DNA from: Arenicella sp. | GTDB lineage: Bacteria; Pseudomonadota; Gammaproteobacteria; Arenicellales; Arenicellaceae | Reading direction: 5' to 3' | NCBI GenBank assembly: GCA_047629535.1 | Contig: JBLHXJ010000001.1 | Span: 41,975 to 65,974, forward strand | DNA: 24,000 bases | In this document: piece by piece, positions 1-24,000 of the stretch | Layout of the letters: every line of letters starts with the position of its first letter | How positions within the stretch are numbered: position 1 is the first letter of the stretch | Notes under the pieces: model-generated | What the model saw: the letters and a program-made list of their open reading frames with translations, nothing else | Databases searched by the model: none | Told to the model about the DNA's origin: nothing | Position numbers and translations under genes: made by a program

Positions 1-1067
1 CGCTTGTAGTAATCGCAATTGTGGCGCTGGTAATCGCGCTATCGTTGTTTCCATCAGCACCCAATACCGAATTAACAGAAGTGGATAGCAGCCTCCCACC
101 AGCCGAAATTGTTCAAAAAGTTTTTGGCCCTATCCAGCCAATAAAAGCGGCTACCGATTTAGACCCTGAGAAAGTTTCTCTAGGTTCGCAATTATTCAGT
201 GACAATATACTGTCTGAAGATAATACCGTCTCCTGTGTAACTTGCCACAGTCTTGAGACCGCTGGTACTAACGGCTTGACCGTGTCGGTGGGCATTGCTG
301 GCGGCGTAAAGCACATCAATGTGCCAACCGTGTTTAATTCAGCGTTGAACTTTGTGCAATTTTGGGATGGCCGAGCAAAAACACTTGAAGAGCAGGTGAG
401 TGGCCCGGTCGAGCATCCGTTGGAGATGGGCTCTACTTGGCCCAGTGTAATTAGCCGCCTGAATGCCAATCGTAATTACCGAGAGCAATTTGCTGATCTC
501 TATACAGAAGGCGTATCAAAAGAGTCGGTTAGTCACGCGCTTGCTGAGTTTGAGCGCTCGCTAAATACACCAGATTCGCCCTTTGACCGGTATTTGAAAG
601 GTGATCTGAATGCTTTGGACGAGAAGCAATTGGCCGGTTATCAATTGTTTAAGCAGCTTGGCTGCATACGCTGTCACCAGGGGCAGGGTGTGGGCGGTAA
701 TATGTTTCAGCGAATGGGAGCTAAAAAAGACTACTTCGCTGGCCGCGATGATTTGACTGAGCACGACATGGGCCGCTTTAACGTGACCGGCGATGAGTAC
801 GATCGACATCGGTTTAAGGTCCCGAGCCTTCGTAATATTGCACTTACCGCACCGTACTTTCATGATAGTAGCGCAGCGACCCTGGAACAGGCTATCCAAA
901 CCATGGCGACCTACCAACTCGGTCGTCGCTTAAAAGATCAAGAAGAACAATTGTTAGTTAGCTTTTTAGAAAGCTTAACCGGCGAATACAAGGGCACTAA
1001 GCTAAGCCTTGGAGCCGTTTTTGAAACAGGCGCCGAGACAGGCGATCAAAACGGCAAAAAACTATGA
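1..1067 (+). CDS. Di-heme cytochrome c peroxidase / MauG-family protein (5' end probably off-window)
   Basis: The reading frame is open from the window edge. The ORF-track start at 21 is a GTG inside a hydrophobic signal-like stretch (..VVIAIVALVIALSLF) with no charged n-region, so the true start is probably upstream. Two CxxCH heme c motifs are present: CVTCH (nt 234-248) and CIRCH (nt 663-677). Family hallmarks FWDGRA, FKVPSLRNIALTAPYFHDSS and LEQAIQTMA are also present. Confidence 0.9.
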   Translation, partial: LVVIAIVALVIALSLFPSAPNTELTEVDSSLPPAEIVQKVFGPIQPIKAATDLDPEKVSLGSQLFSDNILSEDNTVSCVTCHSLETAGTNGLTVSVGIAGGVKHINVPTVFNSALNFVQFWDGRAKTLEEQVSGPVEHPLEMGSTWPSVISRLNANRNYREQFADLYTEGVSKESVSHALAEFERSLNTPDSPFDRYLKGDLNALDEKQLAGYQLFKQLGCIRCHQGQGVGGNMFQRMGAKKDYFAGRDDLTEHDMGRFNVTGDEYDRHRFKVPSLRNIALTAPYFHDSSAATLEQAIQTMATYQLGRRLKDQEEQLLVSFLESLTGEYKGTKLSLGAVFETGAETGDQNGKKL

Positions 1068-3199
1068 AAGCCCGAGCAGAATATATTATTGGTTCGGGCG
1101 TCATTTTTGTTGGCGTGCTGTTGATGGCATTCTTCTTTTGGAAGTCTGGCGCGATCGACGATACTCGTGAGCATCAGCGCTTTGTAGAAAGTGTCCGCCA
1201 TTTGCAGGCCAGCGATGCAATTCTCGATCAGCACCTTTTACGCTTGCGCAACGGCTCGGCGACTAGCGTTGATAATGTTAACCAAGAGTTAGTTGCGATC
1301 AGCCGATTGAATGCAATTATAGCTAGGCCGCCGGATTATATTTCGCCAAAAGGTACCGCGATTTTGATGGATATTTTGGCAAATTATCATCTGGTGATGG
1401 AGCGTAAGAAATTACTAATTGAGCGCTTTATGGCTGAAAATGCGAATCTTAAAACATCTATTGTGTATTATCCGATTTTGAGTCAAGAGCTGGTAGATAG
1501 CTTAGACGAGATTGAGCAAGGCCAACCTATTACCGAAAAAATACAGACGCTTTTGCGTGATATTTTATTGTTTAACCTTAATACCAACCCTGGTTTAGGT
1601 ATTTCAATTAAAAGCCAAATTGGTCGGCTCGATGCGGCTGGTCAAGCTTACCTCATAGGTGCAAACGCAACGAGCTTGAATTCGATTAGAGGAATTGAAG
1701 ATCTAAGCTTGCAGGGGCAAACGATTCTGCGGGTGAAGCCTGGAGTTGATTCGCTTATTACCGAACTAATGTCGATACCGATAACGGTTGAGCTCGAGAG
1801 CTTTGCAGACGAATACCACCGCTGGTATAGCTATGCGCTAGACAGTGCCAAGTTTTATCGTTTTTGTTTGTACTTTATGATTGTTCTGACAATCATAATT
1901 ATTTCCTGGATGATTATTCGAAACCTTAATGCCCGCATAAGGCGCGCGACCCAATCTATTGCACAACAACGCGATCAGTTAGTAGTCAAACTCGATGAGC
2001 GAAGGGCCCTATCTGAGGTGGCCATGGCGGTCAGTAGCGTTGGTGATCTGAACAAGGTATTAGATACCATATTAGCAAAGAGTCTTGAGGTGGTTGAGGT
2101 CGAAGCAAGCTCCATATTGTTGCTCGATAAAGAGAAAAATGATCTCTATTTTCATACCGTGCAGGGCCGAGTCTCTGACAATCTTAAAGATATACGCATC
2201 GCGTTAGGTCAAGGCTTGGTAGGGCATGTTGCTCAAAACGGCAAAACGGAGGTAGTTTCTGACCCTTATGCGGACCCACGTTTTAACCAACAGGTAGATA
2301 TTGCTACCGGCTTTGTTACCAAATCAATTCTGACAACACCGCTGGTAAGCCAGGATGAAATCATCGGCGTGTTACAGTTGGTAAACCGTCGGCAACAAGA
2401 GTCGTTTGATGATAACGACGTGCTACTAATTGAATCATTCGCGGTACAAGCCGGTATTGCAATCGTAAATTCGCGACTTTATTCCGACGTTAAAAATTAT
2501 GCCAACGACCTTAAAGAGTCTCTCGAAAAAGAACGAACCTTAAGAGTTCAGAAGCAGAAAATGGGTGCTTACATGCCTAAGGATGTGGTCGATCAGATAT
2601 CACGTAGCAGCGAAGAAAAAATCGCTCTTGGTGGTAAGGTAGTGCGCGCCACGATTATGTTCTCAGACATTGTTGGTTTCACCCGTTTGTCAGAACGCTT
2701 GGAACCAGAAAAAGTAGTCGATTTTTTAAATCTTTACATGACCGCGATGAGCAACATCATAGAACAAGAGGGTGGCATTGTAGATAAGTTCATTGGCGAT
2801 GGCATTATGGCCGTTTTTACTGACAGTGAAACTGAGCAGGCAATGGCGGCGGTGCAAGCGGGCTTGAGAATGCAAGCCGCGGTTCAGAGCGAACGAGAAA
2901 GCTGGGGTAGCATTGATCAAGATTTGGCTAAGGTGGAGATTCGTATTGGTATTAACTCCGGCCGAGTAATATCCGGTAATGTAGGGTCCGAACAACGAAT
3001 GGATTACACCGTGATTGGCGACAATGTAAATGTCGCAGCGCGAATCGAGCAAGCGTGTAATCCCGGCGAAGTACTTATTAGTCTATCTACTTTTGAAGAC
3101 GTCAAGCTGCGAGTTAAATCGACCGAAATGGAGCCAATTAAAGTGAAAAATCGAGATCAGGCTGTCCTAACTTATTCAGTCGACTCAGTGTTGTCTTAG
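1064..3199 (+). CDS. Membrane sensor protein: periplasmic helical domain - GAF - class III adenylate cyclase
   Basis: ATG 1064 overlaps the upstream TGA (ATGA at 1064-1067). Two predicted TM helices (aa ~8-27 and ~263-287) bracket a helical extracytoplasmic region of about 235 aa. A GAF-like region spans aa ~316-468 (nt ~2009-2467). The cyclase homology domain spans aa ~525-700 (nt ~2636-3163) and contains FSDIVGFT, DKFIGDGIMAVF and DYTVIGDNVNVAARIE (metal Asp, Asn/Arg). The Lys575/Thr648 pair suggests ATP as substrate (class IIIb-like). Confidence 0.9.
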   Translation: MKARAEYIIGSGVIFVGVLLMAFFFWKSGAIDDTREHQRFVESVRHLQASDAILDQHLLRLRNGSATSVDNVNQELVAISRLNAIIARPPDYISPKGTAILMDILANYHLVMERKKLLIERFMAENANLKTSIVYYPILSQELVDSLDEIEQGQPITEKIQTLLRDILLFNLNTNPGLGISIKSQIGRLDAAGQAYLIGANATSLNSIRGIEDLSLQGQTILRVKPGVDSLITELMSIPITVELESFADEYHRWYSYALDSAKFYRFCLYFMIVLTIIIISWMIIRNLNARIRRATQSIAQQRDQLVVKLDERRALSEVAMAVSSVGDLNKVLDTILAKSLEVVEVEASSILLLDKEKNDLYFHTVQGRVSDNLKDIRIALGQGLVGHVAQNGKTEVVSDPYADPRFNQQVDIATGFVTKSILTTPLVSQDEIIGVLQLVNRRQQESFDDNDVLLIESFAVQAGIAIVNSRLYSDVKNYANDLKESLEKERTLRVQKQKMGAYMPKDVVDQISRSSEEKIALGGKVVRATIMFSDIVGFTRLSERLEPEKVVDFLNLYMTAMSNIIEQEGGIVDKFIGDGIMAVFTDSETEQAMAAVQAGLRMQAAVQSERESWGSIDQDLAKVEIRIGINSGRVISGNVGSEQRMDYTVIGDNVNVAARIEQACNPGEVLISLSTFEDVKLRVKSTEMEPIKVKNRDQAVLTYSVDSVLS

Positions 3200-3323
3200 C
3201 GTCATGTCGTTAATGTATTTTCTTGTAGCTAAATTAAACTTAGTAATTAAGTGAAAATACTGTTAATAGCTAATTCCTACTTTAGCTTATGATAGGCCTA
3301 ACTCTATTGCTGTTGTTATCTGT

Positions 3324-4169
3324 ATGAAAACACCGAAAAGACTATTGCCGCTGATTGAAGACGGCTTGGTCGACGAAGTCCTTGGTCAACTGATGAGTGG
3401 CAAAGAAGCCACTGTGTATATGGTGCGCTGTGGCTCCGAGGTTCGTTGTGCCAAAGTGTATAAAGAAGCCGCACAGCGAAGCTTCAAAAAAGCAGTGCAA
3501 TACCAAGAAGGCCGTCGTGTGCGTAATAGCCGCCGCGGCCGGGCAATGGAAAAGGGCTCTAAGTTTGGACGCGATCAACAAGAAGAAATTTGGCAAAGTG
3601 CCGAGGTAGACGCCTTATATAAACTTGCCGCCGCTGGGGTGCGAGTGCCAGAGCCCTACGGTTGCTTCAACGGTGTGCTGTTAATGGAGTTAATTACCGA
3701 TGAAGAAGGCTACGTAGCACCGCGTCTAAACGACGTGGAACTAAGCCCAGAACGAGCGCGGCGTGACCATGCCGTGGTTATGCAAGACGTTATTAAAATG
3801 TTATGCGTTGGCCTAATTCATGGCGACTTATCTGAATTTAATGTGTTGGTTGATGAAGTTGGCCCGGTAATTATCGACCTGCCACAAGCCGTTAACGCGG
3901 CGGGTAATAACAATGCAAAAGCCATGCTCGAACGAGACGTGCGCAACATGACTAACTACTATGGCCAATTCGCACCTGAATTACTCGAGAGCGAACACGC
4001 AAAAGAAATTTGGAAGCTCTATGAAAAAGGCGACCTCAAAGCAGATACTAAGCTCACGGGCATTGTCGAAATAGATACTCGCCCAGCTAATGTCGACTCA
4101 GTAATGCTAGAAATCAAAGCGGCTTTCGAAGAACAGGAAGAGCGTTTGCAGCGATTGAGTGATGATTAG
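3324..4169 (+). CDS. RIO-type serine protein kinase/ATPase
   Basis: 281-aa ORF. It has the RIO ATP-loop motif SGKEATVY, the catalytic loop LIHGDLSEFNVL and the metal-binding IIDLPQAV. An AT-rich 124-bp upstream spacer precedes it. Confidence 0.85.
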   Translation: MKTPKRLLPLIEDGLVDEVLGQLMSGKEATVYMVRCGSEVRCAKVYKEAAQRSFKKAVQYQEGRRVRNSRRGRAMEKGSKFGRDQQEEIWQSAEVDALYKLAAAGVRVPEPYGCFNGVLLMELITDEEGYVAPRLNDVELSPERARRDHAVVMQDVIKMLCVGLIHGDLSEFNVLVDEVGPVIIDLPQAVNAAGNNNAKAMLERDVRNMTNYYGQFAPELLESEHAKEIWKLYEKGDLKADTKLTGIVEIDTRPANVDSVMLEIKAAFEEQEERLQRLSDD

Positions 4170-4183
4170 CTATAAGGCTTTGT

Positions 4184-5698
4184 TTATTTTATTGTTGATC
4201 TCTTTTCATCTGTCACCCCGATTTTGCTTCTAACAATCTCCGACTCTTGCGGGCTGAGCTCGACACTTGCATCGATTATTTTTTCAAAATGTGCTGTATC
4301 CCAAGTGTTTTCGCCACTTAAGCAATAAACATAGAGCTCGGGAAAATCTTCAATTGCCAGTTGGTCTTCGATAAAAAGCGTTTCAATTAATTTTGAATCT
4401 TCGCCTTTGCGTTTACTGTCGTAGGCCATGTTCACTGGCAGAGCGTCTTTACGACATAATACGCTGCCTTCCCATAGTCGAATATTTGAGCAATATACTT
4501 TGTTATTTTCTCGTCGGTGGATTAACCAACGAGGTAAAACTGAGGCGGCCTTATTCTGTTTTAAGGCTGATTCTAATTGCCTTGAAAGACGTGTCGGATG
4601 ATACCAATCATCGTCATCCCACTGGCAAACGAACCGGCCCTTGGCCATTTCGATCGAAAAATTGCGCAAATCACCTAGGCTTTTCTTTGCTTCGATCGGC
4701 ACAACGTGATGCCTTATTTCTTTATTATTAAGGCCCTTCAAGAACTTGTGTGTTGCCGTGTCATCAGATTCGCTAATCACGACCAGCTCTTTATGTGAAT
4801 AGCTTTGTGCCTGAAAACAATCAATAGCGCGCTCTAATAGTGCTACCCGGCCACGGGTCACGCACAAACAGGATATTAGCGGGGCTGGAGAGTTTGACGA
4901 CGACGGCTTGTCGGCCAATCTATATTTTGTTTGCTGGGCGTTAGTGGTGATGTCCTTTTGTGCAATCGAACGATAAAACGATGGTGGCCGTTCGTAATAC
5001 AGGGTTAACAGTGAGAGGTTGCGTATATAGCTCTGGGGATCAATGCCGTTAGGCTCACTTGACTGATGCCACAAATGGTAGGCAATGCCCTTAAGTGTTG
5101 CCATTTTGGTAGCAAAAAAGGCTACCCGCTTGGACATGGCGTCGTCTTCTGCACCCCAGCCTTCAAAGCGTTCATCCATACCGCCCGTCGCGTGGTAAAG
5201 TCTTCGTGTAAGGGCGAACGCTCCTCCGCAGAAGGGGGGGTATTGGCCTATCGACTGTCGGTTTGTCTGTTGCCTTGTTCTATTAATATGCAGCGATTGT
5301 GTCTGCGCTAAAAGCTGTTGTGATTCCTCCTGGCTTAGGTCAACTAAAACGTCATACGGATTGATCGCGTCTACATCGTTGTTCATTTGTTGGCAAATCT
5401 CATCTAACGCAGCTGCGCTAATGAGCATGTCTGAATCGGCGAATACCAGCCGCTCACAGCTTGCATAATTAGCGGCGATGTTCAGCCCCCAGGATTTATT
5501 GAAGCGCCCAGAATTCTCAACAAATACATACTTGATGTTAGCTTGCTGTTGGTTTTTAAATTGAGGGGTAGCGTCTTGCTCGACGAGAATTATCTCTAAG
5601 CTTCGGTCGAGGCTGAGCTGCTGTAAAAGGAAGTGTAAGTTATGTTGCCGACCTTGATCAGATTGGCGATAGGTTATTAGGTAAGAGAAGCGATACAT
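4184..5698 (-). CDS. Two-domain glycosyltransferase: N-terminal beta-1,4-galactosyltransferase-like (GT7/Glyco_transf_7C-like) + C-terminal GT2
   Basis: N-domain (aa 1-~215): ILVEQD, RFNKSWGLNIAANYA, FADSDM (DxD) and FCGGAFALTRRLYHATGGMDERFEGWGAEDDAMSKR, which parallels the beta4GalT FGGVSAL...WGWGGEDDD block. C-domain (aa ~270-504): ISCLCVTRGR, ELVVISESDD, LGDLRNFSIEMAKGRFVCQWDDDDWYHP (classic GT2). No TM segment is evident. Confidence 0.85.
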   Translation of the reverse strand: MYRFSYLITYRQSDQGRQHNLHFLLQQLSLDRSLEIILVEQDATPQFKNQQQANIKYVFVENSGRFNKSWGLNIAANYASCERLVFADSDMLISAAALDEICQQMNNDVDAINPYDVLVDLSQEESQQLLAQTQSLHINRTRQQTNRQSIGQYPPFCGGAFALTRRLYHATGGMDERFEGWGAEDDAMSKRVAFFATKMATLKGIAYHLWHQSSEPNGIDPQSYIRNLSLLTLYYERPPSFYRSIAQKDITTNAQQTKYRLADKPSSSNSPAPLISCLCVTRGRVALLERAIDCFQAQSYSHKELVVISESDDTATHKFLKGLNNKEIRHHVVPIEAKKSLGDLRNFSIEMAKGRFVCQWDDDDWYHPTRLSRQLESALKQNKAASVLPRWLIHRRENNKVYCSNIRLWEGSVLCRKDALPVNMAYDSKRKGEDSKLIETLFIEDQLAIEDFPELYVYCLSGENTWDTAHFEKIIDASVELSPQESEIVRSKIGVTDEKRSTIK

Positions 5699-5855
5699 AT
5701 AAATTCTAATTAACGAGTTGCGTCGGGTTTACTGGCGTAAGACTATGCATAACAATATAACGGATAACCGTGTCCGAGTTCTATTAGAGTAAGATGGTTC
5801 ACAGTTGCGGGCAACCGCGTTCATTTCACTGATAATTTAAATTAAAAAGTACACT

Positions 5856-6512
5856 ATGAAACAAGCGCCATCTCCACAAGTATTGATTGGCACGCCTGCT
5901 TACAATGGCATGCTGCATACAGACTATCTGCATTCGATTCTTGGTTTTGTAAAAAATGACATCCCGCATGCGGTGATGACCATTGGTAATGAGAGTTTGA
6001 TCACTCGGGCCAGGAATACAATTTTGGCCAGTTTCTGGGAGGCCGACACGTTTACCCATCTACTTTTCCTTGATGCTGATGTGTTTCTTGACCATCAGGG
6101 CCTTAGCCAAATGCTTAGCCATAATAAAGATGTTGTTGGCGCGCCAGTTTATCTGAAAGGCAAGAACGCAGACGGCGAACAAACCGCAAATACAGATGCC
6201 AAACTGAATGTTCTGCCGGTGCTTCAATCAGTAACTAGAGTTGGCACCGCAGCACTGCTGCTATCACGTTCGGCGGTTAATTCTTTGGTCGCCCACGCAA
6301 TCAAGCAAGATCGGACCTACAGCATAAATAAGATGCTTCGACATGAAGGGATGGCAACCACCCACTACGATGTGTTCAGAGTGGGTATCTCTAATGACGA
6401 GTATTTATCAGAAGATTTTTGGCTTTGCAAAGAATTGCGAGAGCTGGGTCACGAAATTCACGTCGACACCTCGGTATACACTCGCCATAACGGTATGGTC
6501 TGCTTCGACTAG
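5856..6512 (+). CDS. Small putative GT-A fold glycosyltransferase
   Basis: 218-aa ORF. VLIGTPAYNG opens a Rossmann-like strand. It also has SLITRARNTILASF and HLLFLDADVFL (DxD). I cannot assign a CAZy family by eye. It is divergent from the 4184-5698 gene across a 157-bp spacer. Confidence 0.65.
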   Translation: MKQAPSPQVLIGTPAYNGMLHTDYLHSILGFVKNDIPHAVMTIGNESLITRARNTILASFWEADTFTHLLFLDADVFLDHQGLSQMLSHNKDVVGAPVYLKGKNADGEQTANTDAKLNVLPVLQSVTRVGTAALLLSRSAVNSLVAHAIKQDRTYSINKMLRHEGMATTHYDVFRVGISNDEYLSEDFWLCKELRELGHEIHVDTSVYTRHNGMVCFD

Positions 6513-6634
6513 CGCGGTCTTAATATGAGCGCTAGTCGGTAATCCGTGGACCAGTTTTTATAGCTGTACGCTGGAATAAATTTGCCCTAGGCTGATTCGT
6601 CTAGGGCAACGGCTTCGGCGTAAGAAAAACTGAC

Positions 6635-7486
6635 TTATGCCCAGCTAGACTTCGACAAGCTGAAATTAAACGCAACGTTTGAATTTGCTGGCATAGGCGT
6701 GGTTGGCATAGGCGTTGTTGGCATAGACGTGGTTGGCATAGACGTGGTTGGCATAGACGTAGACGTGGTAGTCGGTACGCCTGTAGTCGTTGGTGCAACA
6801 GTAGTCGTTGGTGCGCCTGTAGTCGTTGGTGCAACAGTAGTCGTTGGTGCCGCAGTGGTGGTTGCCACCGGCGCGCAAACTGGATCAGACGAAGAGACAG
6901 TAAATGCTCCAGTTTCACCTAAGCCACTAATGGAACCCGTAGCCGAAGTTGGCACAGTCGCGCTGTTAAGCGTTGCCGTCACTGTAAAGCCAGAGTGCAA
7001 ACCCACAACGCTTACTGCGGTGCCGTTAACAGAGCCTTTTTGAACATCAACTTCATTATTATTTAGAGTCAATGAAACGGTTGCAACGCCGGCTTCAAGT
7101 GTGAGCAGTACGCAACCGCCATTTAATACTGTAATGGGCGCTTCTTCGGCATATGCCTGACCAATGAAAATATCCAGAATATCGTTAACATCAACGCCGT
7201 CATTTTCAGCCTTGGATATCGATATGCCGCCGCCGCCGCCCATTACTACAACAGCAGCACTGGTTTGTGCATGGCTTGGAAGTATTACCGCGTCAAGTAA
7301 TGGCTTTTTCCATTTATCAGGGACTAAGCTAGTTGAAATAACCGCGCCGCCGCCAATTAAGGTATTTCTTAATACTGTACGTCTAGCATTCTTCTGCTCT
7401 ACACCAACAGCTAGCTCTTGTTGCTCAGCTGATTTAGACGAAGGTGTCGCTTCGCTACTCAATGAATCATTTGTATCTTTAGGCAT
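6635..7486 (-). CDS. Exported protein with twin-arginine-like signal and C-terminal Thr/Pro-rich mucin-like repeat tail
   Basis: The ORF is open to TTG 7549, but the first ATG is at 7486 (MPKDTND...), and using it removes the overlap with the divergent gene. ARRTVLRNTLIGGGAVISTSLV is followed by LPSHA|Q, a possible signal-peptidase site. A central region of about 130 aa is rich in Gly/Val/Thr and carries 2 Cys. The tail is APVATTTAAPTTTVAPTTTGAPTTTVAPTTTGVPTTTSTSMPTTSMPTTSMPTTPMPTTPMP (62 aa, 27 Thr), followed by ANSNVAFNFSLSKSSWA. Confidence 0.75.
   Translation of the reverse strand: MPKDTNDSLSSEATPSSKSAEQQELAVGVEQKNARRTVLRNTLIGGGAVISTSLVPDKWKKPLLDAVILPSHAQTSAAVVVMGGGGGISISKAENDGVDVNDILDIFIGQAYAEEAPITVLNGGCVLLTLEAGVATVSLTLNNNEVDVQKGSVNGTAVSVVGLHSGFTVTATLNSATVPTSATGSISGLGETGAFTVSSSDPVCAPVATTTAAPTTTVAPTTTGAPTTTVAPTTTGVPTTTSTSMPTTSMPTTSMPTTPMPTTPMPANSNVAFNFSLSKSSWA
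6689..6874 (-). repeat. In-frame coding tandem repeats (15-bp x5 and 36-bp x2) encoding the PT-rich tract
   Basis: The 15-bp units are at 6690-6704, 6705-6719, 6720-6734, 6735-6749 and 6750-6764 (ggcata[g/a][g/a]cgt[g/t]gtt; units 3 and 4 are identical). They encode MPTT(S/P). The 36-bp units at 6780-6815 and 6816-6851 match at 35 of 36 positions and encode (APTTTV/APTTTG). Confidence 0.95.
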
Positions 7487-7496
7487 TTTTAATACT

Positions 7497-7524
7497 TTGG
7501 CGGTAGTTAATATGGTCTTATAAT
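7497..7524 (+). promoter_or_regulatory. Candidate sigma70-type promoter for the GT32-FkbM / mega-GT operon
   Basis: TTGGCG (7497-7502), a 16-bp spacer, then a perfect TATAAT (7519-7524), about 95 nt upstream of ATG 7620. This is a pattern match only. Confidence 0.3.
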
Positions 7525-7570
7525 AACCCGAATAATAATTGGCTGCCAAGGGCTATAGGTTAACTTCTAG

Positions 7571-7591
7571 GCTACTCTTTGCTAGAGTAGC
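7571..7591. promoter_or_regulatory. Perfect 8-bp inverted repeat (operator or 5'-UTR hairpin candidate)
   Basis: gctactct (7571-7578), ttgct, agagtagc (7584-7591). It lies in the 133-bp divergent spacer between the PT-protein gene and the GT32-FkbM gene, 29 nt upstream of ATG 7620. Confidence 0.3.
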
Positions 7592-7619
7592 GGGAATATC
7601 CCTCCAGCACCGATTGATT

Positions 7620-9437
7620 ATGATTCCTAAAATTATCCACCAAACTTGGAAAACCGATCAGGTTCCAGAGCAGTGGAAGGCATTTGCCCAGTCATGGAAA
7701 TCGCATCACCCCGATTGGGAGTATCGGCTGTGGAGCAACGCTGATGGCGCTGAGTTTGTCGAACATTTCTATCCTCATTTCGAACAGACATATTGGTCCT
7801 ATCGATACGATATACAGCGCGCTGATGCGATTCGCTACCTAATAATTTATCATTATGGTGGTATCTATGCCGACCTTGATTTTGAATGCCTGCAATCATT
7901 TGAGAGCCTACGTGACAATCACAAGCTGGTTATCGGCTTTGAGCCTAAGGAGCATGCGCAGGCTCAATCATTGCAAGAAGTGTTATGCAATGCGTTATTC
8001 GCGTCAAAGCCTCGGTCAAAATTTTTAAAAGCCGTTATTGATTTTTTAATAGCGGACGACACTCCGACGATTGGACTTGGGGATGTATTGAGAACCTCTG
8101 GCCCAGTGATGTTGCAGAATGTGTATGAGCAATTTAATAAAAGTGACGTAGATGCTCATCCGCCGGTCCGCTTTTACCCGTTTGAAAATAATGCCCCAGA
8201 ATTAACCCAGCTAGCCAAAAATTCGGATGAAAGTGAACGCATAAGGCAAAAACTGATAGGTTTGGGTTGTTTTGCGGTGCACCACTGGGCAAATTCATGG
8301 ACCAAAGATTTGGCCGGTGAACTGATGAATCCGAGCGCCGATTCAGTTGAGGGGTTTGATTTTTATCCGATGTATGATTCACCTGGGATGGATTTATTTA
8401 ACGGTGGTAGAGAGGTCGCAGCACTTGCAGAACGATGCAGAGCTGATTCTCAGGTAGTAGCGTTCAATACCGATGGCTTTGCAAAGCACACTATCGCCTC
8501 AATATCTGATTTGAGCGTAATGTTAAACGCGAATCAAAATGAAGGGATATATATAAAAAGACCCATCGCTAACGCTAAAGAGGTTTTAGAGCAGCACGAG
8601 AATATGCAACTGGTCTATATTGCCGCTGCTGGCCCTCGGCCATTTAGTCTGTTTGTCGATCAAACCAACGATCTAGTAATTGCTCAGTTTATTGAGAGTA
8701 ACCGCATTTGGGAGCCGCTTGAAACCGCCTTAGTCAGCAAGTTAGTATCCCCAGGCGAAAACGTAATCGACATAGGAGCCAACATTGGCTATTTCACGGT
8801 ACTTTTTTCGCAACTAGTGGGCGAACAAGGCAAAGTGCTGGCGTTCGAACCGGAAGCAAAAAATTACTCTTTATTAAAGGCCAATATATTAATTAATCGC
8901 TTAGATAATGTGGTTATTGAAAATCAAGCGCTGTCCAATACTCAGGGAGTCGCTGATCTATACTTATCTAGTTACAATAAAGGTGATCATCGACTTGGCT
9001 ACACCGCCGGCCGAGAGAAGCAACAAATTAGCAGTATTGAGCTTGACCAATACCTGTCAGGCAACGCCCTGCCGATTCATTTTATTAAATCCGATACCCA
9101 AGGTCATGAGCTTAAAGTGCTGCAGGGTATGACCAAGTTAATTGAGCGAAATAGTGCATACTTATGCTGCTTGCTGGAATTCTCTCCAGGGTTATTGATC
9201 ACTGCAGAACCTAGAGGCGTTGAAGATTTTATCGATTTCTTTGACTTATTCGAGACCGAAATATATTTGATTCAGGAGGTGGCTCGGAACGCCGAATTAG
9301 TATTAATGGATAGCGCCGCATTGCGGCAACTGGCGCGCATAATGTTGCAGCACGAAGCGCAAGACCATTCCGTCAATACTTTAATTTTTTTTAGCACTAA
9401 CGCTCGAATCAAGTATTTCGCTAAAATGGGTTGGTGA
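7620..9437 (+). CDS. Fusion protein: GT32-type glycosyltransferase (Gly_transf_sug, DXD) - unassigned ~70-aa module - FkbM-family methyltransferase
   Basis: The ORF-track start at 7539 is a TTG. ATG 7620 gives MIPKIIHQTWKT, the canonical GT32 N-terminus. RADAIRYLIIYHYGGIYADLDFECL carries the DXD. The FkbM region (nt ~8616-9398) has VIDIGANIGYFTV, LAFEPEAKNYSLLKANI and IHFIKSDTQGHELKVLQGM. Its stop overlaps the next gene. Confidence 0.85.
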   Translation: MIPKIIHQTWKTDQVPEQWKAFAQSWKSHHPDWEYRLWSNADGAEFVEHFYPHFEQTYWSYRYDIQRADAIRYLIIYHYGGIYADLDFECLQSFESLRDNHKLVIGFEPKEHAQAQSLQEVLCNALFASKPRSKFLKAVIDFLIADDTPTIGLGDVLRTSGPVMLQNVYEQFNKSDVDAHPPVRFYPFENNAPELTQLAKNSDESERIRQKLIGLGCFAVHHWANSWTKDLAGELMNPSADSVEGFDFYPMYDSPGMDLFNGGREVAALAERCRADSQVVAFNTDGFAKHTIASISDLSVMLNANQNEGIYIKRPIANAKEVLEQHENMQLVYIAAAGPRPFSLFVDQTNDLVIAQFIESNRIWEPLETALVSKLVSPGENVIDIGANIGYFTVLFSQLVGEQGKVLAFEPEAKNYSLLKANILINRLDNVVIENQALSNTQGVADLYLSSYNKGDHRLGYTAGREKQQISSIELDQYLSGNALPIHFIKSDTQGHELKVLQGMTKLIERNSAYLCCLLEFSPGLLITAEPRGVEDFIDFFDLFETEIYLIQEVARNAELVLMDSAALRQLARIMLQHEAQDHSVNTLIFFSTNARIKYFAKMGW

Positions 9438-12400
9438 GTATCAACGGTATAAAATACTATTCCATGCTTGAGTCATCCGGCTATGGACTGTCTGCGATTA
9501 GCTATTTGAATGCGTTGCTTGACCTCGAGTGCCCAATACATTGGATTCCACTGGTCTTGGGCGAGCGAGGTTACCAACCATGGTATCAATCGACATCGGC
9601 CGAGCAGCAAGTTCGCCAATTGCTGATCGAGTGTCTGACTGACGACAGTCAAATAGACAGACTGATGGCGTGTCTAGAGCCGATTAACAACTATCAATGC
9701 ATATTCATGCATACCGTGCCGGAGTATTGGCCTCATCTTAAAGAGCCCAATAAATATCAAATCGGCTATAGCGTGTGGGAGACTAGTTGCCTACCTAAGC
9801 ATTTTCCTGAGCTCATCAATCAGCTTGACCGAGTGCTAGTACCCAGCACATTTAATCGACCGATATACGAGCGTTCGGGGGTTGAGATTCCGATAGACGT
9901 GGTGCCGCATATTCTAAATAAGCCCGCGCCTGCGGCTAAGGCGACCGTCGATACTATGCGTAGCTTGATTGAGGTTGCGCCAGAAAACTACCTCTTCTAT
10001 TGCATCAATGAATGGACCGCTCGCAAGGCGCTATGGGTTTTGGTTGACGCCTATCTAAGCAGCTTTAGTGCTGATGACTCGGTGTCTTTAGTACTAAAAA
10101 CATCGGCTCGAGGCCCGCGATCGGAAACCGATGCAGACCAGTACGACACACAACTATTGGTGGCACAAATAGCTGCTGGCTATACTGCACCTGCGCATAT
10201 TAAAGTGATTAATCATAAAATCACTAACCCTGAGATCACCGCATTACACCAACTTGGCGATTGCTTTGTCTCTACCAGTCGTAGCGAAGGCTGGGGCTTG
10301 GGTATGTTTGAAGCTGCGGGAATGGGTAACCCGGTGATTGCTACCGGCTGGGGCGGGCATCTCGATTTTCTTACAGAGCAGTCGAGCTATCTGTCATCCT
10401 ATCAATTGACTCAAGTGGTGGATACTCAAGCTGAATCGTCCTACAGTAGCGAACAACAGTGGGCTCAAGTTGATCAAACAAGTATCTCTAAGCATTTAAA
10501 AACGGTGTTCGCCAATCCTCAATTAGCGCAGCAAAACGCTCAAGATTTGGCTCTAGAGCTAAATGAAAAGTATAATTCAGCACAGCTTGGTATACAGCTC
10601 TATAAAGCAATTATGGCAACTAACATCCCCAAGATTTTTCATTTTATATTCGGTTTGAAAGAACAAACTGAGCCGTTTCATCTGGCCTACTATCTTTGTT
10701 TAAAATCCTGCCTCGAGGTTAACAAGCCGAGCGCGCTACATTTTTACTATCATTACCAACCTTATGGTGAATACTGGGAGTTGATAAAACCTCACCTGAC
10801 GCTAATCGAAGTAGAGTTGGAATCTTTTGTAAAACACAATAACGCCTACCAAGATCACCAAGAAGGTCAGTTTATCAAGGCCGCTAAACTCGATTATGCG
10901 CATCAAGCGGATTTTATCCGCTTAAAAAAATTGATAGAATACGGTGGTGTTTATGCTGACATGGACACCCTATTTGTAAACCCAATACCGGATGATCTGT
11001 ATCAGCATCCGTTTGTGATAGGCCGTGAACAGAGTGTTATCGACCCCGTAAGCAAGAAAAAAAATCCGTCATTGTGCAACGCGCTGCTGATGTCCGAACC
11101 CAATTCAGAGTTCGCGCGCCAATGGCTAAAGGCTAGTTATCAATCGTTTGACGGAACCTGGAGTTCGCACTCGTGCCAGTTAGCGGCGACACTTGCAAGC
11201 GAGTTGCCCGATACGGTGCACATTGCGCCGCAACGTTTCTTCTTCAAGCACATGTGGACAAAGCCGGGTATTAGCTCGTTATTTGAAGAGCTTGATGATG
11301 ACTTCGAGCAAGTCTATAGCATGCATATGTGGAACCATCTGTGGTGGGACCAATCGAGAGTAGACTTTTCGAGTTTTCATCAAGGCTTGATCACCGAACA
11401 AAATATTATGACGGTAGATACCACTTATAATGTTATCGCCAGACAATTTTTACCAACAGCAAGTAAGGCAACAACTAGCCCAATTAACAAAGAGCCCTCT
11501 GAAAAATTGAAAAATTCATCCTCATCAATCTTGATTCCAGTAATAGAAGTTAGTTGGGAACTTTCTCAAGAGCAAGGTTCCAGCCGCTTTTCCAATACTC
11601 AAACGGGCCATTCCTTCGCCACTAACGAAACTACAAATTTAATTCTTCAACAGTGCGATGGAATTAAAAATGTTGACGCTATCATTGATTCGCTGAGTGA
11701 GCGCTTTGGTGATGATTTCGACAGTATAGGGCATGATGTTAAAACTACTTTGCGCGAACTAGCTTTGAGTGGCGCGATTCGATTTAAACAAATCACACCG
11801 GCTCTACCAGTTGTTCAGCCCACGCCGCCCGAGGCACCCTCAAAGCAGTACAAGTTGTGTATTGGCATGGCCACCTACGATGACTATGACGGTGTCTACT
11901 TTTCGGTGCAGGCGATGCGAATGTATCACCCAGAAATATTGGAGCATGTAGAGTTTTTAGTGCTCGACAACAACCCCACAGGCGTTTGCGCCGACGCGCT
12001 AAAAAACCTTGGTGATTGGATCCCAAACTATCGTTATATTGAAGGCGATAATTTCCAAGGAACCTGGTCTCGATTTTCCTTGATTAACCAAACTAACGCT
12101 CCGTATATTTTGTGTATGGATTCGCACGTGATGGTTTTACCCGGAGCGATTAAGCAACTGTTGGATTATATCGACATTCACCCCGACACACCCGACATGC
12201 TGCAAGGGCCACTAGTGGCCGATGATTTGTTTTCCTTGTCATCGCATTTTACGCCCGGCTGGGGTAGTGGCATGTATGGCAAATGGGCAACAGATTCAAG
12301 AGCGGAAGATCTCGACAACCCTGGGTTTGATATCCCAATGCAAGGGCTTGGTTTGTTTGCCTTTCGCAAAGATAGCTGGCCGCAAGTAAACTCACGCTTT

Positions 12401-13309
12401 AAAGGGTTTGGCGGCGAAGAGGGCTATGTGCATGAGAAAGTTCGGCGTGCCGGTGGGCGAACATTATGTCTACCATTTTTACGCTGGGTACACCGCTTTA
12501 ACCGACCGATGGGCACGCGCTATGCGCTCAGTTGGCATGATCGCATTCGCAACTATATGGTCGCGCATGACGAACTGGATGTTGATAATAGCGAGATGAT
12601 TGAACACTTCAATTCGTTTATAGGCGAGGCCGAAACCGCAACAATAGTTGCCGATGTTGAAGCTGAAATTAACAATCCATTCTACTTTTTTGATGCTATT
12701 TACTGTATCAACTTAGATCGACAAGAAGAACGATGGAAGACCGCACAGGCACAATTCGATAAGCTTGGCATTACCCATCGAGTTCAGCGTTTTTCCGCTA
12801 TTGAAACACCCGAAAATCACCATATAGGGTGTGCCTTGTCACACCGAGCAATTATTCAAATGGCATCGGTCAATAAGCACAAAAATGTATTGGTGTTAGA
12901 AGATGATGTGATCTTCGATGCGGCCACACTGACTGATCTTGCAAATAGCCTGGATGAGGCAAAAGCCGAAAGCTGGGATGTATTATATTTAGGTGGACAT
13001 TGTTGGGACAAGCGATATCCACTTGTAAGTGGGCGTGAACATTTAAGAGAACTGGTCAGTGGCGAAGTTGGGCCAACCACAACCCATGCGATTGTCTATG
13101 GCGATTCCAGTTATTCGCAACTGCTTAATGATCTTCCCGAGACTATCGCGCAGATGACAAGCGCCATTGATCAAGGGTGGTTAGCGATTGATCAGTATTT
13201 GGCCGTTGAGACAACGCTAAGAAAGCTGATAACCGAACCTAGAGTGGCAAGTCAGCCACCGCTTCTTATCCAAGAAGAAGATAGCTTTACACCGATACTT
13301 TCGGCATAG
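9431..13309 (+). CDS. 1292-aa multi-domain glycosyltransferase: GT4 - GT32 - PqqD-like - DxH GT-A (GT2/GT27-like) - GT25
   Basis: The start is TTG 9431 or GTG 9434, overlapping the upstream TGA (9435-9437). ATG 9464 would delete the first beta-strand IKYYS. GT4 (aa 1-~392): EX7E in SRSEGWGLGMFEAAGMGNPVIATGWGG (nt 10286-10312). GT32 (aa ~397-672): IPKIFHFIFG and ADFIRLKKLIEYGGVYADMDTLF. PqqD-like: aa ~704-786. GT-A (aa ~806-1045): FLVLDNNP, CMDSHV (nt 12119-12127), GFGGEEGY and WVHRF. GT25 (aa ~1085-1280): AIYCINLDRQEERW, GCALSHRA and VLVLEDDVIF. No TM segment is evident. Confidence 0.85.
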   Translation: MVSINGIKYYSMLESSGYGLSAISYLNALLDLECPIHWIPLVLGERGYQPWYQSTSAEQQVRQLLIECLTDDSQIDRLMACLEPINNYQCIFMHTVPEYWPHLKEPNKYQIGYSVWETSCLPKHFPELINQLDRVLVPSTFNRPIYERSGVEIPIDVVPHILNKPAPAAKATVDTMRSLIEVAPENYLFYCINEWTARKALWVLVDAYLSSFSADDSVSLVLKTSARGPRSETDADQYDTQLLVAQIAAGYTAPAHIKVINHKITNPEITALHQLGDCFVSTSRSEGWGLGMFEAAGMGNPVIATGWGGHLDFLTEQSSYLSSYQLTQVVDTQAESSYSSEQQWAQVDQTSISKHLKTVFANPQLAQQNAQDLALELNEKYNSAQLGIQLYKAIMATNIPKIFHFIFGLKEQTEPFHLAYYLCLKSCLEVNKPSALHFYYHYQPYGEYWELIKPHLTLIEVELESFVKHNNAYQDHQEGQFIKAAKLDYAHQADFIRLKKLIEYGGVYADMDTLFVNPIPDDLYQHPFVIGREQSVIDPVSKKKNPSLCNALLMSEPNSEFARQWLKASYQSFDGTWSSHSCQLAATLASELPDTVHIAPQRFFFKHMWTKPGISSLFEELDDDFEQVYSMHMWNHLWWDQSRVDFSSFHQGLITEQNIMTVDTTYNVIARQFLPTASKATTSPINKEPSEKLKNSSSSILIPVIEVSWELSQEQGSSRFSNTQTGHSFATNETTNLILQQCDGIKNVDAIIDSLSERFGDDFDSIGHDVKTTLRELALSGAIRFKQITPALPVVQPTPPEAPSKQYKLCIGMATYDDYDGVYFSVQAMRMYHPEILEHVEFLVLDNNPTGVCADALKNLGDWIPNYRYIEGDNFQGTWSRFSLINQTNAPYILCMDSHVMVLPGAIKQLLDYIDIHPDTPDMLQGPLVADDLFSLSSHFTPGWGSGMYGKWATDSRAEDLDNPGFDIPMQGLGLFAFRKDSWPQVNSRFKGFGGEEGYVHEKVRRAGGRTLCLPFLRWVHRFNRPMGTRYALSWHDRIRNYMVAHDELDVDNSEMIEHFNSFIGEAETATIVADVEAEINNPFYFFDAIYCINLDRQEERWKTAQAQFDKLGITHRVQRFSAIETPENHHIGCALSHRAIIQMASVNKHKNVLVLEDDVIFDAATLTDLANSLDEAKAESWDVLYLGGHCWDKRYPLVSGREHLRELVSGEVGPTTTHAIVYGDSSYSQLLNDLPETIAQMTSAIDQGWLAIDQYLAVETTLRKLITEPRVASQPPLLIQEEDSFTPILSA
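11540..11788 (+). other. PqqD-like (RiPP-recognition-element-like) domain embedded in the mega-glycosyltransferase
   Basis: EVSWELSQEQGSSRFSNTQTGHSFATNETTNLILQQCDGIKNVDAIIDSLSERFGDDFDSIGHDVKTTLRELALSGAIRF follows the PqqD-family pattern (x-LNetaaxIwxlxDGxxtvxeIvxxLxxxy...DVxxfLxxLxxxGli). It is flanked by Ser/Thr/Pro-rich linkers. Confidence 0.6.
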
Positions 13310-13404
13310 GCCATGCACACTAAATGTTGATTAGAATGCACGCATCTTGGCAAGTAATGTTTTAGTTTATCGTTTAGTTAAATAATCAGATTAAGGTGAC
13401 AATT

Positions 13405-13845
13405 ATGAAGCTTTCTACAGTTAGCCGAAGCTTAATGTTTGCCGGCCTTATTCCTTTTATTGCCGGCACAATAGCAATCGCCCTAAAGCTTGATAGCTGG
13501 TGGATTATCAACGATATTGCGATTAGTTTTGCGTTCTACGCGCTTGCTATCGCCAGCTTTATGTCAGGTACTCATTGGGCCGTGGCGCAGTTGCTCGAGA
13601 ATAGAACTGACTTGCTATTTCACAGTAACTTAATGGTTTTATTGCCGTGGATCGCATTACTTACTTTAGGTGATGGATCTACGTTCTATTTTTTCTTGGC
13701 CTTTGTTTTTTTTAAGCAATACCTGCTCGATCGAAAACTTACAAGTCAGGGGGTTTTTGGTCAACCGTATCTACGTGATCGACGAATAGTCACGACCACC
13801 GTTTGCCTGTCGATGCTGTTTGTTGCGGGCATTAATTTTTACTGA
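13405..13845 (+). CDS. Small 4-TM inner-membrane protein (DUF3429-like)
   Basis: ATG 13405 lies 8 nt after AAGG (13393-13396). The ORF track used GTG 13396. There are four hydrophobic helices and the motif SFMSGTHWA. The family call is from memory and tentative. Confidence 0.6.
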   Translation: MKLSTVSRSLMFAGLIPFIAGTIAIALKLDSWWIINDIAISFAFYALAIASFMSGTHWAVAQLLENRTDLLFHSNLMVLLPWIALLTLGDGSTFYFFLAFVFFKQYLLDRKLTSQGVFGQPYLRDRRIVTTTVCLSMLFVAGINFY

Positions 13846-14120
13846 ATGAGGCTCTCGCATAACTGCGTCAGCGGTGGCTTTTTGCCATCCGTATAACAAC
13901 ATTCGTATGTTTAATTTTTGCTTTATAAACCTCGAATACTCATGCTATGGGTGGCTTGATCAACAATTGAATAGTTAGTTGATGTAAGCAACGTTTGTTA
14001 TAAGCTCATTTATGCGCTTCGATTTTGGTTTTTATTGAATATACCGTTAAGAGCTAACTCCGGCCGTAGCCTATGATGGGGAACGAAGTTATTGTTATTA
14101 CTACCCGAATGGAACAAGTC

Positions 14121-14651
14121 ATGCGAATTAAATTTTTTCTGATCTTAGTCAGCCTGGCGTTGCTCACAGCTAGTTTTGCTTTTTCGAAGGACCTTCAGCC
14201 ACTCGCTAGCGATGTAATTAAGCTTATCGACAACAAAATGGACGACTTTCACGATGCCGCAGATAAAGGTGATAAAGCGCGCTACCTTAATCACTTCACC
14301 GAAGACAGCGTGTTCATGGGTACCGACGACTGGGAGCGCTGGCGGTTACAAGATTTCTCCAGATACGTAGACACACACTTTAAAGACGGTAAAGGCTGGT
14401 CATATACGCCAATTAAACGTTACAGCAACTTTAATAGCCGAAAAGACATTGCGTGGGTTGATGAAATTCTTGAGTCAAAAAAATGGGGGCGTTTCCGTGG
14501 CACGGCAGTCCTCGAAAAGACAGCGCAAGGTTGGAAACTTAAACACTACTCACTCAGCAAACTTGTACCCAACGAGTCATGGGTAGAGGTAAGCGAGATT
14601 ACCAAGAAAGCGTTCGCAGAAAGAGCGGTCGCCCCTGGGTTAGAGCCATAA
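14121..14651 (+). CDS. Exported SnoaL/NTF2-like fold protein
   Basis: ATG 14121 gives the signal peptide MRIKFFLILVSLALLTASFAFS. The ORF-track start at 14073 adds 16 non-signal residues. FHDAADKGDKARYLNHFTEDSVFMGTDDWERW resembles the SnoaL_3/DUF4440-like N-terminal helix region. Confidence 0.6.
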   Translation: MRIKFFLILVSLALLTASFAFSKDLQPLASDVIKLIDNKMDDFHDAADKGDKARYLNHFTEDSVFMGTDDWERWRLQDFSRYVDTHFKDGKGWSYTPIKRYSNFNSRKDIAWVDEILESKKWGRFRGTAVLEKTAQGWKLKHYSLSKLVPNESWVEVSEITKKAFAERAVAPGLEP

Positions 14652-14710
14652 ATTAGGCTGACTCATTGTTGCTTAGGGTGAAATTTCTTGGCTAAGTTAG
14701 AAAGACTTAA

Positions 14711-15295
14711 CTATCGGCTCTGTTGTTGTTCTAGGTAATCTAAAATGGCTATGTCATCGACATACAATTCGGCGATTACGGCATAACCGTTTTTTATTCT
14801 AACGTCAGCGTAAAACTCCACATTTTGGCCTGCGACTCGAGTCCACAACAATGACTCTATCTTTGGTGCTTTCGATTCCTCGGCATAATAGCGGTCAAAG
14901 GGTAGGGTGATGTTGTATTTTTCGTTATAGCTGTAGCTACTTTTTATTCTTACATAATTTTGATGTTTTGGTGGTTCTTTCTGAATATCTCGAACCCGCG
15001 CGATACTATCAGAATCTCTATCGATGATTGCATAGGCCGCTGTTTTTCTGGGTAGCTCAGTTATTATCACTGGGTTTTCTAAATCCTTGATCGCGCCACT
15101 TGAGATAGGAAAGTCGAGAACAACATAGCGGCCTTTAAAAGGGTCTGCGGGGTCTCGTGGCTCGACTTTGAACAGATAACGCTCACCAGTCTGTAAAATA
15201 TCTTCATAGCGGCTTGCCATGCTGGTCGGTATAAACAGCTGCGCGGCGATGGTTAATAGTGCAACCGACAAAATCAATAATCTATTTCGACTCAT
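14711..15295 (-). CDS. GDYXXLXY-domain protein (membrane-anchored/secreted)
   Basis: N-terminal anchor MSRNRLLILSVALLTIAAQLF. The motifs FKVEPRDPADPFKGRYVVLDF and FDRYYAEE match the GDYXXLXY family pattern. The ATG overlaps the upstream gene's stop by 4 nt (15292-15295). Confidence 0.7.
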   Translation of the reverse strand: MSRNRLLILSVALLTIAAQLFIPTSMASRYEDILQTGERYLFKVEPRDPADPFKGRYVVLDFPISSGAIKDLENPVIITELPRKTAAYAIIDRDSDSIARVRDIQKEPPKHQNYVRIKSSYSYNEKYNITLPFDRYYAEESKAPKIESLLWTRVAGQNVEFYADVRIKNGYAVIAELYVDDIAILDYLEQQQSR

Positions 15296-16569
15296 ATTTT
15301 ACCCCTTTGATTTTGCCATAAATTAGATCCAATAAACGCACAGCCGATAATAATAAACGCGATTCCTTTAACGATAAAACTAAAGTCTTGATCAAAGAAT
15401 CTCAGCAGGATCAAGGTCATGATCAGTACAAGGCCAAAATTCATTTGACTGCTACTATTGTCATCAATACCACGCCATAAGTACCAAACGCCCAACGATA
15501 GAACAAGGCTATTGGCAAGCAGAGAAAATAGATCGGGTCGCCAACTTGATACTGGTATAAAAGCCACAGCCAATGAGAATAATAGGGCGCTGCCTAAGGG
15601 TAATAGGTCCGTTCGTTTAGAGCGCAAAGCCCACGCTAAGCCGATAACAGCAAAAACAAGCAGCAGTAACTCAGGCGAGAGTAGTCGCTCTAAGCTAAAA
15701 CCCGAGTCAGAGCTAGCTGATTGCCATATGTCGGTGAAGGTATAAACTAACAGGTTGAGGGCGATGCCCGCCGCGCCTAAATTACTAAACGGCCGATTCC
15801 AAAATCCATGTTTTGGTTCAGTAAAACTACCTAAGAAATAAATTGAAGCAGCGCCTCCCATAAATACTAATACGGCAATACTCAGGCTATCCGTCGCCGC
15901 GATAGGACTGAGCAGAATCGAAACTGAAAAGCCGAGCGCAAATAGCCAACCGATCAAGCGGTTTTTTTGGTCGCGTCCATAAGGCTCAAGTAGAAAATGA
16001 AATGGTAACAAGGCCGCCGCGCAAAGCCAATAGTCACCTTGATGCAAGGCGGCCATCCAAGCAGCCAATAGCATCGCCAGTATCGCTGTCAGCTTGGCCC
16101 TAAGCAAATACACAAATGGCAACACCAACAGAAACCATAGCGTTTGAAACGACTGAAAATCATTGCTGATATGATAAGTTTGCCCGACCAGAGCAATAGA
16201 TGCTGGCACCGCACAAAACATCAATGCCGCCGTCGCTTCACGCCACGCTGCACCGCGTGGTTTTGGGAACAAAGCCAGCAAAGCCAAAATTTGAGAGATA
16301 ATTAAAGGTGACAAGGCTAACAGCATCCGGCTAACCCGACTCATTTGATCCCAATTATGGGCAAAGATCATAATGATGCCGCCGCCGATCAAGAGCCCGC
16401 CCACAGCCGCCAAAATGATGGTCATTTTTGACAAACCTTGAGGCTCATCGGCTAGCGTATCCAAGTTAAAATATTCGCCTAAACTGCTAGCGGCACGCTG
16501 GTTTAATACACCCTTAGAGAGTAGCTCTGGCAATTCACTGGCAAGCCACTGGCGATGTCCCTGACTCAT
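15292..16569 (-). CDS. Polytopic membrane protein (DUF2157/DUF4401-like), operonic with the GDYXXLXY gene
   Basis: 425 aa. A soluble N-terminal region of about 45 aa is followed by about 11-12 hydrophobic helices. AGGAG lies 7 nt upstream of ATG 16569. The 4-nt overlap with the downstream gene indicates co-translation. Confidence 0.7.
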   Translation of the reverse strand: MSQGHRQWLASELPELLSKGVLNQRAASSLGEYFNLDTLADEPQGLSKMTIILAAVGGLLIGGGIIMIFAHNWDQMSRVSRMLLALSPLIISQILALLALFPKPRGAAWREATAALMFCAVPASIALVGQTYHISNDFQSFQTLWFLLVLPFVYLLRAKLTAILAMLLAAWMAALHQGDYWLCAAALLPFHFLLEPYGRDQKNRLIGWLFALGFSVSILLSPIAATDSLSIAVLVFMGGAASIYFLGSFTEPKHGFWNRPFSNLGAAGIALNLLVYTFTDIWQSASSDSGFSLERLLSPELLLLVFAVIGLAWALRSKRTDLLPLGSALLFSLAVAFIPVSSWRPDLFSLLANSLVLSLGVWYLWRGIDDNSSSQMNFGLVLIMTLILLRFFDQDFSFIVKGIAFIIIGCAFIGSNLWQNQRGKI

Positions 16570-17044
16570 ATAAAGCTCCTAATATTCGATCCTATGTAAG
16601 TTAACTAAGCTCTGTTGTCTGATCATGCATGAAAAAATAGTTTGCTGCAAAACGGTGCTTAATACGAGTCGAGCTTGCGCCCGTCTCTTTTCTTCGGTCA
16701 ACATCAGGTGCCTTCGTGGTTCAGTTCTGGTTCGACACCCGCCGGCCGATCGCTGTGAGCCAATCTTTTGTATTTTATTTCTCGAGCTTGAGTTACCAAA
16801 CTGATTCAGCTAAGGCGACTGCTATCAATCCGGGCAGTCTAGCGCGCTACTTGAACCGCATCGTGCGCAACATGGTTTTCTTCGGAAATAATAACGCTAA
16901 CAATTCAGCGCGGCATAAAAATTTTTGTTACCTTAAGCATTCTGCATTCTGCATTCTGAGCTCGGGCAATTTTGACCAACAATCTTGCTTAGCAGCGCTG
17001 GTTTGAAACTAACTGTTATACTGATTGAAAATCAATAAAAAACG

Positions 17045-19603
17045 ATGATGAATAACGCCTCTGACTCAGTTCAACAAGCGCTAAAAATAGCCGAAGCCTC
17101 CGATCACAACACCATGCTGTTAGTGCTCGGAATCACTGGCCTACTTGCCTTAGCGGTGCTGGTTGTGCCATTAGCGGCCAGGCTTAAAATTCCCTTTACA
17201 GTCATGCTGGCGGCGGTTGGTGTACTCATCGGTCTGGGCTCAGAAATTATTTTGCTCGCGCCTGGACTTGGGTTTTTACATGAATTTATACAGGCACTCA
17301 ATTCTTTAGAGATCACCTCGGATGCGGTGTTCTTTGTGTTTTTGCCGGCGCTGGTATTTGAATCTGCATTAGCCATCGATGTGCGTCGCCTGTTCGACGA
17401 TATATCGCCAATTCTGATGTTGGCAATTGTTGGCCTATTGATTTCAACAGCGGTGGTTGGTTTCACCATGTCCTATATAACCCATGTTCCCTTGCTGGTG
17501 TGCTTGTTATTGGGGGCGATTGTGTCGGCAACTGACCCGGTCGCGGTAGTTGCTATTTTTAAAGACTTAGGAGCTCCGCAGCGCTTAGCAATTCTGGTAG
17601 AAGGCGAAAGCTTATTTAATGATGCTACTGCGATTGTGGTGTTCACCATTATCTCCGCTATGCTACTAGGCCAATCTGACCCGACCTTGCTTAGTGGCAT
17701 TGCCTCTTTTGTTAAAGTATTTTTTGGCGGCATTATCGTCGGCTACTTAACGGCTCGACTGATCTGCTTTTTGCTAGTGCACATTGGCGACTCCAATTTG
17801 CCGAAAATCACACTGACCATTTCTCTCGCTTACTTATCTTTCATAATCGCCGAGCATAGCCTTCATGTGTCGGGCGTTATGGCGGTGGTGACGGCGGCCT
17901 TGGTGCTCGGCTCACGCGGGCGCAGTGTGATTACTCAGAGTGCCTGGCACGGGCTCGAGGAAGTCTGGGAGCAGATCGGCTTTGTGGCTAATTCGGTGAT
18001 TTTTATTCTGGTTGGTTTAAAAGTGCCGTCGATTATGGCGGCCATGGACAGTCAACAATTTATCTGGCTAGCGGCGTTACTACTGGCTGGGTTTACTGCG
18101 CGCTTTGCGATTATCTTTGGTTTGGTACCGGTGATGAGCAAGTTTGGTTGGTCAGCGCCAGTGAGTACTGGCTACCGAGCTGTGATGTTCTGGGGTGGTC
18201 TGCGCGGCGCGGTGTCTCTGGCATTGGCATTAGCGGTTATCGAAAATGATGCTTTTGCGCCGGAAATCCAGGAATTTCTGGGCGTCATGGTGACCGGTTT
18301 CGTGCTCTTCACCTTAGCCATTAACGCCACCACCGTGCCACTTGTAATGCGCGCCTTTGGCCTTGCCAAACTCGGCCCTGCCGATGTTGCGATTCGTGAT
18401 CGAGCGTTTTCAAAAGCCATGGTTAATGTAAGCGAGCGAGTGAAAGGAACCTCGCGCGCCTTACACATTGGCGAAGAGCGAACCAATCAGGTGGTAAAAC
18501 CCTATGAGCAACTAATTCAAGCGAGTTCAAACAAAGTCGCCAGTAATAATCTAAGTGAAGATGACTGGCTGTTGATCGGCTTACGCATGATCTGCATGAA
18601 CGAAAATAAAGCCTATGCAAAGATGTTGGATCAAGGTGAGGTTTCGCCTGATACCGCGCGTAGTCTTTTCCGCCAAGCCGCTGACCTCAGTGATAGCATC
18701 AAGCATCGCGGGCTAGATGCTTATCTAGATGATTATCGCCGCAAACTCGGTTTTCACTGGCATACCAAGTTAGCAATGAAGGTACAACGGTCTTTTGGGT
18801 ATACCCGTTTGTTGGCAAATAATTTGGCCAACCGCTTTCAGGTTCTGGAGGCCGAGTGCACCGTATTACATGAACTAAAGGGCAATGTTGCTACACAACT
18901 CACCGATATGATCGGTTCTGAGGCAACCGTCAAACTGCAACAGATATTGGCTCGTCGTGACCTTGAAACAGAGCAAGCTTTAGAAGTACTTCGAGTTTGC
19001 TATCCGGAGTACGCCAAAGCACTCGAGAAAAGAGCATTGCAACAAACCGCCATGCGCTTGGAAGAGAACCAATATAAGGAAATGATGGCGAGTTCGCTGA
19101 TCAACAAAGAAGTTGCCAGCGAATTAAAAGAGGGTATGAGCGAGCGCTATCAAGAACTCCAACAAAAACTGAGCCTCGATTTGGGACTGGATGCTAAAGC
19201 GCTGGTTGCTAAAATGAATTTCTTTAAGAACTTAGATCAAAGCGCCCAGAACGATATTGCTAAATTGCTTAAACCTCGATTAGCGCTGCCGGGCGAGGTT
19301 ATTTTTGAAAAAGGAGGTCCGCCAGATGCTATGTATTTTATTTCCTCCGGCGCAAGCAGAGTTGTATTGGACCAGCACACCGTCATTATTGGTAGCGGTG
19401 ATTGTTTCGGAGAGATGGCCTTGCTGCAACAAAAGCCGCGTATTGCCAGTGTTATTTCTGATGGTTTTAGTGAGCTTTTGGTACTGCATACCAAGGACTT
19501 TAATCAGATGCTCAATAAGGATCATGCATTGCGGGAGCAGATAGAAAAAATCGCTCAGCAACGAACTATAGAGAATCAAAGCGGCCTTCCAGCTAAGCTG
19601 TAG
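17045..19603 (+). CDS. CPA1-family (NhaP-type) Na+(K+)/H+ antiporter fused to a long helical linker and a C-terminal cyclic-nucleotide-binding domain
   Basis: The exchanger core (aa ~20-440) has VSATDPVAV, ESLFNDATAIV and WGGLRGAVSLALAL. A mostly helical region of about 270 aa follows. The CNBD (nt ~19214-19530) has LPGEVIFEKGGPPDAMYFISSG and FGEMALLQQKPRIASVIS. Confidence 0.9.
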   Translation: MMNNASDSVQQALKIAEASDHNTMLLVLGITGLLALAVLVVPLAARLKIPFTVMLAAVGVLIGLGSEIILLAPGLGFLHEFIQALNSLEITSDAVFFVFLPALVFESALAIDVRRLFDDISPILMLAIVGLLISTAVVGFTMSYITHVPLLVCLLLGAIVSATDPVAVVAIFKDLGAPQRLAILVEGESLFNDATAIVVFTIISAMLLGQSDPTLLSGIASFVKVFFGGIIVGYLTARLICFLLVHIGDSNLPKITLTISLAYLSFIIAEHSLHVSGVMAVVTAALVLGSRGRSVITQSAWHGLEEVWEQIGFVANSVIFILVGLKVPSIMAAMDSQQFIWLAALLLAGFTARFAIIFGLVPVMSKFGWSAPVSTGYRAVMFWGGLRGAVSLALALAVIENDAFAPEIQEFLGVMVTGFVLFTLAINATTVPLVMRAFGLAKLGPADVAIRDRAFSKAMVNVSERVKGTSRALHIGEERTNQVVKPYEQLIQASSNKVASNNLSEDDWLLIGLRMICMNENKAYAKMLDQGEVSPDTARSLFRQAADLSDSIKHRGLDAYLDDYRRKLGFHWHTKLAMKVQRSFGYTRLLANNLANRFQVLEAECTVLHELKGNVATQLTDMIGSEATVKLQQILARRDLETEQALEVLRVCYPEYAKALEKRALQQTAMRLEENQYKEMMASSLINKEVASELKEGMSERYQELQQKLSLDLGLDAKALVAKMNFFKNLDQSAQNDIAKLLKPRLALPGEVIFEKGGPPDAMYFISSGASRVVLDQHTVIIGSGDCFGEMALLQQKPRIASVISDGFSELLVLHTKDFNQMLNKDHALREQIEKIAQQRTIENQSGLPAKL

Positions 19604-19644
19604 AGAAGATCAGACTAGATCTAGGTTTTACTTAAACGCTTAGA

Positions 19645-19674
19645 AATTGGATGCTTTTTAAGTAGCATCCAATT
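19645..19674. terminator. Bidirectional rho-independent terminator candidate between convergent genes
   Basis: A perfect 11-bp stem, aattggatgct (19645-19655) and agcatccaatt (19664-19674), with an 8-nt loop. Both flanks are A/T-rich. It sits between stop 19603 (+) and stop 19693 (-). Confidence 0.55.
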
Positions 19675-19692
19675 CAATATACCTAATCGGCA

Positions 19693-19965
19693 TCAGATAG
19701 AGGCTAAGCTTTCTGCCGAGGATTGAACGCTTATAGTTTGCTCGCCAACCAGGCTATCAGCAACAATATGCATTGCATGGTTGATTGCTTGCTGACTGTT
19801 TTTGAGGCTGAAGATTTCAAAATTGGCAACTTCTGGCTGTGTAACAGCGACTATTTTTTCAATCCGCTGAGTAGCGCCTGTAGCGGTCTCTTTTGATTCA
19901 GCAAGTACAGATTGTGTGGCTGATAAAGTTAGAATAAGTGCTAGGCAAATTGATAAATTTTTCAT
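19693..19965 (-). CDS. Small secreted hypothetical protein
   Basis: 90 aa with the signal peptide MKNLSICLALILTLSATQSVLA|E. I recognise no family. Confidence 0.5.
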   Translation of the reverse strand: MKNLSICLALILTLSATQSVLAESKETATGATQRIEKIVAVTQPEVANFEIFSLKNSQQAINHAMHIVADSLVGEQTISVQSSAESLASI

Positions 19966-20190
19966 GAGATGGTGTTTCCAGTTTATGTTCTTTTAGAGGC
20001 GTCATCGCCGCTTACGTAAACTTAGATGCTGCTTTTAATAAAATGGATTCAAAAAATATCGAGTATTGTAAATAGCGATGCAATACCCCAGCCCTAGCTT
20101 ACGAGCGGCCGAGTGGCAATCACCTCATTGTAGGTTCAGCTTGTCAGTCGCTCCTTAACTTGCGGCATAATGCGCCTACTTACCGGCACG

Positions 20191-20562
20191 CTATCTCGCT
20201 TCGCAATGGTCAAGATACCAGTCACAGAAGTGGTCCGCGGCAGTGACGGGGTCGTGCGGTGTTGACATATCAGAGCGATGCGCACGCAGAAAAATTGGCG
20301 GCAGAAATTGTTCCAGTTGATTCGGGCTATCACTGTGCAGCACCTTGTTGCCTGTCAGCAATGCCGGTGCGCCTTTGCAGTAGGCGATGTTAGCGATCTG
20401 AACAAGCTCTGATTTATTCGCACTATTGACGCTCAATGTGCGCGGCCCGCTATCGACTTGATTCTGATCGATAATTAACTGTAATTTGTCGGCGCGAGCT
20501 TGTTCCCGTACGCGAGCTTCGCGTTCATCGGAGTAGATCAATACCTGGTGTACAAACAGCAT
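20191..20562 (-). CDS. Hypothetical ORF of doubtful reality
   Basis: The ORF-track start at 20568 is a TTG and the first ATG is at 20562. I recognise no motif and no convincing RBS. It lies in a region that otherwise looks decayed and abuts a plus-strand hydrolase remnant, so it may be non-coding. Confidence 0.2.
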   Translation of the reverse strand: MLFVHQVLIYSDEREARVREQARADKLQLIIDQNQVDSGPRTLSVNSANKSELVQIANIAYCKGAPALLTGNKVLHSDSPNQLEQFLPPIFLRAHRSDMSTPHDPVTAADHFCDWYLDHCEAR

Positions 20563-20804
20563 CGCCAAAAAGTGATGTTCCTCTGCTGTTGTTCAGCGGC
20601 ACCTTAGACGGCCTACCTATATTGAGAGTCAGCAGCAAGCGATCGCAGGGCTAAGCAATAGCACCGCAATTATGGTTGTCAATGCTGGGCATAATTGGTT
20701 TAAGTCTTCACCTAAAGTCGCCAAAAATCACCGAGACAATCGAGCCATTTATGCGCGACGAGGAAATTAAGATTAGGGAAATCGAGGTATCGCTGCCGTT
20801 TTAG
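20562..20804 (+). pseudogene. Frameshifted C-terminal remnant of an alpha/beta hydrolase (TAP-like C-terminal region)
   Basis: Three frames join into SPKSDVPLLLFSGTLDG / PTYIESQQQAIAGLSNSTAIMVVNAGHNWFKSSPKVAK / ITETIEPFMRDEEIKIREIEVSLPF*. This reproduces the canonical alpha/beta-hydrolase C-terminus (vPvLlxxGxxDxxTP ... aGH ... xxF). It requires a 1-nt shift near 20611 and another in the A5 run at 20723-20727. No upstream nucleophile region is present. Confidence 0.5.
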
Positions 20805-20822
20805 TCGCAACACCTTAGAGAG

Positions 20823-20851
20823 TTGAAATACAATAAGGCAAAGCCTATACC
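20823..20851 (+). promoter_or_regulatory. Candidate sigma70-type promoter for the alpha/beta hydrolase gene
   Basis: TTGAAA (20823-20828), a 17-bp spacer, then TATACC (20846-20851), 26 nt upstream of ATG 20877. This is a pattern match only. Confidence 0.3.
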
Positions 20852-20876
20852 GCCTGCATCATGTTAAGATCTGAAG

Positions 20877-22031
20877 ATGAAAATATTGAAGATACTTATA
20901 AAATGGAGCTTACTGTTTTGGACTATAGTTGGACTTGTATTGGTCGCTATGTGGTGGCTAAACGCACCACAAGATTTAGCTGAAAATAGCCAGTCACTGG
21001 CGAGGCTAGATCGGGCCGCCTATTCGGTTGGCAAGGTCGATCTGGAGATTCTCGACCTTTCTCGCGAGACGCCCGCGTTGGGTGATTTTGAGGGCGATGA
21101 TAAGCGAACTCTCAACGGTACAATCTGGTTTCCTAATGAGAAAAAATCGACCTACCCCTTGATTGTATATAGTCATGGCTTCGCTAGCTATCATAAGGAA
21201 AGTACCCACATTGCAAAGTATCTTGCGAGTAATGGTTACATAGTCGCGGCAGTGGATTTTCCATTGAGCAAGAATACCTCGCCAGCAGGTGTTCCTCAGC
21301 TGGTCGATGTTGTCAATCAGCCGGGCGACGTGAGCGCCGTGATTGATCATATATTGAAGTTGAACACTGATTCCGACAGCGCCCTATATCAGCAAGTTGA
21401 GGCAGATAATATTGGCGCAATGGGCTTGTCATTGGGTGGGCTTACCACCGCGTTAGTCTCCTTTCATCCAGACCGTAAAGACTCGCGGATAAAAGCAGCG
21501 ATAATGATGGCTCCGCCTTTGGAGGGTTTTAGTGATAAGTTTTATGCCACCAATCCCGAGGTAAAGTCGTTATTGATATCGGGTTCTATGGATAGAGTGG
21601 TGCCAGAGCCTAAGAATGCTACTGAGGTTATCGCACGCCACCCCAATGGTTGGTTTATCAGCATCGATAAAGGCACACACTTAGGTTTTGCTGACGTAGG
21701 CAGCCCACTCCGATGGATGGAAAATCCAGATAATTTAGGTTGCCTATTTATGAACATGATGTTGCCGAAGCTCGAGCTGCCAGAACGCTGGGATGCAGTG
21801 CTAGCCAACACCGGTGGTGTGCTGCGTGATGTGGCCGCGGCCCCACCTTGCCCCAAGTTACCGGGCGAATCAATCAACGGCTTAAAGCAACAGTGGCTAA
21901 CCCGCCTCGCGGCCGGTTCGTTCTTTGATATGCATTTACAATCAGGCGATCGCGCGATCTCGGCGAGTGAGTTTTTCACATCAAAGCTGAGTTCTGAGAA
22001 CCCGGCGATTCGTTTGACGGCTCCGCGCTAG
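20877..22031 (+). CDS. Membrane-anchored/secreted alpha/beta hydrolase (PAF-acetylhydrolase / dienelactone-hydrolase-like lipase/esterase)
   Basis: N-terminal hydrophobic anchor WSLLFWTIVGLVLVAMWW. PLIVYSHGFASYHKESTHIAKYLASNGYIVAAVDFP is present. The nucleophile elbow is GAMGLSLGG (GxSxG). The candidate acid is in ISGSMDRVVP and the candidate His is in DKGTHLGF. Confidence 0.85.
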   Translation: MKILKILIKWSLLFWTIVGLVLVAMWWLNAPQDLAENSQSLARLDRAAYSVGKVDLEILDLSRETPALGDFEGDDKRTLNGTIWFPNEKKSTYPLIVYSHGFASYHKESTHIAKYLASNGYIVAAVDFPLSKNTSPAGVPQLVDVVNQPGDVSAVIDHILKLNTDSDSALYQQVEADNIGAMGLSLGGLTTALVSFHPDRKDSRIKAAIMMAPPLEGFSDKFYATNPEVKSLLISGSMDRVVPEPKNATEVIARHPNGWFISIDKGTHLGFADVGSPLRWMENPDNLGCLFMNMMLPKLELPERWDAVLANTGGVLRDVAAAPPCPKLPGESINGLKQQWLTRLAAGSFFDMHLQSGDRAISASEFFTSKLSSENPAIRLTAPR

Positions 22032-22064
22032 CGACGAGTCTGAGTGACTTGGCTTGATTGCGTA

Positions 22065-23315
22065 TCAGCGGTTCGCCGTTAATACGCCTTCAAGATAGTC
22101 TAATGCATTGGGGTCATTCGACTGGCCTAGCCAAAAGAAAGCTTCTTTTTTTACCGACCTCTCGGTTGCGGTTTCAATCAGTTCGCTTAGCGCCGGTGTT
22201 GATTGGCTTGATTTTAATTGCGCTAATGCGAAGACTGCTTTTTTCTTGATTGACGCGGGGCCTTTGCCCTTTGCCAAAGCCATTAAAATTGACACAGGGT
22301 TTTCATCTTCATTTTGTGAGAGCCAGAAAATAGCTTGCTGCTGCACTTCACTATCGGCGGGATTTTGTGCCAACTTAATTAGCTGCTGCCAGCTTGCCTT
22401 GGTGCTTATTTGTGCCAATGAAAAAACGGCTTTCTTTCGTACATAATTGTTGTCACTATTTTGCAAGATATAGTCGATTACATTAGCCGCCTTTGAGTTG
22501 TAATTCTGAGCCAGCCAAAACACCGATTCGGCCTGAATTTCTTGATTATCGCTGTGCATAGCAAGCTGCACTAATTTTTCAGATGAACTTTCATCGCTGT
22601 TTACACTTAATGCAAAAACCGCCTTGAGCCCCGCTGTATGGTCTCTCGCGTTGTCATCAACAATGCTTAATAGCGATTCATAGCCCGCCCTATTTCTGGC
22701 TTGGCCAAGCCAGAATATCGATTCATGTTTTAGCTTTTTGGAATCACTCTCTGTGAATCTCTCGAGCAATTTATGGGCGTCACTACCCTGATGCAATGCA
22801 ATCGCCGCCAAGGCCGAATGCCCCACTTGCGTGCTCTTTGTGTCTCTTTCAGCAAGCCCTTTGAGAAACAAAATACTTGGCTTTTGTGCGACGCCATTTA
22901 TTCTGTAAACAAGATTGCTGCCGGTCTTTACCTTGCATTCGCTGCCGGCCAAGAAAAGATCTGAAGCTTCGCCGCGGTTGATCTTGAAATAGACATTCAG
23001 CACTTTCGAATCTACCGACTGGCTGATAGAAGAAGACCAATTATTAGTTCTATTGTCGAGGCTGCAACTCGATTCGGTATCGCTTATTAGGCAGCAGGGC
23101 ATACCGTTATTAGCTTCCATCGCCACTTGATAGCTAAACCATTTGCCGTTGCTATCAGCGACTGCGCCGATGGTCTTGGCTATACTGTGTTGCAACTCTA
23201 TGACTTGTTGCTTGCTGCTCAATAGCTTGGTCTCGGCATTCGATGGTAGTGCCGTTAGTAATAGTGAAAGCGCGAACGCTTCTGCAATGATACTGAATAC
23301 TTTTAAATTGCGCAT
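22065..23315 (-). CDS. Periplasmic HEAT-repeat protein with Cys-containing N-terminal domain
   Basis: ATG 23315 lies 8 nt after GAGGA and gives the signal peptide MRNLKVFSIIAEAFALSLLLTALPSNA|E. The ORF-track start at 23330 is a GTG. The C-terminal ~230 aa alternates FWL(G/A/S)Q and (K)AVF(A/S)L(A/S)x helices: ESIFWLGQ, LKAVFALSV, ESVFWLAQ, KKAVFSLAQ, QAIFWLSQ, KKAVFALAQ, EAFFWLGQ. Confidence 0.8.
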   Translation of the reverse strand: MRNLKVFSIIAEAFALSLLLTALPSNAETKLLSSKQQVIELQHSIAKTIGAVADSNGKWFSYQVAMEANNGMPCCLISDTESSCSLDNRTNNWSSSISQSVDSKVLNVYFKINRGEASDLFLAGSECKVKTGSNLVYRINGVAQKPSILFLKGLAERDTKSTQVGHSALAAIALHQGSDAHKLLERFTESDSKKLKHESIFWLGQARNRAGYESLLSIVDDNARDHTAGLKAVFALSVNSDESSSEKLVQLAMHSDNQEIQAESVFWLAQNYNSKAANVIDYILQNSDNNYVRKKAVFSLAQISTKASWQQLIKLAQNPADSEVQQQAIFWLSQNEDENPVSILMALAKGKGPASIKKKAVFALAQLKSSQSTPALSELIETATERSVKKEAFFWLGQSNDPNALDYLEGVLTANR

Positions 23316-23319
23316 TGGT

Positions 23320-24000
23320 CTAGTCCTCACCGTTCAATATGTCGTCGAAGAATTTCAATGATTCGTCAGAACCCAATAGCGAGAGTTTTTGCAGTGCCTC
23401 GCGCTTTAACATTGGGTCGTTTTCGGTCTCTACAATATTGCTTAAGCCAGCACCATCGGCCTGAATAAACAATGACTGTATAACCGCTTTTCGAACCTCA
23501 CTATTATCATTTTGTTGATAGATTTTTGCTAGGTAGGCGGCGGTTGCATCGTTGCCGCTTATGCCCATTTTTTGTACGGCTTCGGTTAGCAATTGTTGGT
23601 CTTCTTCTGAATTAGCAATTTCGAGCAAGGCCTCTGCGCCATCGCCGATAGCCAGTGCATGTAATATCTCACTACGAAAATCTTTAAACTCAGCGTCGCC
23701 ATACATTTCCAGCAACACATCGGCATTGGACATCACCCCAACTAAGTGAATCGCCTGTTTTTTAAGAACTGGGTTTGACTCCAACTTAGCTAATTCAATA
23801 AGCTGCTCACTCTGGCCAGCGACCATGTAACTGTGGAGAATTTTCATTTTAGTTGCTTCATTATCGGACGATCGGTATACACCAATTAGCTGAGTCATTG
23901 ACTGCTCAGAACCTGAAATACCTAATACCCGTATTGCCTCTTCCTGGAGTTGCTTGTTTGTACTATCGCCGGCAAGTGCCGAAATAAAATCAAATGCTTT
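23320..24000 (-). CDS. HEAT-repeat protein (5' end off-window)
   Basis: The frame stays open beyond the ORF-track Met at 23898 to the window edge (..KAFDFISALAGDSTNKQLQEEAIRVLGISGSEQSMTQLIGVY..). The upstream residues continue the same repeat pattern (EEAIRVLGI, KQAIHLVGV, SEILHALAI, TEAVQKMGI, RKAVIQSLF, REALQKLSL). The stop is 4 nt before the next gene's ATG. Confidence 0.75.
   Translation of the reverse strand, partial: KAFDFISALAGDSTNKQLQEEAIRVLGISGSEQSMTQLIGVYRSSDNEATKMKILHSYMVAGQSEQLIELAKLESNPVLKKQAIHLVGVMSNADVLLEMYGDAEFKDFRSEILHALAIGDGAEALLEIANSEEDQQLLTEAVQKMGISGNDATAAYLAKIYQQNDNSEVRKAVIQSLFIQADGAGLSNIVETENDPMLKREALQKLSLLGSDESLKFFDDILNGED

Follow-up and report, generated by a model that had tools for sequence, protein, structure and literature searches.

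What four soluble glycosyltransferase (GT) proteins encoded around a single Thr-rich protein gene might modify is the question raised by a five-gene cassette in the marine bacterium Arenicella, located at positions 4184-13309 of the 24,000-nucleotide stretch analyzed here (the window). A sequence-only reading had taken it for a candidate dedicated protein O-glycosylation system; the comparative tests for which it had called all turned out in favor of that view, which the modeled fold supports as well. Our ORF calls reproduced the gene layout and coordinates, and the gene content is established. Where about eight GT domains and one FkbM methyltransferase had been counted, Pfam returned eight GT domains (the support for one being weak), one FkbM, and one PqqD domain, which the earlier reading had also listed. 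No 19-residue window in the four GT proteins exceeded a Kyte-Doolittle value of 1.6, in keeping with the claim that they lack an obvious transmembrane helix. The genes called on the identical contig likewise include none for Wzx, Wzy, ABC, or OPX components, a priming transferase, or nucleotide-sugar synthesis, all of which had been said to be missing.

The central gene (6635-7486, minus strand) encodes a 283-aa protein, defined by its ORF, an orthologue alignment, and homologues P0072-P0078, that matched no Pfam or NCBIfam model. It consists, in order, of a leader, a two-Cys domain of about 130 aa, a Thr/Pro tract, and a conserved tail. The leader RRTVLRNTLIGGGAVISTSLVPDKWKKPLLDAVILPSHA (aa 35-73; 7268-7384, minus strand) is nearly invariant in the orthologue alignment, with predicted cleavage before QTS. 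The tract (aa 205-266; 6689-6874, minus strand) has the composition first reported, 44% Thr over 62 aa, together with 21% Pro. Its DNA forms two tandem arrays: four AP/VPTTT-type units (APTTTV, APTTTG, APTTTV, APTTTG) at the start correspond to an 18/36-bp repeat (x3.8), and five MPTT(S/P) units at the end to a 15-bp repeat (x4.8). Among orthologues the length and sequence of the tract vary while its Thr-richness is kept, and we propose it as the putative O-glycan acceptor. The tail, ANSNVAFNFSLSKSSWA (6638-6688, minus strand), is kept in all Arenicella-type and mini-substrates and was seen only after a Thr tract. Mini-substrates P0077 (123 aa) and P0078 (115 aa) consist of leader, Thr tract, and tail only, with no globular domain, and the P0077 gene is flanked by a GT4, a 216-aa GT, and a two-domain GT. 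Judged from these homologues, the leader, Thr-richness, and tail are the retained features, and tract length, tract sequence, and the globular domain appear dispensable.

Aligned N termini of orthologues support the ATG at 7486, so the divergently oriented substrate gene and GT32-FkbM/mega-GT operon are separated by a spacer at 7487-7619, the 133 bp originally described. It holds two back-to-back sigma-70-like sites, each matching at 10 of 12 positions, at 7497-7524 (plus strand) and 7549-7520 (minus strand); the latter overlaps the former, and its first hexamer lies inside the spacer. These sites are suggestive of promoters, with the number of such sites across the whole region not above shuffle expectation. 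Downstream of the substrate gene, between two convergent genes, RNA folding predicts a terminator-like hairpin with a 9-bp stem followed by AUUUAUU (6575-6609, minus strand; fold of 6540-6640, -29.5 kcal/mol, z = -3.6 versus shuffles).

Three of the GT proteins are comparatively small. The 504-aa protein (4184-5698, minus strand) has two GT-A domains by Pfam, a GT7C/GT2-like domain at the N terminus (aa ~1-250; Glyco_tranf_2_2, 2e-15; Glyco_transf_7C, 2e-11) and a GT2 domain at the C terminus (aa ~270-504; 2e-20). Its PDB sequence matches include the chondroitin polymerase K4CP, B4GalT7/B4GalT1, and heparosan synthase, and it occurs in every related cassette. The 218-aa protein (5856-6512, plus strand) is GT-A-like and minimal, its DAD motif lying in LLFLDADVF. 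Its Pfam signals are weak (GT21 scores 23 bits, cut-off 21.7, and Anp1 falls short of its own cut-off), as are its PDB profile matches to STIV A197 and Mnn9, and its identity across all related cassettes, mini-substrate locus L010 among them, is 68-89%. The 605-aa protein (7620-9437, plus strand) joins a GT32 domain (Gly_transf_sug, 4e-22; core aa ~16-101) to an FkbM methyltransferase (aa ~384-511; Pfam, 7e-17; NCBIfam TIGR01444, 4.5e-29). Its gene is accessory: L004, L005, and L012 are cassettes without it, and in L007 it is split.

The fourth, a 1292-aa mega-GT (9431-13309, plus strand), carries five Pfam-assigned domains. Its reading frame opens with a TTG (9431) that overlaps the stop codon lying upstream, and residues 5-11 are conserved in orthologues. 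Domain 1 is a GT4 of GT-B type (9431-10615; GT4-conflict, Glycos_transf_1, Glyco_trans_1_4), absent from relatives P0007-P0009, and domain 2 is a GT32 with a DXD sugar-binding region, Caps_synth-like (10622-11380), which is the best-conserved stretch of the N-terminal half. Domain 3 (11528-11794) is a PqqD-like RiPP recognition element (RRE) of three strands and three helices, scoring 33.3 bits against a cut-off of 23.4, matching PqqD 3g2b in a PDB profile search (5e-4), and modeled by AF2 at pLDDT 85-96. Domain 4 (11855-12670; Pfam GT2) is a GT-A with an invariant D-S-H motif (nt 12119-12127) and an invariant distal His; D207, H209, and H331 do not vary in 96 sequences. Domain 5 (12695-13300) is a COLGALT1-like GT25 (40.2 bits against a cut-off of 24) with a PDB profile match to procollagen galactosyltransferase 1 (3e-5).

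The AF2 model of the PqqD-GT-A(DxH)-GT25 module (pLDDT 92.7) is nearest in fold to two families of protein O-glycosyltransferases, and this similarity is established at the level of the model. The top Foldseek matches are to COLGALT1 (1e-20), and polypeptide GalNAc-transferases (GalNAc-T2/T4/T10/T12, PGANT9, and TgGalNAc-T3) follow at E values of 4e-13 to 1e-11. Foldseek does not report whether the first or the second GT-A domain is the one aligned with the latter; from alignment length and motif we infer that domain 4 is the ppGalNAc-T-like one. The GT27 enzymes of animals and Toxoplasma share with it a GT-A fold with a D-x-H metal motif and distal His (rmsd 4-5 A over 260-320 columns, 17-18% identity), a Pro/Thr-rich tandem-repeat acceptor (a candidate here), and further GTs for extension, but the sequences are too dissimilar to give a match in a PDB sequence search. 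Unlike them, the Arenicella enzyme has no ricin-type lectin domain, membrane anchor, or Golgi lumen and is a predicted cytoplasmic fusion to PqqD and GT25. COLGALT1/GLT25D1 similarly has two GT-A domains, with the catalytic GT25 C-terminal, and a repetitive acceptor protein, as may be the case here, but it acts on collagen hydroxylysine in the ER lumen, and the Arenicella cassette encodes neither a lysyl hydroxylase nor a collagen repeat. In contrast to COLGALT1, the invariant DxH makes the first GT-A of the mega-GT module look catalytic.

The linkage between these enzymes and the Thr-rich protein is conserved. A homologue of the latter always lay beside orthologues of the 1292-aa protein, and none of the orthologous GTs was seen in an exporter-containing polysaccharide locus lacking such a gene, the outcome named beforehand as refuting. 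The same cassette has other flanks in at least six further contig families from Arenicella-like MAGs (RIO kinase/DUF3429, MATCAP/SnoaL, glutaminase/SNF, and transposases are the flanks on the various contigs, the identical contig included), so the arrangement is not a chance neighborhood; it is a portable unit with exchanged flanks. More widely, PqqD-GT-A(DxH)-GT25, the most conserved module of the mega-GT, defines a large unnamed family of at least 1,517 clusters, and in different phyla its neighbors are genes that encode Thr-rich proteins or bear a leader. Of 80 GTDB loci with the GT-A-GT25 module, 43 had an ORF that bore the leader, carried PqqD in cis, or was rich in Thr, and these substrate-like ORFs lay a median of 188 bp from the GT gene versus 3.6 kb for all ORFs (Mann-Whitney p = 9e-13). 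The remaining 37, several Bryobacterales loci among them, had no recognizable substrate-like gene, and the enzyme family may thus have other acceptors. Carriers of the system that have been cultured include Desulfofustis glycolicus DSM 9705 and Streptomyces olivochromogenes DSM 40451.

Domain fusions, also established, link enzyme and substrate further. In Arenicella, sponge symbionts, and Desulfobulbales PqqD is part of the GT polypeptide; in Acidobacteria and Actinobacteria it is part of the poly-Thr protein. Among five of these cis-PqqD proteins scanned against PF05402, two reached the cut-off (27-31 bits), two scored 18-23, and one gave none; their Thr tract is located after a hydrophobic segment. 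By sequence, PqqD on either partner is a Rosetta-stone link; PqqD is an RRE-type element, and its placement points to direct protein recognition. Of 29 loci with PqqD in trans, 14 had leader genes, versus 4 of the 51 without it (Fisher p = 6e-5).

The leader itself is far more widespread. Searching with its profile brought up small proteins that share this N-terminal signal, in 2,697 clusters, and family members matched TAT_signal PF10518 (10/18) and TIGR01409 (12/18), while the leader of the 283-aa protein scored below both thresholds. We consider its N terminus a predicted Tat-like signal common to thousands of unrelated small proteins. When the generic leader served as the probe, just 3 of the 64 metagenomic loci recovered contained a PqqD or GT2 gene as well, and two of these were poly-Thr members. 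Of the leader-family members sampled, only those rich in Thr were located near GTs of this type. With about 95% of sampled leader genes lacking a GT or PqqD neighbor, the leader alone cannot be the specific recognition tag.

On this evidence we think it reasonably probable that the cassette is a self-contained protein O-glycosylation system in which soluble, PqqD-recruited GTs act in the cytoplasm ahead of Tat-type export. The 283-aa product would be synthesized with its Tat-type signal, and lipid-carrier-independent GTs would glycosylate the Thr/Pro tract before export. The PqqD-GT-A(DxH)-GT25 module would form the conserved core, docked onto the substrate through PqqD; the DxH GT-A, being polypeptide-GalNAc-transferase-like, would probably place the first sugar on Thr. 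The GT25, GT32, GT4, GT7-like, GT2, and 218-aa domains may then extend the glycan and FkbM methylate it, with accessory domains differing from strain to strain. The finished glycoprotein would be exported by Tat and cleaved after AHA; no natural case in which Tat exports a chain with heavy glycosylation is known to us. We infer glycosylation itself, as well as the sugars, methylation, Thr acceptor, order of enzyme action, PqqD binding target, and export route.

Three other explanations must be weighed. The GTs could build a free or lipid-linked glycan (EPS, LPS core, or glycolipid), with the Thr-rich protein a co-regulated structural partner (anchor, scaffold, or matrix protein) rather than the acceptor. 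Database annotations ("glycosyltransferase involved in cell wall biosynthesis", "GR25 family ... LPS biosynthesis"), Pfam descriptions tying GT25, GT32, GT4, and GT2 chiefly to LPS and capsule work, and the 37 partnerless loci speak for it. We consider it unlikely, as the cassettes examined contain no priming transferase, flippase, polymerase, or exporter, every cassette GT is soluble, a peptide-binding PqqD is fused to GT or Thr-rich protein, the closest folds are protein O-GTs, and mini-substrates are reduced to leader, Thr tract, and tail. The tract could instead be glycosylated after export by a GT-C/PglL-type enzyme encoded elsewhere, the cassette GTs building its lipid-linked donor, much as Ser/Thr-rich disordered regions are glycosylated extracytoplasmically in streptococci (PMC12041528). 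The substrate does carry an export signal, the tract of cis-PqqD variants would face outward, and in L150 a poly-Thr leader protein has a Bac_transf priming enzyme nearby and no GT2 gene within 8.6 kb. This seems quite improbable to us, given that neither the window nor related cassettes encode a GT-C, oligosaccharyltransferase, flippase, or polyprenol-phosphate GT, that the fusions to PqqD imply a cytoplasmic GT touching the polypeptide directly, and that the Tat-type appearance of the signal fits modification prior to export.

A true RiPP pathway would yield a small secreted Thr-rich glycopeptide freed from its leader, its role being bioactivity rather than structure, with the 283-aa Arenicella form a derived carrier version. 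Relatives encode short, multi-copy precursors in tandem (L091 has six of 70-175 aa, L034 and L057 have three apiece, and L027 has two) with cores following the A-x-A site down to 13 aa, an RRE is present, and earlier work singled out fusions of an RRE to a GT as candidates for new classes of RiPP (PMC7470986, PMC12710340). We give this explanation little credence as stated, for there is no dedicated leader protease or peptidase-transporter, the 283-aa substrate keeps a conserved 130-aa folded domain and tail, and the leader is a generic export signal rather than class-specific. It is nevertheless more a refinement of the cytoplasmic glycosylation model than its opponent.

As in the dedicated cytoplasmic glycosylation of serine-rich-repeat adhesins by GtfA/GtfB, several soluble GTs are encoded around the substrate gene, accessory GTs vary by strain, and a Ser/Thr-rich repeat tract would be glycosylated before export. 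Unlike those loci, Arenicella, a Gram-negative host, has no GtfA/GtfB pair (TIGR02918, 14 bits versus a cut-off of 575), accessory SecA2/SecY2/Asp, or LPXTG, and has a Tat-like signal and PqqD. RRE RiPPs and glycosylated RiPPs (glycocins, glycosylated lasso peptides and lanthipeptides) share the PqqD/RRE fused to a tailoring enzyme and the leader-bearing precursor encoded alongside, and relatives have short multi-copy precursors. They differ in that Arenicella lacks a leader protease or ABC-peptidase, its leader doubles as a general Tat-like signal, and the core is a poly-Thr tract or, in Arenicella, a 200-aa protein. RRE-GT(PF00535) fusions have been noticed bioinformatically (PMC7470986, PMC12710340), and no characterized RiPP GT uses an RRE (PMC12710340). 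Tat proofreading chaperones (TorD/DmsD/NapD-type REMPs) resemble the model conceptually only, as cytoplasmic factors that bind a twin-arginine leader until maturation is done; the PqqD fold is unrelated, and maturation here would be glycosylation rather than cofactor insertion.

The domain combination was not known to the first reading as a described system. We found no published description of this pairing of GTs with a Thr-rich protein; it has apparently gone unstudied and is met again in many bacterial phyla. The cassette is not a one-off but an elaborate representative of an unnamed family of very large size. If our reading is true, the locus adds a variety of dedicated protein O-glycosylation that follows a RiPP-like logic.

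Four glycosyltransferase (GT)-bearing genes of the cassette are grouped around a single gene for a Thr-rich protein. The two-domain GT (504 aa; 4184 to 5698, minus strand) joins an N-terminal Glyco_tranf_2_2/Glyco_transf_7C domain to a C-terminal GT2 domain, both GT-A, and its nearest solved sequence relatives are chondroitin polymerase, B4GalT7/B4GalT1, and heparosan synthase. Next to it lie a 218-aa protein with weak GT21/Anp1 signals and a DAD motif (5856 to 6512, plus strand) and the candidate substrate, a 283-aa protein without a Pfam or NCBIfam family (6635 to 7486, minus strand), followed by a 605-aa GT32 and FkbM methyltransferase (7620 to 9437, plus strand) and the mega-GT, a 1292-aa protein with the domain order GT4-GT32-PqqD-GT2-GT25 (9431 to 13309, plus strand). 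The sequence-only reading of this layout (genes, GT domains, Thr tract, spacer, and missing exporters) holds in every particular. Hydropathy windows revealed no TM-compatible hydrophobic stretch in any of the four enzymes, in agreement with its claim that they lack TM helices, and the 62-aa tract it described as 44% Thr was located at aa 205 to 266 of the substrate, where Pro makes up a further 21%. The substrate start at ATG 7486 is backed by aligned orthologue N termini, and the divergent control region therefore has the length originally proposed, 133 bp; it holds promoter-like sites, though no more of them occur across the region than shuffling predicts. For the mega-GT, the TTG start at 9431 is backed by conserved residues 5 to 11 and overlaps the stop codon of the preceding GT32-FkbM gene, which suggests translational coupling. 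Public annotations place this start at ATG 9464 (1281 aa), but conservation upstream of that Met favors TTG 9431.

The window's proteins match those of a gammaproteobacterial Arenicella sp. MAG from a JGI metagenome with 100% identity. Its other genes code for a cytochrome c peroxidase, a GAF-guanylate cyclase, a RIO kinase, DUF3429, SnoaL, and GDYXXLXY/DUF2157 proteins, an Na/H exchanger, a hydrolase, and HEAT proteins. No glycan exporter, priming transferase, or sugar-nucleotide enzyme was found among these called genes, just as had been noted earlier for the window. The RIO1-family kinase gene (3324 to 4169, plus strand; E = 6e-41) adjoins the cassette in this contig alone and stands outside the conserved unit. 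Downstream of the cassette, at 14711 to 16569 (minus strand), a GDYXXLXY-domain protein and a DUF2157 multi-pass membrane protein are encoded by an overlapping gene pair.

The cassette recurs as a unit. Orthologues of the mega-GT are 72 to 78% identical, remoter and differently split versions are 48 to 70% identical, and all were placed on their contigs. On every contig reaching far enough, the two-domain GT, the 218-aa GT, and a Thr-rich homologue lie beside the mega-GT with their relative orientation kept (the contig of one orthologue, P0005, stops before the remaining cassette genes and was left out of this statement), so a PT-repeat gene is consistently adjacent to orthologues of the 1292-aa protein wherever the contig is long enough. 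The flanking genes are unrelated between contigs and include MATCAP and uronate catabolism genes, glutaminase and an SNF transporter, transposases, and AdoHcyase/MTHFR. Accessory content is less constant: the GT32-FkbM gene is missing in L004 and L012 and the GT4 domain in three orthologues (P0007 to P0009). In a further locus, L007, the domains are split over separate genes (PqqD-GT25, PqqD-GT2-GT25, GT4-GT32, and FkbM), with two tandem substrate paralogues, one bearing a run of about 20 Thr. This variation in accessory GTs suggests that the glycans differ among strains. A full alignment of 13 mega-GT sequences contained no stretch conserved across its mixed architectures.

Alignment of the substrate orthologues revealed three conserved elements, namely a nearly invariant leader (RRxVLxNTLIGGGAVIST...WKKPLLDSVILPSHA/QTS, the slash marking the predicted cleavage point), a two-Cys domain of about 130 aa, and a tail, PNxNxxFNFSLSKSxW. 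Among orthologues the Thr tract keeps its composition, though neither its length nor its sequence. Its DNA (6689 to 6850) consists of two near-perfect tandem arrays, 15 bp x4.8 and 18/36 bp x3.8, whose copies match each other at 88 to 97%, a pattern that fits recent slippage and the differing lengths of the orthologues. In two homologues (123 and 115 aa) the globular domain is missing and only the leader, a Thr-rich stretch, and the tail are left; the 123-aa mini-substrate is flanked by GT4, a 216-aa GT, and a two-domain GT. The leader, Thr tract, and tail are therefore the features that stay with the GTs. The tail motif, PN.N..F.F[ST]..W (6638 to 6688, minus strand; P0072 to P0082), is confined to the Arenicella-like subclade and the mini-substrates, where it always follows a Thr-rich tract; it is not hydrophobic and so is not a known CTERM sorting signal. 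We dropped its NFS as a candidate N-glycosylation sequon, the residues being FTFS in two orthologues. A second motif, LLD.L[VI]P.AHA, is found at aa 103 to 114 (7144 to 7180, minus strand; DILDIFIGQAYA) and recurs 25 to 45 residues past the first AHA in many leader-family proteins (many of P0082 to P0227); it may mark another processing site or the edge of a pro-region.

To model the enzyme, AlphaFold2 was run on residues 691 to 1292 of the mega-GT. A 9-sequence alignment gave a pLDDT of 53.7 and was discarded, and the model used, from a 96-sequence alignment (pLDDT 92.7, pTM 0.85), places a PqqD domain, or RiPP recognition element (RRE), before two GT-A domains. The PqqD assignment is backed by PF05402 (33.3 bits; cut-off, 23.4) and by a PDB profile match to PqqD 3g2b (5e-4), and the modeled domain has strands at 10 to 15, 19 to 24, and 27 to 32 and helices at 43 to 50, 58 to 69, and 73 to 89 (pLDDT 85 to 96). 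In Foldseek searches of the PDB with this model, human COLGALT1, a collagen hydroxylysine galactosyltransferase, ranked first (E = 1e-20) with both GT-A domains aligned, followed by GalNAc-T2, T4, T10, T12, PGANT9, and Toxoplasma GalNAc-T3 (E = 4e-13 to 1e-11; 260 to 320 columns, rmsd 4 to 5 A), with heparosan and chondroitin synthases ranking below these ppGalNAc-Ts. Because of the alignment length, the ppGalNAc-T match probably belongs to the first GT-A domain. D207-S-H209 and H331, 122 residues downstream, are invariant in 96/96 sequences and echo the D-x-H...H metal site of ppGalNAc-Ts, by analogy with which D207, H209, and H331 may serve as Mn2+ ligands. The GT25 domain scores 40.2 bits against PF01755 (cut-off, 24), with a PDB profile match of 3e-5.

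A scan of GTDB, one genome per species, with the PqqD-GT2-GT25 half as query yielded 182 relatives, from which 80 loci were kept. Their hosts include Arenicellales, sponge symbionts, Desulfobulbales (among them Desulfofustis glycolicus DSM 9705), Parabeggiatoa, and Thiomargarita, as well as Bryobacterales and other Acidobacteriota, Streptomyces, Kitasatospora, Microthrix, and alphaproteobacteria. At the protein level, a search with the cut-off E <= 1e-10 returned no fewer than 1,517 clusters (about 50% identity across about 80% of the query), named at most "hypothetical," "GR25 family glycosyltransferase," or "PqqD family peptide modification chaperone." Substrate-like ORFs are present in 43/80 loci, and in 32 of the 53 that span 15 kb or more, at a median of 188 bp from the GT gene versus 3.6 kb for all ORFs (p = 9e-13); only 31 of 9,875 ORFs counted as Thr-rich. 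ORFs matching the leader HMM stand beside the GT in 18/80 loci, mostly Thr-rich or poly-Thr with the tract straight after PAHA or after a small domain, and some are tandem (six precursors of 70 to 175 aa in L091; two each in L027 and L075). Iterating this HMM added no loci. In L091, an alphaproteobacterial MAG locus (3892 to 8961), the six leader and poly-Thr precursors, one apparently frameshifted, have two GT2 genes interspersed among them, and behind each GT2 gene comes a 113-aa RRE ORF called in antisense.

PqqD-like ORFs, in cis or in trans, occur in 49/80 loci, and leader genes are commoner where PqqD is in trans (14/29 loci versus 4/51 without; Fisher p = 6e-5). The Thr-rich proteins beside the GT in Acidobacteriota, Actinomycetota, and Streptomyces lack this leader and start with a PqqD-like domain, after which come RRSLLKK, a hydrophobic segment, an A-x-A site, and a Thr-rich tail (13 aa at its shortest). 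Of five such N termini scanned, two reached the Pfam cut-off (27 to 31 bits), two fell under it (18 to 23 bits), and that from L053 gave no match; for high-GC Streptomyces, where simple ORF calling is unreliable, HMM-supported cis-PqqD genes alone were used. PqqD thus occurs as a fusion partner of the enzyme or of the Thr-rich protein, which is classic domain-fusion evidence of their interaction. These cis and trans fusions, with the co-occurrence above, are the indirect evidence that the RRE may bind the leader of its cognate precursor. Cis-PqqD poly-Thr loci are L034 (6366 to 7972), L057 (11633 to 13208), L077, L080, L053/L055/L085, and L066/L068/L074/L081/L083/L092, and some of these genes stand in tandem triplicate immediately next to the GT-A-GT25 gene. 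A Burkholderiales Thr-rich protein beside a GT (L078; 11938 to 12618, minus strand) has an N-terminal RR signal and a C-terminal IPTL-CTERM motif (E = 5e-4, just under cut-off), features that suggest a surface-anchored glycosylated stalk. Other family members (P0240, P0258, P0306, P0270, and P0283) fuse PqqD-GT2-GT25 to a GT10 fucosyltransferase, a sulfotransferase (PF03567), or SAM methyltransferases, which would imply fucosylated, sulfated, or methylated glycan variants.

The leader belongs to a much larger family without a Pfam or NCBIfam model. When a 48-position profile restricted to the leader was searched against 1.84 billion representatives, it matched 2,697 clusters (50% identity), all small proteins of 50 to 315 aa with the motif N terminal and the consensus sRRklLKsiaaGgGAvvagkslPe.WskPvvdsv.LPAHA/QTS. 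Most are not Thr-rich, as a count of 7 or more Thr within a 15-residue window is reached by only 27 of the 149 best leader matches. Across the family (window 7268 to 7384, minus strand; P0079 to P0227; L095 to L158), the extension P..W.KP[VI][VI]..[VI].LPAHA/QTS precedes very diverse mature parts that are Cys-rich, Gly-rich, or beta-rich. The leader includes an RR/h-region and WKKPLLDAVILPSHA; in the window it reads ARRTVLR ... SHA/QTS, with low hydrophobicity (KD19 <1.6), and alone it scores below the TAT_signal (PF10518) and TIGR01409 thresholds. Among 18 family members, 10 match PF10518 and 12 match TIGR01409 (best E, 3e-4), and the additional W.KP..V.LPAHA segment of about 20 aa is atypical for a Tat signal (expected S/T-R-R-x-F-L-K, h-region, A-x-A). 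We considered the leader as a specific RRE tag and found this insufficient, since it heads thousands of unrelated small proteins and 61/64 sampled metagenomic loci, found through the generic motif, have no PqqD/GT neighbor; two of the three with a PqqD or GT2 neighbor are poly-Thr members. This generic occurrence and the Tat-model matches of its relatives make an export signal of Tat-like type, spread across the lineage and carrying an unusual conserved extension, the best reading of the leader, and not a GT-specific tag.

Several kinds of glycan assembly could be proposed for these genes. A pathway for free polysaccharide or glycolipid is disfavored because the cassette has no priming, flipping, or export genes, because the PqqD fusions indicate a protein target, and because the nearest folds are protein O-GTs. 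Extracytoplasmic glycosylation of the Thr tract from a lipid carrier, known for streptococcal Ser/Thr-rich regions (PMC12041528), lacks genetic support in these loci and appears improbable: unlike PglL/PilO or Wzx/Wzy systems, the window and related cassettes are missing an Und-P priming transferase, a flippase, an O-oligosaccharyltransferase, and a polymerase/exporter. The serine-rich-repeat adhesin systems also differ, as the TIGR02918 GtfA model scores 14 bits here (cut-off, 574.6) and the window has no SecA2/SecY2 or Asp genes of accessory Sec. The DxH GT-A domain with its distal His resembles GT27 ppGalNAc-Ts (Foldseek to GalNAc-T2 and others, E about 1e-12) but has neither a ricin-type lectin domain nor a type II membrane anchor by Pfam and hydropathy. 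The Glyco_transf_25 catalytic domain is shared with the GT25 family of COLGALT1 and Lic2B.

A true RiPP, with a small secreted glycopeptide as product, refines our main explanation more than it opposes it. Like RRE-dependent RiPP pathways, these loci have a PqqD-like winged helix-turn-helix (three strands, three helices), and this reading suits many relatives, some of them 70 to 123 aa long and some in tandem copies, better than the adjacent leader-bearing Arenicella gene, which encodes a long protein of 283 aa with a folded domain. Unlike RiPP pathways, the window and related cassettes lack a leader protease or peptidase-containing transporter and have an A-x-A (AHA) signal-peptidase-type site instead. 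Glycocins of the SunS/GccA type differ in their Cys-rich hairpin peptides, ABC-C39 transporters, and thiol-disulfide oxidoreductases, none of which has a gene or domain here, and in a double-Gly leader where ours resembles the twin-arginine type. RRE-glycosyltransferase fusions have been flagged by genome mining as unprecedented and uncharacterized (PMC7470986, PMC12710340). Our literature search (poly-Thr/PqqD/GT25, mucin-like RiPP, bacterial GT27-like, and leader motif LPAHAQTS) found no published description of this system.

Dedicated protein O-glycosylation, as first proposed for this locus, has now gained support from independent comparative evidence, and by sequence comparison we rate the cassette as such a system with RiPP logic, belonging to a large unstudied family. 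That the cassette GTs modify the Thr-rich protein seems to us reasonably likely. The precursor would be bound via the PqqD domain, the DxH GT-A domain would prime Thr residues, GT25 and the accessory GT32, GT4, GT7-like, GT2, and 218-aa domains would lengthen the glycan, and FkbM may methylate it. The product probably uses Tat export and would be cleaved after AHA; this route fits because Tat transports proteins already matured in the cytoplasm. More tentatively, and with considerable doubt, the candidate pathway may be a widespread, undescribed bacterial route to mucin-like poly-Thr glycopeptides or glycoproteins, spanning Pseudomonadota, Desulfobacterota, Acidobacteriota, and Actinomycetota, in which a didomain enzyme akin to both a ppGalNAc-T and COLGALT1 works with an RRE that reads the Tat leader like a proofreading chaperone, and glycosylation of the Thr-rich core is completed before Tat export and A-x-A release. 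It would then form a RiPP-like class that has a general secretion signal as its leader. A hydrated surface or matrix coat, or protection from proteases or ice, are guesses at its role.

Cultured carriers exist, among them Desulfofustis glycolicus DSM 9705 (L075), Desulforhopalus singaporensis DSM 12130 (L060), and Streptomyces olivochromogenes DSM 40451 (L066), so the system is directly testable, and soluble, lipid-independent GTs acting on (APTTT)n tags could allow E. coli to produce defined mucin-like glycoproteins. If our explanation is true, these bacteria would possess an independent cytoplasmic counterpart of mucin-type O-glycosylation, with folds matching animal mucin and collagen GTs, and RRE-glycosyltransferase fusions would gain their first function. 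It would also tie protein glycosylation to Tat export, a coupling of which we know of no description, give a role to a GT family that has 1,517 or more unnamed clusters, and draw attention to an unannotated leader family of 2,697 clusters.

What the first reader, a model, noticed from the sequence alone, without database searches (positions are those of the whole stretch)
4184..13309. Compact island of ~8 glycosyltransferase domains wrapped around a mucin-like exported protein: candidate dedicated protein O-glycosylation system
Seen in sequence: four GT-bearing polypeptides (504, 218, ~605 and 1292 aa) surround, on both sides, a single gene whose product ends in a 62-aa tract that is 44% Thr with regularly spaced Pro. 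None of the four has an obvious TM helix. Together they carry about eight GT catalytic domains and one FkbM methyltransferase. The substrate-like gene shares a 133-bp divergent control region with the GT32-FkbM/mega-GT operon. Absent from the window: Wzx/Wzy/Wzz, ABC or OPX exporters, an undecaprenyl-phosphate priming transferase and nucleotide-sugar synthesis genes. Established knowledge: bacteria do glycosylate specific proteins in the cytoplasm with dedicated GTs encoded next to the substrate. Examples are HMW1C/HMW1, GtfA/GtfB with serine-rich-repeat adhesins, and Aah/TibC heptosyltransferases with autotransporters. Pro/Thr repeats are the classical acceptor for mucin-type O-glycosylation. 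Inference: this locus builds a multi-sugar, possibly methylated, O-glycan directly on the PT tail. I do not know of this domain combination (GT7-like, GT2, GT32 x2, GT4, DxH GT-A, GT25, FkbM, PqqD-like) as a described system.
Basis: partly seen in the sequence, partly recalled or inferred. Interest (0 to 1): 0.88.

Follow-up and report, generated by a model that had tools for sequence, protein, structure and literature searches.

The report
Dedicated mucin-like protein O-glycosylation island
A marine bacterium carries a compact set of soluble sugar-adding enzymes wrapped around one exported protein with a threonine/proline-rich tail, and the core enzyme, whose nearest solved folds are the animal enzymes that start mucin and collagen glycosylation, sits next to such threonine-rich genes in several bacterial phyla, pointing to an undescribed bacterial protein-glycosylation system.

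Summary
Four polypeptides without membrane helices carry eight glycosyltransferase (GT) domains, one FkbM methyltransferase and one PqqD-like domain. They flank a 283-aa gene whose product ends in a 62-aa tract of 44% Thr and 21% Pro.

The conserved core is the C-terminal module of the 1292-aa protein: a PqqD-like peptide-binding domain (RRE), a DxH GT-A domain and a GT25 domain. In 40 loci of the same order, 23 have a gene with the same N-terminal leader within 2.5 kb, and 15 of those are Thr-rich. Only 2 of 41 dispersed leader genes are Thr-rich. In 80 loci from several phyla, Thr-rich ORFs pile up within 1 kb of the GT gene. No canonical polysaccharide genes recur among the neighbours.

The modelled DxH domain is closest to ppGalNAc-transferases (Z 21-23). 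The GT25 domain matches collagen galactosyltransferase COLGALT1.

The substrate's leader has a Tat-like RRxxLK motif followed by W.KP..D.V.LPAHAQT. It defines a large family (up to 46 copies per genome) that co-occurs with PqqD/NTP_transf_5 loci.

Most likely the Thr tract is O-glycosylated in the cytoplasm before export. No description was found in the literature searched. Chemistry, leader recognition and export route are inferred, not shown.

The parts
4184..5698 (-). GT504: soluble protein with two GT-A domains. N-terminal domain is GT2_2/Glyco_transf_7C-like (aa 24-206, with DSD at 88 and WGAEDD at 181). C-terminal domain is GT2 (aa 281-404, DDDD at 361). Proposed glycan-extending enzyme.
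   Evidence: Pfam; motifs; 63-74% identical orthologues in the same position in five genomes of the genus.
5856..6512 (+). GT218: small GT-A-like protein and the most conserved gene of the island (79-89% identity among orthologues). Proposed glycan-extending enzyme; its family is uncertain.
   Evidence: Weak Pfam hits; synteny; full-length match to phrog_1574, E 2e-13; Atlas look-alikes are mostly viral.
6635..7486 (-). Gene for the 283-aa leader-bearing Thr/Pro-tail protein, the proposed acceptor. From N to C: long n-region, RR at aa 35-36, Gly/Ala-rich h-region, conserved motif aa 59-76, beta-sandwich about aa 125-198 bracketed by the nearly invariant Cys125 and Cys204, PT tract, conserved C-terminal tail.
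   Evidence: No Pfam or NCBIfam family.
7259..7402 (-). Leader segment (aa 29-76): Tat-like ARRTVLR, h-region LIGGGAVISTSLV, then W-KKP-LLDAVILPSHAQTS. In alignment A1, R, W, P, P and HAQT are invariant. A possible signal-peptidase site is SHA|QT.
   Evidence: Alignment A1. The HMM finds it in 60 of 151 genomes of the order and in other phyla.
6692..6874 (-). Thr/Pro tract (aa 205-265): APTTT(V/G) hexapeptide repeats, then MPTT(S/P) pentapeptide repeats. Proposed O-glycosylation sites.
   Evidence: Repeat number differs among orthologues. A 15-bp indel is seen in two DNA runs.
6638..6691 (-). Conserved C-terminal tail PANSNVAFNFSLSKSSWA (consensus PN.N..FNFSLSKS.W in the genus). Function unknown.
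   Evidence: Alignment; coordinates.
7487..7619 (.). 133-bp divergent spacer between the acceptor gene and the GT32-FkbM/mega-GT operon. It holds one promoter-like site on each strand, both 10/12 matches.
   Evidence: The number of sites is not above the shuffled expectation, so this is weak evidence.
7620..9437 (+). GT632/605: GT32-type DXD domain (DNA about 7665-7922) fused to an FkbM-family methyltransferase (DNA about 8769-9152). Proposed sugar addition and O-methylation of the glycan.
   Evidence: Pfam; NCBIfam TIGR01444 at 4.5e-29; synteny.
9431..13309 (+). GT1292 mega-enzyme. Its start (9431, or 9464) overlaps or abuts the stop of the upstream gene. It carries a GT4 domain (Pfam stretch at DNA 10163-10576) and a second GT32 domain (DNA 10823-11137), followed by the core module listed separately below.
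   Evidence: The protein is split or shortened in relatives.
11528..11794 (+). PqqD-like RRE domain (ORF aa about 700-788): three to four beta-strands followed by three helices.
   Evidence: Pfam PqqD at 33.3 bits, above the 23.4-bit cut-off. AF2 model residues 10-98 have pLDDT about 87-92.
11843..12688 (+). DxH GT-A domain (ORF aa about 805-1086), proposed to be the initiating polypeptide O-glycosyltransferase. Motifs: D897-S-H899, GFGGEEGY at 992-999, H1021.
   Evidence: These residues are invariant among 57 homologues (positions). Closest solved folds are ppGalNAc-T2/T4/T10/T12, Z 21-23, rmsd about 3 A over about 255 residues.
12695..13300 (+). GT25 domain (ORF aa about 1089-1290) with invariant E1157-D-D1159. 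Proposed to add the second sugar.
   Evidence: Pfam. Profile match to procollagen galactosyltransferase 1, E 7e-9. Foldseek top hits are COLGALT1.

Best explanation
The island is a dedicated protein O-glycosylation system that works in the cytoplasm.

- Acceptor. The 283-aa protein (6635-7486, minus strand) is made with a long N-terminal leader: a Tat-type RRxxLR motif, a weakly hydrophobic h-region and a conserved W.KP..D.V.LPSHAQTS motif. It ends in a disordered Thr/Pro tract.
- Initiation. The core module of the 1292-aa enzyme recruits the acceptor through a peptide-binding domain. Here that domain is a PqqD-like RRE; in relatives it is TPR repeats. The ppGalNAc-T-like DxH GT-A domain then puts the first sugar on Thr hydroxyls of the tract.
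- Second sugar. The fused GT25 domain, which resembles COLGALT1, adds it.
- Extension. The genus-specific accessory domains (GT4, two GT32, GT7-like/GT2, a small GT-A) extend the chain. The FkbM domain methylates it.
- Export. The glycoprotein then leaves the cytoplasm, probably through Tat, and the leader is probably cut at SHA|QT.

Shown: the domain content; the lack of TM or signal sequences on the enzymes; conserved synteny; the statistical link between this GT module and Thr-rich leader-bearing genes within and across phyla; the fold and motif likeness to protein GTs.

Inferred: the modified residue; the sugars; the order of steps; methylation; that the RRE reads the leader; the Tat route; the cleavage site.
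For: 1. Anatomy. Eight GT domains, FkbM and PqqD sit on four proteins with no TM helix. The acceptor tract is 44% Thr and 21% Pro.

2. Genus synteny. GT504, GT218, the PT gene, GT632 and the mega-GT keep the same order in G015, G021, G009 and G018; G016 holds the same genes with the mega-GT elsewhere on its contig.

3. Order-wide test.
- The DxH domain occurs in 31 of 151 genomes, and 30 of those 31 also carry the leader.
- Of 40 fetched DxH loci, 27 have a leader gene within about 10 kb and 23 within 2.5 kb.
- Of those 23, 15 reach Thr >=40% in a 30-aa window, against 2 of 41 dispersed leader genes. Fisher p = 3e-7; related genomes are not independent.

4. Across phyla. 427 stretches encode relatives of the core. 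In the best 80 loci, ORFs with Thr >=50% occur at 0.136 per kb in the first kb beside the GT gene and 0 in 264 kb at 5-8 kb. They are found in records labelled Gamma- and Alphaproteobacteria, Desulfobulbia, Acidobacteriota, Actinomycetota, Planctomycetota and Fraserbacteria.

5. Minimal precursors of 75-140 aa consist of the leader followed directly by a poly-Thr core, for example ...PAHAQTS-TTTTSTTTSTTTS.

6. The GT carries PqqD or TPR, both of which bind peptides or proteins. In some Acidobacteria and Fraserbacteria the PqqD domain is fused to the Thr-rich protein itself.

7. Fold. The AF2 model has pLDDT 90.4. ppGalNAc-Ts are the top 20 VIA rows, Z 21-23. COLGALT1 is the top Foldseek hit and spans both GT domains. 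The GT25 part hits COLGALT1 by sequence profile. D-x-H, GGEE and the distal His are invariant. Their spacing (GGEE to His = 25 residues) matches what I recall for GalNAc-T2 (E334 to H359); that comparison rests on memory.

8. Neighbours of 22 diverse loci show no recurrent Wzx/Wzy/Wzz/OPX or priming-transferase families.

9. TatC is present in the genome. The RRx[hydrophobic]L[KR] motif is kept even where the rest of the leader differs, for example RRRFVQ in records labelled Bryobacteraceae/Bryobacterales.
Against: - No chemical or expression evidence exists for any glycan.
- Thirteen of the 40 order-level DxH loci, and roughly half of the 80 cross-phylum loci, show no leader-bearing or Thr-rich gene nearby. 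Adjacency is frequent, not universal.
- The leader is much more widespread than the GT: 60 versus 31 genomes, and up to 46 copies per genome, most of them far from any GT or PqqD gene. It may therefore be only an export or sorting signal and not the RRE's ligand. GTs with TPR in place of PqqD also sit beside leader genes.
- I know of no precedent for Tat export of a protein that is already heavily glycosylated.
- The acceptor has two nearly invariant Cys residues. That fits folding outside the cytoplasm.
- The Z-score margin of ppGalNAc-Ts over other GT-A enzymes is modest: 23 against 19.8 for RmlT. A shared fold does not prove a shared acceptor.
Confidence: 0.68

Rival explanations
1. The GT genes build a surface polysaccharide or lipo-oligosaccharide decoration. 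The PT protein is merely a neighbour, for example a secreted structural protein with a flexible linker.
For: GT2, GT4, GT25 and GT32 domains and FkbM methyltransferases are typical of LPS, LOS and EPS loci (family names). Thirteen of 40 order-level DxH loci have no leader gene nearby. One distant locus has an ABC-2 transporter pair beside the GT.
Against: The window holds no priming transferase, flippase, polymerase, chain-length regulator, OPX or ABC exporter, and none recurs among neighbours elsewhere. Thr-rich genes are concentrated within 1 kb of the GT gene across phyla. The core GT is fused to PqqD or TPR modules. Its nearest folds act on proteins.
Confidence: 0.08
2. The PT protein is glycosylated, but by the usual Gram-negative route. 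The soluble GTs would assemble the glycan on a lipid carrier at the inner face of the membrane, and an oligosaccharyltransferase encoded elsewhere would transfer it in the periplasm.
For: This is the established general O-glycosylation route in many proteobacteria (PglL/PglO type; established knowledge). The acceptor has an export signal and two conserved Cys residues, which fits modification after export. The genome is only 73% complete, so missing genes prove little.
Against: The window holds no priming transferase, flippase or OTase. The conserved core enzyme carries a peptide-binding RRE or TPR, which a lipid-carrier pathway would not need. The DxH domain resembles enzymes that glycosylate polypeptides directly.
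Confidence: 0.1
3. The locus is a RiPP-like pathway whose PqqD domain reads the conserved leader, but the chemistry on the acceptor is not Thr O-glycosylation. The modification could fall on other residues, or the GT domains could serve a different, small-peptide substrate.
For: Leader presence tracks NTP_transf_5/PqqD loci: 58 of 60 leader-positive genomes have them, against 15 of 91 leader-negative genomes. In the window's own genome, a leader protein without a Thr tract lies directly upstream of NTP_transf_5, PqqD and HprK-related kinase genes. So the leader system serves other chemistries too.
Against: Thr-rich tracts are specifically enriched next to the GT module and are rare in other leader proteins. 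Minimal precursors have little except Thr after the leader.
Confidence: 0.1

Closest known systems
Polypeptide N-acetylgalactosaminyltransferases (ppGalNAc-T, CAZy GT27), which start mucin-type O-glycosylation
   Same: GT-A fold; D-x-H plus a distal His; a GGE(E/N) motif with similar spacing. They are the best structural matches (Z 21-23, about 255 residues, 16-18% identity). The acceptor there is also a Thr/Pro-rich tract.
   Different: The bacterial domain is soluble and cytoplasmic, not a Golgi type II membrane protein. It has no ricin-type lectin domain and carries PqqD or TPR instead. It is fused to a GT25 domain. No sequence-level hit to any GT27 structure was found. The donor sugar is unknown.
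Procollagen galactosyltransferase COLGALT1/GLT25D1 (GT25), and mimivirus R655
   Same: The same two-domain layout, a GT-A domain followed by a GT25 domain. COLGALT1 is the top Foldseek hit across both domains (E 3e-19). The GT25 part matches by sequence profile at E 7e-9, including the FEDD motif. It also acts on a protein.
   Different: The COLGALT1 acceptor is hydroxylysine in collagen repeats. Here there is no collagen-like repeat and no lysyl hydroxylase. In the bacterial protein, the metal-binding residues of the first GT-A domain are invariant, which suggests it is active.
Serine-rich-repeat adhesin glycosylation with the accessory Sec system (GtfA/GtfB, SecA2/SecY2)
   Same: Same logic: soluble GTs are encoded beside a Ser/Thr-rich exported acceptor with an unusual, conserved, extended signal sequence. 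The acceptor is glycosylated in the cytoplasm by several enzymes in turn and then exported by a route that tolerates the glycan.
   Different: Different enzyme families: GT-B GtfA/B there, GT-A DxH plus GT25 here. The signal differs (KxYKxGKxW there, RR...W.KP..D.V.LPAHAQT here). The host type differs (Gram-positive there). The presumed export route differs (aSec there, Tat-like here). There is only a faint below-threshold hit to GtfA.
RRE-dependent RiPP pathways and glycocins (SunS-type S/O-glycosyltransferases)
   Same: A PqqD-like RRE is fused to a tailoring enzyme. The precursor has a leader-core layout, most clearly in the 75-140-aa relatives. Several paralogous precursors can occur per locus. 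RRE-GT (PF00535) fusions have been noted but not characterised (PMC12710340).
   Different: Here the acceptor is a 283-aa protein with a folded domain. The leader looks like a Tat signal. No leader peptidase or RiPP transporter lies in the window. Glycocin GTs, as I recall, lack an RRE.
HPr-rel-A system (NCBIfam TIGR04352 HprK-related kinase A, TIGR04353 PqqD) with a PF14907 nucleotidyltransferase
   Same: It co-occurs genome by genome with the leader family (58 of 60). In this genome it lies directly downstream of a leader-bearing protein. PF14907 is the most frequent neighbour of the GT module in other phyla (10 of 60 neighbours).
   Different: It is not present in the window. The matches in this genome fall below the curated cut-offs (114.6 versus 200 bits; 14.4 versus 35 bits). 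I know of no published function or substrate for that system.

Membership tests
ppGalNAc-T / GT27 | GT-A catalytic domain with a D-x-H motif and a distal His that bind Mn2+ | tested here: met
   D897-S-H899 and H1021 are invariant in 57 homologues. The model aligns to GalNAc-T2 134-411 at Z 23, rmsd 3.1 A. Metal binding itself was not tested.
ppGalNAc-T / GT27 | Gal/GalNAc-T motif (WGGENxE) | tested here: inconclusive
   GFGGEEGY (992-999) is invariant and lies 25 residues before the distal His, as I recall for GalNAc-T2. No residue-level structural alignment was printed.
ppGalNAc-T / GT27 | C-terminal ricin-type lectin domain and type II membrane anchor | tested here: not met
   No Ricin_B_lectin hit and no TM helix. 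The domain is followed by GT25 and preceded by PqqD.
ppGalNAc-T / GT27 | Sequence-level membership (CAZy family assignment) | tested here: inconclusive
   Neither phmmer nor a profile search against PDB sequences gives any GT27 hit. Pfam places the domain only in Glycos_transf_2. dbCAN was not available.
ppGalNAc-T / GT27 | Transfers GalNAc from UDP-GalNAc to Ser/Thr of a polypeptide | not testable with these tools
   Needs an enzyme assay.
GT25 / COLGALT1-like | GT25 catalytic domain with an (E)DD motif | tested here: met
   Pfam PF01755 at 40.2 bits, above the 24-bit cut-off. Profile hit to COLGALT1 at E 7e-9, with VLEDD aligned to VFEDD. E1157-D-D1159 are invariant.
RRE-dependent (RiPP-like) tailoring enzyme | PqqD-like winged-helix RRE domain | tested here: met
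   Pfam PqqD is above its cut-off. The model shows a beta-sheet plus three helices at pLDDT about 87-92. The specific NCBIfam PqqD models score below their cut-offs.
RRE-dependent (RiPP-like) tailoring enzyme | The RRE binds the leader of the cognate precursor | not testable with these tools
   Only indirect support: co-occurrence, adjacency and PqqD-precursor fusions. It needs a binding assay.
RRE-dependent (RiPP-like) tailoring enzyme | Short precursor peptide with a leader and a core | tested here: inconclusive
   The window's acceptor is a 283-aa protein with a folded domain. Relatives of 75-140 aa have a leader followed by a poly-Thr core.
Tat (twin-arginine) substrate | N-terminal S/T-R-R-x-F-L-K-like motif, weakly hydrophobic h-region, AxA site | tested here: met
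   A-R-R-T-V-L-R, then LIGGGAVISTSLV, then SHA|Q. In A1 the second R is invariant and the first nearly invariant. TatC is present in the genome. No Pfam or NCBIfam TAT_signal hit was found. The stretch between the h-region and the AxA site is unusually long (about 20 aa).
Tat (twin-arginine) substrate | Export depends on TatABC | not testable with these tools
   Needs RR-to-KK and tatC-mutant tests.
Canonical polysaccharide locus (Wzx/Wzy- or ABC-dependent) | Priming transferase, flippase or ABC exporter, polymerase, OPX/PCP genes in the locus | tested here: not met
   None among the Pfam hits of the window's ORFs. None recurs among 60 neighbours in 22 related loci.
SRRP / accessory Sec glycosylation | GtfA/GtfB pair, SecA2/SecY2, KxYKxGKxW signal | tested here: not met
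   Only a 14-bit hit to TIGR02918 GtfA against a 575-bit cut-off. The signal sequence is different. SecA2/SecY2 were not searched for in the genome.
HPr-rel-A system | HprK-related kinase A plus PqqD (TIGR04352/TIGR04353) in the locus | tested here: not met
   Absent from the window. Related genes lie on another contig of the same genome, and their scores fall below the cut-offs.

The most novel reading that the evidence does not exclude
The window is one instance of a widespread, undescribed bacterial maturation system. A conserved Tat-type leader (RRxxLK, h-region, W.KP..D.V.LPAHAQT) would mark a large family of secreted proteins and peptides for PqqD-dependent tailoring in the cytoplasm before export. 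One branch of the system would add mucin-type O-glycans to Thr tracts, using enzymes that share fold and motifs with the eukaryotic initiators of mucin glycosylation (ppGalNAc-T) and collagen glycosylation (COLGALT1). Other branches would use HprK-like kinases and PF14907 nucleotidyltransferases. This would also give those orphan 'HPr-rel-A' loci their substrates.
Probability: 0.35. Interest if true: 0.9.

Novelty: new variant of a known kind. Interest (0 to 1): 0.8.

Why it matters
Dedicated cytoplasmic glycosylation of an adjacent Ser/Thr-rich exported protein is known for only a few bacterial systems, such as serine-rich-repeat adhesins and the HMW1 and autotransporter adhesins. If the reading is right, it matters for several reasons.

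- Here the same logic is carried out by a different enzyme family. Its nearest solved relatives are the animal enzymes that start mucin and collagen glycosylation. The enzyme is coupled to a RiPP-type recognition domain, and its substrate bears a Tat-like leader.
- The core module occurs in hundreds of species in several phyla, including cultured strains (Oricola indica JL-62, Desulforhopalus singaporensis DSM 12130). The hypothesis can therefore be tested directly.
- It would add a new class of bacterial glycoproteins and glycopeptides.
- It would offer a soluble, leader-guided Thr-glycosylating enzyme for glycoengineering.
- It would bear on the evolutionary origin of GT27 and COLGALT1-type enzymes.
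- It would suggest substrates for the orphan PqqD/HprK/PF14907 loci.

Tried and rejected
- Complex prediction. The RRE domain (alignment A3) was modelled with the first 129 residues of the acceptor (alignment A4). The score was 0.30, under the 0.32 mark, so there is no verdict. It is not used for or against binding.
- A phmmer search with ORF aa 791-1292 (P0001:780-1281) against PDB sequences gave no hit.
- Pfam and NCBIfam on the acceptor gave no family. The Atlas feature search on it gave only scores of 0.84 or less, with faint Tat-signal look-alikes, so it was treated as a lead only.
- The AF2 model of the acceptor has a mean pLDDT of 54, and only aa 125-198 are confident. I therefore ran no fold search on it.
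- The promoter and terminator scan of 5600-7700 found no more sites than in shuffled sequence.
- RNA-library contigs do not cover the GT genes. Absence of cover is not interpretable and says nothing about their expression.
- The leader HMM found nothing in the three distant-phylum loci fetched first, L024-L026. The later, larger sample did find leader-bearing ORFs in other phyla.
- Eight literature searches were run: PqqD with GT and twin-arginine; RRE with GT and threonine-rich; HprK-related kinase; bacterial GT27; RiPP O-glycosylated; the leader motif as text; PF14907; cytoplasmic O-glycosylation with Tat. None turned up a description of this system. Subscription journals are not covered.
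- I considered that the leader is simply the RRE's ligand. This is not established, because TPR-type GTs also sit beside leader genes and most leader genes lie far from any PqqD gene.

Full report
**1. What is in the window**

The window is G000:C1:41975-65974. G000 is a 2.68-Mb, 73%-complete metagenome-assembled genome. Its nearest named relatives are Arenicella sp. MAGs.

Between a RIO kinase gene (3324-4169) and a DUF3429 gene (13396-13845) lie five genes:
- GT504, 4184-5698, minus strand.
- GT218, 5856-6512, plus strand.
- A 283-aa protein, 6635-7486, minus strand, counted from the ATG at 7486.
- GT632 (605 aa from the ATG at 7620), ending at 9437, plus strand.
- GT1292, 9431-13309, plus strand. 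The database version starts at 9464.

Pfam gives eight GT domains: GT2_2/7C-like plus GT2; one weak GT-A; GT32; and GT4, GT32, GT2 and GT25 on the 1292-aa protein. It also gives one FkbM methyltransferase and one PqqD domain.

No GT protein has a hydrophobic 19-aa window above a Kyte-Doolittle mean of 1.42. The middle protein has a 62-aa window of 43.5% Thr and 21% Pro, encoded by 15-bp and 18-bp tandem arrays. Nothing else in the 24 kb belongs to a polysaccharide export, polymerisation, priming or nucleotide-sugar family.

**2. The acceptor is more than a PT tail**

Comparison with relatives shows a conserved N-terminal leader with these parts:
- A long polar n-region.
- An RR-x-h-L-[KR] motif (ARRTVLR, aa 34-40).
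- A Gly/Ala/Ser-rich h-region.
- The motif W-x-K-P-x-x-D-x-V-x-L-P-x-H-A-Q-T-[ST] (aa 59-76), with R, W, P, P and HAQT invariant.

The first three parts look like a Tat signal with an AxA site (SHA|QT). TatC is present in the genome. The stretch between the h-region and the AxA site is unusually long and conserved.

After the leader come, in order:
- A second, weaker copy of the motif (DILDIFIGQAYA, aa 102-113).
- A beta-sandwich at about aa 125-198, the only confident part of a poor model. It is bracketed by the nearly invariant Cys125 and Cys204.
- The PT tract (aa 205-265).
- A genus-specific tail, PN.N..FNFSLSKS.W.

**3. Is the PT gene consistently next to the GT genes?**

*Within the genus.* The whole gene order is kept in G015, G021, G009 and G018. 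G016 holds the same genes, with the mega-GT elsewhere on its contig.

*More distant loci.* These share only the last about 500 aa of the mega-enzyme, that is the DxH GT-A domain with or without GT25 and PqqD. They still have a leader-bearing gene with a Thr-rich tract alongside (G033, G022, G036).

*Systematic test in 151 genomes of the order.*
- The DxH domain occurs in 31 genomes, and 30 of them also carry the leader.
- Of 40 fetched DxH loci, 27 have a leader gene within about 10 kb and 23 within 2.5 kb, often under 150 bp away.
- Of those 23, 15 reach Thr >=40% in a 30-aa window.
- Of 41 leader genes sampled elsewhere in these genomes, only 2 are Thr-rich. Fisher p = 3e-7, with the caveat that related genomes are not independent.

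*Across all species representatives.*
- 427 stretches encode relatives of the core module. The record titles name Gamma- and Alphaproteobacteria, Desulfobulbia, Acidobacteriota, Actinomycetota, Planctomycetota, Anaerolineales and Fraserbacteria.
- In the best 80 loci, ORFs with Thr >=50% occur at 0.136 per kb in the first kb next to the GT gene. The density falls to 0.03-0.04 per kb at 1-3 kb and to zero in 264 kb at 5-8 kb.
- Many of these ORFs are 75-140 aa and consist of the leader followed immediately by a poly-Thr core. Records labelled Bryobacteraceae/Bryobacterales use a different Tat-like leader (RRRFVQ). In some Acidobacteriaceae and Fraserbacteria, a PqqD domain is fused to the Thr-rich protein itself.

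*Neighbour families.* Sixty neighbour proteins from 22 diverse loci show one strongly recurrent family, PF14907 NTP_transf_5, in 10 of the 60. No recurrent Wzx, Wzy, Wzz, OPX or priming family appears.

The refuting outcome did not occur.

**4. What the core enzyme looks like**

An AF2 model of ORF aa 691-1292 (P0001:680-1281), built from 57 homologues, has a mean pLDDT of 90.4. It shows three parts:
- A PqqD-type RRE: a beta-sheet plus three helices, model residues 10-98.
- A GT-A domain, model residues 115-396.
- A GT25 domain, model residues 399-600.

Structural and sequence matches:
- Foldseek's best matches are human COLGALT1, spanning both GT domains (E 3e-19), followed by ppGalNAc-T2/T10/T4/T12 and Toxoplasma GalNAc-T3 (E about 1e-12).
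- On second look with VIA-align, the top 20 rows are ppGalNAc-Ts. Z is 21-23, rmsd about 3 A over about 255 residues, and identity 16-18%. The next family, RmlT, reaches Z 19.8.
- A profile of the family hits COLGALT1 by sequence in the GT25 part (E 7e-9).

Invariant residues among the 57 homologues include D897-x-H899, G994-G-E-E997, H1021 and E1157-D-D1159. From memory, the D-x-H, WGGE and distal-His arrangement and its spacing are those of GalNAc-T2 (D224/H226, E334, H359). I could not print a residue-level structural alignment, so this is a lead and not a test.

In relatives, the region before the DxH domain is either PqqD or TPR repeats. Extra fused domains vary: sulfotransferase, or Stealth plus LicD plus cytidylyltransferase. 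Both PqqD and TPR are modules that bind peptides or proteins.

**5. The leader family is larger than the GT system**

- The leader HMM finds 427 ORFs in 60 of 151 genomes, with up to 46 per genome.
- In the closed genomes G163 and G149 the leader genes are dispersed, and in G123, G163 and G149 none lies next to the single PqqD gene.
- Leader presence tracks PF14907. 58 of 60 leader-positive genomes have it; the two exceptions are 71% and 81% complete. Only 15 of 91 leader-negative genomes have it.
- In G163, G123 and G149 the PF14907 gene lies beside the single PqqD gene.
- In the window's own genome, a 552-aa leader protein without a Thr tract lies directly upstream of PF14907, PqqD and an HprK-related kinase gene (contig C94). 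A third leader protein, on contig C26, has no such neighbours.

The leader therefore marks a family of exported proteins that is tied, genome by genome, to PqqD-type tailoring loci. The Thr-rich members are the ones tied to the GT module. Whether the RRE reads the leader remains open, because TPR-type GTs also sit beside leader genes.

**6. Mechanism proposed**

Section 3 and section 4 above give what is shown; the steps below are inferred. The acceptor is made with its leader. The core module docks it through the RRE and places a first sugar on Thr of the tract, using the DxH domain. The GT25 domain adds a second sugar. The genus-specific GT4, GT32 x2, GT7-like/GT2 and small GT-A domains extend the glycan. 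The FkbM domain methylates it. The product is then exported, probably by Tat, and the leader is removed.

Because the enzymes lack signal sequences and TM helices, modification should precede export. That is the logic of the serine-rich-repeat adhesin and accessory Sec systems, carried out here with unrelated parts.

**7. Rivals**

- A polysaccharide or LOS island with an unrelated neighbour: 0.08.
- Lipid-carrier assembly with periplasmic transfer by an OTase encoded elsewhere: 0.10.
- A leader-guided pathway with chemistry other than Thr O-glycosylation: 0.10.

The evidence for and against each is given in the Rival explanations section.

**8. Novelty**

RRE-GT (PF00535) fusions have been noted only as an uncharacterised observation (PMC12710340). 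None of eight full-text searches found a description of this module, its Thr-rich partners or the leader motif.

I rate it a new variant of a known kind, namely dedicated cytoplasmic glycosylation of an adjacent exported acceptor. There is a real chance (about 0.35) that it is one branch of a broader, undescribed, leader-guided maturation system.

**9. Environmental notes**

- Near-identical DNA stands in 'ice metagenome' and 'marine sediment metagenome' runs. X2 and X3 were laid, and most of their pieces are 99% alike or more.
- Those two runs show a 15-bp, one-repeat-unit indel in the tract.
- Contigs of two metatranscriptome libraries from different studies cover parts of the acceptor gene: 6422-6713 at 100% identity, and 6975-7469 at about 98%. 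This is only a weak hint of expression, because RNA libraries can contain DNA.

Noticed in passing
L028 (G000 contig C94): 3220-4878(+), 5003-6121(+), 6021-6413(+), 6410-7255(+): In the same genome, a 552-aa protein carries the same leader and three or four internal 'ILDxxIPxAHA'-like motifs but no Thr tract. Directly downstream lie genes for PF14907 NTP_transf_5, PqqD and an HprK-related kinase A. This looks like a second tailoring locus for the leader family.
   Followed up: partly
Order-wide: G042, G074 (45-46 copies), G063 (26), G033, G149 (20); The leader (RRxxLK...W.KP..D.V.LPAHAQT) defines a large paralogous family of secreted proteins, mostly 170-330 aa. It is found in 60 of 151 genomes. 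No Pfam or NCBIfam model matched the two members scanned whole, and no paper was found.
   Followed up: partly
L125:4345-4854, 4904-5419, 5463-5972; L157:6040-6525; L149:9584-10507: In Acidobacteriaceae, Bryobacteraceae and Fraserbacteria MAGs, the Thr-rich ORF beside the GT begins with a PqqD-like sequence. An RR motif, a hydrophobic stretch and a poly-Thr tail follow. Here the recognition domain is fused to the putative substrate.
   Followed up: no
window 6713-6717 (PT tract): Contigs of two DNA runs (X2, X3) lack 15 bases here, one TTSMP repeat unit. Repeat number also differs among orthologues. The length of the tract therefore varies in nature.
   Followed up: partly
window 6422-6713 and 6975-7469: In the 5800-9500 stretch that was laid, the contigs of two metatranscriptome libraries from different studies lie on the acceptor gene and its 3' flank. 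This is a weak hint that the gene is transcribed.
   Followed up: partly
window 5856-6512 (+): GT218 is the most conserved gene of the island. It matches phage family phrog_1574 (unknown function) over its full length, and its Atlas look-alike clusters are 81-100% viral. It is a small GT-A-like protein shared with phages.
   Followed up: partly
L015 (G021) 7566-11516; L018 (G018) 8035-11935; L016 (G009) 9797-12490: The 1292-aa fusion is not fixed. It is split into three ORFs in G021, interrupted by a TAG in G018, and lacks the GT4 part in G009 and G016. The mega-protein is a recent joining of separable enzymes.
   Followed up: partly
L038 (G042:C7) 8981-11779(-); L019 (G033) 9452-12742(-): Relatives fuse the DxH domain to Stealth plus LicD plus cytidylyltransferase domains, or to a sulfotransferase and TPR repeats. 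This suggests phospho-sugar, phosphocholine-type or sulfate decoration of the same kind of acceptor.
   Followed up: no
window 7148-7183 (-), aa 102-113 of the acceptor: A second, weaker copy of the leader's end motif (DILDIFIGQAYA, compare LLDAVILPSHAQ) lies about 30 aa after the first. It is conserved in paralogues (ILDxxIPxAHA). Its role is unknown.
   Followed up: no
window 1064-3199, 3324-4169, 17045-19603: The flanks hold a DAHL-GAF-adenylate/guanylate cyclase, a bacterial RIO-type kinase, and a Na+/H+ exchanger with a C-terminal cyclic-nucleotide-binding domain. This is a small concentration of cNMP signalling genes with no evident link to the island.
   Followed up: no
L100, L103 (record titles): Contigs carrying the same island at 67-77% identity are labelled Polaribacter sp. 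and Cryomorphaceae MAGs. Every other close copy is gammaproteobacterial, so these are probably binning errors.
   Followed up: no

What the first reader, a model, noticed from the sequence alone, without database searches (positions are those of the whole stretch)
4184..13309. Compact island of ~8 glycosyltransferase domains wrapped around a mucin-like exported protein: candidate dedicated protein O-glycosylation system
Seen in sequence: four GT-bearing polypeptides (504, 218, ~605 and 1292 aa) surround, on both sides, a single gene whose product ends in a 62-aa tract that is 44% Thr with regularly spaced Pro. None of the four has an obvious TM helix. Together they carry about eight GT catalytic domains and one FkbM methyltransferase. 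The substrate-like gene shares a 133-bp divergent control region with the GT32-FkbM/mega-GT operon. Absent from the window: Wzx/Wzy/Wzz, ABC or OPX exporters, an undecaprenyl-phosphate priming transferase and nucleotide-sugar synthesis genes. Established knowledge: bacteria do glycosylate specific proteins in the cytoplasm with dedicated GTs encoded next to the substrate. Examples are HMW1C/HMW1, GtfA/GtfB with serine-rich-repeat adhesins, and Aah/TibC heptosyltransferases with autotransporters. Pro/Thr repeats are the classical acceptor for mucin-type O-glycosylation. Inference: this locus builds a multi-sugar, possibly methylated, O-glycan directly on the PT tail. I do not know of this domain combination (GT7-like, GT2, GT32 x2, GT4, DxH GT-A, GT25, FkbM, PqqD-like) as a described system.
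Basis: partly seen in the sequence, partly recalled or inferred. Interest (0 to 1): 0.88.

Follow-up and report, generated by a model that had tools for sequence, protein, structure and literature searches.

The report
Leader-guided mucin-type protein glycosylation island
A five-gene island in a cold-marine Arenicella-like bacterium most likely attaches a complex sugar chain to the threonine-rich tail of its own exported protein. Its core enzyme and the protein's conserved leader recur together in many bacterial phyla as an undescribed, mucin-like glycosylation system.

Summary
Four soluble proteins carrying eight glycosyltransferase (GT) domains, an FkbM methyltransferase and a PqqD domain flank one gene. 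That gene's product has a 62-aa tract that is 43.5% Thr and 19% Pro. The window holds no polysaccharide export or priming genes.

- The cassette, with a Thr-rich gene in the same position, recurs in about 10 Arenicella-type contigs with different flanks.
- The C-terminal PqqD-GT2-GT25 module of the 1292-aa protein is the core of a rare family (87 of 36,145 genera, 14 phyla).
- The PqqD part models as a RiPP recognition element (RRE).
- The GT2 part's closest solved folds are eukaryotic polypeptide GalNAc-transferases.
- The GT25 part's best PDB sequence match is collagen galactosyltransferase.
- The substrate's N-terminal ~50 aa is a conserved twin-arginine leader (RR…W-x-K-P…LP-x-H-A).
- Leader-bearing, Thr-rich genes sit beside family members in at least 6 phyla. 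In four other genomes they are the only leader genes present.

Proposed mechanism: leader/RRE-guided cytoplasmic O-glycosylation of Thr, elaboration by the extra GTs and the methyltransferase, then Tat-type export. No biochemistry exists. RRE-GT fusions have been noted in the literature but not characterised.

The parts
4184..5698 (-). 504-aa soluble protein with two GT-A domains. Predicted glycan-elongating transferase.
   Evidence: Pfam Glyco_tranf_2_2 / Glyco_transf_7C (residues 24-206) and Glycos_transf_2 (residues 281-404). Best PDB sequence matches are K4CP chondroitin synthase and beta4GalT1/7. Present in all Arenicella-type cassettes and absent from other family loci.
5856..6512 (+). 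218-aa protein, probably a small GT-A glycosyltransferase.
   Evidence: Marginal Pfam Glyco_transf_21 (23.0 bits, cut-off 21.7) and Anp1 below cut-off. No significant PDB sequence match. Conserved in every Arenicella-type cassette.
6635..7486 (-). 283-aa substrate candidate: leader, beta-rich two-Cys domain, Thr/Pro-rich repeats and a conserved C-terminal tail.
   Evidence: No Pfam or NCBIfam family. Orthologue alignment A4. Present in every complete cassette.
7259..7423 (-). Conserved leader (residues 22-76): RR, an uncharged G/A/S/T/I/V stretch, LP-x-x-W-x-K-P, then LP-[AS]-H-A followed by QTS.
   Evidence: Alignment A2: W, P, P, H and A are invariant and RR is at least 90% conserved across 30 sequences from several phyla. 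4,569 representative clusters match at E<=1e-3, and in the 150 best listed the match lies near the N-terminus. Found next to family GTs, with 0 at random control places.
6680..6865 (-). Thr/Pro-rich tract (residues 208-269). Predicted O-glycosylation acceptor.
   Evidence: 43.5% Thr, 19% Pro. Encoded by 15-bp and 18/36-bp tandem repeats. Length and sequence vary between orthologues while the composition is kept. Contigs of two metagenome runs lack one 15-bp unit.
6638..6679 (-). Conserved C-terminal tail (N-x-N-x-x-F-N-F-S-L-S-K-S-x-W-[AS]). Role unknown.
   Evidence: Conserved in Arenicella-type orthologues only.
7487..7619 (.). 133-bp divergent intergenic region between the substrate gene and the GT32-FkbM / 1292-aa operon.
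   Evidence: Sequence read. Two of the four best sigma70-like matches (10 of 12) in 4000-13700 lie here, one on each strand, but the total number of matches is not above the shuffled controls.
7620..9437 (+). 605-aa GT32 glycosyltransferase fused to an FkbM-family methyltransferase.
   Evidence: Pfam Gly_transf_sug 79 bits and Methyltransf_21 62 bits. TIGR01444 fkbM_fam 101.7 bits. The N-terminus resembles Och1 alpha-1,6-mannosyltransferase. The gene is missing from cassettes L007-L009 and is split in L015.
9431..11500 (+). N-terminal half of the 1292-aa protein: a GT4 (GT-B) domain followed by a second GT32 domain.
   Evidence: Pfam GT4-conflict, Glycos_transf_1 and Gly_transf_sug/Caps_synth. 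This half is a separate 805-aa gene in L015. Found only in Arenicella-type loci.
11531..11791 (+). PqqD-like RiPP recognition element (residues ~701-787 of the 1292-aa protein).
   Evidence: Pfam PqqD 33.3 bits, cut-off 23.4. AF2 model residues 2-86 superpose on lasso-peptide B1 bound to its leader, 6jx3_B: Z 12.1, rmsd 2.1 A, 85 of 85 residues.
11840..12670 (+). GT-A domain with an invariant D-S-H motif, the family-defining core. Predicted polypeptide Thr O-glycosyltransferase (initiating enzyme).
   Evidence: AF2 model of the RRE+GT-A segment: mean pLDDT 82.8. The Foldseek top 50 PDB hits are all GT27 polypeptide GalNAc-transferases, best E 1.4e-13. VIA-align: GalNAc-T1 Z 20.6 and TgGalNAc-T3 Z 20.1, against 16.8 or less for other GT-A folds. 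About 50% identical across phyla.
12671..13309 (+). GT25 domain. Predicted second-sugar transferase.
   Evidence: Pfam Glyco_transf_25 40.2 bits, cut-off 24. E-D-D is invariant. Best PDB sequence matches are procollagen galactosyltransferase 1 (E 3e-8) and mimivirus R655. Fused to the GT-A core in 77 of the 80 loci (at 99 bits or more) and weak or absent in three.

Best explanation
The island is a dedicated protein O-glycosylation system for the gene it surrounds. It works in the cytoplasm and uses nucleotide sugars.

Proposed steps:
1. The substrate is made with a ~75-aa N-terminal extension. Its last ~40 residues form a conserved twin-arginine leader: RR, an uncharged stretch, LPxxWxKP, then LPxHA.
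2. The PqqD-type RRE inside the 1292-aa enzyme docks on this leader and holds the unfolded Thr/Pro-rich tail near the catalytic domains.
3. The adjacent GT-A domain carries a DSH motif and has a fold like polypeptide GalNAc-transferases. It puts the first sugar on Thr hydroxyls.
4. The fused GT25 domain adds a second sugar.
5. In the Arenicella-type version the glycan is extended by six further GT domains and capped by the FkbM methyltransferase. These are the GT4 and GT32 domains of the same protein, the GT32 of the 605-aa protein, the two domains of the 504-aa protein and the 218-aa protein.
6. The finished glycoprotein leaves through the Tat pathway. The leader is cut after the A-H-A site by signal peptidase, giving a mucin-like periplasmic or surface glycoprotein.

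Shown: the anatomy, the domain families, the folds, the synteny, and the cross-phylum co-occurrence of leader, Thr-rich tract and enzyme.

Inferred: every biochemical step, the sugar identities, RRE-leader binding, Tat export and the cleavage site.
For: 1. Cassette conservation. The substrate gene keeps its position between the GT genes in every complete Arenicella-type cassette: L005, L007-L009, L014, L015/L016, L017, L019-L021 and L023. The flanks differ: RIO kinase/DUF3429 here, MATCAP/SnoaL in L005, and glutaminase/SNF in L007.

2. The Thr tract is kept in composition, not in sequence (PTTT repeats or poly-T, 15-60 aa). It is also polymorphic in repeat number in nature.

3. The leader HMM finds genes beside the PqqD/HprK-GT2-GT25 enzyme in Gammaproteobacteria, Alphaproteobacteria, Thermodesulfobacteriota, a 'Deltaproteobacteria' MAG labelled Myxococcota, Acidobacteriota and Planctomycetota. 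In the shortest examples only 24-60 residues follow the leader, and these are mostly Thr or Thr/Ser/Pro. Examples are L054, L072, L033 and L077.

4. Census.
- GT core as query: present in 87 of 36,145 genera. The leader lies within 5 kb in 15 of 87, against 0 at random places. By likeness band: 0 of 27 and 15 of 54; the other two bands had under 5 carriers tried.
- Leader as query: the GT lies within 5 kb in 15 of 99, against 0 at random. By band: 0 of 6, 6 of 72 and 9 of 21; the lowest band had under 5 tried.

5. In four other genomes (2.4-10.4 Mb) the only leader-bearing genes in the whole genome are those next to the GT.

6. 26 of 35 distinct GT-adjacent leader ORFs have a 20-aa window of at least 40% Thr, against 1.2% of control ORFs. 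Family loci without the canonical leader carry other RR-signal plus poly-Thr ORFs. At least 41 of 80 loci have one type or the other.

7. Folds and families.
- RRE: Z 12.1 to lasso-peptide B1 bound to its leader.
- GT-A: closest to GT27 polypeptide GalNAc-transferases, with D-S-H invariant.
- GT25: the best PDB sequence match is a protein-glycosylating enzyme, COLGALT1.

8. Relatives carry stand-alone PqqD, HprK-related kinase A-like and NTP_transf_5 genes or domains. In lasso-peptide clusters, HPr kinase homologues phosphorylate a Ser hydroxyl of the precursor and a cluster nucleotidyltransferase adds hexose to that phosphate (PMC8498205).

9. The GT proteins have no TM helix, and the window has no lipid-carrier or export genes.

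10. Complex prediction of RRE+GT-A with the leader gave weak support. The score was 0.39 and the best of 3 controls 0.01.
- Calibration: the mark was reached by 58 of 80 solved complexes and 2 of 110 mismatched pairs. At 0.60 or under it was reached by only 7 of those 80 and by both mismatches.
- The runs agree in at least 37% of contacts, and the partner's pLDDT is at least 39.

11. TatC is present in the genome.
Against: - There are no biochemical, mass-spectrometric or expression data for any member.
- The complex prediction is only a weak pass, and no interface was returned.
- The Pfam TAT_signal model does not reach its cut-off. It gives no hit on the window protein and 13-19.9 bits against a cut-off of 22.7 in relatives.
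- The leader is not exclusive to GT loci. In the census most best-matching leader genes are not within 5 kb of the GT.
- In the five Anaerolineae genomes examined, four of six contigs carry an HprK-like ORF near the leader gene and none carries this GT. One of those leader proteins is a beta-propeller.
- The window's own genome has two more leader proteins in unrelated contexts. These could be extra substrates, or a sign that the leader is mainly an export signal.
- About half of the family loci show no recognisable substrate gene nearby.
- Fold similarity to GT27 (15-19% identity) shows neither acceptor nor donor specificity.
Confidence: 0.65

Rival explanations
1. The GTs do glycosylate the Thr-rich protein, but the N-terminal region is only a Tat or Sec export signal with an unusual c-region. 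On this view the GT-A domain recognises the Thr/Pro tract itself, as eukaryotic GalNAc-transferases do. The PqqD domain would have another role, such as scaffold, regulator or binder of a different peptide.
For: The RR motif, uncharged stretch and A-x-A site fit a signal peptide. Relatives give sub-threshold TAT_signal hits. The leader also occurs on proteins that are not next to GTs, including a beta-propeller. The complex prediction is only weak.
Against: The invariant W-x-K-P…P-x-H-A block lies outside the RR motif and h-region that the 21-position Pfam TAT_signal model matched in relatives. The view that general Tat signals lack such a block rests on my own knowledge. In four genomes the leader occurs only beside the GT. 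Where the GT is absent, four of six Anaerolineae contigs still carry an HprK-like ORF near the leader gene. The enzyme carries, or is adjacent to, an RRE, a domain known for binding leader peptides.
Confidence: 0.2
2. The system is a RiPP pathway in the strict sense. The end product would be a small secreted glycopeptide released from the precursor, such as the glycosylated Thr-rich segment, acting as a natural product rather than as a structural glycoprotein.
For: In relatives only 24-60 residues follow the leader. The RRE, HprK-like and nucleotidyltransferase genes are typical RiPP accessories. Several loci have tandem precursor copies (L026, L033, L042, L051).
Against: The window's protein and its orthologues carry a conserved ~130-aa folded beta domain with two invariant Cys and a conserved C-terminal tail. 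No dedicated protease or transporter lies in the island.
Confidence: 0.1
3. The island makes a polysaccharide or glycolipid (EPS, LPS core or similar), and the Thr-rich gene is an unrelated passenger.
For: GT2, GT4, GT25 and GT32 families are best known from polysaccharide and LPS synthesis. The 504-aa protein resembles chondroitin and heparosan synthases.
Against: The window has no priming transferase, flippase, polymerase, exporter or sugar-nucleotide genes. No GT has a membrane segment. The Thr-rich gene travels with the GTs through changes of genomic context and gene order. The core enzyme pairs with Thr-rich genes across phyla, with 0 at random places.
Confidence: 0.05

Closest known systems
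Eukaryotic mucin-type O-glycosylation: GT27 polypeptide GalNAc-transferases followed by a core-extending galactosyltransferase
   Same: The acceptor is a Thr/Pro-rich tandem-repeat tract. The initiating domain is a GT-A fold with a D-x-H metal motif, and its nearest solved structures are GalNAc-T1/T2/T3/T4/T10/T12. A second transferase is coupled directly to it.
   Different: Sequence identity is only 15-19%, and Pfam places the domain in GT2. There is no ricin-type lectin domain. The enzyme is cytoplasmic and soluble rather than Golgi-lumenal type II. The predicted substrate handle is an RRE plus an N-terminal leader. The second enzyme is GT25, not GT31. Donor sugars are unknown.
RRE-dependent RiPP tailoring: lasso-peptide B1/PqqD, HPr-kinase-like and nucleotidyltransferase tailoring enzymes, and glycocin glycosyltransferases such as SunS
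   Same: A PqqD-fold RRE, Z 12.1 to B1 bound to its leader. A conserved N-terminal leader on the substrate. Relatives have PqqD, HprK-related-A-like and NTP_transf_5 partners. Hydroxyl-directed modification of Ser/Thr has precedent in paeninodin and pseudomycoidin (PMC8498205).
   Different: There is no lasso cyclase, protease or dedicated transporter. The substrate here is a 283-aa protein with a folded domain. The leader looks like a Tat signal. The modification is predicted to be dense multi-site O-glycosylation. SunS scores lower as a structural neighbour (Z 12.3). RRE-GT fusions have only been listed as uncharacterised (PMC7470986 and PMC12710340).
Dedicated bacterial cytoplasmic protein glycosylation with an adjacent substrate: GtfA/GtfB with serine-rich-repeat adhesins, HMW1C/HMW1, and Aah/TibC with autotransporters
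   Same: Soluble nucleotide-sugar GTs are encoded next to a repeat-rich exported substrate, and glycosylation precedes export.
   Different: The enzyme families differ: there is no GT41 or heptosyltransferase, and similarity to GtfA is negligible (TIGR02918 14 bits against a cut-off of 575). The island has no accessory SecA2/Y2 and no two-partner or autotransporter module. Export is predicted to use Tat, and recognition to use a leader and RRE.
Collagen hydroxylysine galactosyltransferase (COLGALT1, GT25) and mimivirus R655
   Same: These are the best PDB sequence matches of the C-terminal GT25 domain (E 3e-8 and 3e-4). COLGALT1 is a protein-modifying GT25 enzyme.
   Different: The match covers only ~80 residues around the E-D-D motif. 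The acceptor here is presumably a sugar on Thr, not hydroxylysine.
Tat proofreading chaperones (TorD, DmsD, NapD) that bind Tat signal peptides until the cargo is mature
   Same: Conceptually similar: a cytoplasmic domain binds a twin-arginine signal while the cargo is being completed before export. This is inference from my own knowledge of these systems.
   Different: There is no sequence or fold relationship. Here the maturation would be glycosylation, not cofactor insertion. Nothing of this was tested.

Membership tests
RRE (PqqD-like RiPP recognition element) | Winged-helix-like fold of three beta strands plus three helices, and a match to the PqqD family model | tested here: met
   Pfam PqqD 33.3 bits, cut-off 23.4. 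AF2 residues 2-86 against 6jx3_B (lasso B1 with its leader): Z 12.1, rmsd 2.1 A, 85 of 85 aligned.
RRE-dependent RiPP pathway | A precursor with a conserved leader that co-occurs with, and is bound by, the RRE | tested here: inconclusive
   Co-occurrence is met. For binding, the complex prediction gave only weak support: 0.39 against a best control of 0.01, a range in which passes are more often wrong than right unless the guess was likely beforehand.
RRE-dependent RiPP pathway | A short core peptide released by a leader protease as a small product | tested here: not met
   The window's predicted mature part is ~207 aa with a folded domain, and the island has no protease gene. Some relatives do have only 24-60 residues after the leader.
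GT27 polypeptide GalNAc-transferase | GT-A catalytic fold closest to GalNAc-Ts, with a D-x-H metal-binding motif | tested here: met
   The Foldseek top 50 are all GT27, best E 1.4e-13. VIA-align Z 20.6 and 20.1, against 16.8 or less for the next families. D198-S-H200 is invariant in A3.
GT27 polypeptide GalNAc-transferase | Sequence-level family membership, a C-terminal ricin-type lectin domain, and type II membrane topology | tested here: not met
   No GalNAc-T chain reached E<=1 in the profile search of PDB sequences. Pfam assigns PF00535 (GT2) only. The domain is followed by GT25, not by a lectin domain. No TM segment is present.
GT27 polypeptide GalNAc-transferase | Transfer of GalNAc from UDP-GalNAc to Ser/Thr of a polypeptide | not testable with these tools
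   Needs an enzyme assay.
GT25 | A match to the family model above its cut-off, and a conserved acidic (DxD-type) motif | tested here: met
   PF01755 40.2 bits, cut-off 24. E458-D459-D460 is invariant in A1. COLGALT1 is the best PDB sequence match.
Tat (twin-arginine) substrates | An RR motif, a weakly hydrophobic uncharged h-region, an A-x-A cleavage site, and Tat machinery in the genome | tested here: inconclusive
   RR is at least 90% conserved, is followed by ~16 uncharged residues, and [AS]-H-A is invariant. TatC is present. However, the Pfam TAT_signal model gives no hit on the window protein and 13-19.9 bits against a cut-off of 22.7 in relatives.
Polysaccharide (Wzx/Wzy, ABC or synthase-dependent) biosynthesis locus | A polyprenyl-phosphate priming transferase, a flippase or ABC transporter, and polymerase, co-polymerase or OPX genes next to the GTs | tested here: not met
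   None were found among the window ORFs that were scanned, nor in the annotated cassettes of relatives.
Serine-rich-repeat adhesin / accessory Sec glycosylation (GtfA/GtfB) | A GtfA/GtfB pair, SecA2/SecY2/Asp genes, and an SRR substrate with an LPXTG anchor | tested here: not met
   TIGR02918 GtfA scores 14.2 bits against a cut-off of 574.6. No SecA2/Y2 is present in the window.
HPr-rel-A-type system (TIGR04352 HprK-related kinase A plus a PqqD-family chaperone plus a nucleotidyltransferase) | An HprK-related kinase A, a PqqD protein and an NTP_transf_5 gene together | tested here: not met
   The window has only the fused PqqD domain. Relatives L012 and L072 have HprK_rel_A-like domains (94-104 bits, below the 200-bit cut-off) and NTP_transf_5, and L012 also has a PqqD gene.

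The most novel reading that the evidence does not exclude
This would be a widespread but rare bacterial pathway, present in at least 14 phyla, in which a twin-arginine leader serves two purposes. It would be the docking site for an RRE (or HprK-like) domain, and it would also be the Tat export signal. Thr-rich proteins and poly-Thr stretches of 24-60 residues would thus be densely O-glycosylated in the cytoplasm by a distant structural relative of the eukaryotic mucin-initiating GalNAc-transferases plus a GT25 partner, held until complete, and then exported. That would make it a prokaryotic counterpart of mucin or antifreeze-glycoprotein-type glycosylation, and the first case of Tat export of a glycosylated cargo.
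Probability: 0.35. Interest if true: 0.9.

Novelty: new variant of a known kind. Interest (0 to 1): 0.8.

Why it matters
If confirmed, the finding would matter in four ways.
- It would define a new family of bacterial protein and peptide O-glycosylation systems with a recognisable substrate signature: a leader followed by a Thr-rich tract.
- It would give function to the uncharacterised RRE-glycosyltransferase fusions already noticed by RiPP genome mining, and to more than 1,800 clusters of leader-bearing proteins.
- It would provide soluble bacterial enzymes that resemble mucin-type initiating transferases and come with a portable targeting leader. That is attractive for glycoengineering of mucin-like or antifreeze-like glycopeptides.
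- It would raise a testable question about whether the Tat pathway can carry heavily glycosylated cargo.

Two cultured carriers make experiments feasible: Oricola indica JL-62 and Desulforhopalus singaporensis DSM 12130.

Tried and rejected
- The substrate protein has no family in Pfam or NCBIfam.
- The ESM Atlas gave only scores of 0.84 or lower, which are not informative.
- The AF2 model of the whole substrate was poor: mean pLDDT 51, with only a small beta domain at residues 122-197 modelled confidently. I did not run a fold search on it.
- No tRNA genes and no Rfam families were found in the window.
- GC content shows no island signature.
- The promoter and terminator scan is not above shuffled controls overall.
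- Expression: no RNA holder listed.
- Literature searches for RRE/PqqD with GT25, with threonine-rich substrates, with GalNAc-T-like bacterial enzymes, or for Tat export of glycosylated cargo found no description of this system. They found only two mentions of uncharacterised RRE-GT fusions.
- The 218-aa protein has no significant PDB sequence match; the best is E 0.26.
- I considered and rejected a capsule, O-antigen or EPS locus (no export or priming genes; see rivals), an accessory-Sec SRR-adhesin system, and an HMW1C-type N-glycosylation system (families absent).
- I considered whether the leader is a sorting signal shared by many proteins of a genome. This is rejected for four genomes, where it is unique to the GT locus. 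It remains open for Arenicella, which has three copies, and for Anaerolineae.
- The careful maximum-likelihood tree did not finish in the time allowed, so only the quick tree was used.

Full report
**1. What is in the window**

The window is contig C1:41975-65974 of a 2.68-Mb metagenome-assembled genome that is 73% complete. Its closest relatives are labelled Arenicella sp. (Gammaproteobacteria). Near-identical DNA occurs in sea-ice, brine and marine-sediment metagenomes.

Five genes lie between a RIO-type kinase gene (3324-4169) and a DUF3429 gene (13396-13845):

| Coordinates | Product | Content |
|---|---|---|
| 4184-5698 (-) | 504 aa | two GT-A domains |
| 5856-6512 (+) | 218 aa | marginal GT-A signal |
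| 6635-7486 (-) | 283 aa | no known family (substrate candidate) |
| 7620-9437 (+) | 605 aa | GT32 fused to FkbM methyltransferase |
| 9431-13309 (+) | 1292 aa | GT4, GT32, PqqD, GT2, GT25 |

- No GT protein has a membrane-helix-like segment.
- Residues 208-269 of the 283-aa protein are 43.5% Thr and 19% Pro. They are encoded by 15-bp and 18/36-bp tandem repeats.
- The divergent spacer is 133 bp.
- Nothing in the 24 kb resembles a priming transferase, flippase, polymerase, exporter or sugar-nucleotide enzyme.
- One correction: a conserved 14-aa tail follows the Thr-rich tract.

**2. The cassette travels as a unit with its Thr-rich gene**

Orthologues of the 1292-aa protein (67-78% identity) were located on contigs from other assemblies. 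Each complete locus has the 504-aa and 218-aa genes, a gene in the position of the 283-aa one, and the large GT. The flanks differ:
- L005: MATCAP and SnoaL/uronate genes.
- L007: glutaminase and an SNF transporter.
- L014: transposases.

The GT32-FkbM gene is missing in L007-L009. In the most divergent locus (L015) the large protein is split into GT4-GT32, PqqD-GT2-GT25, FkbM and an extra PqqD-GT25 gene, and the Thr-rich gene is duplicated.

Alignment of nine orthologues (A4) shows four regions:
- a conserved N-terminal region;
- a conserved beta-rich domain with two invariant Cys;
- a Thr-rich tract whose length and sequence vary (PTTT repeats or pure poly-T) while its position and composition are kept;
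- the conserved tail.

Contigs from two independent metagenome runs lack one 15-bp repeat unit. This is the pattern expected of a tract selected for composition, as in mucin domains.

**3. A conserved leader links substrate and enzyme across phyla**

The last ~490 residues of the large protein (GT2-GT25, usually preceded by PqqD) are about 50% identical to hundreds of proteins from unrelated phyla. In one species-representative genome set, 442 stretches encode a relative.

Scanning 80 such loci for Thr-rich ORFs exposed an uncalled ORF just upstream of the enzyme in a Vicinamibacterales genome. It shares the motif …LP-x-x-W-x-[KR]-P…LP-A-H-A-Q-T with the window's protein.

A profile of this ~50-aa region (A2) has RR nearly invariant and W, P, P, H and A invariant. 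It finds genes beside the enzyme in Gammaproteobacteria, Alphaproteobacteria, Thermodesulfobacteriota, a 'Deltaproteobacteria' MAG labelled Myxococcota, Acidobacteriota and Planctomycetota. Carriers include the isolate Oricola indica JL-62.

After the H-A point these proteins are Thr-rich. In the shortest examples only 24-60 residues follow, mostly Thr or Thr/Ser/Pro (L054, L072, L033, L077). Others have a small domain followed by a Thr-rich tail.

Quantitative checks:
- **Thr enrichment:** 26 of 35 distinct GT-adjacent leader ORFs have a 20-aa window of at least 40% Thr, against 1.2% of control ORFs from the same loci.
- **Census, GT core as query:** the core occurs in 87 of 36,145 genera across 14 phyla. 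The leader lies within 5 kb in 15 of the 87, against 0 at random places. By likeness band the counts are 0 of 27 and 15 of 54; the other two bands had under 5 carriers tried.
- **Census, leader as query:** the GT lies within 5 kb in 15 of 99, against 0 at random. By band the counts are 0 of 6, 6 of 72 and 9 of 21; the lowest band had under 5 tried.
- **Whole genomes:** in four genomes of 2.4-10.4 Mb, the only leader-bearing genes are those beside the GT.
- **Other leaders:** loci lacking this leader, mostly Acidobacteriota and Actinomycetota, often carry other RR-signal plus poly-Thr ORFs, sometimes in tandem triplets. At least 41 of 80 loci have one type or the other.
- **Tree:** on a quick tree of the enzyme module the canonical leader is clustered, needing 12 changes against 25 in shuffles.
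- **Family size:** the leader family has 4,569 representative clusters at E<=1e-3. In the 150 best listed, the match lies near the N-terminus.

**4. What the enzymes look like**

An AF2 model of residues 700-1080 has mean pLDDT 82.8.
- **RRE.** Its first 86 residues superpose on the lasso-peptide B1 RRE solved with its leader: Z 12.1, rmsd 2.1 A.
- **GT-A core.** The top 50 Foldseek PDB hits are all polypeptide GalNAc-transferases, with a best E of 1.4e-13. In an independent all-against-representatives alignment, GalNAc-T1 (Z 20.6) and Toxoplasma GalNAc-T3 (Z 20.1) stand 3-4 Z units above K4CP and the generic GT2 folds. The family has an invariant D-S-H motif. D-x-H is the metal-binding motif of GT27 enzymes; that point is from my own knowledge.
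- **GT25.** It keeps an invariant E-D-D motif. Its best PDB sequence matches are procollagen galactosyltransferase 1 and mimivirus R655.
- **Extra domains.** The 504-aa, 218-aa, GT32, FkbM and GT4 parts occur only in Arenicella-type loci. The 504-aa protein resembles K4CP and beta4Gal-transferases. The GT32 domain resembles Och1.
- **Accessory genes in other lineages.** There the enzyme has an N-terminal HprK-related-kinase-A-like domain instead of, or besides, PqqD, and its neighbours include NTP_transf_5 and, in some loci, stand-alone PqqD. In lasso-peptide pathways, HPr kinase homologues phosphorylate a Ser hydroxyl of the precursor, and a cluster nucleotidyltransferase adds hexose to that phosphate (PMC8498205).

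**5. Proposed mechanism**

The island most likely glycosylates its own Thr-rich protein in the cytoplasm:
1. The RRE binds the leader.
2. The GalNAc-T-like domain starts chains on Thr.
3. GT25 adds the second sugar.
4. The six additional GT domains and FkbM build and methylate a longer glycan.
5. The protein is exported and the leader is removed at A-H-A.

The twin-arginine motif, the ~16 uncharged residues after it and the A-x-A site fit a Tat signal. TatC is present in the genome. The Pfam TAT_signal model stays below its cut-off, so Tat export is an inference.

RRE-leader binding has only weak computational support. The complex score is 0.39 against a best control of 0.01. The mark was reached by 58 of 80 solved complexes and 2 of 110 mismatched pairs, but at 0.60 or under by only 7 of those 80 and by both mismatches. 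The runs agree in at least 37% of contacts, and the partner's pLDDT is at least 39.

Sugar identities are unknown.

**6. Caveats and rivals**

The leader is not confined to GT loci:
- In the five Anaerolineae genomes examined, four of six contigs carry an HprK-like ORF near the leader gene and none carries this GT. One leader protein there is a beta-propeller.
- The window's genome has two more leader proteins in unrelated contexts.

So the leader may primarily be an export signal that several modifying enzymes exploit. The main rival is therefore 'glycosylation yes, leader guidance no'.

A strict RiPP reading, with a small released glycopeptide, fits the minimal relatives better than this 283-aa protein. 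A polysaccharide locus is disfavoured by every comparative result.

About half of the family loci show no nearby substrate candidate.

**7. Novelty**

PGAP names an orthologue only 'PqqD family peptide modification chaperone'. RRE-glycosyltransferase fusions were listed as unexplored in the RRE-Finder paper and in a 2025 follow-up. I found no paper that describes the leader, the Thr-rich substrates, the GalNAc-T-like fold or the GT2-GT25 pairing.

The system combines two known kinds: dedicated cytoplasmic protein glycosylation and RRE-guided peptide modification. It does so with a new enzyme family and a new substrate signature. I therefore rate it a new variant of a known kind, with a substantial chance of being more than that.

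Noticed in passing
G000:C26:9685-9840 (L002 925-1671, minus strand) and G000:C94:3283-3429 (L003 1483-3117, plus strand): Two more proteins in the same genome carry the same leader: a 248-aa Cys-rich two-repeat protein and a 544-aa protein. Neither has a GT next to it; their neighbours are a GNAT gene, and GMC-oxidoreductase and gluconate-2-DH subunit 3 genes. They may be extra substrates of the single GT2-GT25 enzyme in this genome, or a sign that the leader is mainly an export signal.
   Followed up: partly
window 6689-6760: Contigs from two independent metagenome runs (X3, X4) lack exactly one 15-bp repeat unit at 6713/6717. Assemblies also tend to break inside the repeats. The Thr-rich tract therefore varies in copy number in natural populations.
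   Followed up: partly
L015 7853-7855 (minus strand): In the divergent Arenicella MAG the second tandem copy of the substrate gene has an in-frame TGA inside the leader, at the position where the first copy has Leu (…TSV*PDRW…). It could be a pseudogene, a sequencing error or a read-through site.
   Followed up: partly
L112 8559-10887; L113 2201-4853; L114 6747-8400; L116 144-3257: On four of six contigs examined from five Anaerolineae genomes, the leader-bearing gene lies near an ORF that matches the HprK-related N-terminal domain of the 800-aa enzyme type, with no GT2-GT25. One such protein is a 7-bladed beta-propeller and one has a PT-rich linker. This suggests a sister system with a different modification, perhaps phosphorylation.
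   Followed up: partly
L017 and L020 (genome contigs): Contigs whose enzyme module is 77% and 67% identical to the window's, and which carry the same cassette, are filed under Polaribacter sp. and Cryomorphaceae (Bacteroidota) MAGs. L020 is nearly identical to a Gammaproteobacteria contig (L021). This points to mis-binning rather than transfer.
   Followed up: no
window 21-3199: A di-haem cytochrome c peroxidase/MauG-like gene (21-1067) overlaps by 4 bp the start of a DAHL-GAF-adenylate/guanylate cyclase gene (1064-3199). This looks like a peroxide or redox-sensing cyclic-nucleotide signalling pair.
   Followed up: no
window 17045-19603: An 852-aa Na+/H+ exchanger is fused to a C-terminal cyclic-nucleotide-binding domain, in the same window as the cyclase above.
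   Followed up: no
window 3324-4169: A bacterial RIO1-family kinase gene lies directly upstream of the island. It is not conserved next to the cassette in other genomes.
   Followed up: no
window 14711-16569: A DUF2157 membrane protein gene and a GDYXXLXY protein gene form an overlapping pair on the minus strand. Function unknown.
   Followed up: no
L042 6345-7969: An Acidobacteriaceae locus has three tandem, near-identical precursor genes. Each has a different RR-type leader followed by a ~20-residue run that is almost entirely Thr, about 2 kb upstream of the GT2-GT25 gene.
   Followed up: partly

What the first reader, a model, noticed from the sequence alone, without database searches (positions are those of the whole stretch)
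4184..13309. Compact island of ~8 glycosyltransferase domains wrapped around a mucin-like exported protein: candidate dedicated protein O-glycosylation system
Seen in sequence: four GT-bearing polypeptides (504, 218, ~605 and 1292 aa) surround, on both sides, a single gene whose product ends in a 62-aa tract that is 44% Thr with regularly spaced Pro. None of the four has an obvious TM helix. Together they carry about eight GT catalytic domains and one FkbM methyltransferase. The substrate-like gene shares a 133-bp divergent control region with the GT32-FkbM/mega-GT operon. Absent from the window: Wzx/Wzy/Wzz, ABC or OPX exporters, an undecaprenyl-phosphate priming transferase and nucleotide-sugar synthesis genes. 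Established knowledge: bacteria do glycosylate specific proteins in the cytoplasm with dedicated GTs encoded next to the substrate. Examples are HMW1C/HMW1, GtfA/GtfB with serine-rich-repeat adhesins, and Aah/TibC heptosyltransferases with autotransporters. Pro/Thr repeats are the classical acceptor for mucin-type O-glycosylation. Inference: this locus builds a multi-sugar, possibly methylated, O-glycan directly on the PT tail. I do not know of this domain combination (GT7-like, GT2, GT32 x2, GT4, DxH GT-A, GT25, FkbM, PqqD-like) as a described system.
Basis: partly seen in the sequence, partly recalled or inferred. Interest (0 to 1): 0.88.

Follow-up and report, generated by a model that had tools for sequence, protein, structure and literature searches.

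The report
Leader-guided glycosylation of a Thr-rich protein
A cluster of sugar-attaching enzymes in an uncultured marine bacterium (Arenicella-like) probably finds its one protein target through a conserved N-terminal tag. The tag is bound by a peptide-docking domain of the kind used to build ribosomal peptide natural products, so the system seems to tag whole exported proteins for glycosylation the way those pathways tag small peptides.

Summary
Window 4184-13309 carries five genes. Four code for glycosyltransferases, with no membrane helices, about eight GT domains in all, and one FkbM methyltransferase. The fifth gene (6635-7486, minus strand, 283 aa) codes for a protein that ends in a 62-aa tract that is 43.5% Thr, with Pro at regular spacing.

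The 1292-aa GT protein contains a PqqD-type RiPP recognition element (RRE), the domain that binds precursor peptides in ribosomal peptide (RiPP) pathways. The Thr-rich protein starts with a conserved leader. The leader has an invariant twin-arginine motif, a W-x-K-P motif that matches the W/YxxP sequence bound by PqqD-group RREs, and an AxA-type junction (P-x-H-A|Q-T). Leader proteins sit next to RRE-containing GT2-GT25 enzymes in many distant bacteria. In 101 genomes of the Arenicellales order, all 46 that have leader proteins also encode PqqD-type RREs. The parts after the leader are enriched in Thr tracts.

Best reading: a RiPP-like system in which the RRE recruits a leader-tagged protein to a cytoplasmic set of glycosyltransferases. 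They probably O-glycosylate its Thr-rich stalk before export, likely through Tat. None of this has been tested by experiment.

The parts
4184..5698 (-). 504-aa protein with two GT-A glycosyltransferase domains (GT2_2/GT7C-like N-half, GT2 C-half)
   Evidence: Pfam PF00535 E 1.7e-20, PF10111 E 2.3e-15; conserved in syntenic loci L003-L008
5856..6512 (+). 218-aa small GT-A-like glycosyltransferase
   Evidence: weak Pfam GT21/Anp1; 80-89% identical, syntenic homologs in L003-L008
6635..7486 (-). Substrate protein (283 aa): leader + beta-rich domain with 2 invariant Cys + (PTTT)n stalk + invariant C-terminal motif
   Evidence: family alignment A3 of 11 homologs; AF2 model: leader and stalk disordered, beta strands 124-198
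7262..7486 (-). N-terminal leader (about residues 1-75): Tat-like RRxphiLK motif, Gly-rich h-region, RRE-docking W-x-K-P motif, AxA-type junction PSHA|QT
   Evidence: A2 alignment of 23 leaders: invariant R,R,W,P,P,H,A; 4495 library representatives; TIGR01409 Tat signal borderline hit on a homolog
6689..6874 (-). Thr/Pro-rich stalk (62 aa, 43.5% Thr), encoded by tandem DNA repeats (15-bp and 36-bp units)
   Evidence: PTTT-type tract conserved across family (A3)
6635..6688 (-). Invariant C-terminal motif after the stalk (P-N-S-N-x-x-F-N-F-S-L-S-K-S-x-W-S)
   Evidence: invariant in 10/11 homologs; function unknown
7487..7619 (.). 133-bp divergent intergenic region between substrate gene and GT32-FkbM/mega-GT operon
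   Evidence: ATG starts supported by homolog alignment; promoter scan not above chance
7620..9437 (+). 605-aa GT32 glycosyltransferase fused to FkbM methyltransferase
   Evidence: PF04488 E 4.1e-22, PF05050 E 7.4e-17, TIGR01444 E 4.9e-29
9431..13309 (+). 1292-aa multi-GT protein: GT4 (GT-B) ~1-400, GT32 ~420-600, PqqD-type RRE ~700-790, GT2 ~800-1000, GT25 ~1050-1292 (TTG start; alternative ATG 9464)
   Evidence: Pfam hits; RRE HMM hit residues 687-789; the RRE-GT2-GT25 core is conserved in ~80 loci across phyla
11528..11830 (+). PqqD-family RRE domain of the mega-GT (residues 700-800)
   Evidence: PF05402 E 6.3e-8; aligns with discrete RRE proteins of L076/L077 (A1)

Best explanation
This is a leader-guided system, working like a RiPP pathway, that glycosylates one dedicated protein.

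1. The substrate (6635-7486) is made with an N-terminal leader. The leader carries a conserved W-x-K-P motif, which the PqqD-type RRE domain of the 1292-aa GT protein is predicted to bind.
2. Docking on the RRE brings the protein to a cytoplasmic set of glycosyltransferases. These are the four GT domains of the mega-protein, the GT32-FkbM protein, the double GT2 protein and the small GT-A. None has a membrane helix. They build a glycan, probably with several sugars and possibly methylated by FkbM, most likely O-linked to the Thr residues of the (A/V)PTTT stalk.
3. The leader also has a Tat-type twin-arginine motif and ends in an AxA site. So the modified, folded protein is probably exported by Tat, and signal peptidase cuts after P-S-H-A. 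What is released would be an exported glycoprotein: a beta-rich domain with a conserved disulfide-capable Cys pair, a glycosylated Thr stalk and a conserved C-terminal motif.

Shown by tools: the gene anatomy, the domains, the conserved leader motifs, the co-occurrence of leaders with RREs and GTs, and the Thr enrichment. Inferred: RRE-leader binding (only weak support from a model), glycosylation, its sites, and export.
For: Gene content and domains:
- The RRE domain is part of the GT protein (PF05402 E 6.3e-8).
- Synteny of all five genes is kept in the Arenicella-like loci L003, L004, L005, L006 and L008.

The leader:
- Alignment A2 of 23 leaders from varied taxa has invariant R-R, W, P, P, H and A.
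- The W-x-K-P element matches the W/YxxP recognition sequence of PqqD-group RREs and the KPxWxxP motif shown by binding assays for StsC (PMC12710340).

Co-occurrence of leaders with RREs and GTs:
- In loci found through the GT protein, leader proteins co-occur with an RRE (odds ratio 16, p 2e-6). The RRE is fused to the GT protein or is a discrete PqqD protein next to it (L076/L077).
- Across 101 Arenicellales genomes, 46/46 with leader proteins encode PqqD RREs, against 12/55 without (p about 1e-17). 24/25 genomes that have the RRE-GT2-GT25 module also have leader proteins.
- Starting from the leader rather than the GT, one leader protein picked from the library (P0013) is encoded right after a GT2 gene.

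The part after the leader:
- In 187 leader proteins it carries Thr tracts (at least 8 Thr in 20 aa) in 30%, against 0-0.5% of background ORFs. A PTTT-type motif occurs in 33% against 2%.
- The stalk is encoded by tandem repeats whose length differs between homologs.

Export:
- The GTs have no transmembrane segments.
- TatC is present in the genome.
- The substrate has 2 invariant Cys in its beta-domain, consistent with an oxidising, extracytoplasmic home.

Model of binding: weak support (0.32 against a best control of 0.00; partner pLDDT at least 48; at least 88% agreement of contacts between runs).
Against: - No glycosylation, binding or export has been measured.
- The complex model gives only weak support and no interface.
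- The structure model of the substrate is poor (mean pLDDT 45).
- Leader proteins also occur without this GT module: 22 leader-positive Arenicellales genomes lack it, and two of the window genome's three leader proteins lie in other loci. One of these (C94) lies next to a discrete RRE, a nucleotidyltransferase and a methyltransferase. So the leader is not specific to glycosylation.
- Some leader proteins have hardly any mature part (e.g. a 51-aa protein ending QTTK). This fits small RiPP-like products better than exported glycoproteins.
- Genomes are related, so the co-occurrence tests overstate significance.
- The Tat assignment rests on motif likeness and a borderline TIGR01409 hit. No signal-peptide predictor was run.
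Confidence: 0.55

Rival explanations
1. An ordinary LPS outer-core, lipooligosaccharide or capsule glycan locus. The glycosyltransferases (GT25 is typical of LOS GTs such as LgtB/LpsA) add sugars to lipid-linked acceptors, and the Thr-rich protein is an unrelated neighbour.
For: GT25, GT4, GT32 and FkbM families are common in LPS and capsule loci (established knowledge). 48 of 80 loci that have the GT2-GT25 module have neither a leader protein nor an RRE.
Against: There is a PqqD-type RRE in the GT protein. Leader and RRE co-occur strongly, and synteny with the substrate is conserved. Lipid-linked glycan loci usually carry export or polymerase genes, and none are present here, though lipid-A-core additions need none nearby.
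Confidence: 0.1
2. A RiPP natural-product pathway. A leader-bearing precursor is glycosylated under RRE guidance, and its Thr-rich core is then cut off to give a small secreted glycopeptide, as with glycocins. The window's 283-aa precursor would be an unusually large member.
For: The RRE, the conserved leader with an RRE motif and the junction motif fit RiPP logic. Many leader proteins in the family are 51-110 aa with short Thr/Pro-rich cores.
Against: There is no dedicated protease or transporter in the cluster. The window's substrate has a conserved beta-domain with invariant Cys and an invariant C-terminal motif. Those features argue for a functional protein rather than a peptide fragment.
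Confidence: 0.15
3. The leader is only a twin-arginine (Tat) signal peptide. Its link to RREs reflects shared ancestry, and the RRE-GT acts on some other substrate.
For: The RR-x-phi-L-K motif and the AxA cleavage motif are Tat-like. There is a borderline TIGR01409 hit, and TatC is present.
Against: A generic Tat signal would not keep an invariant W-x-x-P element across thousands of clusters. Nor would it track PqqD RREs in every one of 46 genomes.
Confidence: 0.1
4. The leader, docked on the RRE, directs modification, but the substrate stays in the cytoplasm. The AxA junction is cut, if at all, by a cytoplasmic protease, and the glycoprotein does its work inside the cell.
For: The GTs are cytoplasmic. 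Tat export has not been shown.
Against: The invariant Cys pair and the RR motif fit export better.
Confidence: 0.1

Closest known systems
RRE-dependent RiPP biosynthesis (PqqD/PqqA; lasso peptides FusE/McjB; sactipeptide StsC/StsA)
   Same: A PqqD-family RRE domain, fused or discrete, is encoded next to a precursor whose leader carries a W-x-x-P docking motif. Leader-guided modification by enzymes coded alongside.
   Different: Here the modifying enzymes are glycosyltransferases and an FkbM methyltransferase. The substrate in this window is a 283-aa protein with a folded domain, not a short peptide. The leader has a Tat-like twin-arginine motif and an AxA signal-peptidase-type junction. There is no dedicated protease.
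Glycocins (sublancin/SunS, glycocin F/GccA)
   Same: Ribosomally made, leader-bearing substrates glycosylated by GT-A (GT2) enzymes coded alongside.
   Different: Glycocins are S- or O-glycosylated small peptides with a single GT. Here there are about 8 GT domains, an RRE and a protein-sized substrate with a Thr stalk. I did not test whether glycocin GTs carry RREs.
Dedicated cytoplasmic glycosylation of secreted proteins (HMW1C/HMW1; GtfA-GtfB/serine-rich-repeat adhesins; TibC/Aah)
   Same: Cytoplasmic GTs are encoded next to their single protein substrate. The substrate has repetitive Ser/Thr-rich acceptor regions and is glycosylated before export.
   Different: Here the substrate is picked out through an RRE and a leader motif. 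The GT families differ (GT2, GT25, GT32, GT4-conflict rather than GT41 or GtfA-type). The export route would be Tat rather than two-partner secretion, SecA2 or Sec.
Mucin-type and linker O-glycosylation (e.g. Pro/Thr linkers of cellulolytic bacteria)
   Same: Pro/Thr-rich stalks are classical O-glycan acceptors.
   Different: No O-GalNAc-type GT (GT27) is present. The machinery here is bacterial, cytoplasmic and guided by the leader.

Membership tests
RRE-dependent RiPP pathway | RRE domain in a modifying enzyme | tested here: met
   PF05402 in mega-GT residues 723-781; local RRE HMM hit 687-789
RRE-dependent RiPP pathway | Precursor encoded nearby, with a conserved leader carrying an RRE recognition motif | tested here: met
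   Invariant W-x-x-P in A2; the motif class matches PqqD-group RREs (PMC12710340); adjacency in many loci
RRE-dependent RiPP pathway | RRE binds the leader | tested here: inconclusive
   Complex model: weak support, 0.32 against a best control of 0.00, no interface given
RRE-dependent RiPP pathway | Dedicated leader protease or transporter in the cluster; small peptide product | tested here: not met
   No protease or transporter in the window. The window's substrate is 283 aa with a folded domain. Some family members are small.
Dedicated cytoplasmic protein-glycosylation system (HMW1C/GtfAB/TibC kind) | GTs without transmembrane segments, encoded next to a single protein substrate | tested here: met
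   No TM windows; conserved synteny
Dedicated cytoplasmic protein-glycosylation system (HMW1C/GtfAB/TibC kind) | Substrate has Ser/Thr-rich acceptor repeats | tested here: met
   62-aa stalk with 43.5% Thr; family-wide Thr enrichment
Dedicated cytoplasmic protein-glycosylation system (HMW1C/GtfAB/TibC kind) | GT homologous to HMW1C (GT41), GtfA or TibC | tested here: not met
   The Pfam/NCBIfam families found are GT2, GT25, GT32, GT4-conflict and GT21-like
Dedicated cytoplasmic protein-glycosylation system (HMW1C/GtfAB/TibC kind) | Glycosylation of the substrate demonstrated | not testable with these tools
   Needs co-expression and mass spectrometry
LPS/LOS/capsule glycan locus | Wzx/Wzy/Wzz or ABC exporter, priming transferase, nucleotide-sugar genes | tested here: not met
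   None in the 24-kb window
LPS/LOS/capsule glycan locus | LOS-type GT25 glycosyltransferase | tested here: met
   PF01755 in the mega-GT
Tat-exported protein | Twin-arginine motif, h-region, AxA cleavage site; TatC in genome | tested here: inconclusive
   Invariant RR with a Tat-like RRx-phi-LK context and a P-x-H-A junction. TIGR01409 hit is borderline. TatC is present. No signal-peptide predictor was run.

The most novel reading that the evidence does not exclude
The leader is a general docking tag for proteins in Arenicellales and relatives. It is found on 4495 library clusters and in 46/101 Arenicellales genomes, always alongside PqqD-type RREs. Different RRE-partnered enzyme sets use it to modify exported proteins after translation: here about 8 GTs plus FkbM; at C94 in this genome a nucleotidyltransferase plus a methyltransferase. 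On this reading, RiPP logic has been turned from peptide natural products to tagging whole proteins for glycosylation and other modifications before Tat export.
Probability: 0.35. Interest if true: 0.85.

Novelty: new variant of a known kind. Interest (0 to 1): 0.7.

Why it matters
If true, this would be a way of choosing which protein gets glycosylated that has not been described. A peptide-docking domain from RiPP biosynthesis reads a short leader motif (W-x-K-P) on a whole protein, and a battery of cytoplasmic glycosyltransferases then decorates it before export. That would link two fields that are usually separate: RiPP natural products and bacterial protein glycosylation. It would also explain how several GTs with no membrane anchor can be aimed at one substrate. 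The leader motif is a ready handle for genome mining. The system would be a portable tag: one could swap leaders, test modification, and use it to glycosylate chosen proteins. The strong link between leader proteins and RREs in Arenicellales genomes points to a wider, unrecognised protein-modification platform in marine bacteria.

Tried and rejected
- AlphaFold2 model of the substrate, using an 11-row alignment: too low in confidence (mean pLDDT 45) for a fold search, so I did not run one.
- ESM Atlas search of the mature region: no usable hits.
- Literature searches: no description of GT4-conflict. No paper holding twin-arginine + RiPP + glycosyltransferase + leader peptide. No direct RRE-glycosyltransferase system in the RRE/glycosylation papers found. 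The RRE paper only notes that RREs fused to GT2 exist (PMC12710340).
- Promoter and terminator scan: counts at chance level, so no claim on the divergent control region.
- A single-sequence phmmer search for PqqD was too insensitive. I replaced it with a profile HMM built from alignment A1.
- The model of the RRE-leader complex gave only weak support. I report it with its control and do not count it as a finding.
- Two Pfam calls were mistyped beyond a locus end and were re-sent correctly.
Full report
What is in the window. The window is G000:C1:41975-65974 of a 2.68-Mb, 268-contig, ~73%-complete genome with 46.5% GC. Its closest relatives are Arenicella MAGs (Gammaproteobacteria, Arenicellales) at 76-79% identity to the 1292-aa GT protein. 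The finding's coordinates hold five genes:
- 4184-5698 (-), 504 aa: two GT-A domains (GT2_2 with GT7C at the N-terminus, GT2 at 281-404).
- 5856-6512 (+), 218 aa: weak GT21/Anp1-like hit.
- 6635-7486 (-), 283 aa: the substrate candidate, starting at the ATG that homologs share.
- 7620-9437 (+), 605 aa: GT32 (Gly_transf_sug, E 4e-22) plus FkbM methyltransferase (E 5e-29).
- 9431-13309 (+), 1292 aa: GT4-conflict (245-382), GT32 (465-524), PqqD (723-781), GT2 (813-919) and GT25 (1131-1178).

The domain count (about 8 GT domains, one FkbM, one PqqD) is confirmed. No GT has a hydrophobic segment long enough to be a transmembrane helix. The 62-aa tail of the substrate is 43.5% Thr with Pro at regular spacing, and it is encoded by tandem DNA repeats of 15 and 36 bp. 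The intergenic region between the divergent substrate gene and the GT32-FkbM gene is 7487-7619, i.e. 133 bp. The window holds no exporters, polymerases, priming transferases or nucleotide-sugar genes.

Conserved unit. Five Arenicella-like loci keep all five genes in the same order (L003, L004, L005, L006, L008). Three of them have the big GT gene split into several ORFs. The substrate family (alignment A3, 11 members) has four parts:
- an N-terminal leader;
- a beta-rich domain with two invariant Cys (AlphaFold2: strands 124-198; leader and tail disordered; mean pLDDT 45);
- a (PTTT)n stalk that varies in length;
- an invariant C-terminal motif, PNSNxxFNFSLSKSxWS.
The search for homologous proteins found only about 7 close relatives, all 'hypothetical protein'.

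Key new observation: the leader. Its N-terminal ~65 aa form a conserved motif across distant taxa (alignment A2, 23 sequences). Invariant positions are R-R, W, P, P, H and A, giving the pattern RRx-phi-LK...G-x-G...P-x-K-W-x-K-P-V-V-x-S-V-I-L-P-A-H-A|Q-T-S. A profile built from it finds 4495 cluster representatives at E at most 1e-3 in a 1.84-billion-protein library, mostly at protein N-termini.
- The RR-x-phi-L-K part and the AxA-type junction look like a Tat signal. One homolog gives a borderline TIGR01409 hit, and TatC is encoded in the genome.
- The W-x-K-P part matches the W/YxxP recognition sequence of PqqD-group RREs. For StsC, binding assays support an extended KPxWxxP motif (PMC12710340, read).

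The 1292-aa GT protein carries exactly such a PqqD-family RRE.

Co-occurrence tests.
(a) In the 80 loci found through the GT protein in genome contigs, I used a leader HMM and an RRE HMM built from alignment A1. Leader and RRE co-occur: 22 loci have both, 3 have only a leader, 17 only an RRE, 38 neither (odds ratio 16, p 2e-6). Many distant loci pair small leader proteins (80-250 aa) with a GT2-GT25 protein that carries a fused RRE (L016, L042, L044, L056). In L076 and L077 a discrete 87-aa PqqD-like protein sits right before the GT2-GT25 gene.
(b) In 101 Arenicellales genomes, all 46 genomes with leader proteins encode PqqD RREs, against 12 of 55 without leaders (p about 1e-17). 24 of 25 genomes with the RRE-GT2-GT25 module also have leader proteins. 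These genomes are related, so the p-values overstate.
(c) In 400 sampled Pseudomonadota genomes the leader was found only in this genome, so the system is patchy and mostly in uncultured lineages.
(d) Going the other way, from leader to GT: one 76-aa leader protein from the library is encoded right after a GT2 gene. Another, of 320 aa, is not near a GT.

The window genome has two more leader proteins. The one on C94 lies about 1.3 kb from a discrete PqqD RRE, an NTP_transf_5 nucleotidyltransferase and a Methyltransf_4. The leader therefore seems to be a general RRE-docking tag used by several enzyme sets, not one kept for glycosylation.

Parts after the leader. Across 187 leader proteins, 30% have a Thr-dense window (at least 8 Thr in 20 aa) against 0-0.5% of background ORFs. 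A PTTT-type motif occurs in 33% against 2%, and the median Thr fraction is 0.14 against 0.05. Thr/Pro-rich stalks are classical O-glycan acceptors (established knowledge, e.g. bacterial linker and SRR-adhesin glycosylation).

Interface modelling. An ESMFold2 complex of the RRE alignment (A1) with the leader alignment (A2) gave weak support: score 0.32 against a best control of 0.00, partner pLDDT at least 48, at least 88% agreement of contacts between runs, and no interface reported. By the tool's own calibration such a pass is more often wrong than right unless the pairing was already likely, so it adds little.

Interpretation. The most economical model works like a RiPP pathway but acts on a protein:
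1. The RRE of the mega-GT docks on the W-x-K-P leader of the substrate.
2. Cytoplasmic GT domains build a glycan, probably on the Thr stalk. With eight GT domains of four families plus FkbM, it may have several sugars and be methylated.
3. The modified protein is probably exported through Tat and cut after P-S-H-A, giving an exported glycoprotein.

Shown: the anatomy, the conserved motifs, the co-occurrence with RREs and GTs, and the Thr enrichment. Inferred: binding, glycosylation, sites and export.

Rivals:
- An LPS/LOS glycan locus with a neighbour that is there by chance. Weakened by the RRE and the co-occurrence statistics.
- A small glycopeptide RiPP. Plausible for the tiny family members, but unlikely for this 283-aa, domain-bearing substrate.
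- A purely Tat signal that happens to co-occur with RREs.
- A modified protein that stays in the cytoplasm.

Comparison with known kinds. In mechanism this works like RRE-guided RiPP modification (PqqD/PqqA, StsC/StsA) and like dedicated cytoplasmic glycosylation of secreted proteins (HMW1C/HMW1, GtfA/B with SRR adhesins, TibC). It is not a member of either family as defined: no leader protease, a protein rather than a peptide substrate, and GT families other than HMW1C, GtfA or TibC. Nor is it an LPS/capsule locus: no exporter or polymerase genes are present. I rate it a new variant of a known kind. The most novel reading not excluded is a general leader-tag/RRE platform for modifying exported proteins in Arenicellales.

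Noticed in passing:
- MbnH/MauG-like di-heme peroxidase at 21-1067.
- DAHL-GAF-adenylate cyclase at 1064-3199.
- RIO kinase at 3324-4169, conserved beside the cluster in L003.
- Na+/H+ antiporter fused to a cNMP-binding domain at 17045-19603.
- HEAT-repeat proteins at 22065-23898.
- On C126 of the same genome, a PqqD RRE paired with an NTP_transf_5 protein.

Noticed in passing
window 21-1067 (+): Di-heme cytochrome c peroxidase of the MbnH/MauG kind (TIGR04039 MbnH family; 'His-Xaa-Ser system-associated MauG-like'). These enzyme families modify peptides in other systems.
   Followed up: no
window 1064-3199 (+): Adenylate/guanylate cyclase with a DAHL sensor domain and a GAF domain.
   Followed up: no
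window 17045-19603 (+): Na+/H+ exchanger fused to a C-terminal cyclic-nucleotide-binding domain; possibly the cAMP/cGMP effector of the nearby cyclase.
   Followed up: no
G000 contig C94: 3244-4878 (+) and 5009-8149 (L084): A second leader-tagged protein (544 aa) lies about 1.3 kb from a discrete PqqD RRE, an NTP_transf_5 nucleotidyltransferase and a Methyltransf_4: a second RRE-leader system apparently with other enzymes.
   Followed up: partly
G000 contig C126: 6830-8182 (L086): A discrete PqqD RRE next to an NTP_transf_5 protein, with no leader protein beside them. It may act in trans on the third leader protein (C26: 9103-9849, -).
   Followed up: partly
window 6635-6688 (-) and homologs (alignment A3): An invariant C-terminal motif (PNSNxxFNFSLSKSxWS) follows the Thr stalk in all close homologs; its role is unknown.
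   Followed up: no
L004, L005, L006 (homologs of window 9431-13309): In three related MAG contigs the big GT gene is split into 2-3 ORFs: either assembly frameshifts or pseudogenes.
   Followed up: no
library representatives P0050 and P0092: Some leader proteins are tiny (51-64 aa), with only a few residues after the P-A-H-A junction. This fits a RiPP-peptide branch of the family, or gene fragments.
   Followed up: no

Follow-up and report, generated by a model that had tools for sequence, protein, structure and literature searches.

A putative cytoplasmic O-glycosylation cassette dedicated to a mucin-like secreted protein in an Arenicella genome

A five-gene cassette is probably dedicated to the O-glycosylation, in the cytoplasm, of just one mucin-like protein that is secreted. 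It spans 9.4 kb and consists of four soluble glycosyltransferase (GT) polypeptides flanking a single PT protein of 283 aa (P0001), the presumed substrate (Table 1). The presumed core enzyme, the C-terminal RRE-DxH-GT25 module of a 1292-aa protein, belongs to a widespread family found beside Thr-rich genes in many bacterial phyla, and the literature searched contained no description of this family or of such a glycosylation system. Dedicated protein O-glycosylation had been proposed in an earlier note on this DNA; the idea is now backed by conservation of the cassette, by cross-phylum adjacency and by folds resembling ppGalNAc-Ts and COLGALT1.

Gene content and layout of the cassette

The window, i.e. 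the whole stretch of 24,000 nucleotides that was analysed, comes from an Arenicella-like gammaproteobacterium of sea ice or sediment. Pfam recognizes about eight GT domains in the cassette (the share of the 218-aa protein being tentative) together with single FkbM methyltransferase and PqqD/RRE domains. The GT and FkbM count, the ORF sizes of 504, 218, about 605 and 1292 aa around the PT gene and a divergent control region of 133 bp had all been given in the earlier note and agree with the Pfam search, the ORF check and the measured interval. Its further statements that the GT polypeptides have no obvious TM helix and that export, priming and nucleotide-sugar genes are absent from the window also stand: none of the four is predicted to have a TM helix, as no 19-residue window reaches a Kyte-Doolittle value of 1.6, and neither Wzx/Wzy/Wzz, an ABC/OPX exporter, a priming transferase nor nucleotide-sugar genes are among the annotated genes of the window. 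Its flanks encode cytochrome c peroxidase, a DAHL-GAF adenylate cyclase, a RIO kinase, DUF3429, SnoaL_3, GDYXXLXY and DUF2157 proteins, a Na+/H+ exchanger, a hydrolase and a HEAT-repeat protein.

The 504-aa protein consists of an N-terminal GT-A domain of the beta4GalT/GT7C-like type with the motif FEGWGAEDD and a C-terminal GT2 domain (Glycos_transf_2, E 2e-20; Glyco_transf_7C, E 2e-11; Glyco_tranf_2_2). In the 605-aa protein P0002, a DXD glycosyltransferase of family GT32 (Gly_transf_sug, E 4e-22) is followed by a middle part without assignment and an FkbM-type methyltransferase (Pfam E 7e-17; NCBIfam fkbM_fam E 5e-29). Its gene overlaps that of the 1292-aa protein by 7 nt, which suggests coupled translation. 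The 218-aa protein is tentatively regarded as a glycosyltransferase on the basis of a marginal Pfam match to GT21 (23.0 bits, cutoff 21.7); Anp1 stays below its cutoff, the PDB match is A197 (E 0.26), and its look-alikes in the atlas are mainly phage hypothetical proteins, few of them with Anp1/GT2. Both the 504-aa and the 218-aa genes are kept in the cassettes of loci L001 and L006.

Between the convergent 218-aa and PT genes lies an inverted repeat that, judged by its sequence, is a possible bidirectional terminator; with a loop of more than 8 nt, it was outside what the terminator scan reports. The divergent intergenic region contains two facing sigma-70-like sites (7497-7524 on the plus strand, 7549-7520 on the minus strand), each matching at 10 of 12 positions, which are weak candidates since the number of such sites is not above that in shuffled sequences. 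RNA-library contigs on the cassette are found only on or at the PT gene and originate from two metatranscriptome libraries of different studies. Such contigs are not proof of transcription and weakly back the proposed glycosylation system.

Table 1. Features of the cassette; positions refer to the window.
Feature	Position	Strand	Basis or detail
504-aa two-domain glycosyltransferase	4184..5698	-	Pfam; soluble
218-aa small GT-A-like protein	5856..6512	+	Marginal Pfam only; GT status tentative
Inverted repeat GCCCTAG ... CTAGGGC	6584..6607	.	Read from sequence
PT protein P0001, 283 aa, presumed glycosylation substrate	6635..7486	-	Translation; ATG 7486 to stop 6635
P0001 C-terminal tail ANSNVAFNFSLSKSSWA, 17 aa, non-repeat	6638..6688	-	Conserved in orthologues
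P0001 Thr/Pro tract, residues 207-266, proposed O-glycan acceptor	6689..6868	-	Composition
P0001 small all-beta domain, residues about 122-197	6896..7123	-	AF2: seven strands
P0001 leader, residues 1-73	7268..7486	-	RR at 35-36, Gly/Ala-rich h-region, KW.KP...D.V.LP.HA box ending SHA/QTS
Divergent intergenic region, PT gene vs 605-aa gene, exactly 133 bp	7487..7619	.	Sequence
605-aa GT32-FkbM protein P0002	7620..9437	+	Pfam, NCBIfam; ATG 7620
1292-aa multi-GT protein (GT4, GT32, RRE, DxH GT-A, GT25)	9431..13309	+	Pfam
GT4 (GT-B) domain	9806..10576	+	Pfam GT4-conflict E 7e-11, Glycos_transf_1; PDB matches B736L, WbaZ
GT32 DXD domain	10823..11137	+	Pfam Gly_transf_sug E 2e-9, Caps_synth; PDB match Legionella SetA E 1.6e-6
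PqqD-like RRE domain, residues about 700-787	11528..11791	+	Pfam PqqD E 6e-8
DxH GT-A domain, residues 805-1080, ppGalNAc-T-like	11843..12670	+	Invariant DSH, GFGGEEGY, W.HRF motifs
GT25 domain, residues 1083-1292, COLGALT1-like	12677..13306	+	Pfam Glyco_transf_25 40 bits vs cutoff 24

The PT protein and the core module

P0001 matches no family in Pfam, NCBIfam or PADLOC. It begins with a leader that resembles a twin-arginine signal, followed by a small beta domain, which is the only part modelled by AF2 with a pLDDT of 70-87, the Thr/Pro tract and a conserved tail. In the 60-aa tract, 27 residues are Thr (45 %) and 12 are Pro (20 %), compared to 9 % Thr in the remainder of the protein, and only four ORFs in the whole 2.68-Mb genome are as Thr-dense as P0001. 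The product had been described as ending in a Thr tract; the Thr-dense tract is real, but it is not terminal, being followed by the 17-aa tail. At the DNA level, the tract is made of tandem arrays (15 nt x4.8 and 18/36 nt), and a 15-nt length polymorphism was observed in two independent metagenomes. Among orthologues, its length and sequence differ while the Thr richness stays, and the tail is kept as N.N..FNFSLSKS.W[AS] (L001, L007, L009, L010).

An alignment of the leader revealed invariant R, W, P, P, H and A residues. The leader profile matched 4,659 cluster representatives, always at the N-terminus, and the W.KP...LPAHAQTS leader is a general signal on thousands of mostly non-Thr-rich proteins. 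Since at least one of these has no RRE nearby, the RRE may not read the leader. TatC is encoded in the window's genome.

In the 1292-aa protein, Pfam identified GT4, GT32, PqqD, GT2 and GT25 domains. The PqqD-like domain, which the earlier note had listed, was confirmed (E 6e-8), but its RRE-type peptide-binding nature had been missed: profile searches match it to PqqD (3g2b) and the lasso-peptide RREs TbiB1/TfuB1, and AF2 predicts strands followed by three helices (pLDDT 82-90). A peptide-binding domain of this type points to substrate docking. For the adjoining DxH domain, the best structural matches are GalNAc-T1/2/4/7/10/12, PGANT9 and TgGalNAc-T3 (VIA-align Z 20.4-22.4, rmsd about 3.1 A over about 253 residues), with a margin of only 1-3 Z units over generic GT2 folds. 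The GT25 domain matches COLGALT1 in a PDB profile search (E 3e-7, EDD aligned), and a Foldseek search with both core GT domains gave COLGALT1 at E 4e-19. Both the DxH and the GT25 domains keep invariant metal- and sugar-binding motifs, and we propose the DxH domain as the initiating transferase.

From these features we infer the following route. P0001 would be synthesized with its twin-arginine-type leader and a disordered Thr/Pro tract, and the unfolded substrate would be docked in the cytoplasm by the RRE domain of the core module. The DxH domain would then attach the first sugar to Thr and the GT25 domain the second. In the Arenicella lineage, where GT4 and GT32 domains are joined to the core in one protein, these domains, the GT32-FkbM protein, the beta4GalT-like/GT2 protein and the small GT-A-like protein would extend and probably methylate the glycan. 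Finally, the bulky glycoprotein would leave via the Tat pathway, with the leader presumably cut between SHA and QTS.

Recurrence of the core and other readings of the locus

The same set of five genes recurs in further Arenicella-like genomes (L001/L013, L007, L009, L010/L011), its Thr-rich protein again having the leader and tail of P0001; there, the left flanks differ and the right flanks partly differ from those of the window. An orthologue of P0001 is present in every complete cassette, and the 1292-aa orthologues share 72-78 % identity. In a split and rearranged version (about 48 % identity), there are two substrate genes in tandem, one of which encodes a run of 20 Thr. The RRE-DxH-GT25 module itself matched 443 places in contigs representing one genome per species. 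Its distribution is patchy and accessory (27 of the 121 genomes of the order, 6/16 of the genus), with distant homologues at about 45-53 % identity in many phyla; the loci belong to Gammaproteobacteria, Alphaproteobacteria, Desulfobacterota, Acidobacteriota, Actinomycetota, Planctomycetota and Fraserbacteria. The domain combination, which the earlier note did not know as a described system, is not a one-off: the Arenicella form elaborates on a two-GT core system that is widespread.

Of 83 non-redundant loci, 46, spread over at least six phyla, have a Thr-rich or leader-bearing ORF within 3 kb of the core module; among loci with full flanks the share is 27/46. These neighbours are separated from the module by a median of 96 bp, and 37 of the 46 are on the same strand. 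Near the GT gene we counted 0.97 Thr-rich ORFs per 10 kb, compared to 0.058 at a distance of 3-10 kb and 0.015 in the window's genome; the density within 3 kb is 17-fold that at 3-10 kb. The earlier note had asked whether a PT gene consistently accompanies relatives of the 1292-aa protein: a Thr-rich or leader-bearing ORF does at these 46 loci, but 37 of the 83, including 19 of the 46 with full flanks, have no obvious Thr-rich neighbour. Either the pairing, though frequent, is therefore not universal, or the substrates are encoded elsewhere.

By a strict test, an RR followed by a hydrophobic stretch is present in 30 of 38 Thr-rich neighbours and in 2.5 % of background ORFs; most failures visibly bear an RR or are cut by a contig end. 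What substrates have in common across phyla is the RR signal and Thr richness, not sequence. In Acidobacteriota, a PqqD domain at the N-terminus precedes the RR and hydrophobic segment, which by its position could equally be a membrane anchor or a signal peptide. The RRE is placed in three ways: fused to the GT (window), free-standing (L004, L005) or fused to the Thr-rich substrate (L032, L055, L073), where the GT lacks it. In several leader-associated GTs, a PqqD domain was not detected.

At five loci (L004, L023, L044, L062, L066), the neighbour is a peptide of about 100 aa, made only of the leader and a core of 40-65 % Thr; L062 belongs to a cultured strain, Oricola indica JL-62. Precursors of this size with a 25-60-aa Thr-rich core, often in tandem copies, would also suit a RiPP-type pathway, in which the leader is removed and the released glycopeptide is diffusible and bioactive, like a glycocin-type bacteriocin or signal, instead of a structural mucin-like surface protein. 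Besides the RRE domain itself, free PqqD, HprK-like ScmC, NTP_transf_5 and sulfotransferase genes at related loci are typical of RiPP clusters, and RRE-GT fusions have been flagged as unexplained, as outside known classes and as candidate new RiPP classes (PMC7470986, PMC12710340). We nevertheless consider such a product unlikely, given that the window's substrate (283 aa) contains a folded beta domain and ends in a conserved tail, that neither a protease nor an export ABC transporter is among the window's genes, and that poly-Thr cores are unlike known antimicrobial cores. The central chemistry, Thr O-glycosylation, is common to this reading and to the dedicated system favoured here; only the role of the product differs.

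A free glycan (capsule, EPS, LOS core or glycolipid) as the product of the GT island, with the PT gene as an unrelated neighbour or one for a surface protein that is only co-regulated, appears quite unlikely. Flippase, polymerase, ABC/OPX exporter and lipid-linked priming transferase are absent from the window and from four related loci (L001, L004, L005, L006), the PT gene moves with the GTs into different contexts, the most constant neighbour of the module across phyla is a gene with an RR signal and a Thr-rich tract, and polysaccharide synthesis has no use for a peptide-binding RRE domain. This outweighs the Pfam names, GT25, GT32, GT4 and GT2 being best known from LPS/LOS and capsule synthesis, weak NCBIfam matches to WcaA, TuaG and EpsD, the resemblance of the 504-aa protein to chondroitin and heparosan synthases and the loci without a Thr-rich neighbour. 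The alternative raised in the earlier note, that the GTs usually sit in capsule, O-antigen or EPS loci with exporters and no PT gene, is not what we found.

A bacterial proteoglycan, with a Thr-linked linker made by the core module and a repeating disaccharide polymerised on it by the 504-aa enzyme, is improbable. The best solved relatives of this two-domain protein are K4CP chondroitin synthase, heparosan synthase and beta4GalT7, the proteoglycan-linker GalT, and its PDB sequence matches also include beta4GalT1; it resembles bifunctional GAG synthases, and K4CP and heparosan synthase 2 are among the Foldseek matches of the core module as well. Similarities of this kind (E 1e-4 to 1e-6) are, however, generic for proteins with two GT-A domains, conservation of the accessory GTs stops at the Arenicella lineage, and genes for UDP-GlcA or other precursors are absent nearby. 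Least probable is that the GTs act elsewhere on P0001, on the N-F-S sequon of the tail or the beta domain, with the tract as a spacer only: N-x-S/T sequons occur in the tail of all Arenicella-type orthologues and Pro/Thr linkers are common spacers, but distant substrates have neither tail nor beta domain and share only Thr richness past the leader, and the closest folds are Ser/Thr and hydroxylysine O-glycosyltransferases, not GT41 N-glycosyltransferases.

Comparison with known systems

With Tat proofreading chaperones of the TorD/DmsD/NapD type, the proposed O-glycosylation system has a conceptual parallel only, a cytoplasmic domain holding a twin-arginine precursor until it is matured; there is no homology, and RRE-leader binding is hypothetical. 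RRE-dependent RiPP systems (PqqD, TbiB1/TfuB1) likewise have a PqqD-type winged-helix domain beside a modifying enzyme, and their short leader-core precursors recur among the relatives. Glycocin GTs (SunS/ThuS type GT2) also glycosylate a peptide with a GT-A enzyme, but those known lack an RRE and add single S- or O-linked sugars to structured peptides. Unlike both groups, the cassette has a poly-Thr core, a substrate that can be as large as the 283-aa P0001 and a Tat-like leader common to thousands of unrelated proteins.

The systems of GtfA/GtfB with serine-rich-repeat adhesins (accessory Sec), HMW1C/HMW1 and Aah/TibC with autotransporters resemble the system proposed here in that soluble GTs are encoded beside one dedicated, repeat-rich secreted substrate, which is glycosylated before export, the glycan being elongated by extra GTs. 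In contrast, the window encodes neither a GtfA/B pair, GT41 nor a heptosyltransferase, and no SecA2/SecY2/Asp, two-partner or autotransporter export machinery; its presumed acceptor is Thr/Pro instead of Ser-rich repeats, the leader is of the twin-arginine type, and the enzyme carries an RRE.

The eukaryotic mucin-type initiators, the ppGalNAc-Ts (CAZy GT27), share the GT-A fold of residues 805-1080 (Z about 22) and, presumably, a Thr/Pro-rich disordered acceptor tract. We take the DSH, a later invariant His and GGEE of the module to match the DxH, His and WGGEN positions of GT27. There is no detectable sequence relationship, however: Pfam places the DxH domain in GT2, and the PDB profile search of the core module contained no GT27 match. 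The enzyme of the window also lacks the ricin-type lectin domain and the type-II membrane anchor, would be cytoplasmic instead of Golgi-lumenal, and is fused to an RRE and a GT25 domain.

The best sequence-profile and Foldseek match is COLGALT1/GLT25D1 (GT25), which, like mimivirus R655, has two tandem GT-A domains with GT25 second and whose EDD catalytic motif aligns. COLGALT1 is a protein O-galactosyltransferase acting on collagen hydroxylysine, whereas the acceptor in the window is presumably Thr. The family described here further differs from it in being bacterial and, as predicted, cytoplasmic, in its added RRE and in a first GT-A domain that keeps invariant metal- and sugar-binding motifs.

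Organization of the cassette and its substrate-like protein

The island consists of five genes, in which P0001, the substrate-like protein with a Pro/Thr (PT) tract, is encoded divergently from P0002, and the last two reading frames overlap by 7 nt. Pfam and NCBIfam searches assigned a beta4GalT/GT7C-like GT-A and a GT2 domain to the 504-aa protein, GT32 and FkbM domains to P0002, and GT4, GT32, PqqD, GT2 and GT25 domains to the 1292-aa protein, while the 218-aa protein gave marginal GT-A-like matches only. The ORF map and the sequence around the PT gene agree with the gene anatomy described in the earlier note, and its statement that the four glycosyltransferase (GT) polypeptides carry no transmembrane helix holds as well, with no hydrophobic 19-mer at a Kyte-Doolittle value of 1.6 or above in any of them. 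It had also reported that exporter, priming and nucleotide-sugar genes are absent from the window, which Pfam confirmed for the main ORFs (the cassette and 10 flanking ORFs, a few small ORFs being left out): the neighbours are unrelated housekeeping and signalling genes, with no polysaccharide export, priming or nucleotide-sugar gene among them. Flippase/polymerase, ABC/OPX exporter and polyprenyl-phosphate priming transferase genes are absent both from these main ORFs and from the called genes of the homologous loci L001, L004, L005 and L006 in other genomes. The number of promoter-like sites in the divergent region did not exceed the shuffled expectation.

Positions of the cassette genes, flanking genes, P0001 features and RNA-library contigs in the window
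Feature	Position	Strand	Basis or remark
Cyclase and RIO-type kinase genes	1064-4169		
504-aa protein	4184-5698	-	ORF map
218-aa protein	5856-6512	+	ORF map
P0001, 283 aa	ATG 7486 to stop 6635	-	ORF map and sequence
P0001 C-terminal tail	6638-6688		residues 267-283
15-nt deletion in P0001 tract	6713-6731		
P0001 second motif	7148-7180		residues 103-113
Divergent spacer, 133 bp	7487-7619		between P0001 and P0002 genes
P0002, 605 aa	7620-9437	+	ORF map
1292-aa protein	9431-13309	+	ORF map
Na+/H+ exchanger gene	17045-19603		
X19, RNA-library contig	6422-6713		100% identical
X20, RNA-library contig	6797-6844 and 6975-7469		about 98% identical

The island is flanked by genes for a DAHL-GAF adenylate/guanylate cyclase and a RIO-type bacterial kinase, and 14 bp separate the end of the RIO gene from that of the 504-aa GT gene. 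A cNMP-binding Na+/H+ exchanger is encoded downstream; the RIO gene is not kept beside the cassette in L001. The closest look-alike clusters of the 218-aa protein are hypothetical proteins of 81-100% viral origin (tailed phages), which suggests a phage-derived accessory transferase. An anti-phage defence system was rejected as PADLOC returned no system match for the five cassette proteins, the one weak match lying in the methyltransferase region of P0002 (mad2, E 8.5e-6).

Arenicella-like metagenome genomes encode the proteins most similar to the 1292-aa one (72-78% identity). In L001, the order of the five genes is identical, the left flank differs and the right flank differs in part. The middle gene encodes a P0001 orthologue that shares the leader, the beta domain and the tail, with a Thr/Pro tract of different length and sequence, and the same holds for L007, L009, L010/L011 and L013. 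As the same five genes recur across differing flanks, they move and evolve together as one cassette. A more distant Arenicella genome (L006, about 48% identity) has the domains spread over more genes, and two tandem substrate-like genes, one with a run of 20 Thr, occupy the middle. What is conserved in the tract is its richness in Thr, not its sequence. The records of L007 and L010, whose contigs share 67-77% identity with the Arenicella cassette, assign them to Polaribacter and Cryomorphaceae MAGs of a single sample series; wrong binning is a likelier explanation than a transfer to Bacteroidota.

P0001 has no family match in Pfam, NCBIfam or PADLOC. Its N-terminus is polar and leads into an RR motif, a weakly hydrophobic stretch rich in Gly and Ala, and a conserved box (KWKKPLLDAVILPSHA/QTS). 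Next come a disordered segment, which contains a second motif resembling this box (DILDIFIGQAYA), a small beta domain of seven strands and the Thr/Pro tract (60 aa, 45% Thr, 20% Pro). The 75-residue beta domain is the only part that AF2 modelled confidently (mean pLDDT of the whole protein 53). The earlier note had let the protein end in the tract, which is in fact followed by a 17-aa non-repeat tail. This tail is conserved (N.N..FNFSLSKS.W[AS]), has alternating hydrophobic residues and carries an N-F-S sequon; its role could be that of an anchoring strand, of a sorting tag or of a further modification site. The second motif, [IL]LD.[LF][VI].[PS]A[HNY]A, also occurs in many proteins (P0124-P0273). 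It lies 30-45 residues past the ..LD.V.LP.HA box of the leader, which it resembles (DILDIFIGQAYA compared with LLDAVILPSHA), and could be the second copy of a recognition or cleavage site, the two copies bordering a propeptide.

At the DNA level, the tract consists of tandem repeats of 15 nt and 18/36 nt. A 15-nt deletion, and with it the loss of one 5-aa unit, is present in DNA contigs from two metagenome runs that are independent of each other; the repeat number of the tract is polymorphic in natural populations. Near-identical DNA was found in ice, brine and marine-sediment metagenomes of several studies. In two metatranscriptome libraries from different studies, the sole contigs on the 9.4-kb cassette lie at the PT gene (X19 and X20), a weak hint of its expression; the missing cover of the GT genes carries no meaning either way.

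The core module and its Thr-rich neighbours across phyla

The last 590 residues of the 1292-aa protein (PqqD, GT2 and GT25) have counterparts at 45-53% identity in many phyla, in proteins 700-1100 aa long. Scanning one genome per species for this module (profile A1) resulted in 443 matching places. It is present in 27 of 121 genomes of the window's order and 6 of 16 of the genus, a patchy, accessory distribution. Cultured carriers of the core system include Oricola indica JL-62 (L062) and Desulforhopalus singaporensis DSM 12130 (L081).

For the gene neighbourhoods, six-frame ORFs of 80 loci out of the 443 matching places were searched. Rather than lying in exporter loci without a PT gene, the case that the earlier note had set against its own proposal, the GT genes have a Thr-rich or leader-bearing ORF within 3 kb at 46 of 83 non-redundant loci, and at 27 of the 46 loci with at least 3 kb on each side. 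The median gap to the GT gene is 96 bp and 37 of the 46 ORFs are on the same strand. Per 10 kb, the density of Thr-rich ORFs is 0.97 near the GT gene, 0.058 at a distance of 3-10 kb and 0.015 in the window's own genome. Among 24 longer loci without a Thr-rich neighbour, a relaxed Ser/Thr scan found out-of-frame noise only and no substrates.

The leader profile detected leader-bearing ORFs in 33 of 87 loci, mostly immediately upstream of the GT gene. Many of them encode peptides of about 100-120 aa, in which the leader precedes a 24-70-aa core with 40-65% Thr, as in L004 (...VPAHAQSS-EISTTTTTTTTTTTTSTSTSTSTSTPVP) and further in L023 (two copies), L044, L062, L066 and L005; P0001, by contrast, has 283 aa and a folded domain. 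At Acidobacteriota, Actinomycetota and Fraserbacteria loci without the leader box, the adjoining ORFs carry a poly-Thr tract together with a canonical RR.F.. motif and a stretch of hydrophobic residues. Under a strict test, 30 of 38 Thr-rich neighbours have an RR with a hydrophobic stretch, compared with 2.5% of background ORFs; of the eight that fail, most show an RR by eye or are truncated by a contig end. The second tandem precursor copy in L004 (5405-5799) seems frameshifted, the leader ORF stopping after ...LLPKK and the poly-Thr coding going on in a different frame; misassembly of the homopolymeric repeat or a real frameshift may be the cause.

Enzyme folds, putative peptide recognition and export signal

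The GT25 assignment of the module is based on Pfam (Glyco_transf_25, 40.2 bits against a cutoff of 24, residues 1131-1178), and the module profile matched human COLGALT1 (E 3e-7) with the EDD motif aligned. A Foldseek search with the whole module ranked COLGALT1 first (E 4e-19), followed by dozens of polypeptide GalNAc-transferases. COLGALT1 is the collagen hydroxylysine galactosyltransferase and has two GT-A domains, the second of which is GT25. Model residues 106-381 (protein residues 805-1080) superpose on the catalytic domains of GalNAc-T1, T2, T4, T7, T10 and T12, Drosophila PGANT9 and Toxoplasma GalNAc-T3 with Z scores of 20.4-22.4 and an rmsd of about 3.1 Å over about 253 residues, compared with Z scores of at most 19.4 for generic GT2 folds. 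In terms of sequence families, this domain does not belong to GT27: Pfam assigns Glycos_transf_2 only, and the A1 profile finds no GalNAc-T in the PDB at E≤1.

Twelve diverse members share invariant D-S-H, GFGGEEGY and W.HRF motifs in the first GT domain and invariant NLD, SHR and EDD motifs in the GT25 domain, so both heads look catalytically competent. The DxH...H metal-site pattern of GT27 is present as the invariant D-S-H and the later His in W.HRF; by motif comparison, DSH, this His and GGEE are the presumed counterparts of DxH, His and WGGEN in GT27. Both closest structural relatives, COLGALT1 and the GalNAc-Ts, act on proteins and not on lipids or polysaccharides. The best solved relative of the GT32 domain in the 1292-aa protein is SetA from Legionella, a protein glucosyltransferase, and the 504-aa protein is similar to beta4GalT1/7 and to bifunctional GAG synthases.

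The PqqD-type peptide-binding domain (RRE) of the 1292-aa protein was recognized by Pfam (E 6e-8), and in the PDB it matches PqqD as well as TbiB1 and TfuB1, which bind the leaders of lasso peptides. AF2 modelled the module with a mean pLDDT of 84 and predicted strands and then three helices for its first 88 residues, with a pLDDT above 80 there. The RRE occurs in three arrangements: fused to the GT as in the window, as a free gene beside the GT together with HprK-like ScmC, NTP_transf_5 or sulfotransferase genes (L004, L005), and at the N-terminus of the Thr-rich substrate with a GT lacking the RRE (L032, with three copies, L055 and L073). This 'Rosetta-stone' pattern links the RRE and the Thr-rich protein with the GT2-GT25 enzyme as parts of one system. 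In the PqqD-fused substrates of Acidobacteriota and Fraserbacteria (L032:6345-7972, three tandem copies; L073:11564-12124; L055:11584-12507), PqqD is N-terminal and precedes the RR and the hydrophobic segment. Since the RR is thus internal, the segment may anchor the protein in the membrane instead of being a signal that is cleaved off.

The P0001 leader, ARRTVLRNTLIGGGAVISTSLVPDKWKKP...SHA/QTS, has the features of a Tat signal: RR, a weakly hydrophobic h-region, a basic c-region and an AxA site. R-R is invariant or almost so across 33 aligned leaders (A2), the substrates of other subfamilies carry RR.F..-type motifs, and TatC is encoded in the window's genome (C54:5207-5839, 236 bits). A profile of the pattern RR..L+..GGG...LP.KW.KP...[DE].V.LPAHAQTS found 4,659 representatives at 50% clustering in the protein library, mostly not Thr-rich. 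These leader-family proteins are small (53-320 aa), often contain Cys, look secreted and have no match in Pfam or NCBIfam. The idea that W.KP...LPAHAQTS is an RRE-specific leader is weakened by these mostly non-Thr-rich carriers, by one gene without an RRE nearby and by several leader-associated GTs without a detectable PqqD. For these reasons, we take the leader primarily as an export signal and regard docking of the substrate to the RRE as putative. The predicted complex of the RRE domain (A1 residues 1-100) with the leader scored 0.30 against a mark of 0.32, which counts neither for nor against docking.

The window's genome encodes a second leader protein of 552 aa, which is not Thr-rich and is followed by NTP_transf_5, a free PqqD and a family-less 281-aa gene (C94:3220-7255, loci L090 and L091). 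This set looks like another RRE-linked modification cassette, and a third PqqD and NTP_transf_5-like pair lies at C126:6782-8182.

A proposed protein O-glycosylation pathway and its relation to known systems

Taken together, these GTs probably O-glycosylate the Thr tract of P0001. From the parts list, the soluble enzymes, their conserved pairing with genes for Thr-rich proteins that carry an RR signal, the folds and the presence of TatC, we infer the following order of docking, sugar addition, methylation, Tat export and cleavage. The precursor would be held in the cytoplasm, probably via the RRE, the ppGalNAc-T-like head would begin O-glycans on Thr and the GT25 head would extend them. The lineage-specific GT4, the two GT32 domains, the two-domain 504-aa enzyme and perhaps the 218-aa protein would elaborate the glycan, which FkbM would methylate. 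Finally, the finished glycoprotein would be exported by Tat and cut by signal peptidase after SHA. The case for Tat is a comparative one: a disordered poly-Thr chain has no fold or cofactor that needs Tat, yet the RR is the one constant that these substrates share across phyla, which would make sense for cargo that is bulky at export.

The joint reading is tentative, and we regard it as a possibility with the odds against it: an undescribed equivalent of mucin-type O-glycosylation in many bacterial phyla, in which a cytoplasmic two-headed enzyme (ppGalNAc-T-like and GT25), usually with an RRE, places dense glycans on poly-Thr peptides and proteins with twin-arginine leaders, and these take the Tat route because they would be bulky glycoconjugates by then. 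In the window's organism, which occurs in sea-ice, brine and sediment metagenomes, the product could form a hydrating or cryoprotective coat comparable to antifreeze glycoproteins, in which Thr repeats bear disaccharides. If true, bacteria would possess a counterpart of this modification with a dedicated enzyme family (443 matching places) and Thr-rich substrates. Tat would be a natural export route for cytoplasmically glycosylated cargo, and export of such pre-glycosylated disordered proteins would explain the twin-arginine signal on a cofactor-free poly-Thr peptide. A function would also be given to the RRE-glycosyltransferase fusions that RiPP genome-mining papers left unexplained. Bacterial production of mucin-like or antifreeze-like glycopeptides would then profit from a soluble bacterial enzyme that modifies Thr repeats in the cytoplasm, guided by a transferable leader.

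A PqqD-like RRE within the modifying enzyme or next to it is a feature that the system shares with RRE-dependent RiPP pathways. Fusions of an RRE with a glycosyltransferase are mentioned by RRE-Finder (PMC7470986) and by an RRE survey of 2025 (PMC12710340), in both cases only as lying outside the known RiPP classes. In the full-text literature searched, we found no account of Thr-rich precursors with GT2-GT25 enzymes, of Tat-signal glycopeptides or of a bacterial ppGalNAc-T homologue system of this sort. The GalNAc-Ts of family GT27 have a C-terminal ricin-type lectin domain and a type-II membrane anchor, whereas the module has GT25 instead and no transmembrane helix. Dedicated cytoplasmic glycosylation by enzymes encoded next to their substrate is known from GtfA/B with serine-rich adhesins and from HMW1C. 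The serine-rich-repeat adhesin system with accessory Sec comprises GtfA-GtfB, SecA2/SecY2/Asp, Ser-rich repeats and LPXTG, none of which Pfam detected in the window, and the repeats here are Thr/Pro. The kind of system is known, but its enzyme family, recognition domain, acceptor and likely export route differ.

What the first reader, a model, noticed from the sequence alone, without database searches (positions are those of the whole stretch)
6635..7486. Mucin-like PT-repeat protein with a twin-arginine-type signal: possible export of a pre-glycosylated protein
The N-terminus carries NARRTVLRNTLIGGGAVISTSLV. That is two consecutive Arg followed by a moderately hydrophobic Gly-rich h-region, then LPSHA|Q, after an unusually long (~35 aa) polar n-region. 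This looks more like a Tat signal than a Sec signal. Established knowledge: Tat exports folded, cofactor-loaded proteins. Inference: because all GTs in the locus look cytoplasmic, a Tat route would allow export of a protein that was already glycosylated in the cytoplasm. I do not know of this being documented. Alternatively the segment is an N-terminal membrane anchor. The protein ends in a non-repeat tail (ANSNVAFNFSLSKSSWA) of unknown role.
Basis: partly seen in the sequence, partly recalled or inferred. Interest (0 to 1): 0.7.

Follow-up and report, generated by a model that had tools for sequence, protein, structure and literature searches.

The report
Tat-type leader on glycosylation-cassette mucin protein
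A threonine-rich secreted protein of a marine Arenicella bacterium carries a conserved, extra-long twin-arginine export leader and always sits among soluble sugar-adding enzymes, one with a peptide-docking domain; this suggests, without proving, that it is glycosylated inside the cell and then exported by the folded-protein (Tat) route.

Summary
Window 6635-7486 (minus strand) encodes a 283-aa protein with a 34-aa polar start, RR35-36, a weak Gly-rich hydrophobic stretch, SHA|Q at residue 73/74, a two-Cys beta-rich domain, 58 aa of PTTT-type repeats and a conserved NFS-containing tail.

The "Tat-like" segment is one copy of a fixed 42-aa N-terminal module: RRK[LV]LK, a G/A-rich h-region, then LPxxWxKPVVDSVxLPAHA|QT[ST]. 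About 3,000 protein clusters carry it, and neither Pfam nor NCBIfam matched it at the thresholds used. Some relatives pass the NCBI Tat-signal model; this protein does not. Cargoes are small, mostly unknown and have paired cysteines, which points to export.

The gene is the centre of a five-gene cassette that recurs with different flanks. The cassette holds about eight soluble glycosyltransferase domains, an FkbM methyltransferase and a PqqD-like peptide-recognition (RRE) domain. In related loci of at least 4 kb, 17 of 45 carry glycosyltransferases and/or a PqqD-like domain, including next to precursors with 8-12-aa cores.

Best reading (about 0.5): a dual-use leader that docks the glycosylation enzymes in the cytoplasm and then directs Tat export. 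Glycosylation, Tat dependence and cleavage are all inferred. I judge it a new variant of known kinds, interest 0.72.

The parts
6635..7486 (-). ORF of the PT-repeat protein (283 aa plus stop), the predicted substrate of the cassette
   Evidence: Homologues P0002-P0008.
7385..7486 (-). Polar n-region, aa 1-34. It contains the motif VGVEQK, which is conserved in close homologues.
7268..7390 (-). Extended twin-arginine leader module, aa 33-73 (NARRTVLRNTLIGGGAVISTSLVPDKWKKPLLDAVILPSHA). RR is at 7379-7384, the h-region at 7322-7366 and the conserved c-extension at 7268-7321. Predicted cleavage is after A73 (nt 7268|7267).
   Evidence: Profile search. Fixed RR-to-HA spacing of 37-38 aa in 154/178 members. 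Logo with invariant R, R, W, P, P, H. Tat-model hits in relatives.
7148..7186 (-). Second, degenerate copy of the 'LLDxVxxPxHA' element (NDILDIFIGQAYA, aa 101-113). It follows a second Gly-rich hydrophobic stretch (AAVVVMGGGGGISIS).
   Evidence: An analogous [PQ].A[H..]A motif lies 25-60 aa after the first site in 58/203 long cargoes.
6863..7267 (-). Mature non-repeat region, aa 74-208. It includes a beta-rich domain with Cys125 and Cys204.
   Evidence: The AF2 model is low-confidence overall, with strands at aa 126-198. Cys positions. Family-wide even-Cys bias.
6689..6862 (-). Mucin-like repeats ((A/V/G)PTTT x5, then SMPTT/PMPTT x5), aa 209-266. Predicted O-glycosylation tract.
   Evidence: Tandem DNA repeats, composition, repeat number varying among homologues.
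6638..6688 (-). Conserved C-terminal tail ANSNVAFNFSLSKSSWA (aa 267-283) with the invariant N-F-S sequon-like core.
   Evidence: Alignment. Related tails (N.[ST]F.F[ST]..W/D) in short family members.
5856..6512 (+). 218-aa GT-A glycosyltransferase with DxD motif FLDADV. In the close subfamily it lies directly next to the substrate gene in every contig examined.
   Evidence: Adjacent in every homologue contig. 54% identical copy next to the 60-aa precursor in L011 and next to a 58-aa precursor in L140. AF2 pLDDT 92 with GT-A fold matches.
4184..5698 (-). 504-aa protein with two GT-A domains (GT2 / Glyco_transf_7C)
   Evidence: Pfam. PDB sequence matches to chondroitin synthase K4CP and beta-1,4-galactosyltransferases. 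Conserved in the cassette.
7539..9437 (+). Gly_transf_sug (DXD) glycosyltransferase fused to an FkbM methyltransferase. The true start is probably ATG 7620.
   Evidence: Pfam/NCBIfam. The L004 homologue is 605 aa. ATG at 7620. Match to an alpha-1,6-mannosyltransferase.
9431..13309 (+). 1,292-aa multi-domain enzyme: GT4, Gly_transf_sug, PqqD-like RRE, GT2, GT25
   Evidence: Pfam. SetA-like segment at aa 488-616. Split into two genes in L001.
11597..11773 (+). PqqD-like RiPP recognition element (aa 723-781 of the 1,292-aa enzyme), the predicted docking site for the leader
   Evidence: PF05402 33.3 bits against a cutoff of 23.4, plus TIGR03859. Conserved in orthologues and found next to divergent leader-bearing genes.

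Best explanation
The gene encodes an exported mucin-like protein. Its N-terminus is a dual-purpose leader.

Step 1 (inferred): in the cytoplasm, the leader is bound by the PqqD-like recognition domain embedded in the 1,292-aa glycosyltransferase. This would work the way RiPP enzymes hold their precursors, or the way the chaperones DmsD and TorD hold Tat signal peptides.

Step 2 (inferred): the cassette's roughly eight soluble glycosyltransferase domains and the FkbM methyltransferase build glycans directly on the protein. The Thr-rich PTTT repeats are the most likely target. The Thr/Ser just after the leader and the conserved C-terminal NFS motif are other possible sites.

Step 3 (inferred): the RR motif, weak h-region and basic c-region route the bulky, already modified protein through the Tat translocase.

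Step 4 (inferred): the leader is removed after Ser-His-Ala73, and the two cysteines form a disulfide outside the cytoplasm.

Shown here: the anatomy, the family-wide conservation and fixed geometry of the leader, Tat-model hits in relatives, the conserved substrate-plus-enzyme cassette, the presence and enrichment of the PqqD-like domain, the lack of membrane segments in the enzymes, and the paired-cysteine signature of the cargoes.
For: Leader:
- 2,999 cluster representatives share the module.
- R, R, W, P, P and H are invariant, and RR-to-HA spacing is 37-38 aa in 154/178 members.
- The consensus SRRKLLK matches the Tat motif.
- 18/149 relatives reach TIGR01409 and 20/149 reach formate_TAT, and no other signal-type family matched.
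- The h-region scores Kyte-Doolittle 1.3-1.4 over 15 aa, below the level expected of a membrane anchor.

Export:
- Cargoes longer than 70 aa have an even Cys count in 169 cases, odd in 22 and none in 12. Lys is low, and Thr, Gly and Ser are high.

Cassette:
- The same five genes surround the homologues while the outer flanks differ.
- The 218-aa GT-A also lies next to 58-60-aa precursors with 8-12-aa cores.

Recognition domain:
- The PqqD hit is above the Pfam cutoff.
- PqqD-like domains occur in 14 of 118 metagenomic loci (541 kb in total) and in 11 of the 45 loci of at least 4 kb. Glycosyltransferases occur in 16 of those 45.
- A Hyphomicrobiaceae locus has three tandem leader+T-rich genes beside GT2, a PqqD-like ORF and GT2-NTP_transf_5.
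- The PqqD-GT2-GT25 enzyme lies next to T/P-rich cargoes in L105, L046, L103 and L084.

Cytoplasmic route:
- No glycosyltransferase has a membrane segment.
- The window has no oligosaccharyltransferase, flippase or Bac_transf.

Precedent:
- RRE-associated precursors that carry Sec signal peptides are described in PMC12710340.
Against: - The window protein itself does not reach either Tat-signal model. Only about 12% of relatives do.
- The small-x-small site lies 18 residues past the h-region. That is longer than in the textbook Tat and Sec signals I recall.
- The invariant W/P/P/H implies a recognition partner that I could not identify.
- About 60% of family loci of at least 4 kb show neither a glycosyltransferase nor a PqqD domain nearby, so the leader is not intrinsically a glycosylation tag.
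- The same glycosyltransferase set also occurs beside PEP-CTERM-type proteins with ordinary signals.
- No tat genes are in the window, and I could not check the genome.
- Disulfide-containing small proteins are not typical Tat cargo.
- The AF2 model of the protein is poor (pLDDT 43).
- The RRE-leader co-fold could not be run.
Confidence: 0.5

Rival explanations
1. The leader is only a RiPP-style recognition sequence for the PqqD-bearing enzymes. The modified product leaves the cell by another route, or stays inside. The Tat resemblance is then vestigial or coincidental.
For: - PqqD-like domains are strongly enriched next to leader-bearing genes.
- Many members have cores of only 4-30 aa, typical of RiPP precursors.
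- The invariant W...P...P.H block resembles a recognition sequence more than a generic signal-peptide c-region.
- The window protein misses both Tat models.
Against: - No ABC transporter/C39 peptidase or other exporter is in the cassette.
- RR and the following L-L-K are as conserved as the W/P/P/H block.
- Relatives pass TIGR01409.
- The paired-cysteine cargoes point to an oxidising compartment.
- Most loci have no PqqD domain nearby, yet they keep the whole module.
Confidence: 0.15
2. The protein is an ordinary Sec- or Tat-exported protein that is not a substrate of its neighbours. The glycosyltransferases make a polysaccharide or glycolipid, and the PT-repeat protein is only co-located or serves as a structural partner.
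For: - The two-domain GT resembles glycosaminoglycan synthases.
- The same glycosyltransferase set occurs without the leader next to PEP-CTERM proteins.
- No glycan data exist.
Against: - The substrate-like gene and the glycosyltransferases move together as a unit with changing flanks.
- The link persists when the 'protein' shrinks to a 58-60-aa peptide.
- A peptide-binding PqqD domain inside a glycosyltransferase has no obvious role in polysaccharide synthesis.
- The window has no initiating phosphoglycosyltransferase, flippase, polymerase or exporter.
Confidence: 0.15
3. The N-terminal segment is an uncleaved membrane anchor (signal anchor). It would hold the domain and the PT stalk at the inner membrane.
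For: The candidate cleavage site is far (18 aa) from the hydrophobic stretch.
Against: - The uncharged stretch is only 16 aa in this protein and about 12 aa in the family consensus. Its Kyte-Doolittle score is at most 1.4, too short and weak for a stable helix.
- P-x-H-A is invariant at a fixed distance, as expected of a processing site.
- Members with 4-12-aa cores would have no function as anchored proteins.
Confidence: 0.07

Closest known systems
Tat signal peptides with dedicated cytoplasmic binding chaperones (E. coli DmsA/DmsD, TorA/TorD; recalled from my own knowledge)
   Same: Long leaders with S-R-R-x-[FL]-[LV]-K, a Gly/Ala/Thr-rich h-region and an A-x-A-type end (DmsA ends ...RIAHA). 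A cytoplasmic protein binds the leader before export, so the cargo leaves only when it is finished.
   Different: Here the putative binder is a PqqD/RRE domain fused to glycosyltransferases, not a TorD-family chaperone. 'Maturation' would be glycosylation, not cofactor insertion. The leader has an extra invariant 18-aa block (LPxxWxKPVVDSVxLPAHA) that is absent from classical Tat signals. Only 5 of 149 relatives' cargoes match any Pfam domain, and none of those is a cofactor enzyme.
Serine-rich repeat glycoproteins exported by the accessory Sec system (GspB/Fap1 type)
   Same: A repeat-rich, mucin-like protein is encoded next to soluble glycosyltransferases. It is glycosylated in the cytoplasm and then exported with an unusually long specialised signal peptide.
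   Different: No SecA2/SecY2/Asp genes and no KxYKxGKxW signal. The repeats are Thr/Pro, not Ser. The host is Gram-negative. The predicted export route is Tat. The only similarity to GtfA is a weak hit (E 0.013).
RiPP precursors that use a general secretion signal as leader (DUF2282 'bufferin'-type precursors with DUF2063 RREs; PMC12710340)
   Same: An RRE-containing modification system acts on a ribosomal precursor whose N-terminus is an export signal, so export follows cytoplasmic modification.
   Different: Those carry Sec signals and are not glycosylated. Here the signal is twin-arginine type, the enzymes are glycosyltransferases, and cargo size runs from 4 aa to over 250 aa.
Glycocins and other glycosylated RiPPs (SunS/ThuS-type S/O-glycosyltransferases)
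   Same: GT-A (GT2-like) enzymes glycosylate a ribosomal peptide in the cytoplasm. RRE-GT2 fusions have been noted bioinformatically (PMC12710340).
   Different: Glycocin precursors have double-glycine leaders and are exported by ABC transporters with a peptidase domain. They receive one or two sugars. This cassette has about eight GT domains and no transporter.
Cytoplasmic protein glycosylation of Gram-negative adhesins (HMW1/HMW1C N-glucosylation; AIDA-I/Aah heptosylation)
   Same: A soluble transferase modifies the protein before it crosses the inner membrane. A conserved N-x-S motif is present in the tail.
   Different: No GT41 or heptosyltransferase is present. Those substrates use Sec and two-partner or autotransporter secretion and carry only mono- or di-saccharides.

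Membership tests
Twin-arginine (Tat) signal peptide | Consecutive Arg-Arg in a Z-R-R-x-hydrophobic-hydrophobic motif at the n/h boundary | tested here: met
   A-R-R-T-V-L at aa 34-39. RR is invariant, and the family consensus is S-RR-K-L-L-K.
Twin-arginine (Tat) signal peptide | Short, weakly hydrophobic, Gly/Ala/Ser/Thr-rich uncharged h-region | tested here: met
   NTLIGGGAVISTSLVP is 16 uncharged residues, with Kyte-Doolittle 1.27-1.40 over 15 aa.
Twin-arginine (Tat) signal peptide | Basic residue(s) in the c-region and a small-x-small signal peptidase site shortly after the h-region | tested here: inconclusive
   K58, K60, K61 and S-H-A73 are present. The site is 18 aa after the h-region, and P-x-H-A is invariant, which suggests specific rather than generic recognition.
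Twin-arginine (Tat) signal peptide | Score at or above the curated cutoff of TIGR01409 / PF10518 | tested here: not met
   No hit for this protein even at E<=10. Relatives with the same module do hit: P0165 18.3 bits and P0155 18.0 bits against a cutoff of 16.7, and 18/149 at E<=0.007.
Twin-arginine (Tat) signal peptide | Export depends on TatABC and is lost on RR to KK | not testable with these tools
   No tat genes in the 24-kb window.
RRE-dependent RiPP-like precursor | A PqqD-like RiPP recognition element in a neighbouring modifying enzyme | tested here: met
   PF05402 33.3 bits (cutoff 23.4) at aa 723-781 of the 1,292-aa enzyme. Conserved in orthologues and recurrent next to divergent leader genes.
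RRE-dependent RiPP-like precursor | Short precursor with a conserved leader and a variable core | tested here: inconclusive
   This protein has 283 aa with folded-looking cargo, so it is not a peptide. Relatives of 58-123 aa have the same leader and cores of 8-70 aa.
RRE-dependent RiPP-like precursor | Physical binding of the leader by the RRE | not testable with these tools
Accessory-Sec serine-rich repeat glycoprotein | SecA2/SecY2/Asp export genes, GtfA/GtfB pair, KxYKxGKxW-type signal | tested here: not met
   None among the Pfam/NCBIfam hits of the window. The GtfA model hits only at E 0.013.
Oligosaccharyltransferase-dependent (PglB/PglL) protein glycosylation | Lipid-linked glycan assembly genes (initiating phosphoglycosyltransferase, flippase) and a periplasmic OTase | tested here: not met
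   No Bac_transf, Wzx/ABC flippase, STT3 or Wzy_C/PglL domain in the window or in the conserved cassette. They could still be encoded elsewhere in the genome.
HMW1C-type cytoplasmic N-glycosylation | GT41 N-glycosyltransferase acting on N-x-S/T | tested here: not met
   No GT41 hit. An invariant N-F-S exists in the tail, and sequons are only modestly enriched family-wide (z about 3).

The most novel reading that the evidence does not exclude
The 42-aa module defines a large, unmodelled class of "twin-arginine leader" peptides and proteins, about 3,000 clusters, found mostly in uncultured marine and sediment Proteobacteria. In this reading the leader is read twice: first by RRE-bearing cytoplasmic glycosyltransferases, then by the Tat translocase. 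That would make these the first natural pre-glycosylated Tat cargoes and the first Tat-exported RiPP-like glycopeptides. The Arenicella PT-repeat protein would be a bacterial mucin built this way.
Probability: 0.35. Interest if true: 0.85.

Novelty: new variant of a known kind. Interest (0 to 1): 0.72.

Why it matters
Tat is known for exporting folded, cofactor-loaded enzymes. Bacterial glycoproteins are thought to be made either outside the cytoplasm by oligosaccharyltransferases, or inside and then sent through Sec-type or flagellar routes.

A natural system that builds complex glycans on a protein or peptide in the cytoplasm and then uses Tat would add a new export logic for bulky modified cargo. 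It would link RiPP-type substrate recognition to protein secretion.

It would also supply a ready-made leader and enzyme toolkit for secreting cytoplasmically glycoengineered products from Gram-negative hosts. Independently of mechanism, the leader module is a simple handle (about 3,000 clusters) for mining a family of small secreted proteins that are almost entirely uncharacterised.

Tried and rejected
- AF2 of the full protein with an 8-sequence alignment gave pLDDT 43, too poor for a fold search.
- The search for related loci with the diverse module alignment failed because no stretch was conserved enough. I replaced it with a degenerate DNA pattern.
- The genome-contig scan returned only 7 loci because the derived pattern was narrow.
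- The word-indexed search with the module profile returned only short proteins.
- Literature searches found nothing relevant for the motif strings, for Tat plus RiPP precursors or for Tat plus cytoplasmic glycosylation.
- The module pattern has no hit in viral contigs or plasmids, so I dropped a phage or plasmid origin.
- N-region length does not clearly separate glycosyltransferase-linked from other loci (median 18.5 against 14 aa), so I make no claim that the long n-region is the docking site.
- N-x-S/T enrichment is modest (z 2.7-3.4), so I do not claim N-glycosylation.
- Rfam and tRNA scans of the window were empty.
Full report
**What is there**

Window 6635-7486 (minus strand) is an ORF of 283 aa starting at ATG. 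Its parts, in order, are:
- a 34-aa polar n-region;
- RR35-36 within A-R-R-T-V-L-R;
- a 16-residue uncharged Gly-rich stretch, NTLIGGGAVISTSLVP (Kyte-Doolittle 1.3-1.4 over 15 aa);
- PDKWKKPLLDAVILPSHA, ending at A73;
- a non-repeat region (aa 74-208) with a second Gly-rich stretch, a degenerate second 'LLDxxxxxxHA' element (NDILDIFIGQAYA) and a beta-rich part holding Cys125 and Cys204;
- 58 aa of (A/V/G)PTTT and (S/P)MPTT repeats, encoded by true tandem DNA repeats;
- the tail ANSNVAFNFSLSKSSWA.

The source is an Arenicella sp. MAG (Gammaproteobacteria, Arenicellales). NCBI's longer TTG start at 7549 lies inside a promoter-like site and adds residues the homologues lack. Neither Pfam nor NCBIfam gives a significant match to the protein.

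**The N-terminal segment is a widespread module**

Seven homologues share a nearly identical EQKNARRxVLRNTLIGGGAVISTSxVPDKWKKPLLDSVILPSHAQTS, a variable repeat tract and the conserved tail PNSNxTFNFSLSKSxW[SA].

A 59-column profile of the N-terminal segment was searched exhaustively against 1.84 billion cluster representatives. It found 2,999 proteins at E<=1e-3 and 167 at E<=1e-10. A degenerate DNA pattern for the W..P..LP.HA block recovered 120 metagenomic stretches, and 118 of them encode the module. The same pattern found nothing in 2.9 million viral contigs. A tblastn of the module consensus found nothing in plasmids.

The family logo is [DE]-S-R-R-K-L-L-K-S-I-A-A-G-[GS]-G-A-V-V-A-G-K-S-L-P-E-x-W-x-K-P-V-V-D-S-V-x-L-P-A-H-A | Q-T-[ST].
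- R, R, W, P, P and H are invariant in the aligned set (W, P, P and H in all 149 representatives, RR in over 90%).
- The RR-to-HA distance is fixed at 37-38 residues in 154 of 178 members.

**Is it a Tat signal?**

The first half of the module is a near-textbook Tat signal: S-R-R-x-[FL]-L-K, then a short Gly/Ala-rich h-region, then basic residues.
- Among 149 representatives, 18 reach the NCBIfam model TIGR01409 at about its trusted cutoff, and 20 hit the formate-dehydrogenase Tat-target model. No other signal-type family appears.
- The window protein reaches neither model. Its Tat assignment therefore rests on homology to members that do, and on its own features.
- The second half (LPxxWxKPVVDSVxLPAHA) has no counterpart in classical Tat signals. 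It puts the small-x-small site 18 residues beyond the h-region. Its invariance argues for a specific binding partner that I could not identify.

**The cargo looks exported**

I analysed 297 non-redundant mature regions.
- Those longer than 70 aa have an even number of Cys in 169 cases, odd in 22 and none in 12.
- Composition is Thr/Gly/Ser-rich and Lys-poor.
- 53 have Thr-rich tracts.
- 94 are at most 70 aa long, and some are only 4-30 aa.
- Only 5 of 149 representatives have any Pfam domain in the cargo (Peptidase_S74 four times, Gly_rich_2 once), and none is a cofactor enzyme.

**Genomic context**

The window gene sits in the arrangement:
- two-domain GT (4184-5698, minus strand);
- 218-aa GT-A (5856-6512, plus strand);
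- substrate gene (minus strand);
- Gly_transf_sug-FkbM (7539/7620-9437, plus strand);
- 1,292-aa GT4-Gly_transf_sug-PqqD-GT2-GT25 (9431-13309, plus strand).

The same five genes surround the homologues in other contigs. The outer flanks differ: RIO kinase and DUF3429 here, glutaminase and SNF in one contig, LysR and YjeF in another. The set therefore behaves as a unit.

No enzyme in the set has a membrane segment. The window encodes no oligosaccharyltransferase, flippase or initiating phosphoglycosyltransferase.

The 218-aa protein is a confident GT-A fold (pLDDT 92) with a DxD motif. Its nearest solved relatives include STIV A197 and the collagen-glycosylating LH3 and COLGALT1 domains, at TM about 0.5-0.6, so this is fold-level similarity only. 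It belongs to a large family (1,020 hits).

Other similarities, all modest:
- The two-domain enzyme resembles chondroitin synthase K4CP and beta-4-galactosyltransferases.
- The Gly_transf_sug domain resembles an alpha-1,6-mannosyltransferase.
- A segment of the large enzyme resembles Legionella SetA.

**The peptide-recognition domain**

Residues 723-781 of the large enzyme match PqqD above the Pfam cutoff (33.3 against 23.4 bits) and also match TIGR03859. PqqD-like domains are the RiPP recognition elements that hold precursor leaders. This domain is conserved in all orthologous cassettes.

PqqD-like domains recur next to divergent leader-bearing genes:
- They occur in 14 of 118 metagenomic loci, which total 541 kb.
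- Of the 45 loci of at least 4 kb, 11 have a PqqD-like domain, 16 have a glycosyltransferase and 17 have either.

For a domain that I expect to be rare in genomes, this is a large enrichment.

Three examples stand out:
- A 4.4-Mb genome encodes a 58-aa precursor: the leader followed by the 12-aa core GLTCNVNCNITG. It lies between a 218-aa GT-A homologue, a GT10-PqqD fusion and a 1,543-aa multi-GT.
- A 60-aa precursor with the core LMTIINGS lies next to a 54%-identical GT-A and four other glycosyltransferases.
- A Hyphomicrobiaceae contig has three tandem leader+Thr-rich genes followed by GT2, a PqqD-like ORF and a GT2-NTP_transf_5 fusion.

The PqqD-GT2-GT25 enzyme is a separate gene in some contigs. 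It is found next to T/P-rich cargoes in L105, L046, L103 and L084. In L105 the PTTT repeats lie N-terminal to the beta domain rather than C-terminal. This supports the repeats being its target.

**Limits**

- About 60% of loci with adequate flanks show neither a glycosyltransferase nor PqqD nearby. The leader is therefore a general feature of these exported proteins, and the glycosylation link holds for a subset of roughly one third.
- The same glycosyltransferase set also occurs beside cadherin-like proteins with PEP-CTERM-type tails and ordinary signals.
- N-x-S/T motifs are only modestly enriched (z about 3), although N-F-S in the tail of the close family is invariant.
- Glycosylation, Tat dependence, leader cleavage and RRE-leader binding are all inferred.

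**Most likely mechanism and rivals**

Best reading (confidence about 0.5): the leader is read twice.
1. The PqqD-bearing enzyme docks on it in the cytoplasm.
2. The soluble glycosyltransferases and the methyltransferase decorate the Thr-rich repeats, and possibly the Thr/Ser after the leader and the NFS tail.
3. The RR signal then sends the bulky product through Tat.
4. The leader is removed after SHA73.

Rivals:
- A RiPP leader with non-Tat export (0.15).
- An unrelated neighbour of polysaccharide genes (0.15).
- An uncleaved membrane anchor (0.07).

**Comparison with what is known**

The system works like Tat leaders that are held by dedicated chaperones until the cargo matures (DmsA/DmsD and TorA/TorD, from my own knowledge). 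It also works like serine-rich repeat glycoproteins, which are glycosylated in the cytoplasm and exported by accessory Sec. A third parallel is RRE-associated precursors that carry Sec signal peptides (PMC12710340). It is not a member of any of these: the defining genes and motifs were tested and not found.

I found no report of the module in the held literature. I also found none of a natural Tat cargo that is glycosylated before export.

**Verdict**

I classify the system as a new variant of known kinds, with interest 0.72.

Noticed in passing
window 7148-7186 (aa 101-113), with aa 76-90 upstream: The protein has a second Gly-rich hydrophobic stretch (AAVVVMGGGGGISIS) followed by NDILDIFIGQAYA, a degenerate echo of the leader's 'PLLDAVILPSHA'. 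58 of 203 long cargoes in the family have a similar [PQ].A[H..]A motif 25-60 aa after the first site. This may be a second processing or recognition site, or a propeptide boundary.
   Followed up: partly
L140:10772-10948 (-), L011:10001-10183 (+), and P0159-P0161, P0016, P0055: Many family members are tiny precursors: the leader plus a core of 4-16 aa, such as GLTCNVNCNITG, LMTIINGS or MMTNSMYFNVTIPG. They often carry an N-x-S/T motif and sit next to multi-glycosyltransferase genes. They look like an undescribed class of glycosylated RiPPs.
   Followed up: partly
L142:108-935 and L143:3267-4304, with neighbouring genes: The same glycosyltransferase set (GT4, Gly_transf_sug, GT2, GT7C-type, 218-aa GT-A, FkbM), encoded as separate genes, lies next to cadherin/Big_9 proteins. 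These end in a PEP-CTERM-like tail (…LGLLGTLLAWLGLRRRR) and have ordinary signals. This hints that the enzyme set also serves exosortase-type substrates.
   Followed up: no
metagenomic loci L020-L139; L019:12438-14537: NTP_transf_5 (PF14907, uncharacterised nucleotidyltransferase) recurs next to leader-bearing genes: 5 of 134 near neighbours. In a Hyphomicrobiaceae locus it is fused to GT2.
   Followed up: no
window 7487-7620: Gene starts look mis-set. The TTG at 7549 (NCBI start of the PT protein) and the TTG at 7539 (first possible start of the Gly_transf_sug-FkbM ORF) overlap each other in the divergent promoter region. ATG 7486 and ATG 7620 fit the homologues' lengths.
   Followed up: partly
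L016 (contig Ga0535639_0000863): A contig carrying an Arenicella-like copy of the whole cassette is deposited in a MAG labelled Polaribacter sp. (Bacteroidota). This is probably a binning error.
   Followed up: no
window 1064-3199, 17045-19603, 14711-16569, 3324-4169: The surroundings of the cassette include a DAHL-GAF-adenylate/guanylate cyclase, a Na+/H+ exchanger fused to a cyclic-nucleotide-binding domain, a DUF2157 + GDYXXLXY membrane pair and a bacterial RIO-type kinase. None is conserved next to the cassette in other contigs, except the RIO kinase in L010.
   Followed up: no

Follow-up and report, generated by a model that had tools for sequence, protein, structure and literature searches.

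Serine-rich-repeat (SRR) adhesins of Gram-positive bacteria are O-glycosylated stepwise in the cytoplasm by glycosyltransferases (GTs) encoded next to them, GtfA/GtfB and further enzymes, and are exported by the accessory Sec system. Several GT domains on one chain are found in the chlorovirus PBCV-1, whose soluble multidomain enzymes (A064R and A111/114R, the latter with three GT domains) act in the cytoplasm, where they make a protein-linked glycan (PMC7826918). TxgGalNAc-T3 carries a D-S-H motif (PMC11074326), and the E-D-D motif of COLGALT1 is its catalytic Mn site (PMC12003778). Fusions of a RiPP recognition element (RRE) to a GT of family PF00535 have been noted bioinformatically and flagged by RRE-Finder (PMC7470986, PMC12710340); no characterised example was found in the literature on such fusions.

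The window analysed here, a stretch of 24,000 nucleotides from Arenicella sp., contains on the plus strand a mega-glycosyltransferase ORF (mega-GT, 9431–13309), part of a conserved module of five genes that together encode eight predicted GT domains, a methyltransferase and a secreted protein lacking annotation. From contig to contig the module stays together as a unit, whereas its flanking genes vary. With the module and a candidate acceptor now recognized, the reading shifts from an odd enzyme to a protein O-glycosylation system: with a probability of about 0.58, the mega-GT is the central enzyme of a predicted cytoplasmic, mucin-type O-glycosylation module, acting on the (xPTTT)n repeats of a proposed acceptor encoded at 6635–7486 on the minus strand.

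The ORF is open throughout its 1292 codons from TTG 9431. The true start is likely GTG 9434, which forms a GTGA overlap with the stop codon of the preceding gene (9435–9437) and yields a product of 1291 aa, matching the JGI gene call P0197 in length. The NCBI call (MFT6406639.1, 1281 aa) begins at ATG 9464, and the sequence “GIKYYS” upstream of that ATG is conserved among the orthologues. That the long frame is an artefact, an assembly or sequencing error merging separate genes, might be suspected from its source, a metagenome-assembled genome, and from a sister lineage (L007/L008) in which the two halves are separate genes, GT4-GT32 and PqqD-GT2-GT25. This is hardly credible, as an identical protein is present on two contigs and a 1291-aa member on a third, and the frame is uninterrupted in six orthologues with 72–78% identity, from various samples and assemblers, in which the positions of the inter-domain linkers are conserved. 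In P0002–P0006, from different samples, the fusion is kept over 98–100% coverage (72–78% identity) on independent contigs with flanking genes unlike one another, and therefore no frameshift or chimeric join has produced it. On the question of an artificial fusion, raised by the first-pass annotation, the ORF is intact and the fusion is retained in six orthologues on independent contigs.

The mega-GT is a genuine lineage-specific fusion of a [GT4-GT32] and a [PqqD-DxH GT-A-GT25] half. It had been described as very unusual, which is correct for the four-GT fusion, confined to one Arenicella-like clade of seven 90%-identity clusters, but not for the C-terminal (PqqD)-GT2-GT25 module, which is widespread, with 12,493 representatives at E≤1e-3 and 1,481 at E≤1e-30. 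The suggestion that multi-GT fusions come mainly from giant viruses did not hold either; the matches include many bacterial proteins of 1,300–2,170 aa in which GT2, GT4, TPR and methyltransferase domains are combined. Still, the PBCV-1 enzymes resemble the mega-GT in bearing several GT domains on one soluble polypeptide, and a protein-linked glycan is proposed for Arenicella as well. They differ in building N-linked glycans on the capsid protein, in lacking a PqqD domain and in a domain set unlike that of the mega-GT.

Four GT families and a PqqD-like module had been claimed on one soluble chain, and all five domains indeed score above their Pfam gathering cutoffs with motifs intact. The protein is predicted to be soluble because no 19-residue window exceeds 1.3 on the Kyte-Doolittle scale. 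AlphaFold folds GT-B, GT-A, winged-helix, GT-A and GT-A domains in series: the AlphaFold2 model of residues 2–700 (pLDDT 76.8) contains a GT-B followed by a GT-A domain, and that of residues 687–1292 (pLDDT 87.5, pTM 0.78) a β3-α3 domain followed by two GT-A domains. The catalytic residues named earlier, E286/E294, D510/D512, D897/H899 and D1158/D1159, are correctly placed and all invariant in the six orthologues, and Ser/Thr/Pro-rich linkers are seen at residues ~690–720 and ~795–808.

Domain 1 (residues ~1–395, 9431–10615) is assigned to GT4 by its HMM match (GT4-conflict PF20706, residues 245–382, 42.2 bits against a cutoff of 26), its GT-B fold and the invariant EX7E motif E286-x7-E294. 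The best Foldseek match of its model is chlorovirus NY-2A B736L (3oy2, E 2e-10), which is also matched by sequence and is the best solved match of this domain; retaining GT4 enzymes follow. Domain 2 (residues ~396–690, 10616–11500), the part of the protein best conserved across relatives, is of the GT32 type, with matches to Gly_transf_sug PF04488 (residues 465–524, 38.3 bits against 23) and PF05704, a GT-A fold, and a DXD motif, D510-M-D512 in YADMDT, invariant in 15 relatives. By sequence it matches Legionella SetA (8x4k, E 1e-5), and Foldseek returns YeGT (8ovt) along with SetA.

The PqqD-like, or RRE-like, domain (residues ~716–795, 11576–11815), flanked on both sides by the Ser/Thr/Pro-rich linkers, matches PqqD PF05402 (residues 723–781, 33.3 bits against 23.4), while the NCBIfam PqqD equivalog models score below their cutoffs. 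In the AlphaFold2 model, β strands (residues 700–731) are followed by three helices (733–779), and this three-strand, three-helix winged helix together with the family HMM corresponds to the PqqD/RRE fold. Invariant among the orthologues are F, N, L, Q-C-D, V, I and L. As in RRE-fused tailoring enzymes, the PqqD-family domain is placed N-terminal to catalytic domains, and it is probably the substrate-docking element. A tethered substrate, as envisaged in the first-pass annotation, is plausible given the RRE fold and the candidate substrate with a conserved leader in the module; processive, assembly-line elongation of that substrate, also suggested there, would be a hypothetical further step.

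Domain 3 (residues ~809–1075, 11855–12655) is a DxH GT-A domain (“GT2dxh”), scored by Pfam as Glycos_transf_2 PF00535 (residues 813–919, 31.1 bits against 23.3), and its D897-S-H899 (MDSHV), GFGGEEG and W-x-HRF motifs are invariant in 30 diverse homologues. Its closest single-domain folds are the GT27 polypeptide GalNAc-transferases, which initiate mucin glycosylation in animals: Foldseek finds ppGalNAc-T2, T4, T10 and T12, PGANT9 and Toxoplasma GalNAc-T3 (E ~4e-13, ~260 columns, rmsd ~4.3 Å), at 16–19% identity and with a GT-A fold in both. Both have D-S-H as the metal motif and an invariant His further downstream (PMC11074326); in the mega-GT these are D897-S-H899 and the His of W-V-H-R-F, which would be equivalent to the distal Mn ligand of GT27. 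Both are also associated with Thr/Pro-rich tandem-repeat acceptors, in this case a candidate one. However, GT27 enzymes possess a C-terminal ricin-type lectin domain and a membrane anchor of type II topology and act in the secretory pathway, whereas the Arenicella domain has none of the three: it is a cytoplasmic bacterial domain that shares its chain with PqqD and three further GTs. Moreover, GT2, to which Pfam assigns it, is an inverting family, while GT27 enzymes are retaining. Neither a ricin/lectin Pfam match nor a transmembrane segment was found in the mega-GT, so the domain is regarded not as a GT27 member but as working like one.

Domain 4 (residues ~1088–1292, 12692–13306) belongs to GT25, as indicated by Glyco_transf_25 PF01755 (40.2 bits against 24) and the Glu-Asp-Asp motif E1157-D1158-D1159; in the L-E-D-D-V stretch of 30 homologues, the Glu is invariant and both Asp are at least 90% conserved. 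It matches human COLGALT1 by profile (E 7e-8) and 9evj by Foldseek (E 2e-20). The mega-GT and COLGALT1/GLT25D1 share a tandem two-GT-A architecture, aligned over ~580 columns (E 2e-20), as well as a sequence-level match with the catalytic E-D-D in the C-terminal domain (PMC12003778). COLGALT1 is a protein GT, and the mega-GT is predicted to be one. Unlike COLGALT1, whose N-terminal GT-A domain is non-catalytic, the mega-GT retains the full DxH/His site in the corresponding domain, and no lysyl hydroxylase is present here to supply the hydroxylysine that COLGALT1 glycosylates. For three of the four GT domains (DxH, GT25 and GT32), the nearest solved relatives are protein glycosyltransferases.

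The candidate acceptor is a mucin-like, Thr-rich, predicted secreted protein of 283 aa from ATG 7486 (6635–7486, minus strand), annotated at NCBI as hypothetical (MFT6406637.1, 304 aa from TTG 7549); no Pfam or NCBIfam family was found for it. Its N-terminal part comprises a polar N-region, R35-R36-T-V-L-R, a Gly-rich h-region and a conserved stretch, PDKWKKPLLDAVILPSHA|QTS, and is followed by a Cys-bracketed domain of ~130 aa, Thr/Pro repeats and a conserved tail, “NFSLSKSSWA”. The repeats (6689–6877, minus strand), made of APTTT/MPTT units and written as (xPTTT)n, correspond to DNA tandem repeats at 6689–6760 and 6774–6850. Their number varies among orthologues, and the last 80 residues of the protein include 27 Thr, 9 Ser and 13 Pro.

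Residues 1–73 of the acceptor (7268–7486, minus strand) form a Tat-like leader, with A-R-R-T-V-L-R, the h-region LIGGGAVISTSLV, a predicted cleavage site S-H-A|Q, and an unusually long and conserved c-region. Tat signals proper are marked by an S/T-R-R-x-F-L-K-like motif, weak hydrophobicity in the h-region and cleavage of the A-x-A type. R-R, W, P and P-x-H-A-Q are invariant in the leader alignment A3; the Tat-signal HMM gave no match on the protein, the Tat assignment being made from the RRxVLR motif only. The leader has 103 confirmed occurrences in GTDB genomes, and in locus L063 a signal peptidase S26 gene adjoins leader-bearing precursors. Since it is borne by many Thr-poor proteins distant from any GT, several per Arenicellales genome, it is a signal general to the lineage, not a leader reserved for RiPPs. 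In this resemblance to an export signal common to many proteins it differs from the leaders of RiPP systems, and the putative substrate differs from theirs in being a folded secreted protein of 283 aa instead of a short peptide; precursors at related loci have 100–130 aa and a near-pure Thr core.

The abundance and dispersal of leader-bearing proteins in Arenicellales genomes bear on a second possibility, that peptides or proteins are glycosylated but PqqD recognizes another substrate, be it the dispersed leader proteins in trans or a small RiPP precursor, or is a structural spacer. Some relatives pair TPR or HPr-kinase-like modules, not PqqD, with the same leader class, Syntrophobacteraceae and Desulfobulbaceae use a short precursor, and the literature flags RRE-GT fusions as putative RiPP enzymes (PMC7470986, PMC12710340). 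This possibility is considered unlikely: every orthologous module has an orthologue of the 283-aa protein, always in the same place, the split-gene lineage has two copies of it alongside two PqqD-containing GTs, the orthologues show conservation of the PqqD sequence, and no other small leader-bearing ORF was found in the window.

The remaining genes of the module encode three further GT proteins. A 632-aa protein (7539–9437, plus strand) joins a GT32 domain (DXD “YADLDF”) to a methyltransferase of the FkbM family and ends in the GTGA overlap with the mega-GT start; its gene is present in L001, L006, L013, L015 and L038 and is a decayed remnant in L003–L005. A small GT-A-like protein (218 aa, “LDADV”, 5856–6512, plus strand) with weak Pfam GT21/Anp1 matches occurs in all modules. 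A double GT-A protein (504 aa, 4184–5698, minus strand), also a conserved member, combines a Glyco_tranf_2_2 and Glyco_transf_7C domain (“ADSDM”) with a GT2 domain (“WDDDDW”).

Such a set of GTs might instead make a non-protein glycan (LPS core/O-antigen, exopolysaccharide or glycolipid), with the Thr-rich neighbor as unrelated cargo. In line with this, “glycosyltransferase involved in cell wall biosynthesis” is the public annotation, the Pfam description of GT25 is that of a family for LPS biosynthesis, the double-GT2 protein has weak sub-threshold matches to TuaG, WcaA and EpsD models, and PmHS2 is among the fold matches. Yet no priming phosphotransferase, flippase, polymerase, ligase, exporter or transmembrane segment was found in the module, a PqqD peptide-binding domain would have no role there, the Thr-rich protein is the sole non-enzyme gene and always retained, and in phages as well as other bacterial orders the DxH family occurs together with Thr-rich ORFs. 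A non-protein product is accordingly judged quite improbable.

As in the SRR adhesin system, several GTs are encoded beside a Ser/Thr-rich repeat protein, here a proposed substrate, and glycosylation is proposed to precede export. The Arenicella system is distinguished by its Gram-negative host, Tat-like leader, other GT families and their fusion with an RRE-like domain. No GtfA/GtfB pair, SecA2/SecY2 or Asp proteins are present among the genes of the window, where the GtfA model TIGR02918 reaches only E 0.013, far below cutoff.

The evidence, all of it computational, shows the domain content of the mega-GT with its motifs and folds, the conservation of fusion and module, and the genomic link between the DxH family and Thr-rich proteins. 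For protein O-glycosylation by this module, we infer the acceptor, the order of sugar addition, the binding of the leader by the RRE and the export route as follows. The PqqD/RRE-like domain would dock the acceptor, probably via the conserved stretch between the h-region and S-H-A|Q of the Tat-like leader, and the ppGalNAc-T-like DxH domain would add the first sugar to Thr. The GT25, GT32 and GT4 domains may then extend the glycan together with the module's remaining three GT proteins, with the FkbM domain methylating a sugar. Finally, the glycoprotein would be exported and its leader removed by type I signal peptidase.

Putative GalNAc transfer from UDP-GalNAc to Ser/Thr by the DxH domain is supported by the genomic coupling of this family to Thr-rich ORFs, which it adjoins in Arenicellales modules, in RiPP-like clusters of Desulfobulbaceae and Syntrophobacteraceae, and in uncultivated tailed phages. 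In a search from the leader side covering 78 genome loci, a DxH GT or an Arenicella module was present at 17 of 30 loci with a Thr-rich leader protein and at 1 of 48 Thr-poor loci (Fisher p 2.7e-8, with independence overstated by related genomes). In a Syntrophobacteraceae metagenome-assembled genome, a 100-aa ORF (the same leader, then TTTTSTTTSTTTS...) is immediately followed by a PqqD-FucT_N-GT2-GT25 gene. In IMG/VR viral contigs, an extremely Thr-rich ORF is found ~18 bp upstream, on the same strand, of 55 of 80 stand-alone DxH GT genes, a count that takes in related phages and overstates their independence. On the viral contig L115, the pair of Thr-rich ORF and DxH GT is situated inside a baseplate/tail-fibre module. 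Elsewhere, the DxH GT is combined with other modules of peptide-binding or RiPP type, being fused to a TPR or HPr-kinase-like domain or having a discrete PqqD next door, and neighbors at related loci include typical RiPP accessories (discrete PqqD, NTP_transf_5, sulfotransferase and radical SAM). Five more distant (PqqD-)GT2-GT25 loci (L009, L010, L090–L093), by contrast, were found to have neither a leader-bearing nor a Thr-rich ORF nearby.

More tentatively, the DxH GT-A family might be an unrecognized prokaryotic and phage mucin-type initiator acting on Thr tracts, with the RRE recruited to a Tat-like signal and the four-GT scaffold holding the protein before export. Its targets would then be secreted bacterial proteins, RiPP-like peptides and phage tail-fibre-associated proteins, and recognition of a signal peptide by the RRE would amount to a glycosylation “proofreading” step ahead of export.

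The megaenzyme encoded at positions 9431–13309 (+), 1292 codons without interruption in a window of ~45% G+C, most likely acts in the cytoplasm to O-glycosylate the Thr/Pro repeats of a neighbouring protein. A protein match of 100% identity carries the annotation of an Arenicella sp. MAG (Gammaproteobacteria), on which ground a cyanobacterial origin of the window was rejected. All five domains named in the first-pass annotation, GT4, GT32 (Gly_transf_sug), PqqD, a GT2-type GT-A domain and GT25, score above the Pfam gathering thresholds, and the catalytic motif residues that it listed are present and invariant in the orthologues. The division is also found in AlphaFold2 models, which separate a GT-B domain, a GT-A domain, a winged domain and two GT-A domains. 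The model of residues 2–700 is fair (pLDDT 76.8) and shows the GT-B domain and, C-terminal to it, a GT-A domain, while that of residues 687–1292 is confident (pLDDT 87.5, pTM 0.78) and contains a domain of three or four strands and three helices, then the two remaining GT-A domains. A hydropathy scan of the whole protein found no segment sufficiently hydrophobic for a membrane helix.

The stop codon of the upstream gene (9435–9437) overlaps a GTG at 9434 as GTGA, residues 5' of the first ATG of the megaenzyme are kept in its orthologues, and one JGI gene call gives a protein of 1291 aa. On these grounds the start is probably GTG 9434, and the megaenzyme is probably translationally coupled to the upstream GT32-FkbM gene.

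That an assembly artefact produced the long reading frame, a concern of the first-pass annotation, is effectively excluded and was rejected, because the one-chain fusion is conserved in six orthologues (72–78% identity, 98–100% coverage), which come from different samples and lie on independent contigs whose flanking genes differ. In a sister lineage (loci L007/L008) the same content is split into two genes on opposite strands, encoding GT4-GT32 (805 aa) and PqqD-GT2-GT25 (600 aa), and a relative in L006 is without the GT4 domain; the megaenzyme is thus a lineage-specific fusion of two modules. The L007/L008 locus encodes in addition a PqqD-GT25 protein and a stand-alone FkbM methyltransferase. 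The four-GT fusion and its natural split version offer a ready comparison for possible substrate channelling by fusion.

The C-terminal module has more than 2,000 matches at ~50% identity in a 90%-clustered database, and 12,493 matches at E≤1e-3 (1,481 at E≤1e-30) among 1.84 billion representatives. Many of these relatives carry an added PqqD, TPR, methyltransferase, sulfotransferase or GT10 domain. The arrangement had been described as very unusual, with multi-GT fusions mainly known from giant viruses. Rarity does apply to the four-family fusion but not to multi-GT fusions in general, and the giant-virus attribution does not hold, as bacterial multi-GT proteins of 1,300–2,170 aa are frequent among the GT4-side matches.

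The top fold match of the C-terminal module is human COLGALT1, which spans both GT-A domains (E 2e-20), followed by a long run of polypeptide GalNAc-transferases on the DxH domain, the GT-A domain with D897-S-H899 (E ~4e-13, ~260 columns, rmsd ~4.3 Å). A sequence profile of the module likewise reaches COLGALT1 (E 7e-8), as well as mimivirus R655. Homologue alignment shows that GFGGEEG and the His of W-x-H-R-F are both invariant in the DxH domain; we take them to correspond to the Gal/GalNAc-T motif and the distal His ligand. The D-S-H tripeptide is identical to that of Toxoplasma GalNAc-T3, where it is the Mn site (PMC11074326), and the GT25 domain shares with COLGALT1 the E-D-D motif, the catalytic Mn site of that enzyme (PMC12003778). 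Because it has neither a lectin domain nor a membrane anchor, the DxH domain was not assigned to GT27 proper. The nearest solved relatives of the GT32 domain are SetA, a protein-glucosylating effector, and YeGT, a toxin domain, and that of the GT4 domain is a chlorovirus GT. Given the COLGALT1, GalNAc-T and SetA/YeGT matches, three of the four GT domains are most like protein glycosyltransferases.

The gene module of the megaenzyme is kept as a unit in Arenicella-like contigs. It further comprises the genes of a double GT-A protein (4184–5698, −), a 218-aa GT-A-like protein (5856–6512, +), an unannotated protein that is the acceptor candidate (6635–7486, −) and a GT32-FkbM methyltransferase fusion (7539–9437, +). 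A DXD-type motif is present in each GT domain, so the module is predicted to hold eight active GT domains together with one methyltransferase. In one sub-lineage (L003, ~8480–8997; also L004 and L005) tblastn detects only a short remnant of the GT32-FkbM gene (E 7e-20), placed between the acceptor gene and the megaenzyme, and this tailoring gene has therefore decayed there. A promoter and terminator scan of 4000–14100 gave counts not above those of shuffled sequence. Gene annotation of the module and the whole window reveals no lookalike of a priming transferase, flippase, polymerase or exporter. Synthesis of a lipid-linked or polysaccharide glycan, with which the public annotation agrees, would leave this absence of export machinery unexplained, and equally the PqqD domain and the recurrent pairing with Thr-rich ORFs, and we regard it as improbable.

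The acceptor candidate belongs to no Pfam or NCBIfam family and matches no Tat-signal model in HMM scans, yet it is conserved among orthologues. It contains, from the N-terminus, a polar region, A-R-R-T-V-L-R, a weakly hydrophobic, Gly-rich stretch, the conserved 'PDKWKKPLLDAVILPSHAQTS', a ~130-aa domain between two bracketing Cys, APTTT/MPTT repeats and a conserved tail. The final 80 residues include 27 Thr, 9 Ser and 13 Pro. The protein repeats stem from tandem repeats in the DNA, and their copy number differs among orthologues. The tail 'PANSNVAFNFSLSKSSWA' (window 6638–6690) is kept in Arenicella-type orthologues, and N-x-S/T sequons occur in the tail of most orthologues; sorting, or modification at a second site, could be its role. 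The public gene call starts at TTG 7549 (304 aa), and since orthologues align only from about ATG 7486 (window 7486–7549), the annotation probably adds 21 residues too many at the N-terminus.

PqqD-like domains are a recognised peptide-docking fold of RiPP enzymes. The one in the megaenzyme would recruit the acceptor, as suggested by its position directly before the proposed initiating domain in both the fusion and the split-gene lineage. The docking site may be the unusually long conserved stretch of the leader, from the hydrophobic region to the S-H-A|Q site, with 'VPDKWKKPLLDAVILPSHAQTS' as the candidate docking peptide for PqqD (aa ~700–795). The ppGalNAc-T-like DxH domain would start the glycan on the acceptor, elongation and capping would fall to the seven remaining GT domains and the methyltransferase, and a twin-arginine-type route would export the acceptor already glycosylated and folded. 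We infer Tat-type export only from the RRxVLR motif, no Tat HMM match being returned.

In GTDB genomes the leader profile gave 103 confirmed occurrences, and loci were fetched for 78. The carriers of the leader are Arenicellales (several per genome), Poriferihabitaceae, Desulfobulbaceae, Syntrophobacteraceae and others. The mature parts behind it are very diverse and for the most part Thr-poor, and the leader is therefore a general signal restricted by lineage, not a dedicated RiPP leader. In loci L012–L089 (for example L016 7136–9383 and L018 6933–10202) the signal, RRxVL(R/K), a Gly-rich h-region and 'W-x-K-P-x-x-[DN]-[SA]-V-x-x-P-x-H-A-Q|T-S', precedes ~100 very diverse small secreted proteins of Arenicellales, Poriferihabitaceae, Desulfobulbaceae and relatives, with up to 4 paralogues in tandem per locus and several loci per genome. 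Its c-region is long and conserved, as might be expected if a dedicated factor recognised or processed it, and neither Pfam nor NCBIfam has a model for the signal. The dispersal of the leader family, like the existence of PqqD-free relatives of the enzyme, would also agree with peptide or protein glycosylation in trans on other leader-bearing proteins, or with a PqqD domain that is a mere spacer, an alternative that we consider unlikely.

Three independent settings, which bear on the acceptor hypothesis, tie the DxH GT family to Thr-rich proteins. When 6 or more Thr within 12 residues count as a Thr-rich tract, 17/30 loci with Thr-rich leader proteins include a DxH GT or the Arenicella module, versus 1/48 Thr-poor loci (Fisher p 2.7e-8; related genomes included), and among loci of at least 14 kb the counts become 10/20 versus 1/22 (related genomes again included). 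In a Syntrophobacteraceae MAG, a 100-aa ORF with an acceptor-type leader and then 'TTTTSTTTSTTTSTTTSTTTT' lies immediately 5' of a PqqD-FucT_N-GT2-GT25 gene, with discrete PqqD and NTP_transf_5/sulfotransferase genes nearby. In Desulfobulbaceae loci two such leader precursors adjoin a DxH GT, NTP_transf_5, a B12-radical SAM enzyme and a signal peptidase S26 gene. One Desulfobulbaceae MAG locus, L063 (8948–9661, 6078–7235, 418–1770), has two Thr-rich leader peptides beside an S26 peptidase, an NTP_transf_5 nucleotidyltransferase and a B12-binding radical SAM protein, and these neighbours suggest further modifications and a dedicated leader peptidase.

IMG/VR viral contigs encode stand-alone DxH proteins of 263–335 aa (408 confirmed matches, 42–53% identity). 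In 55 of the 80 fetched phage loci the immediately upstream ORF has an extreme Thr content (8 or more Thr in 12) and lies on the same strand at a gap of ~18–20 bp; in most cases it ends in C-x4-C-N-K-L-G-F/Y. These partner proteins span 94–1659 aa (uncultivated tailed-phage contigs, L094–L173). In the phage locus L115 the pair (4336–4983, Thr-rich; 4992–5834, DxH GT) is part of a baseplate/tail-fibre module and follows Gp10-like baseplate and Mtd_N tail-fibre genes. Among 50,697 cultured-phage records, tblastn with the DxH domain as query returned nothing, and viral relatives are known from uncultivated contigs only.

Elsewhere among bacteria, TPR repeats or an HPr-kinase-like domain take the place of PqqD as fusion partner of the DxH domain, which fits a catalytic core with interchangeable substrate-binding modules. 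The coupling to Thr-rich ORFs is not universal, as an enzyme-side search of five more distant (PqqD-)GT2-GT25 loci found no adjacent leader-bearing or Thr-rich ORF. One of the five, L092, has a 65-aa ORF (7094–7291) with a divergent RR/'VPAQS' leader (E-R-R-E-A-M-K-K, an h-region and 'KVPAQS') and a short Cys-bracketed core, 'CVPVGTATCP'. It adjoins a PqqD-GT2 / PqqD-GT2-GT25 gene pair and may be another precursor type for the DxH enzyme family. In L009, a locus without a Thr-rich ORF, a 483-aa CxxxCxxC (radical-SAM-like) protein (9922–11373) adjoins the PqqD-GT2-GT25 gene.

GalNAc-T-like-initiated, mucin-type O-glycosylation is regarded as a eukaryotic trait. The Arenicella module is filed as a variant of the already known cytoplasmic protein O-glycosylation by substrate-adjacent GTs; a prokaryotic and phage mucin-type system with signal-peptide-guided docking is a possible, if somewhat doubtful, extension. 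If correct, it would provide a prokaryotic counterpart of mucin-type chemistry, through a widespread bacterial and phage family that has the GalNAc-T catalytic architecture and is encoded beside Thr-rich tandem-repeat proteins, and soluble leader-guided enzymes for the production of mucin-like glycoproteins in bacteria. It would also give the first functional context to RRE-glycosyltransferase fusions, so far noted only in genome-mining surveys, and it raises the possibility of a link between signal-peptide recognition and post-translational modification ahead of export. In its logic the Arenicella system is closest to serine-rich-repeat adhesin glycosylation and to chlorovirus multidomain GTs (PMC7826918), but it differs from them in GT families and lacks their export components, and its proposed initiating domain resembles eukaryotic GalNAc-Ts. 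Genome mining has listed RRE-glycosyltransferase fusions without characterisation (PMC7470986, PMC12710340), and literature searches (RRE and GT, threonine-rich RiPP, bacterial GT27, Arenicella, phage Thr-rich and GT) returned no characterised family member, and neither the leader nor the gene pair of the phages is described in what they found.

Elsewhere in the window, a DAHL-GAF-adenylate/guanylate cyclase (1064–3199) and a Na+/H+ exchanger with a C-terminal cyclic-nucleotide-binding domain (17045–19603), 14 kb off, might together make up a cNMP signalling pair. The gene at 3324–4169 encodes a bacterial RIO-type kinase.
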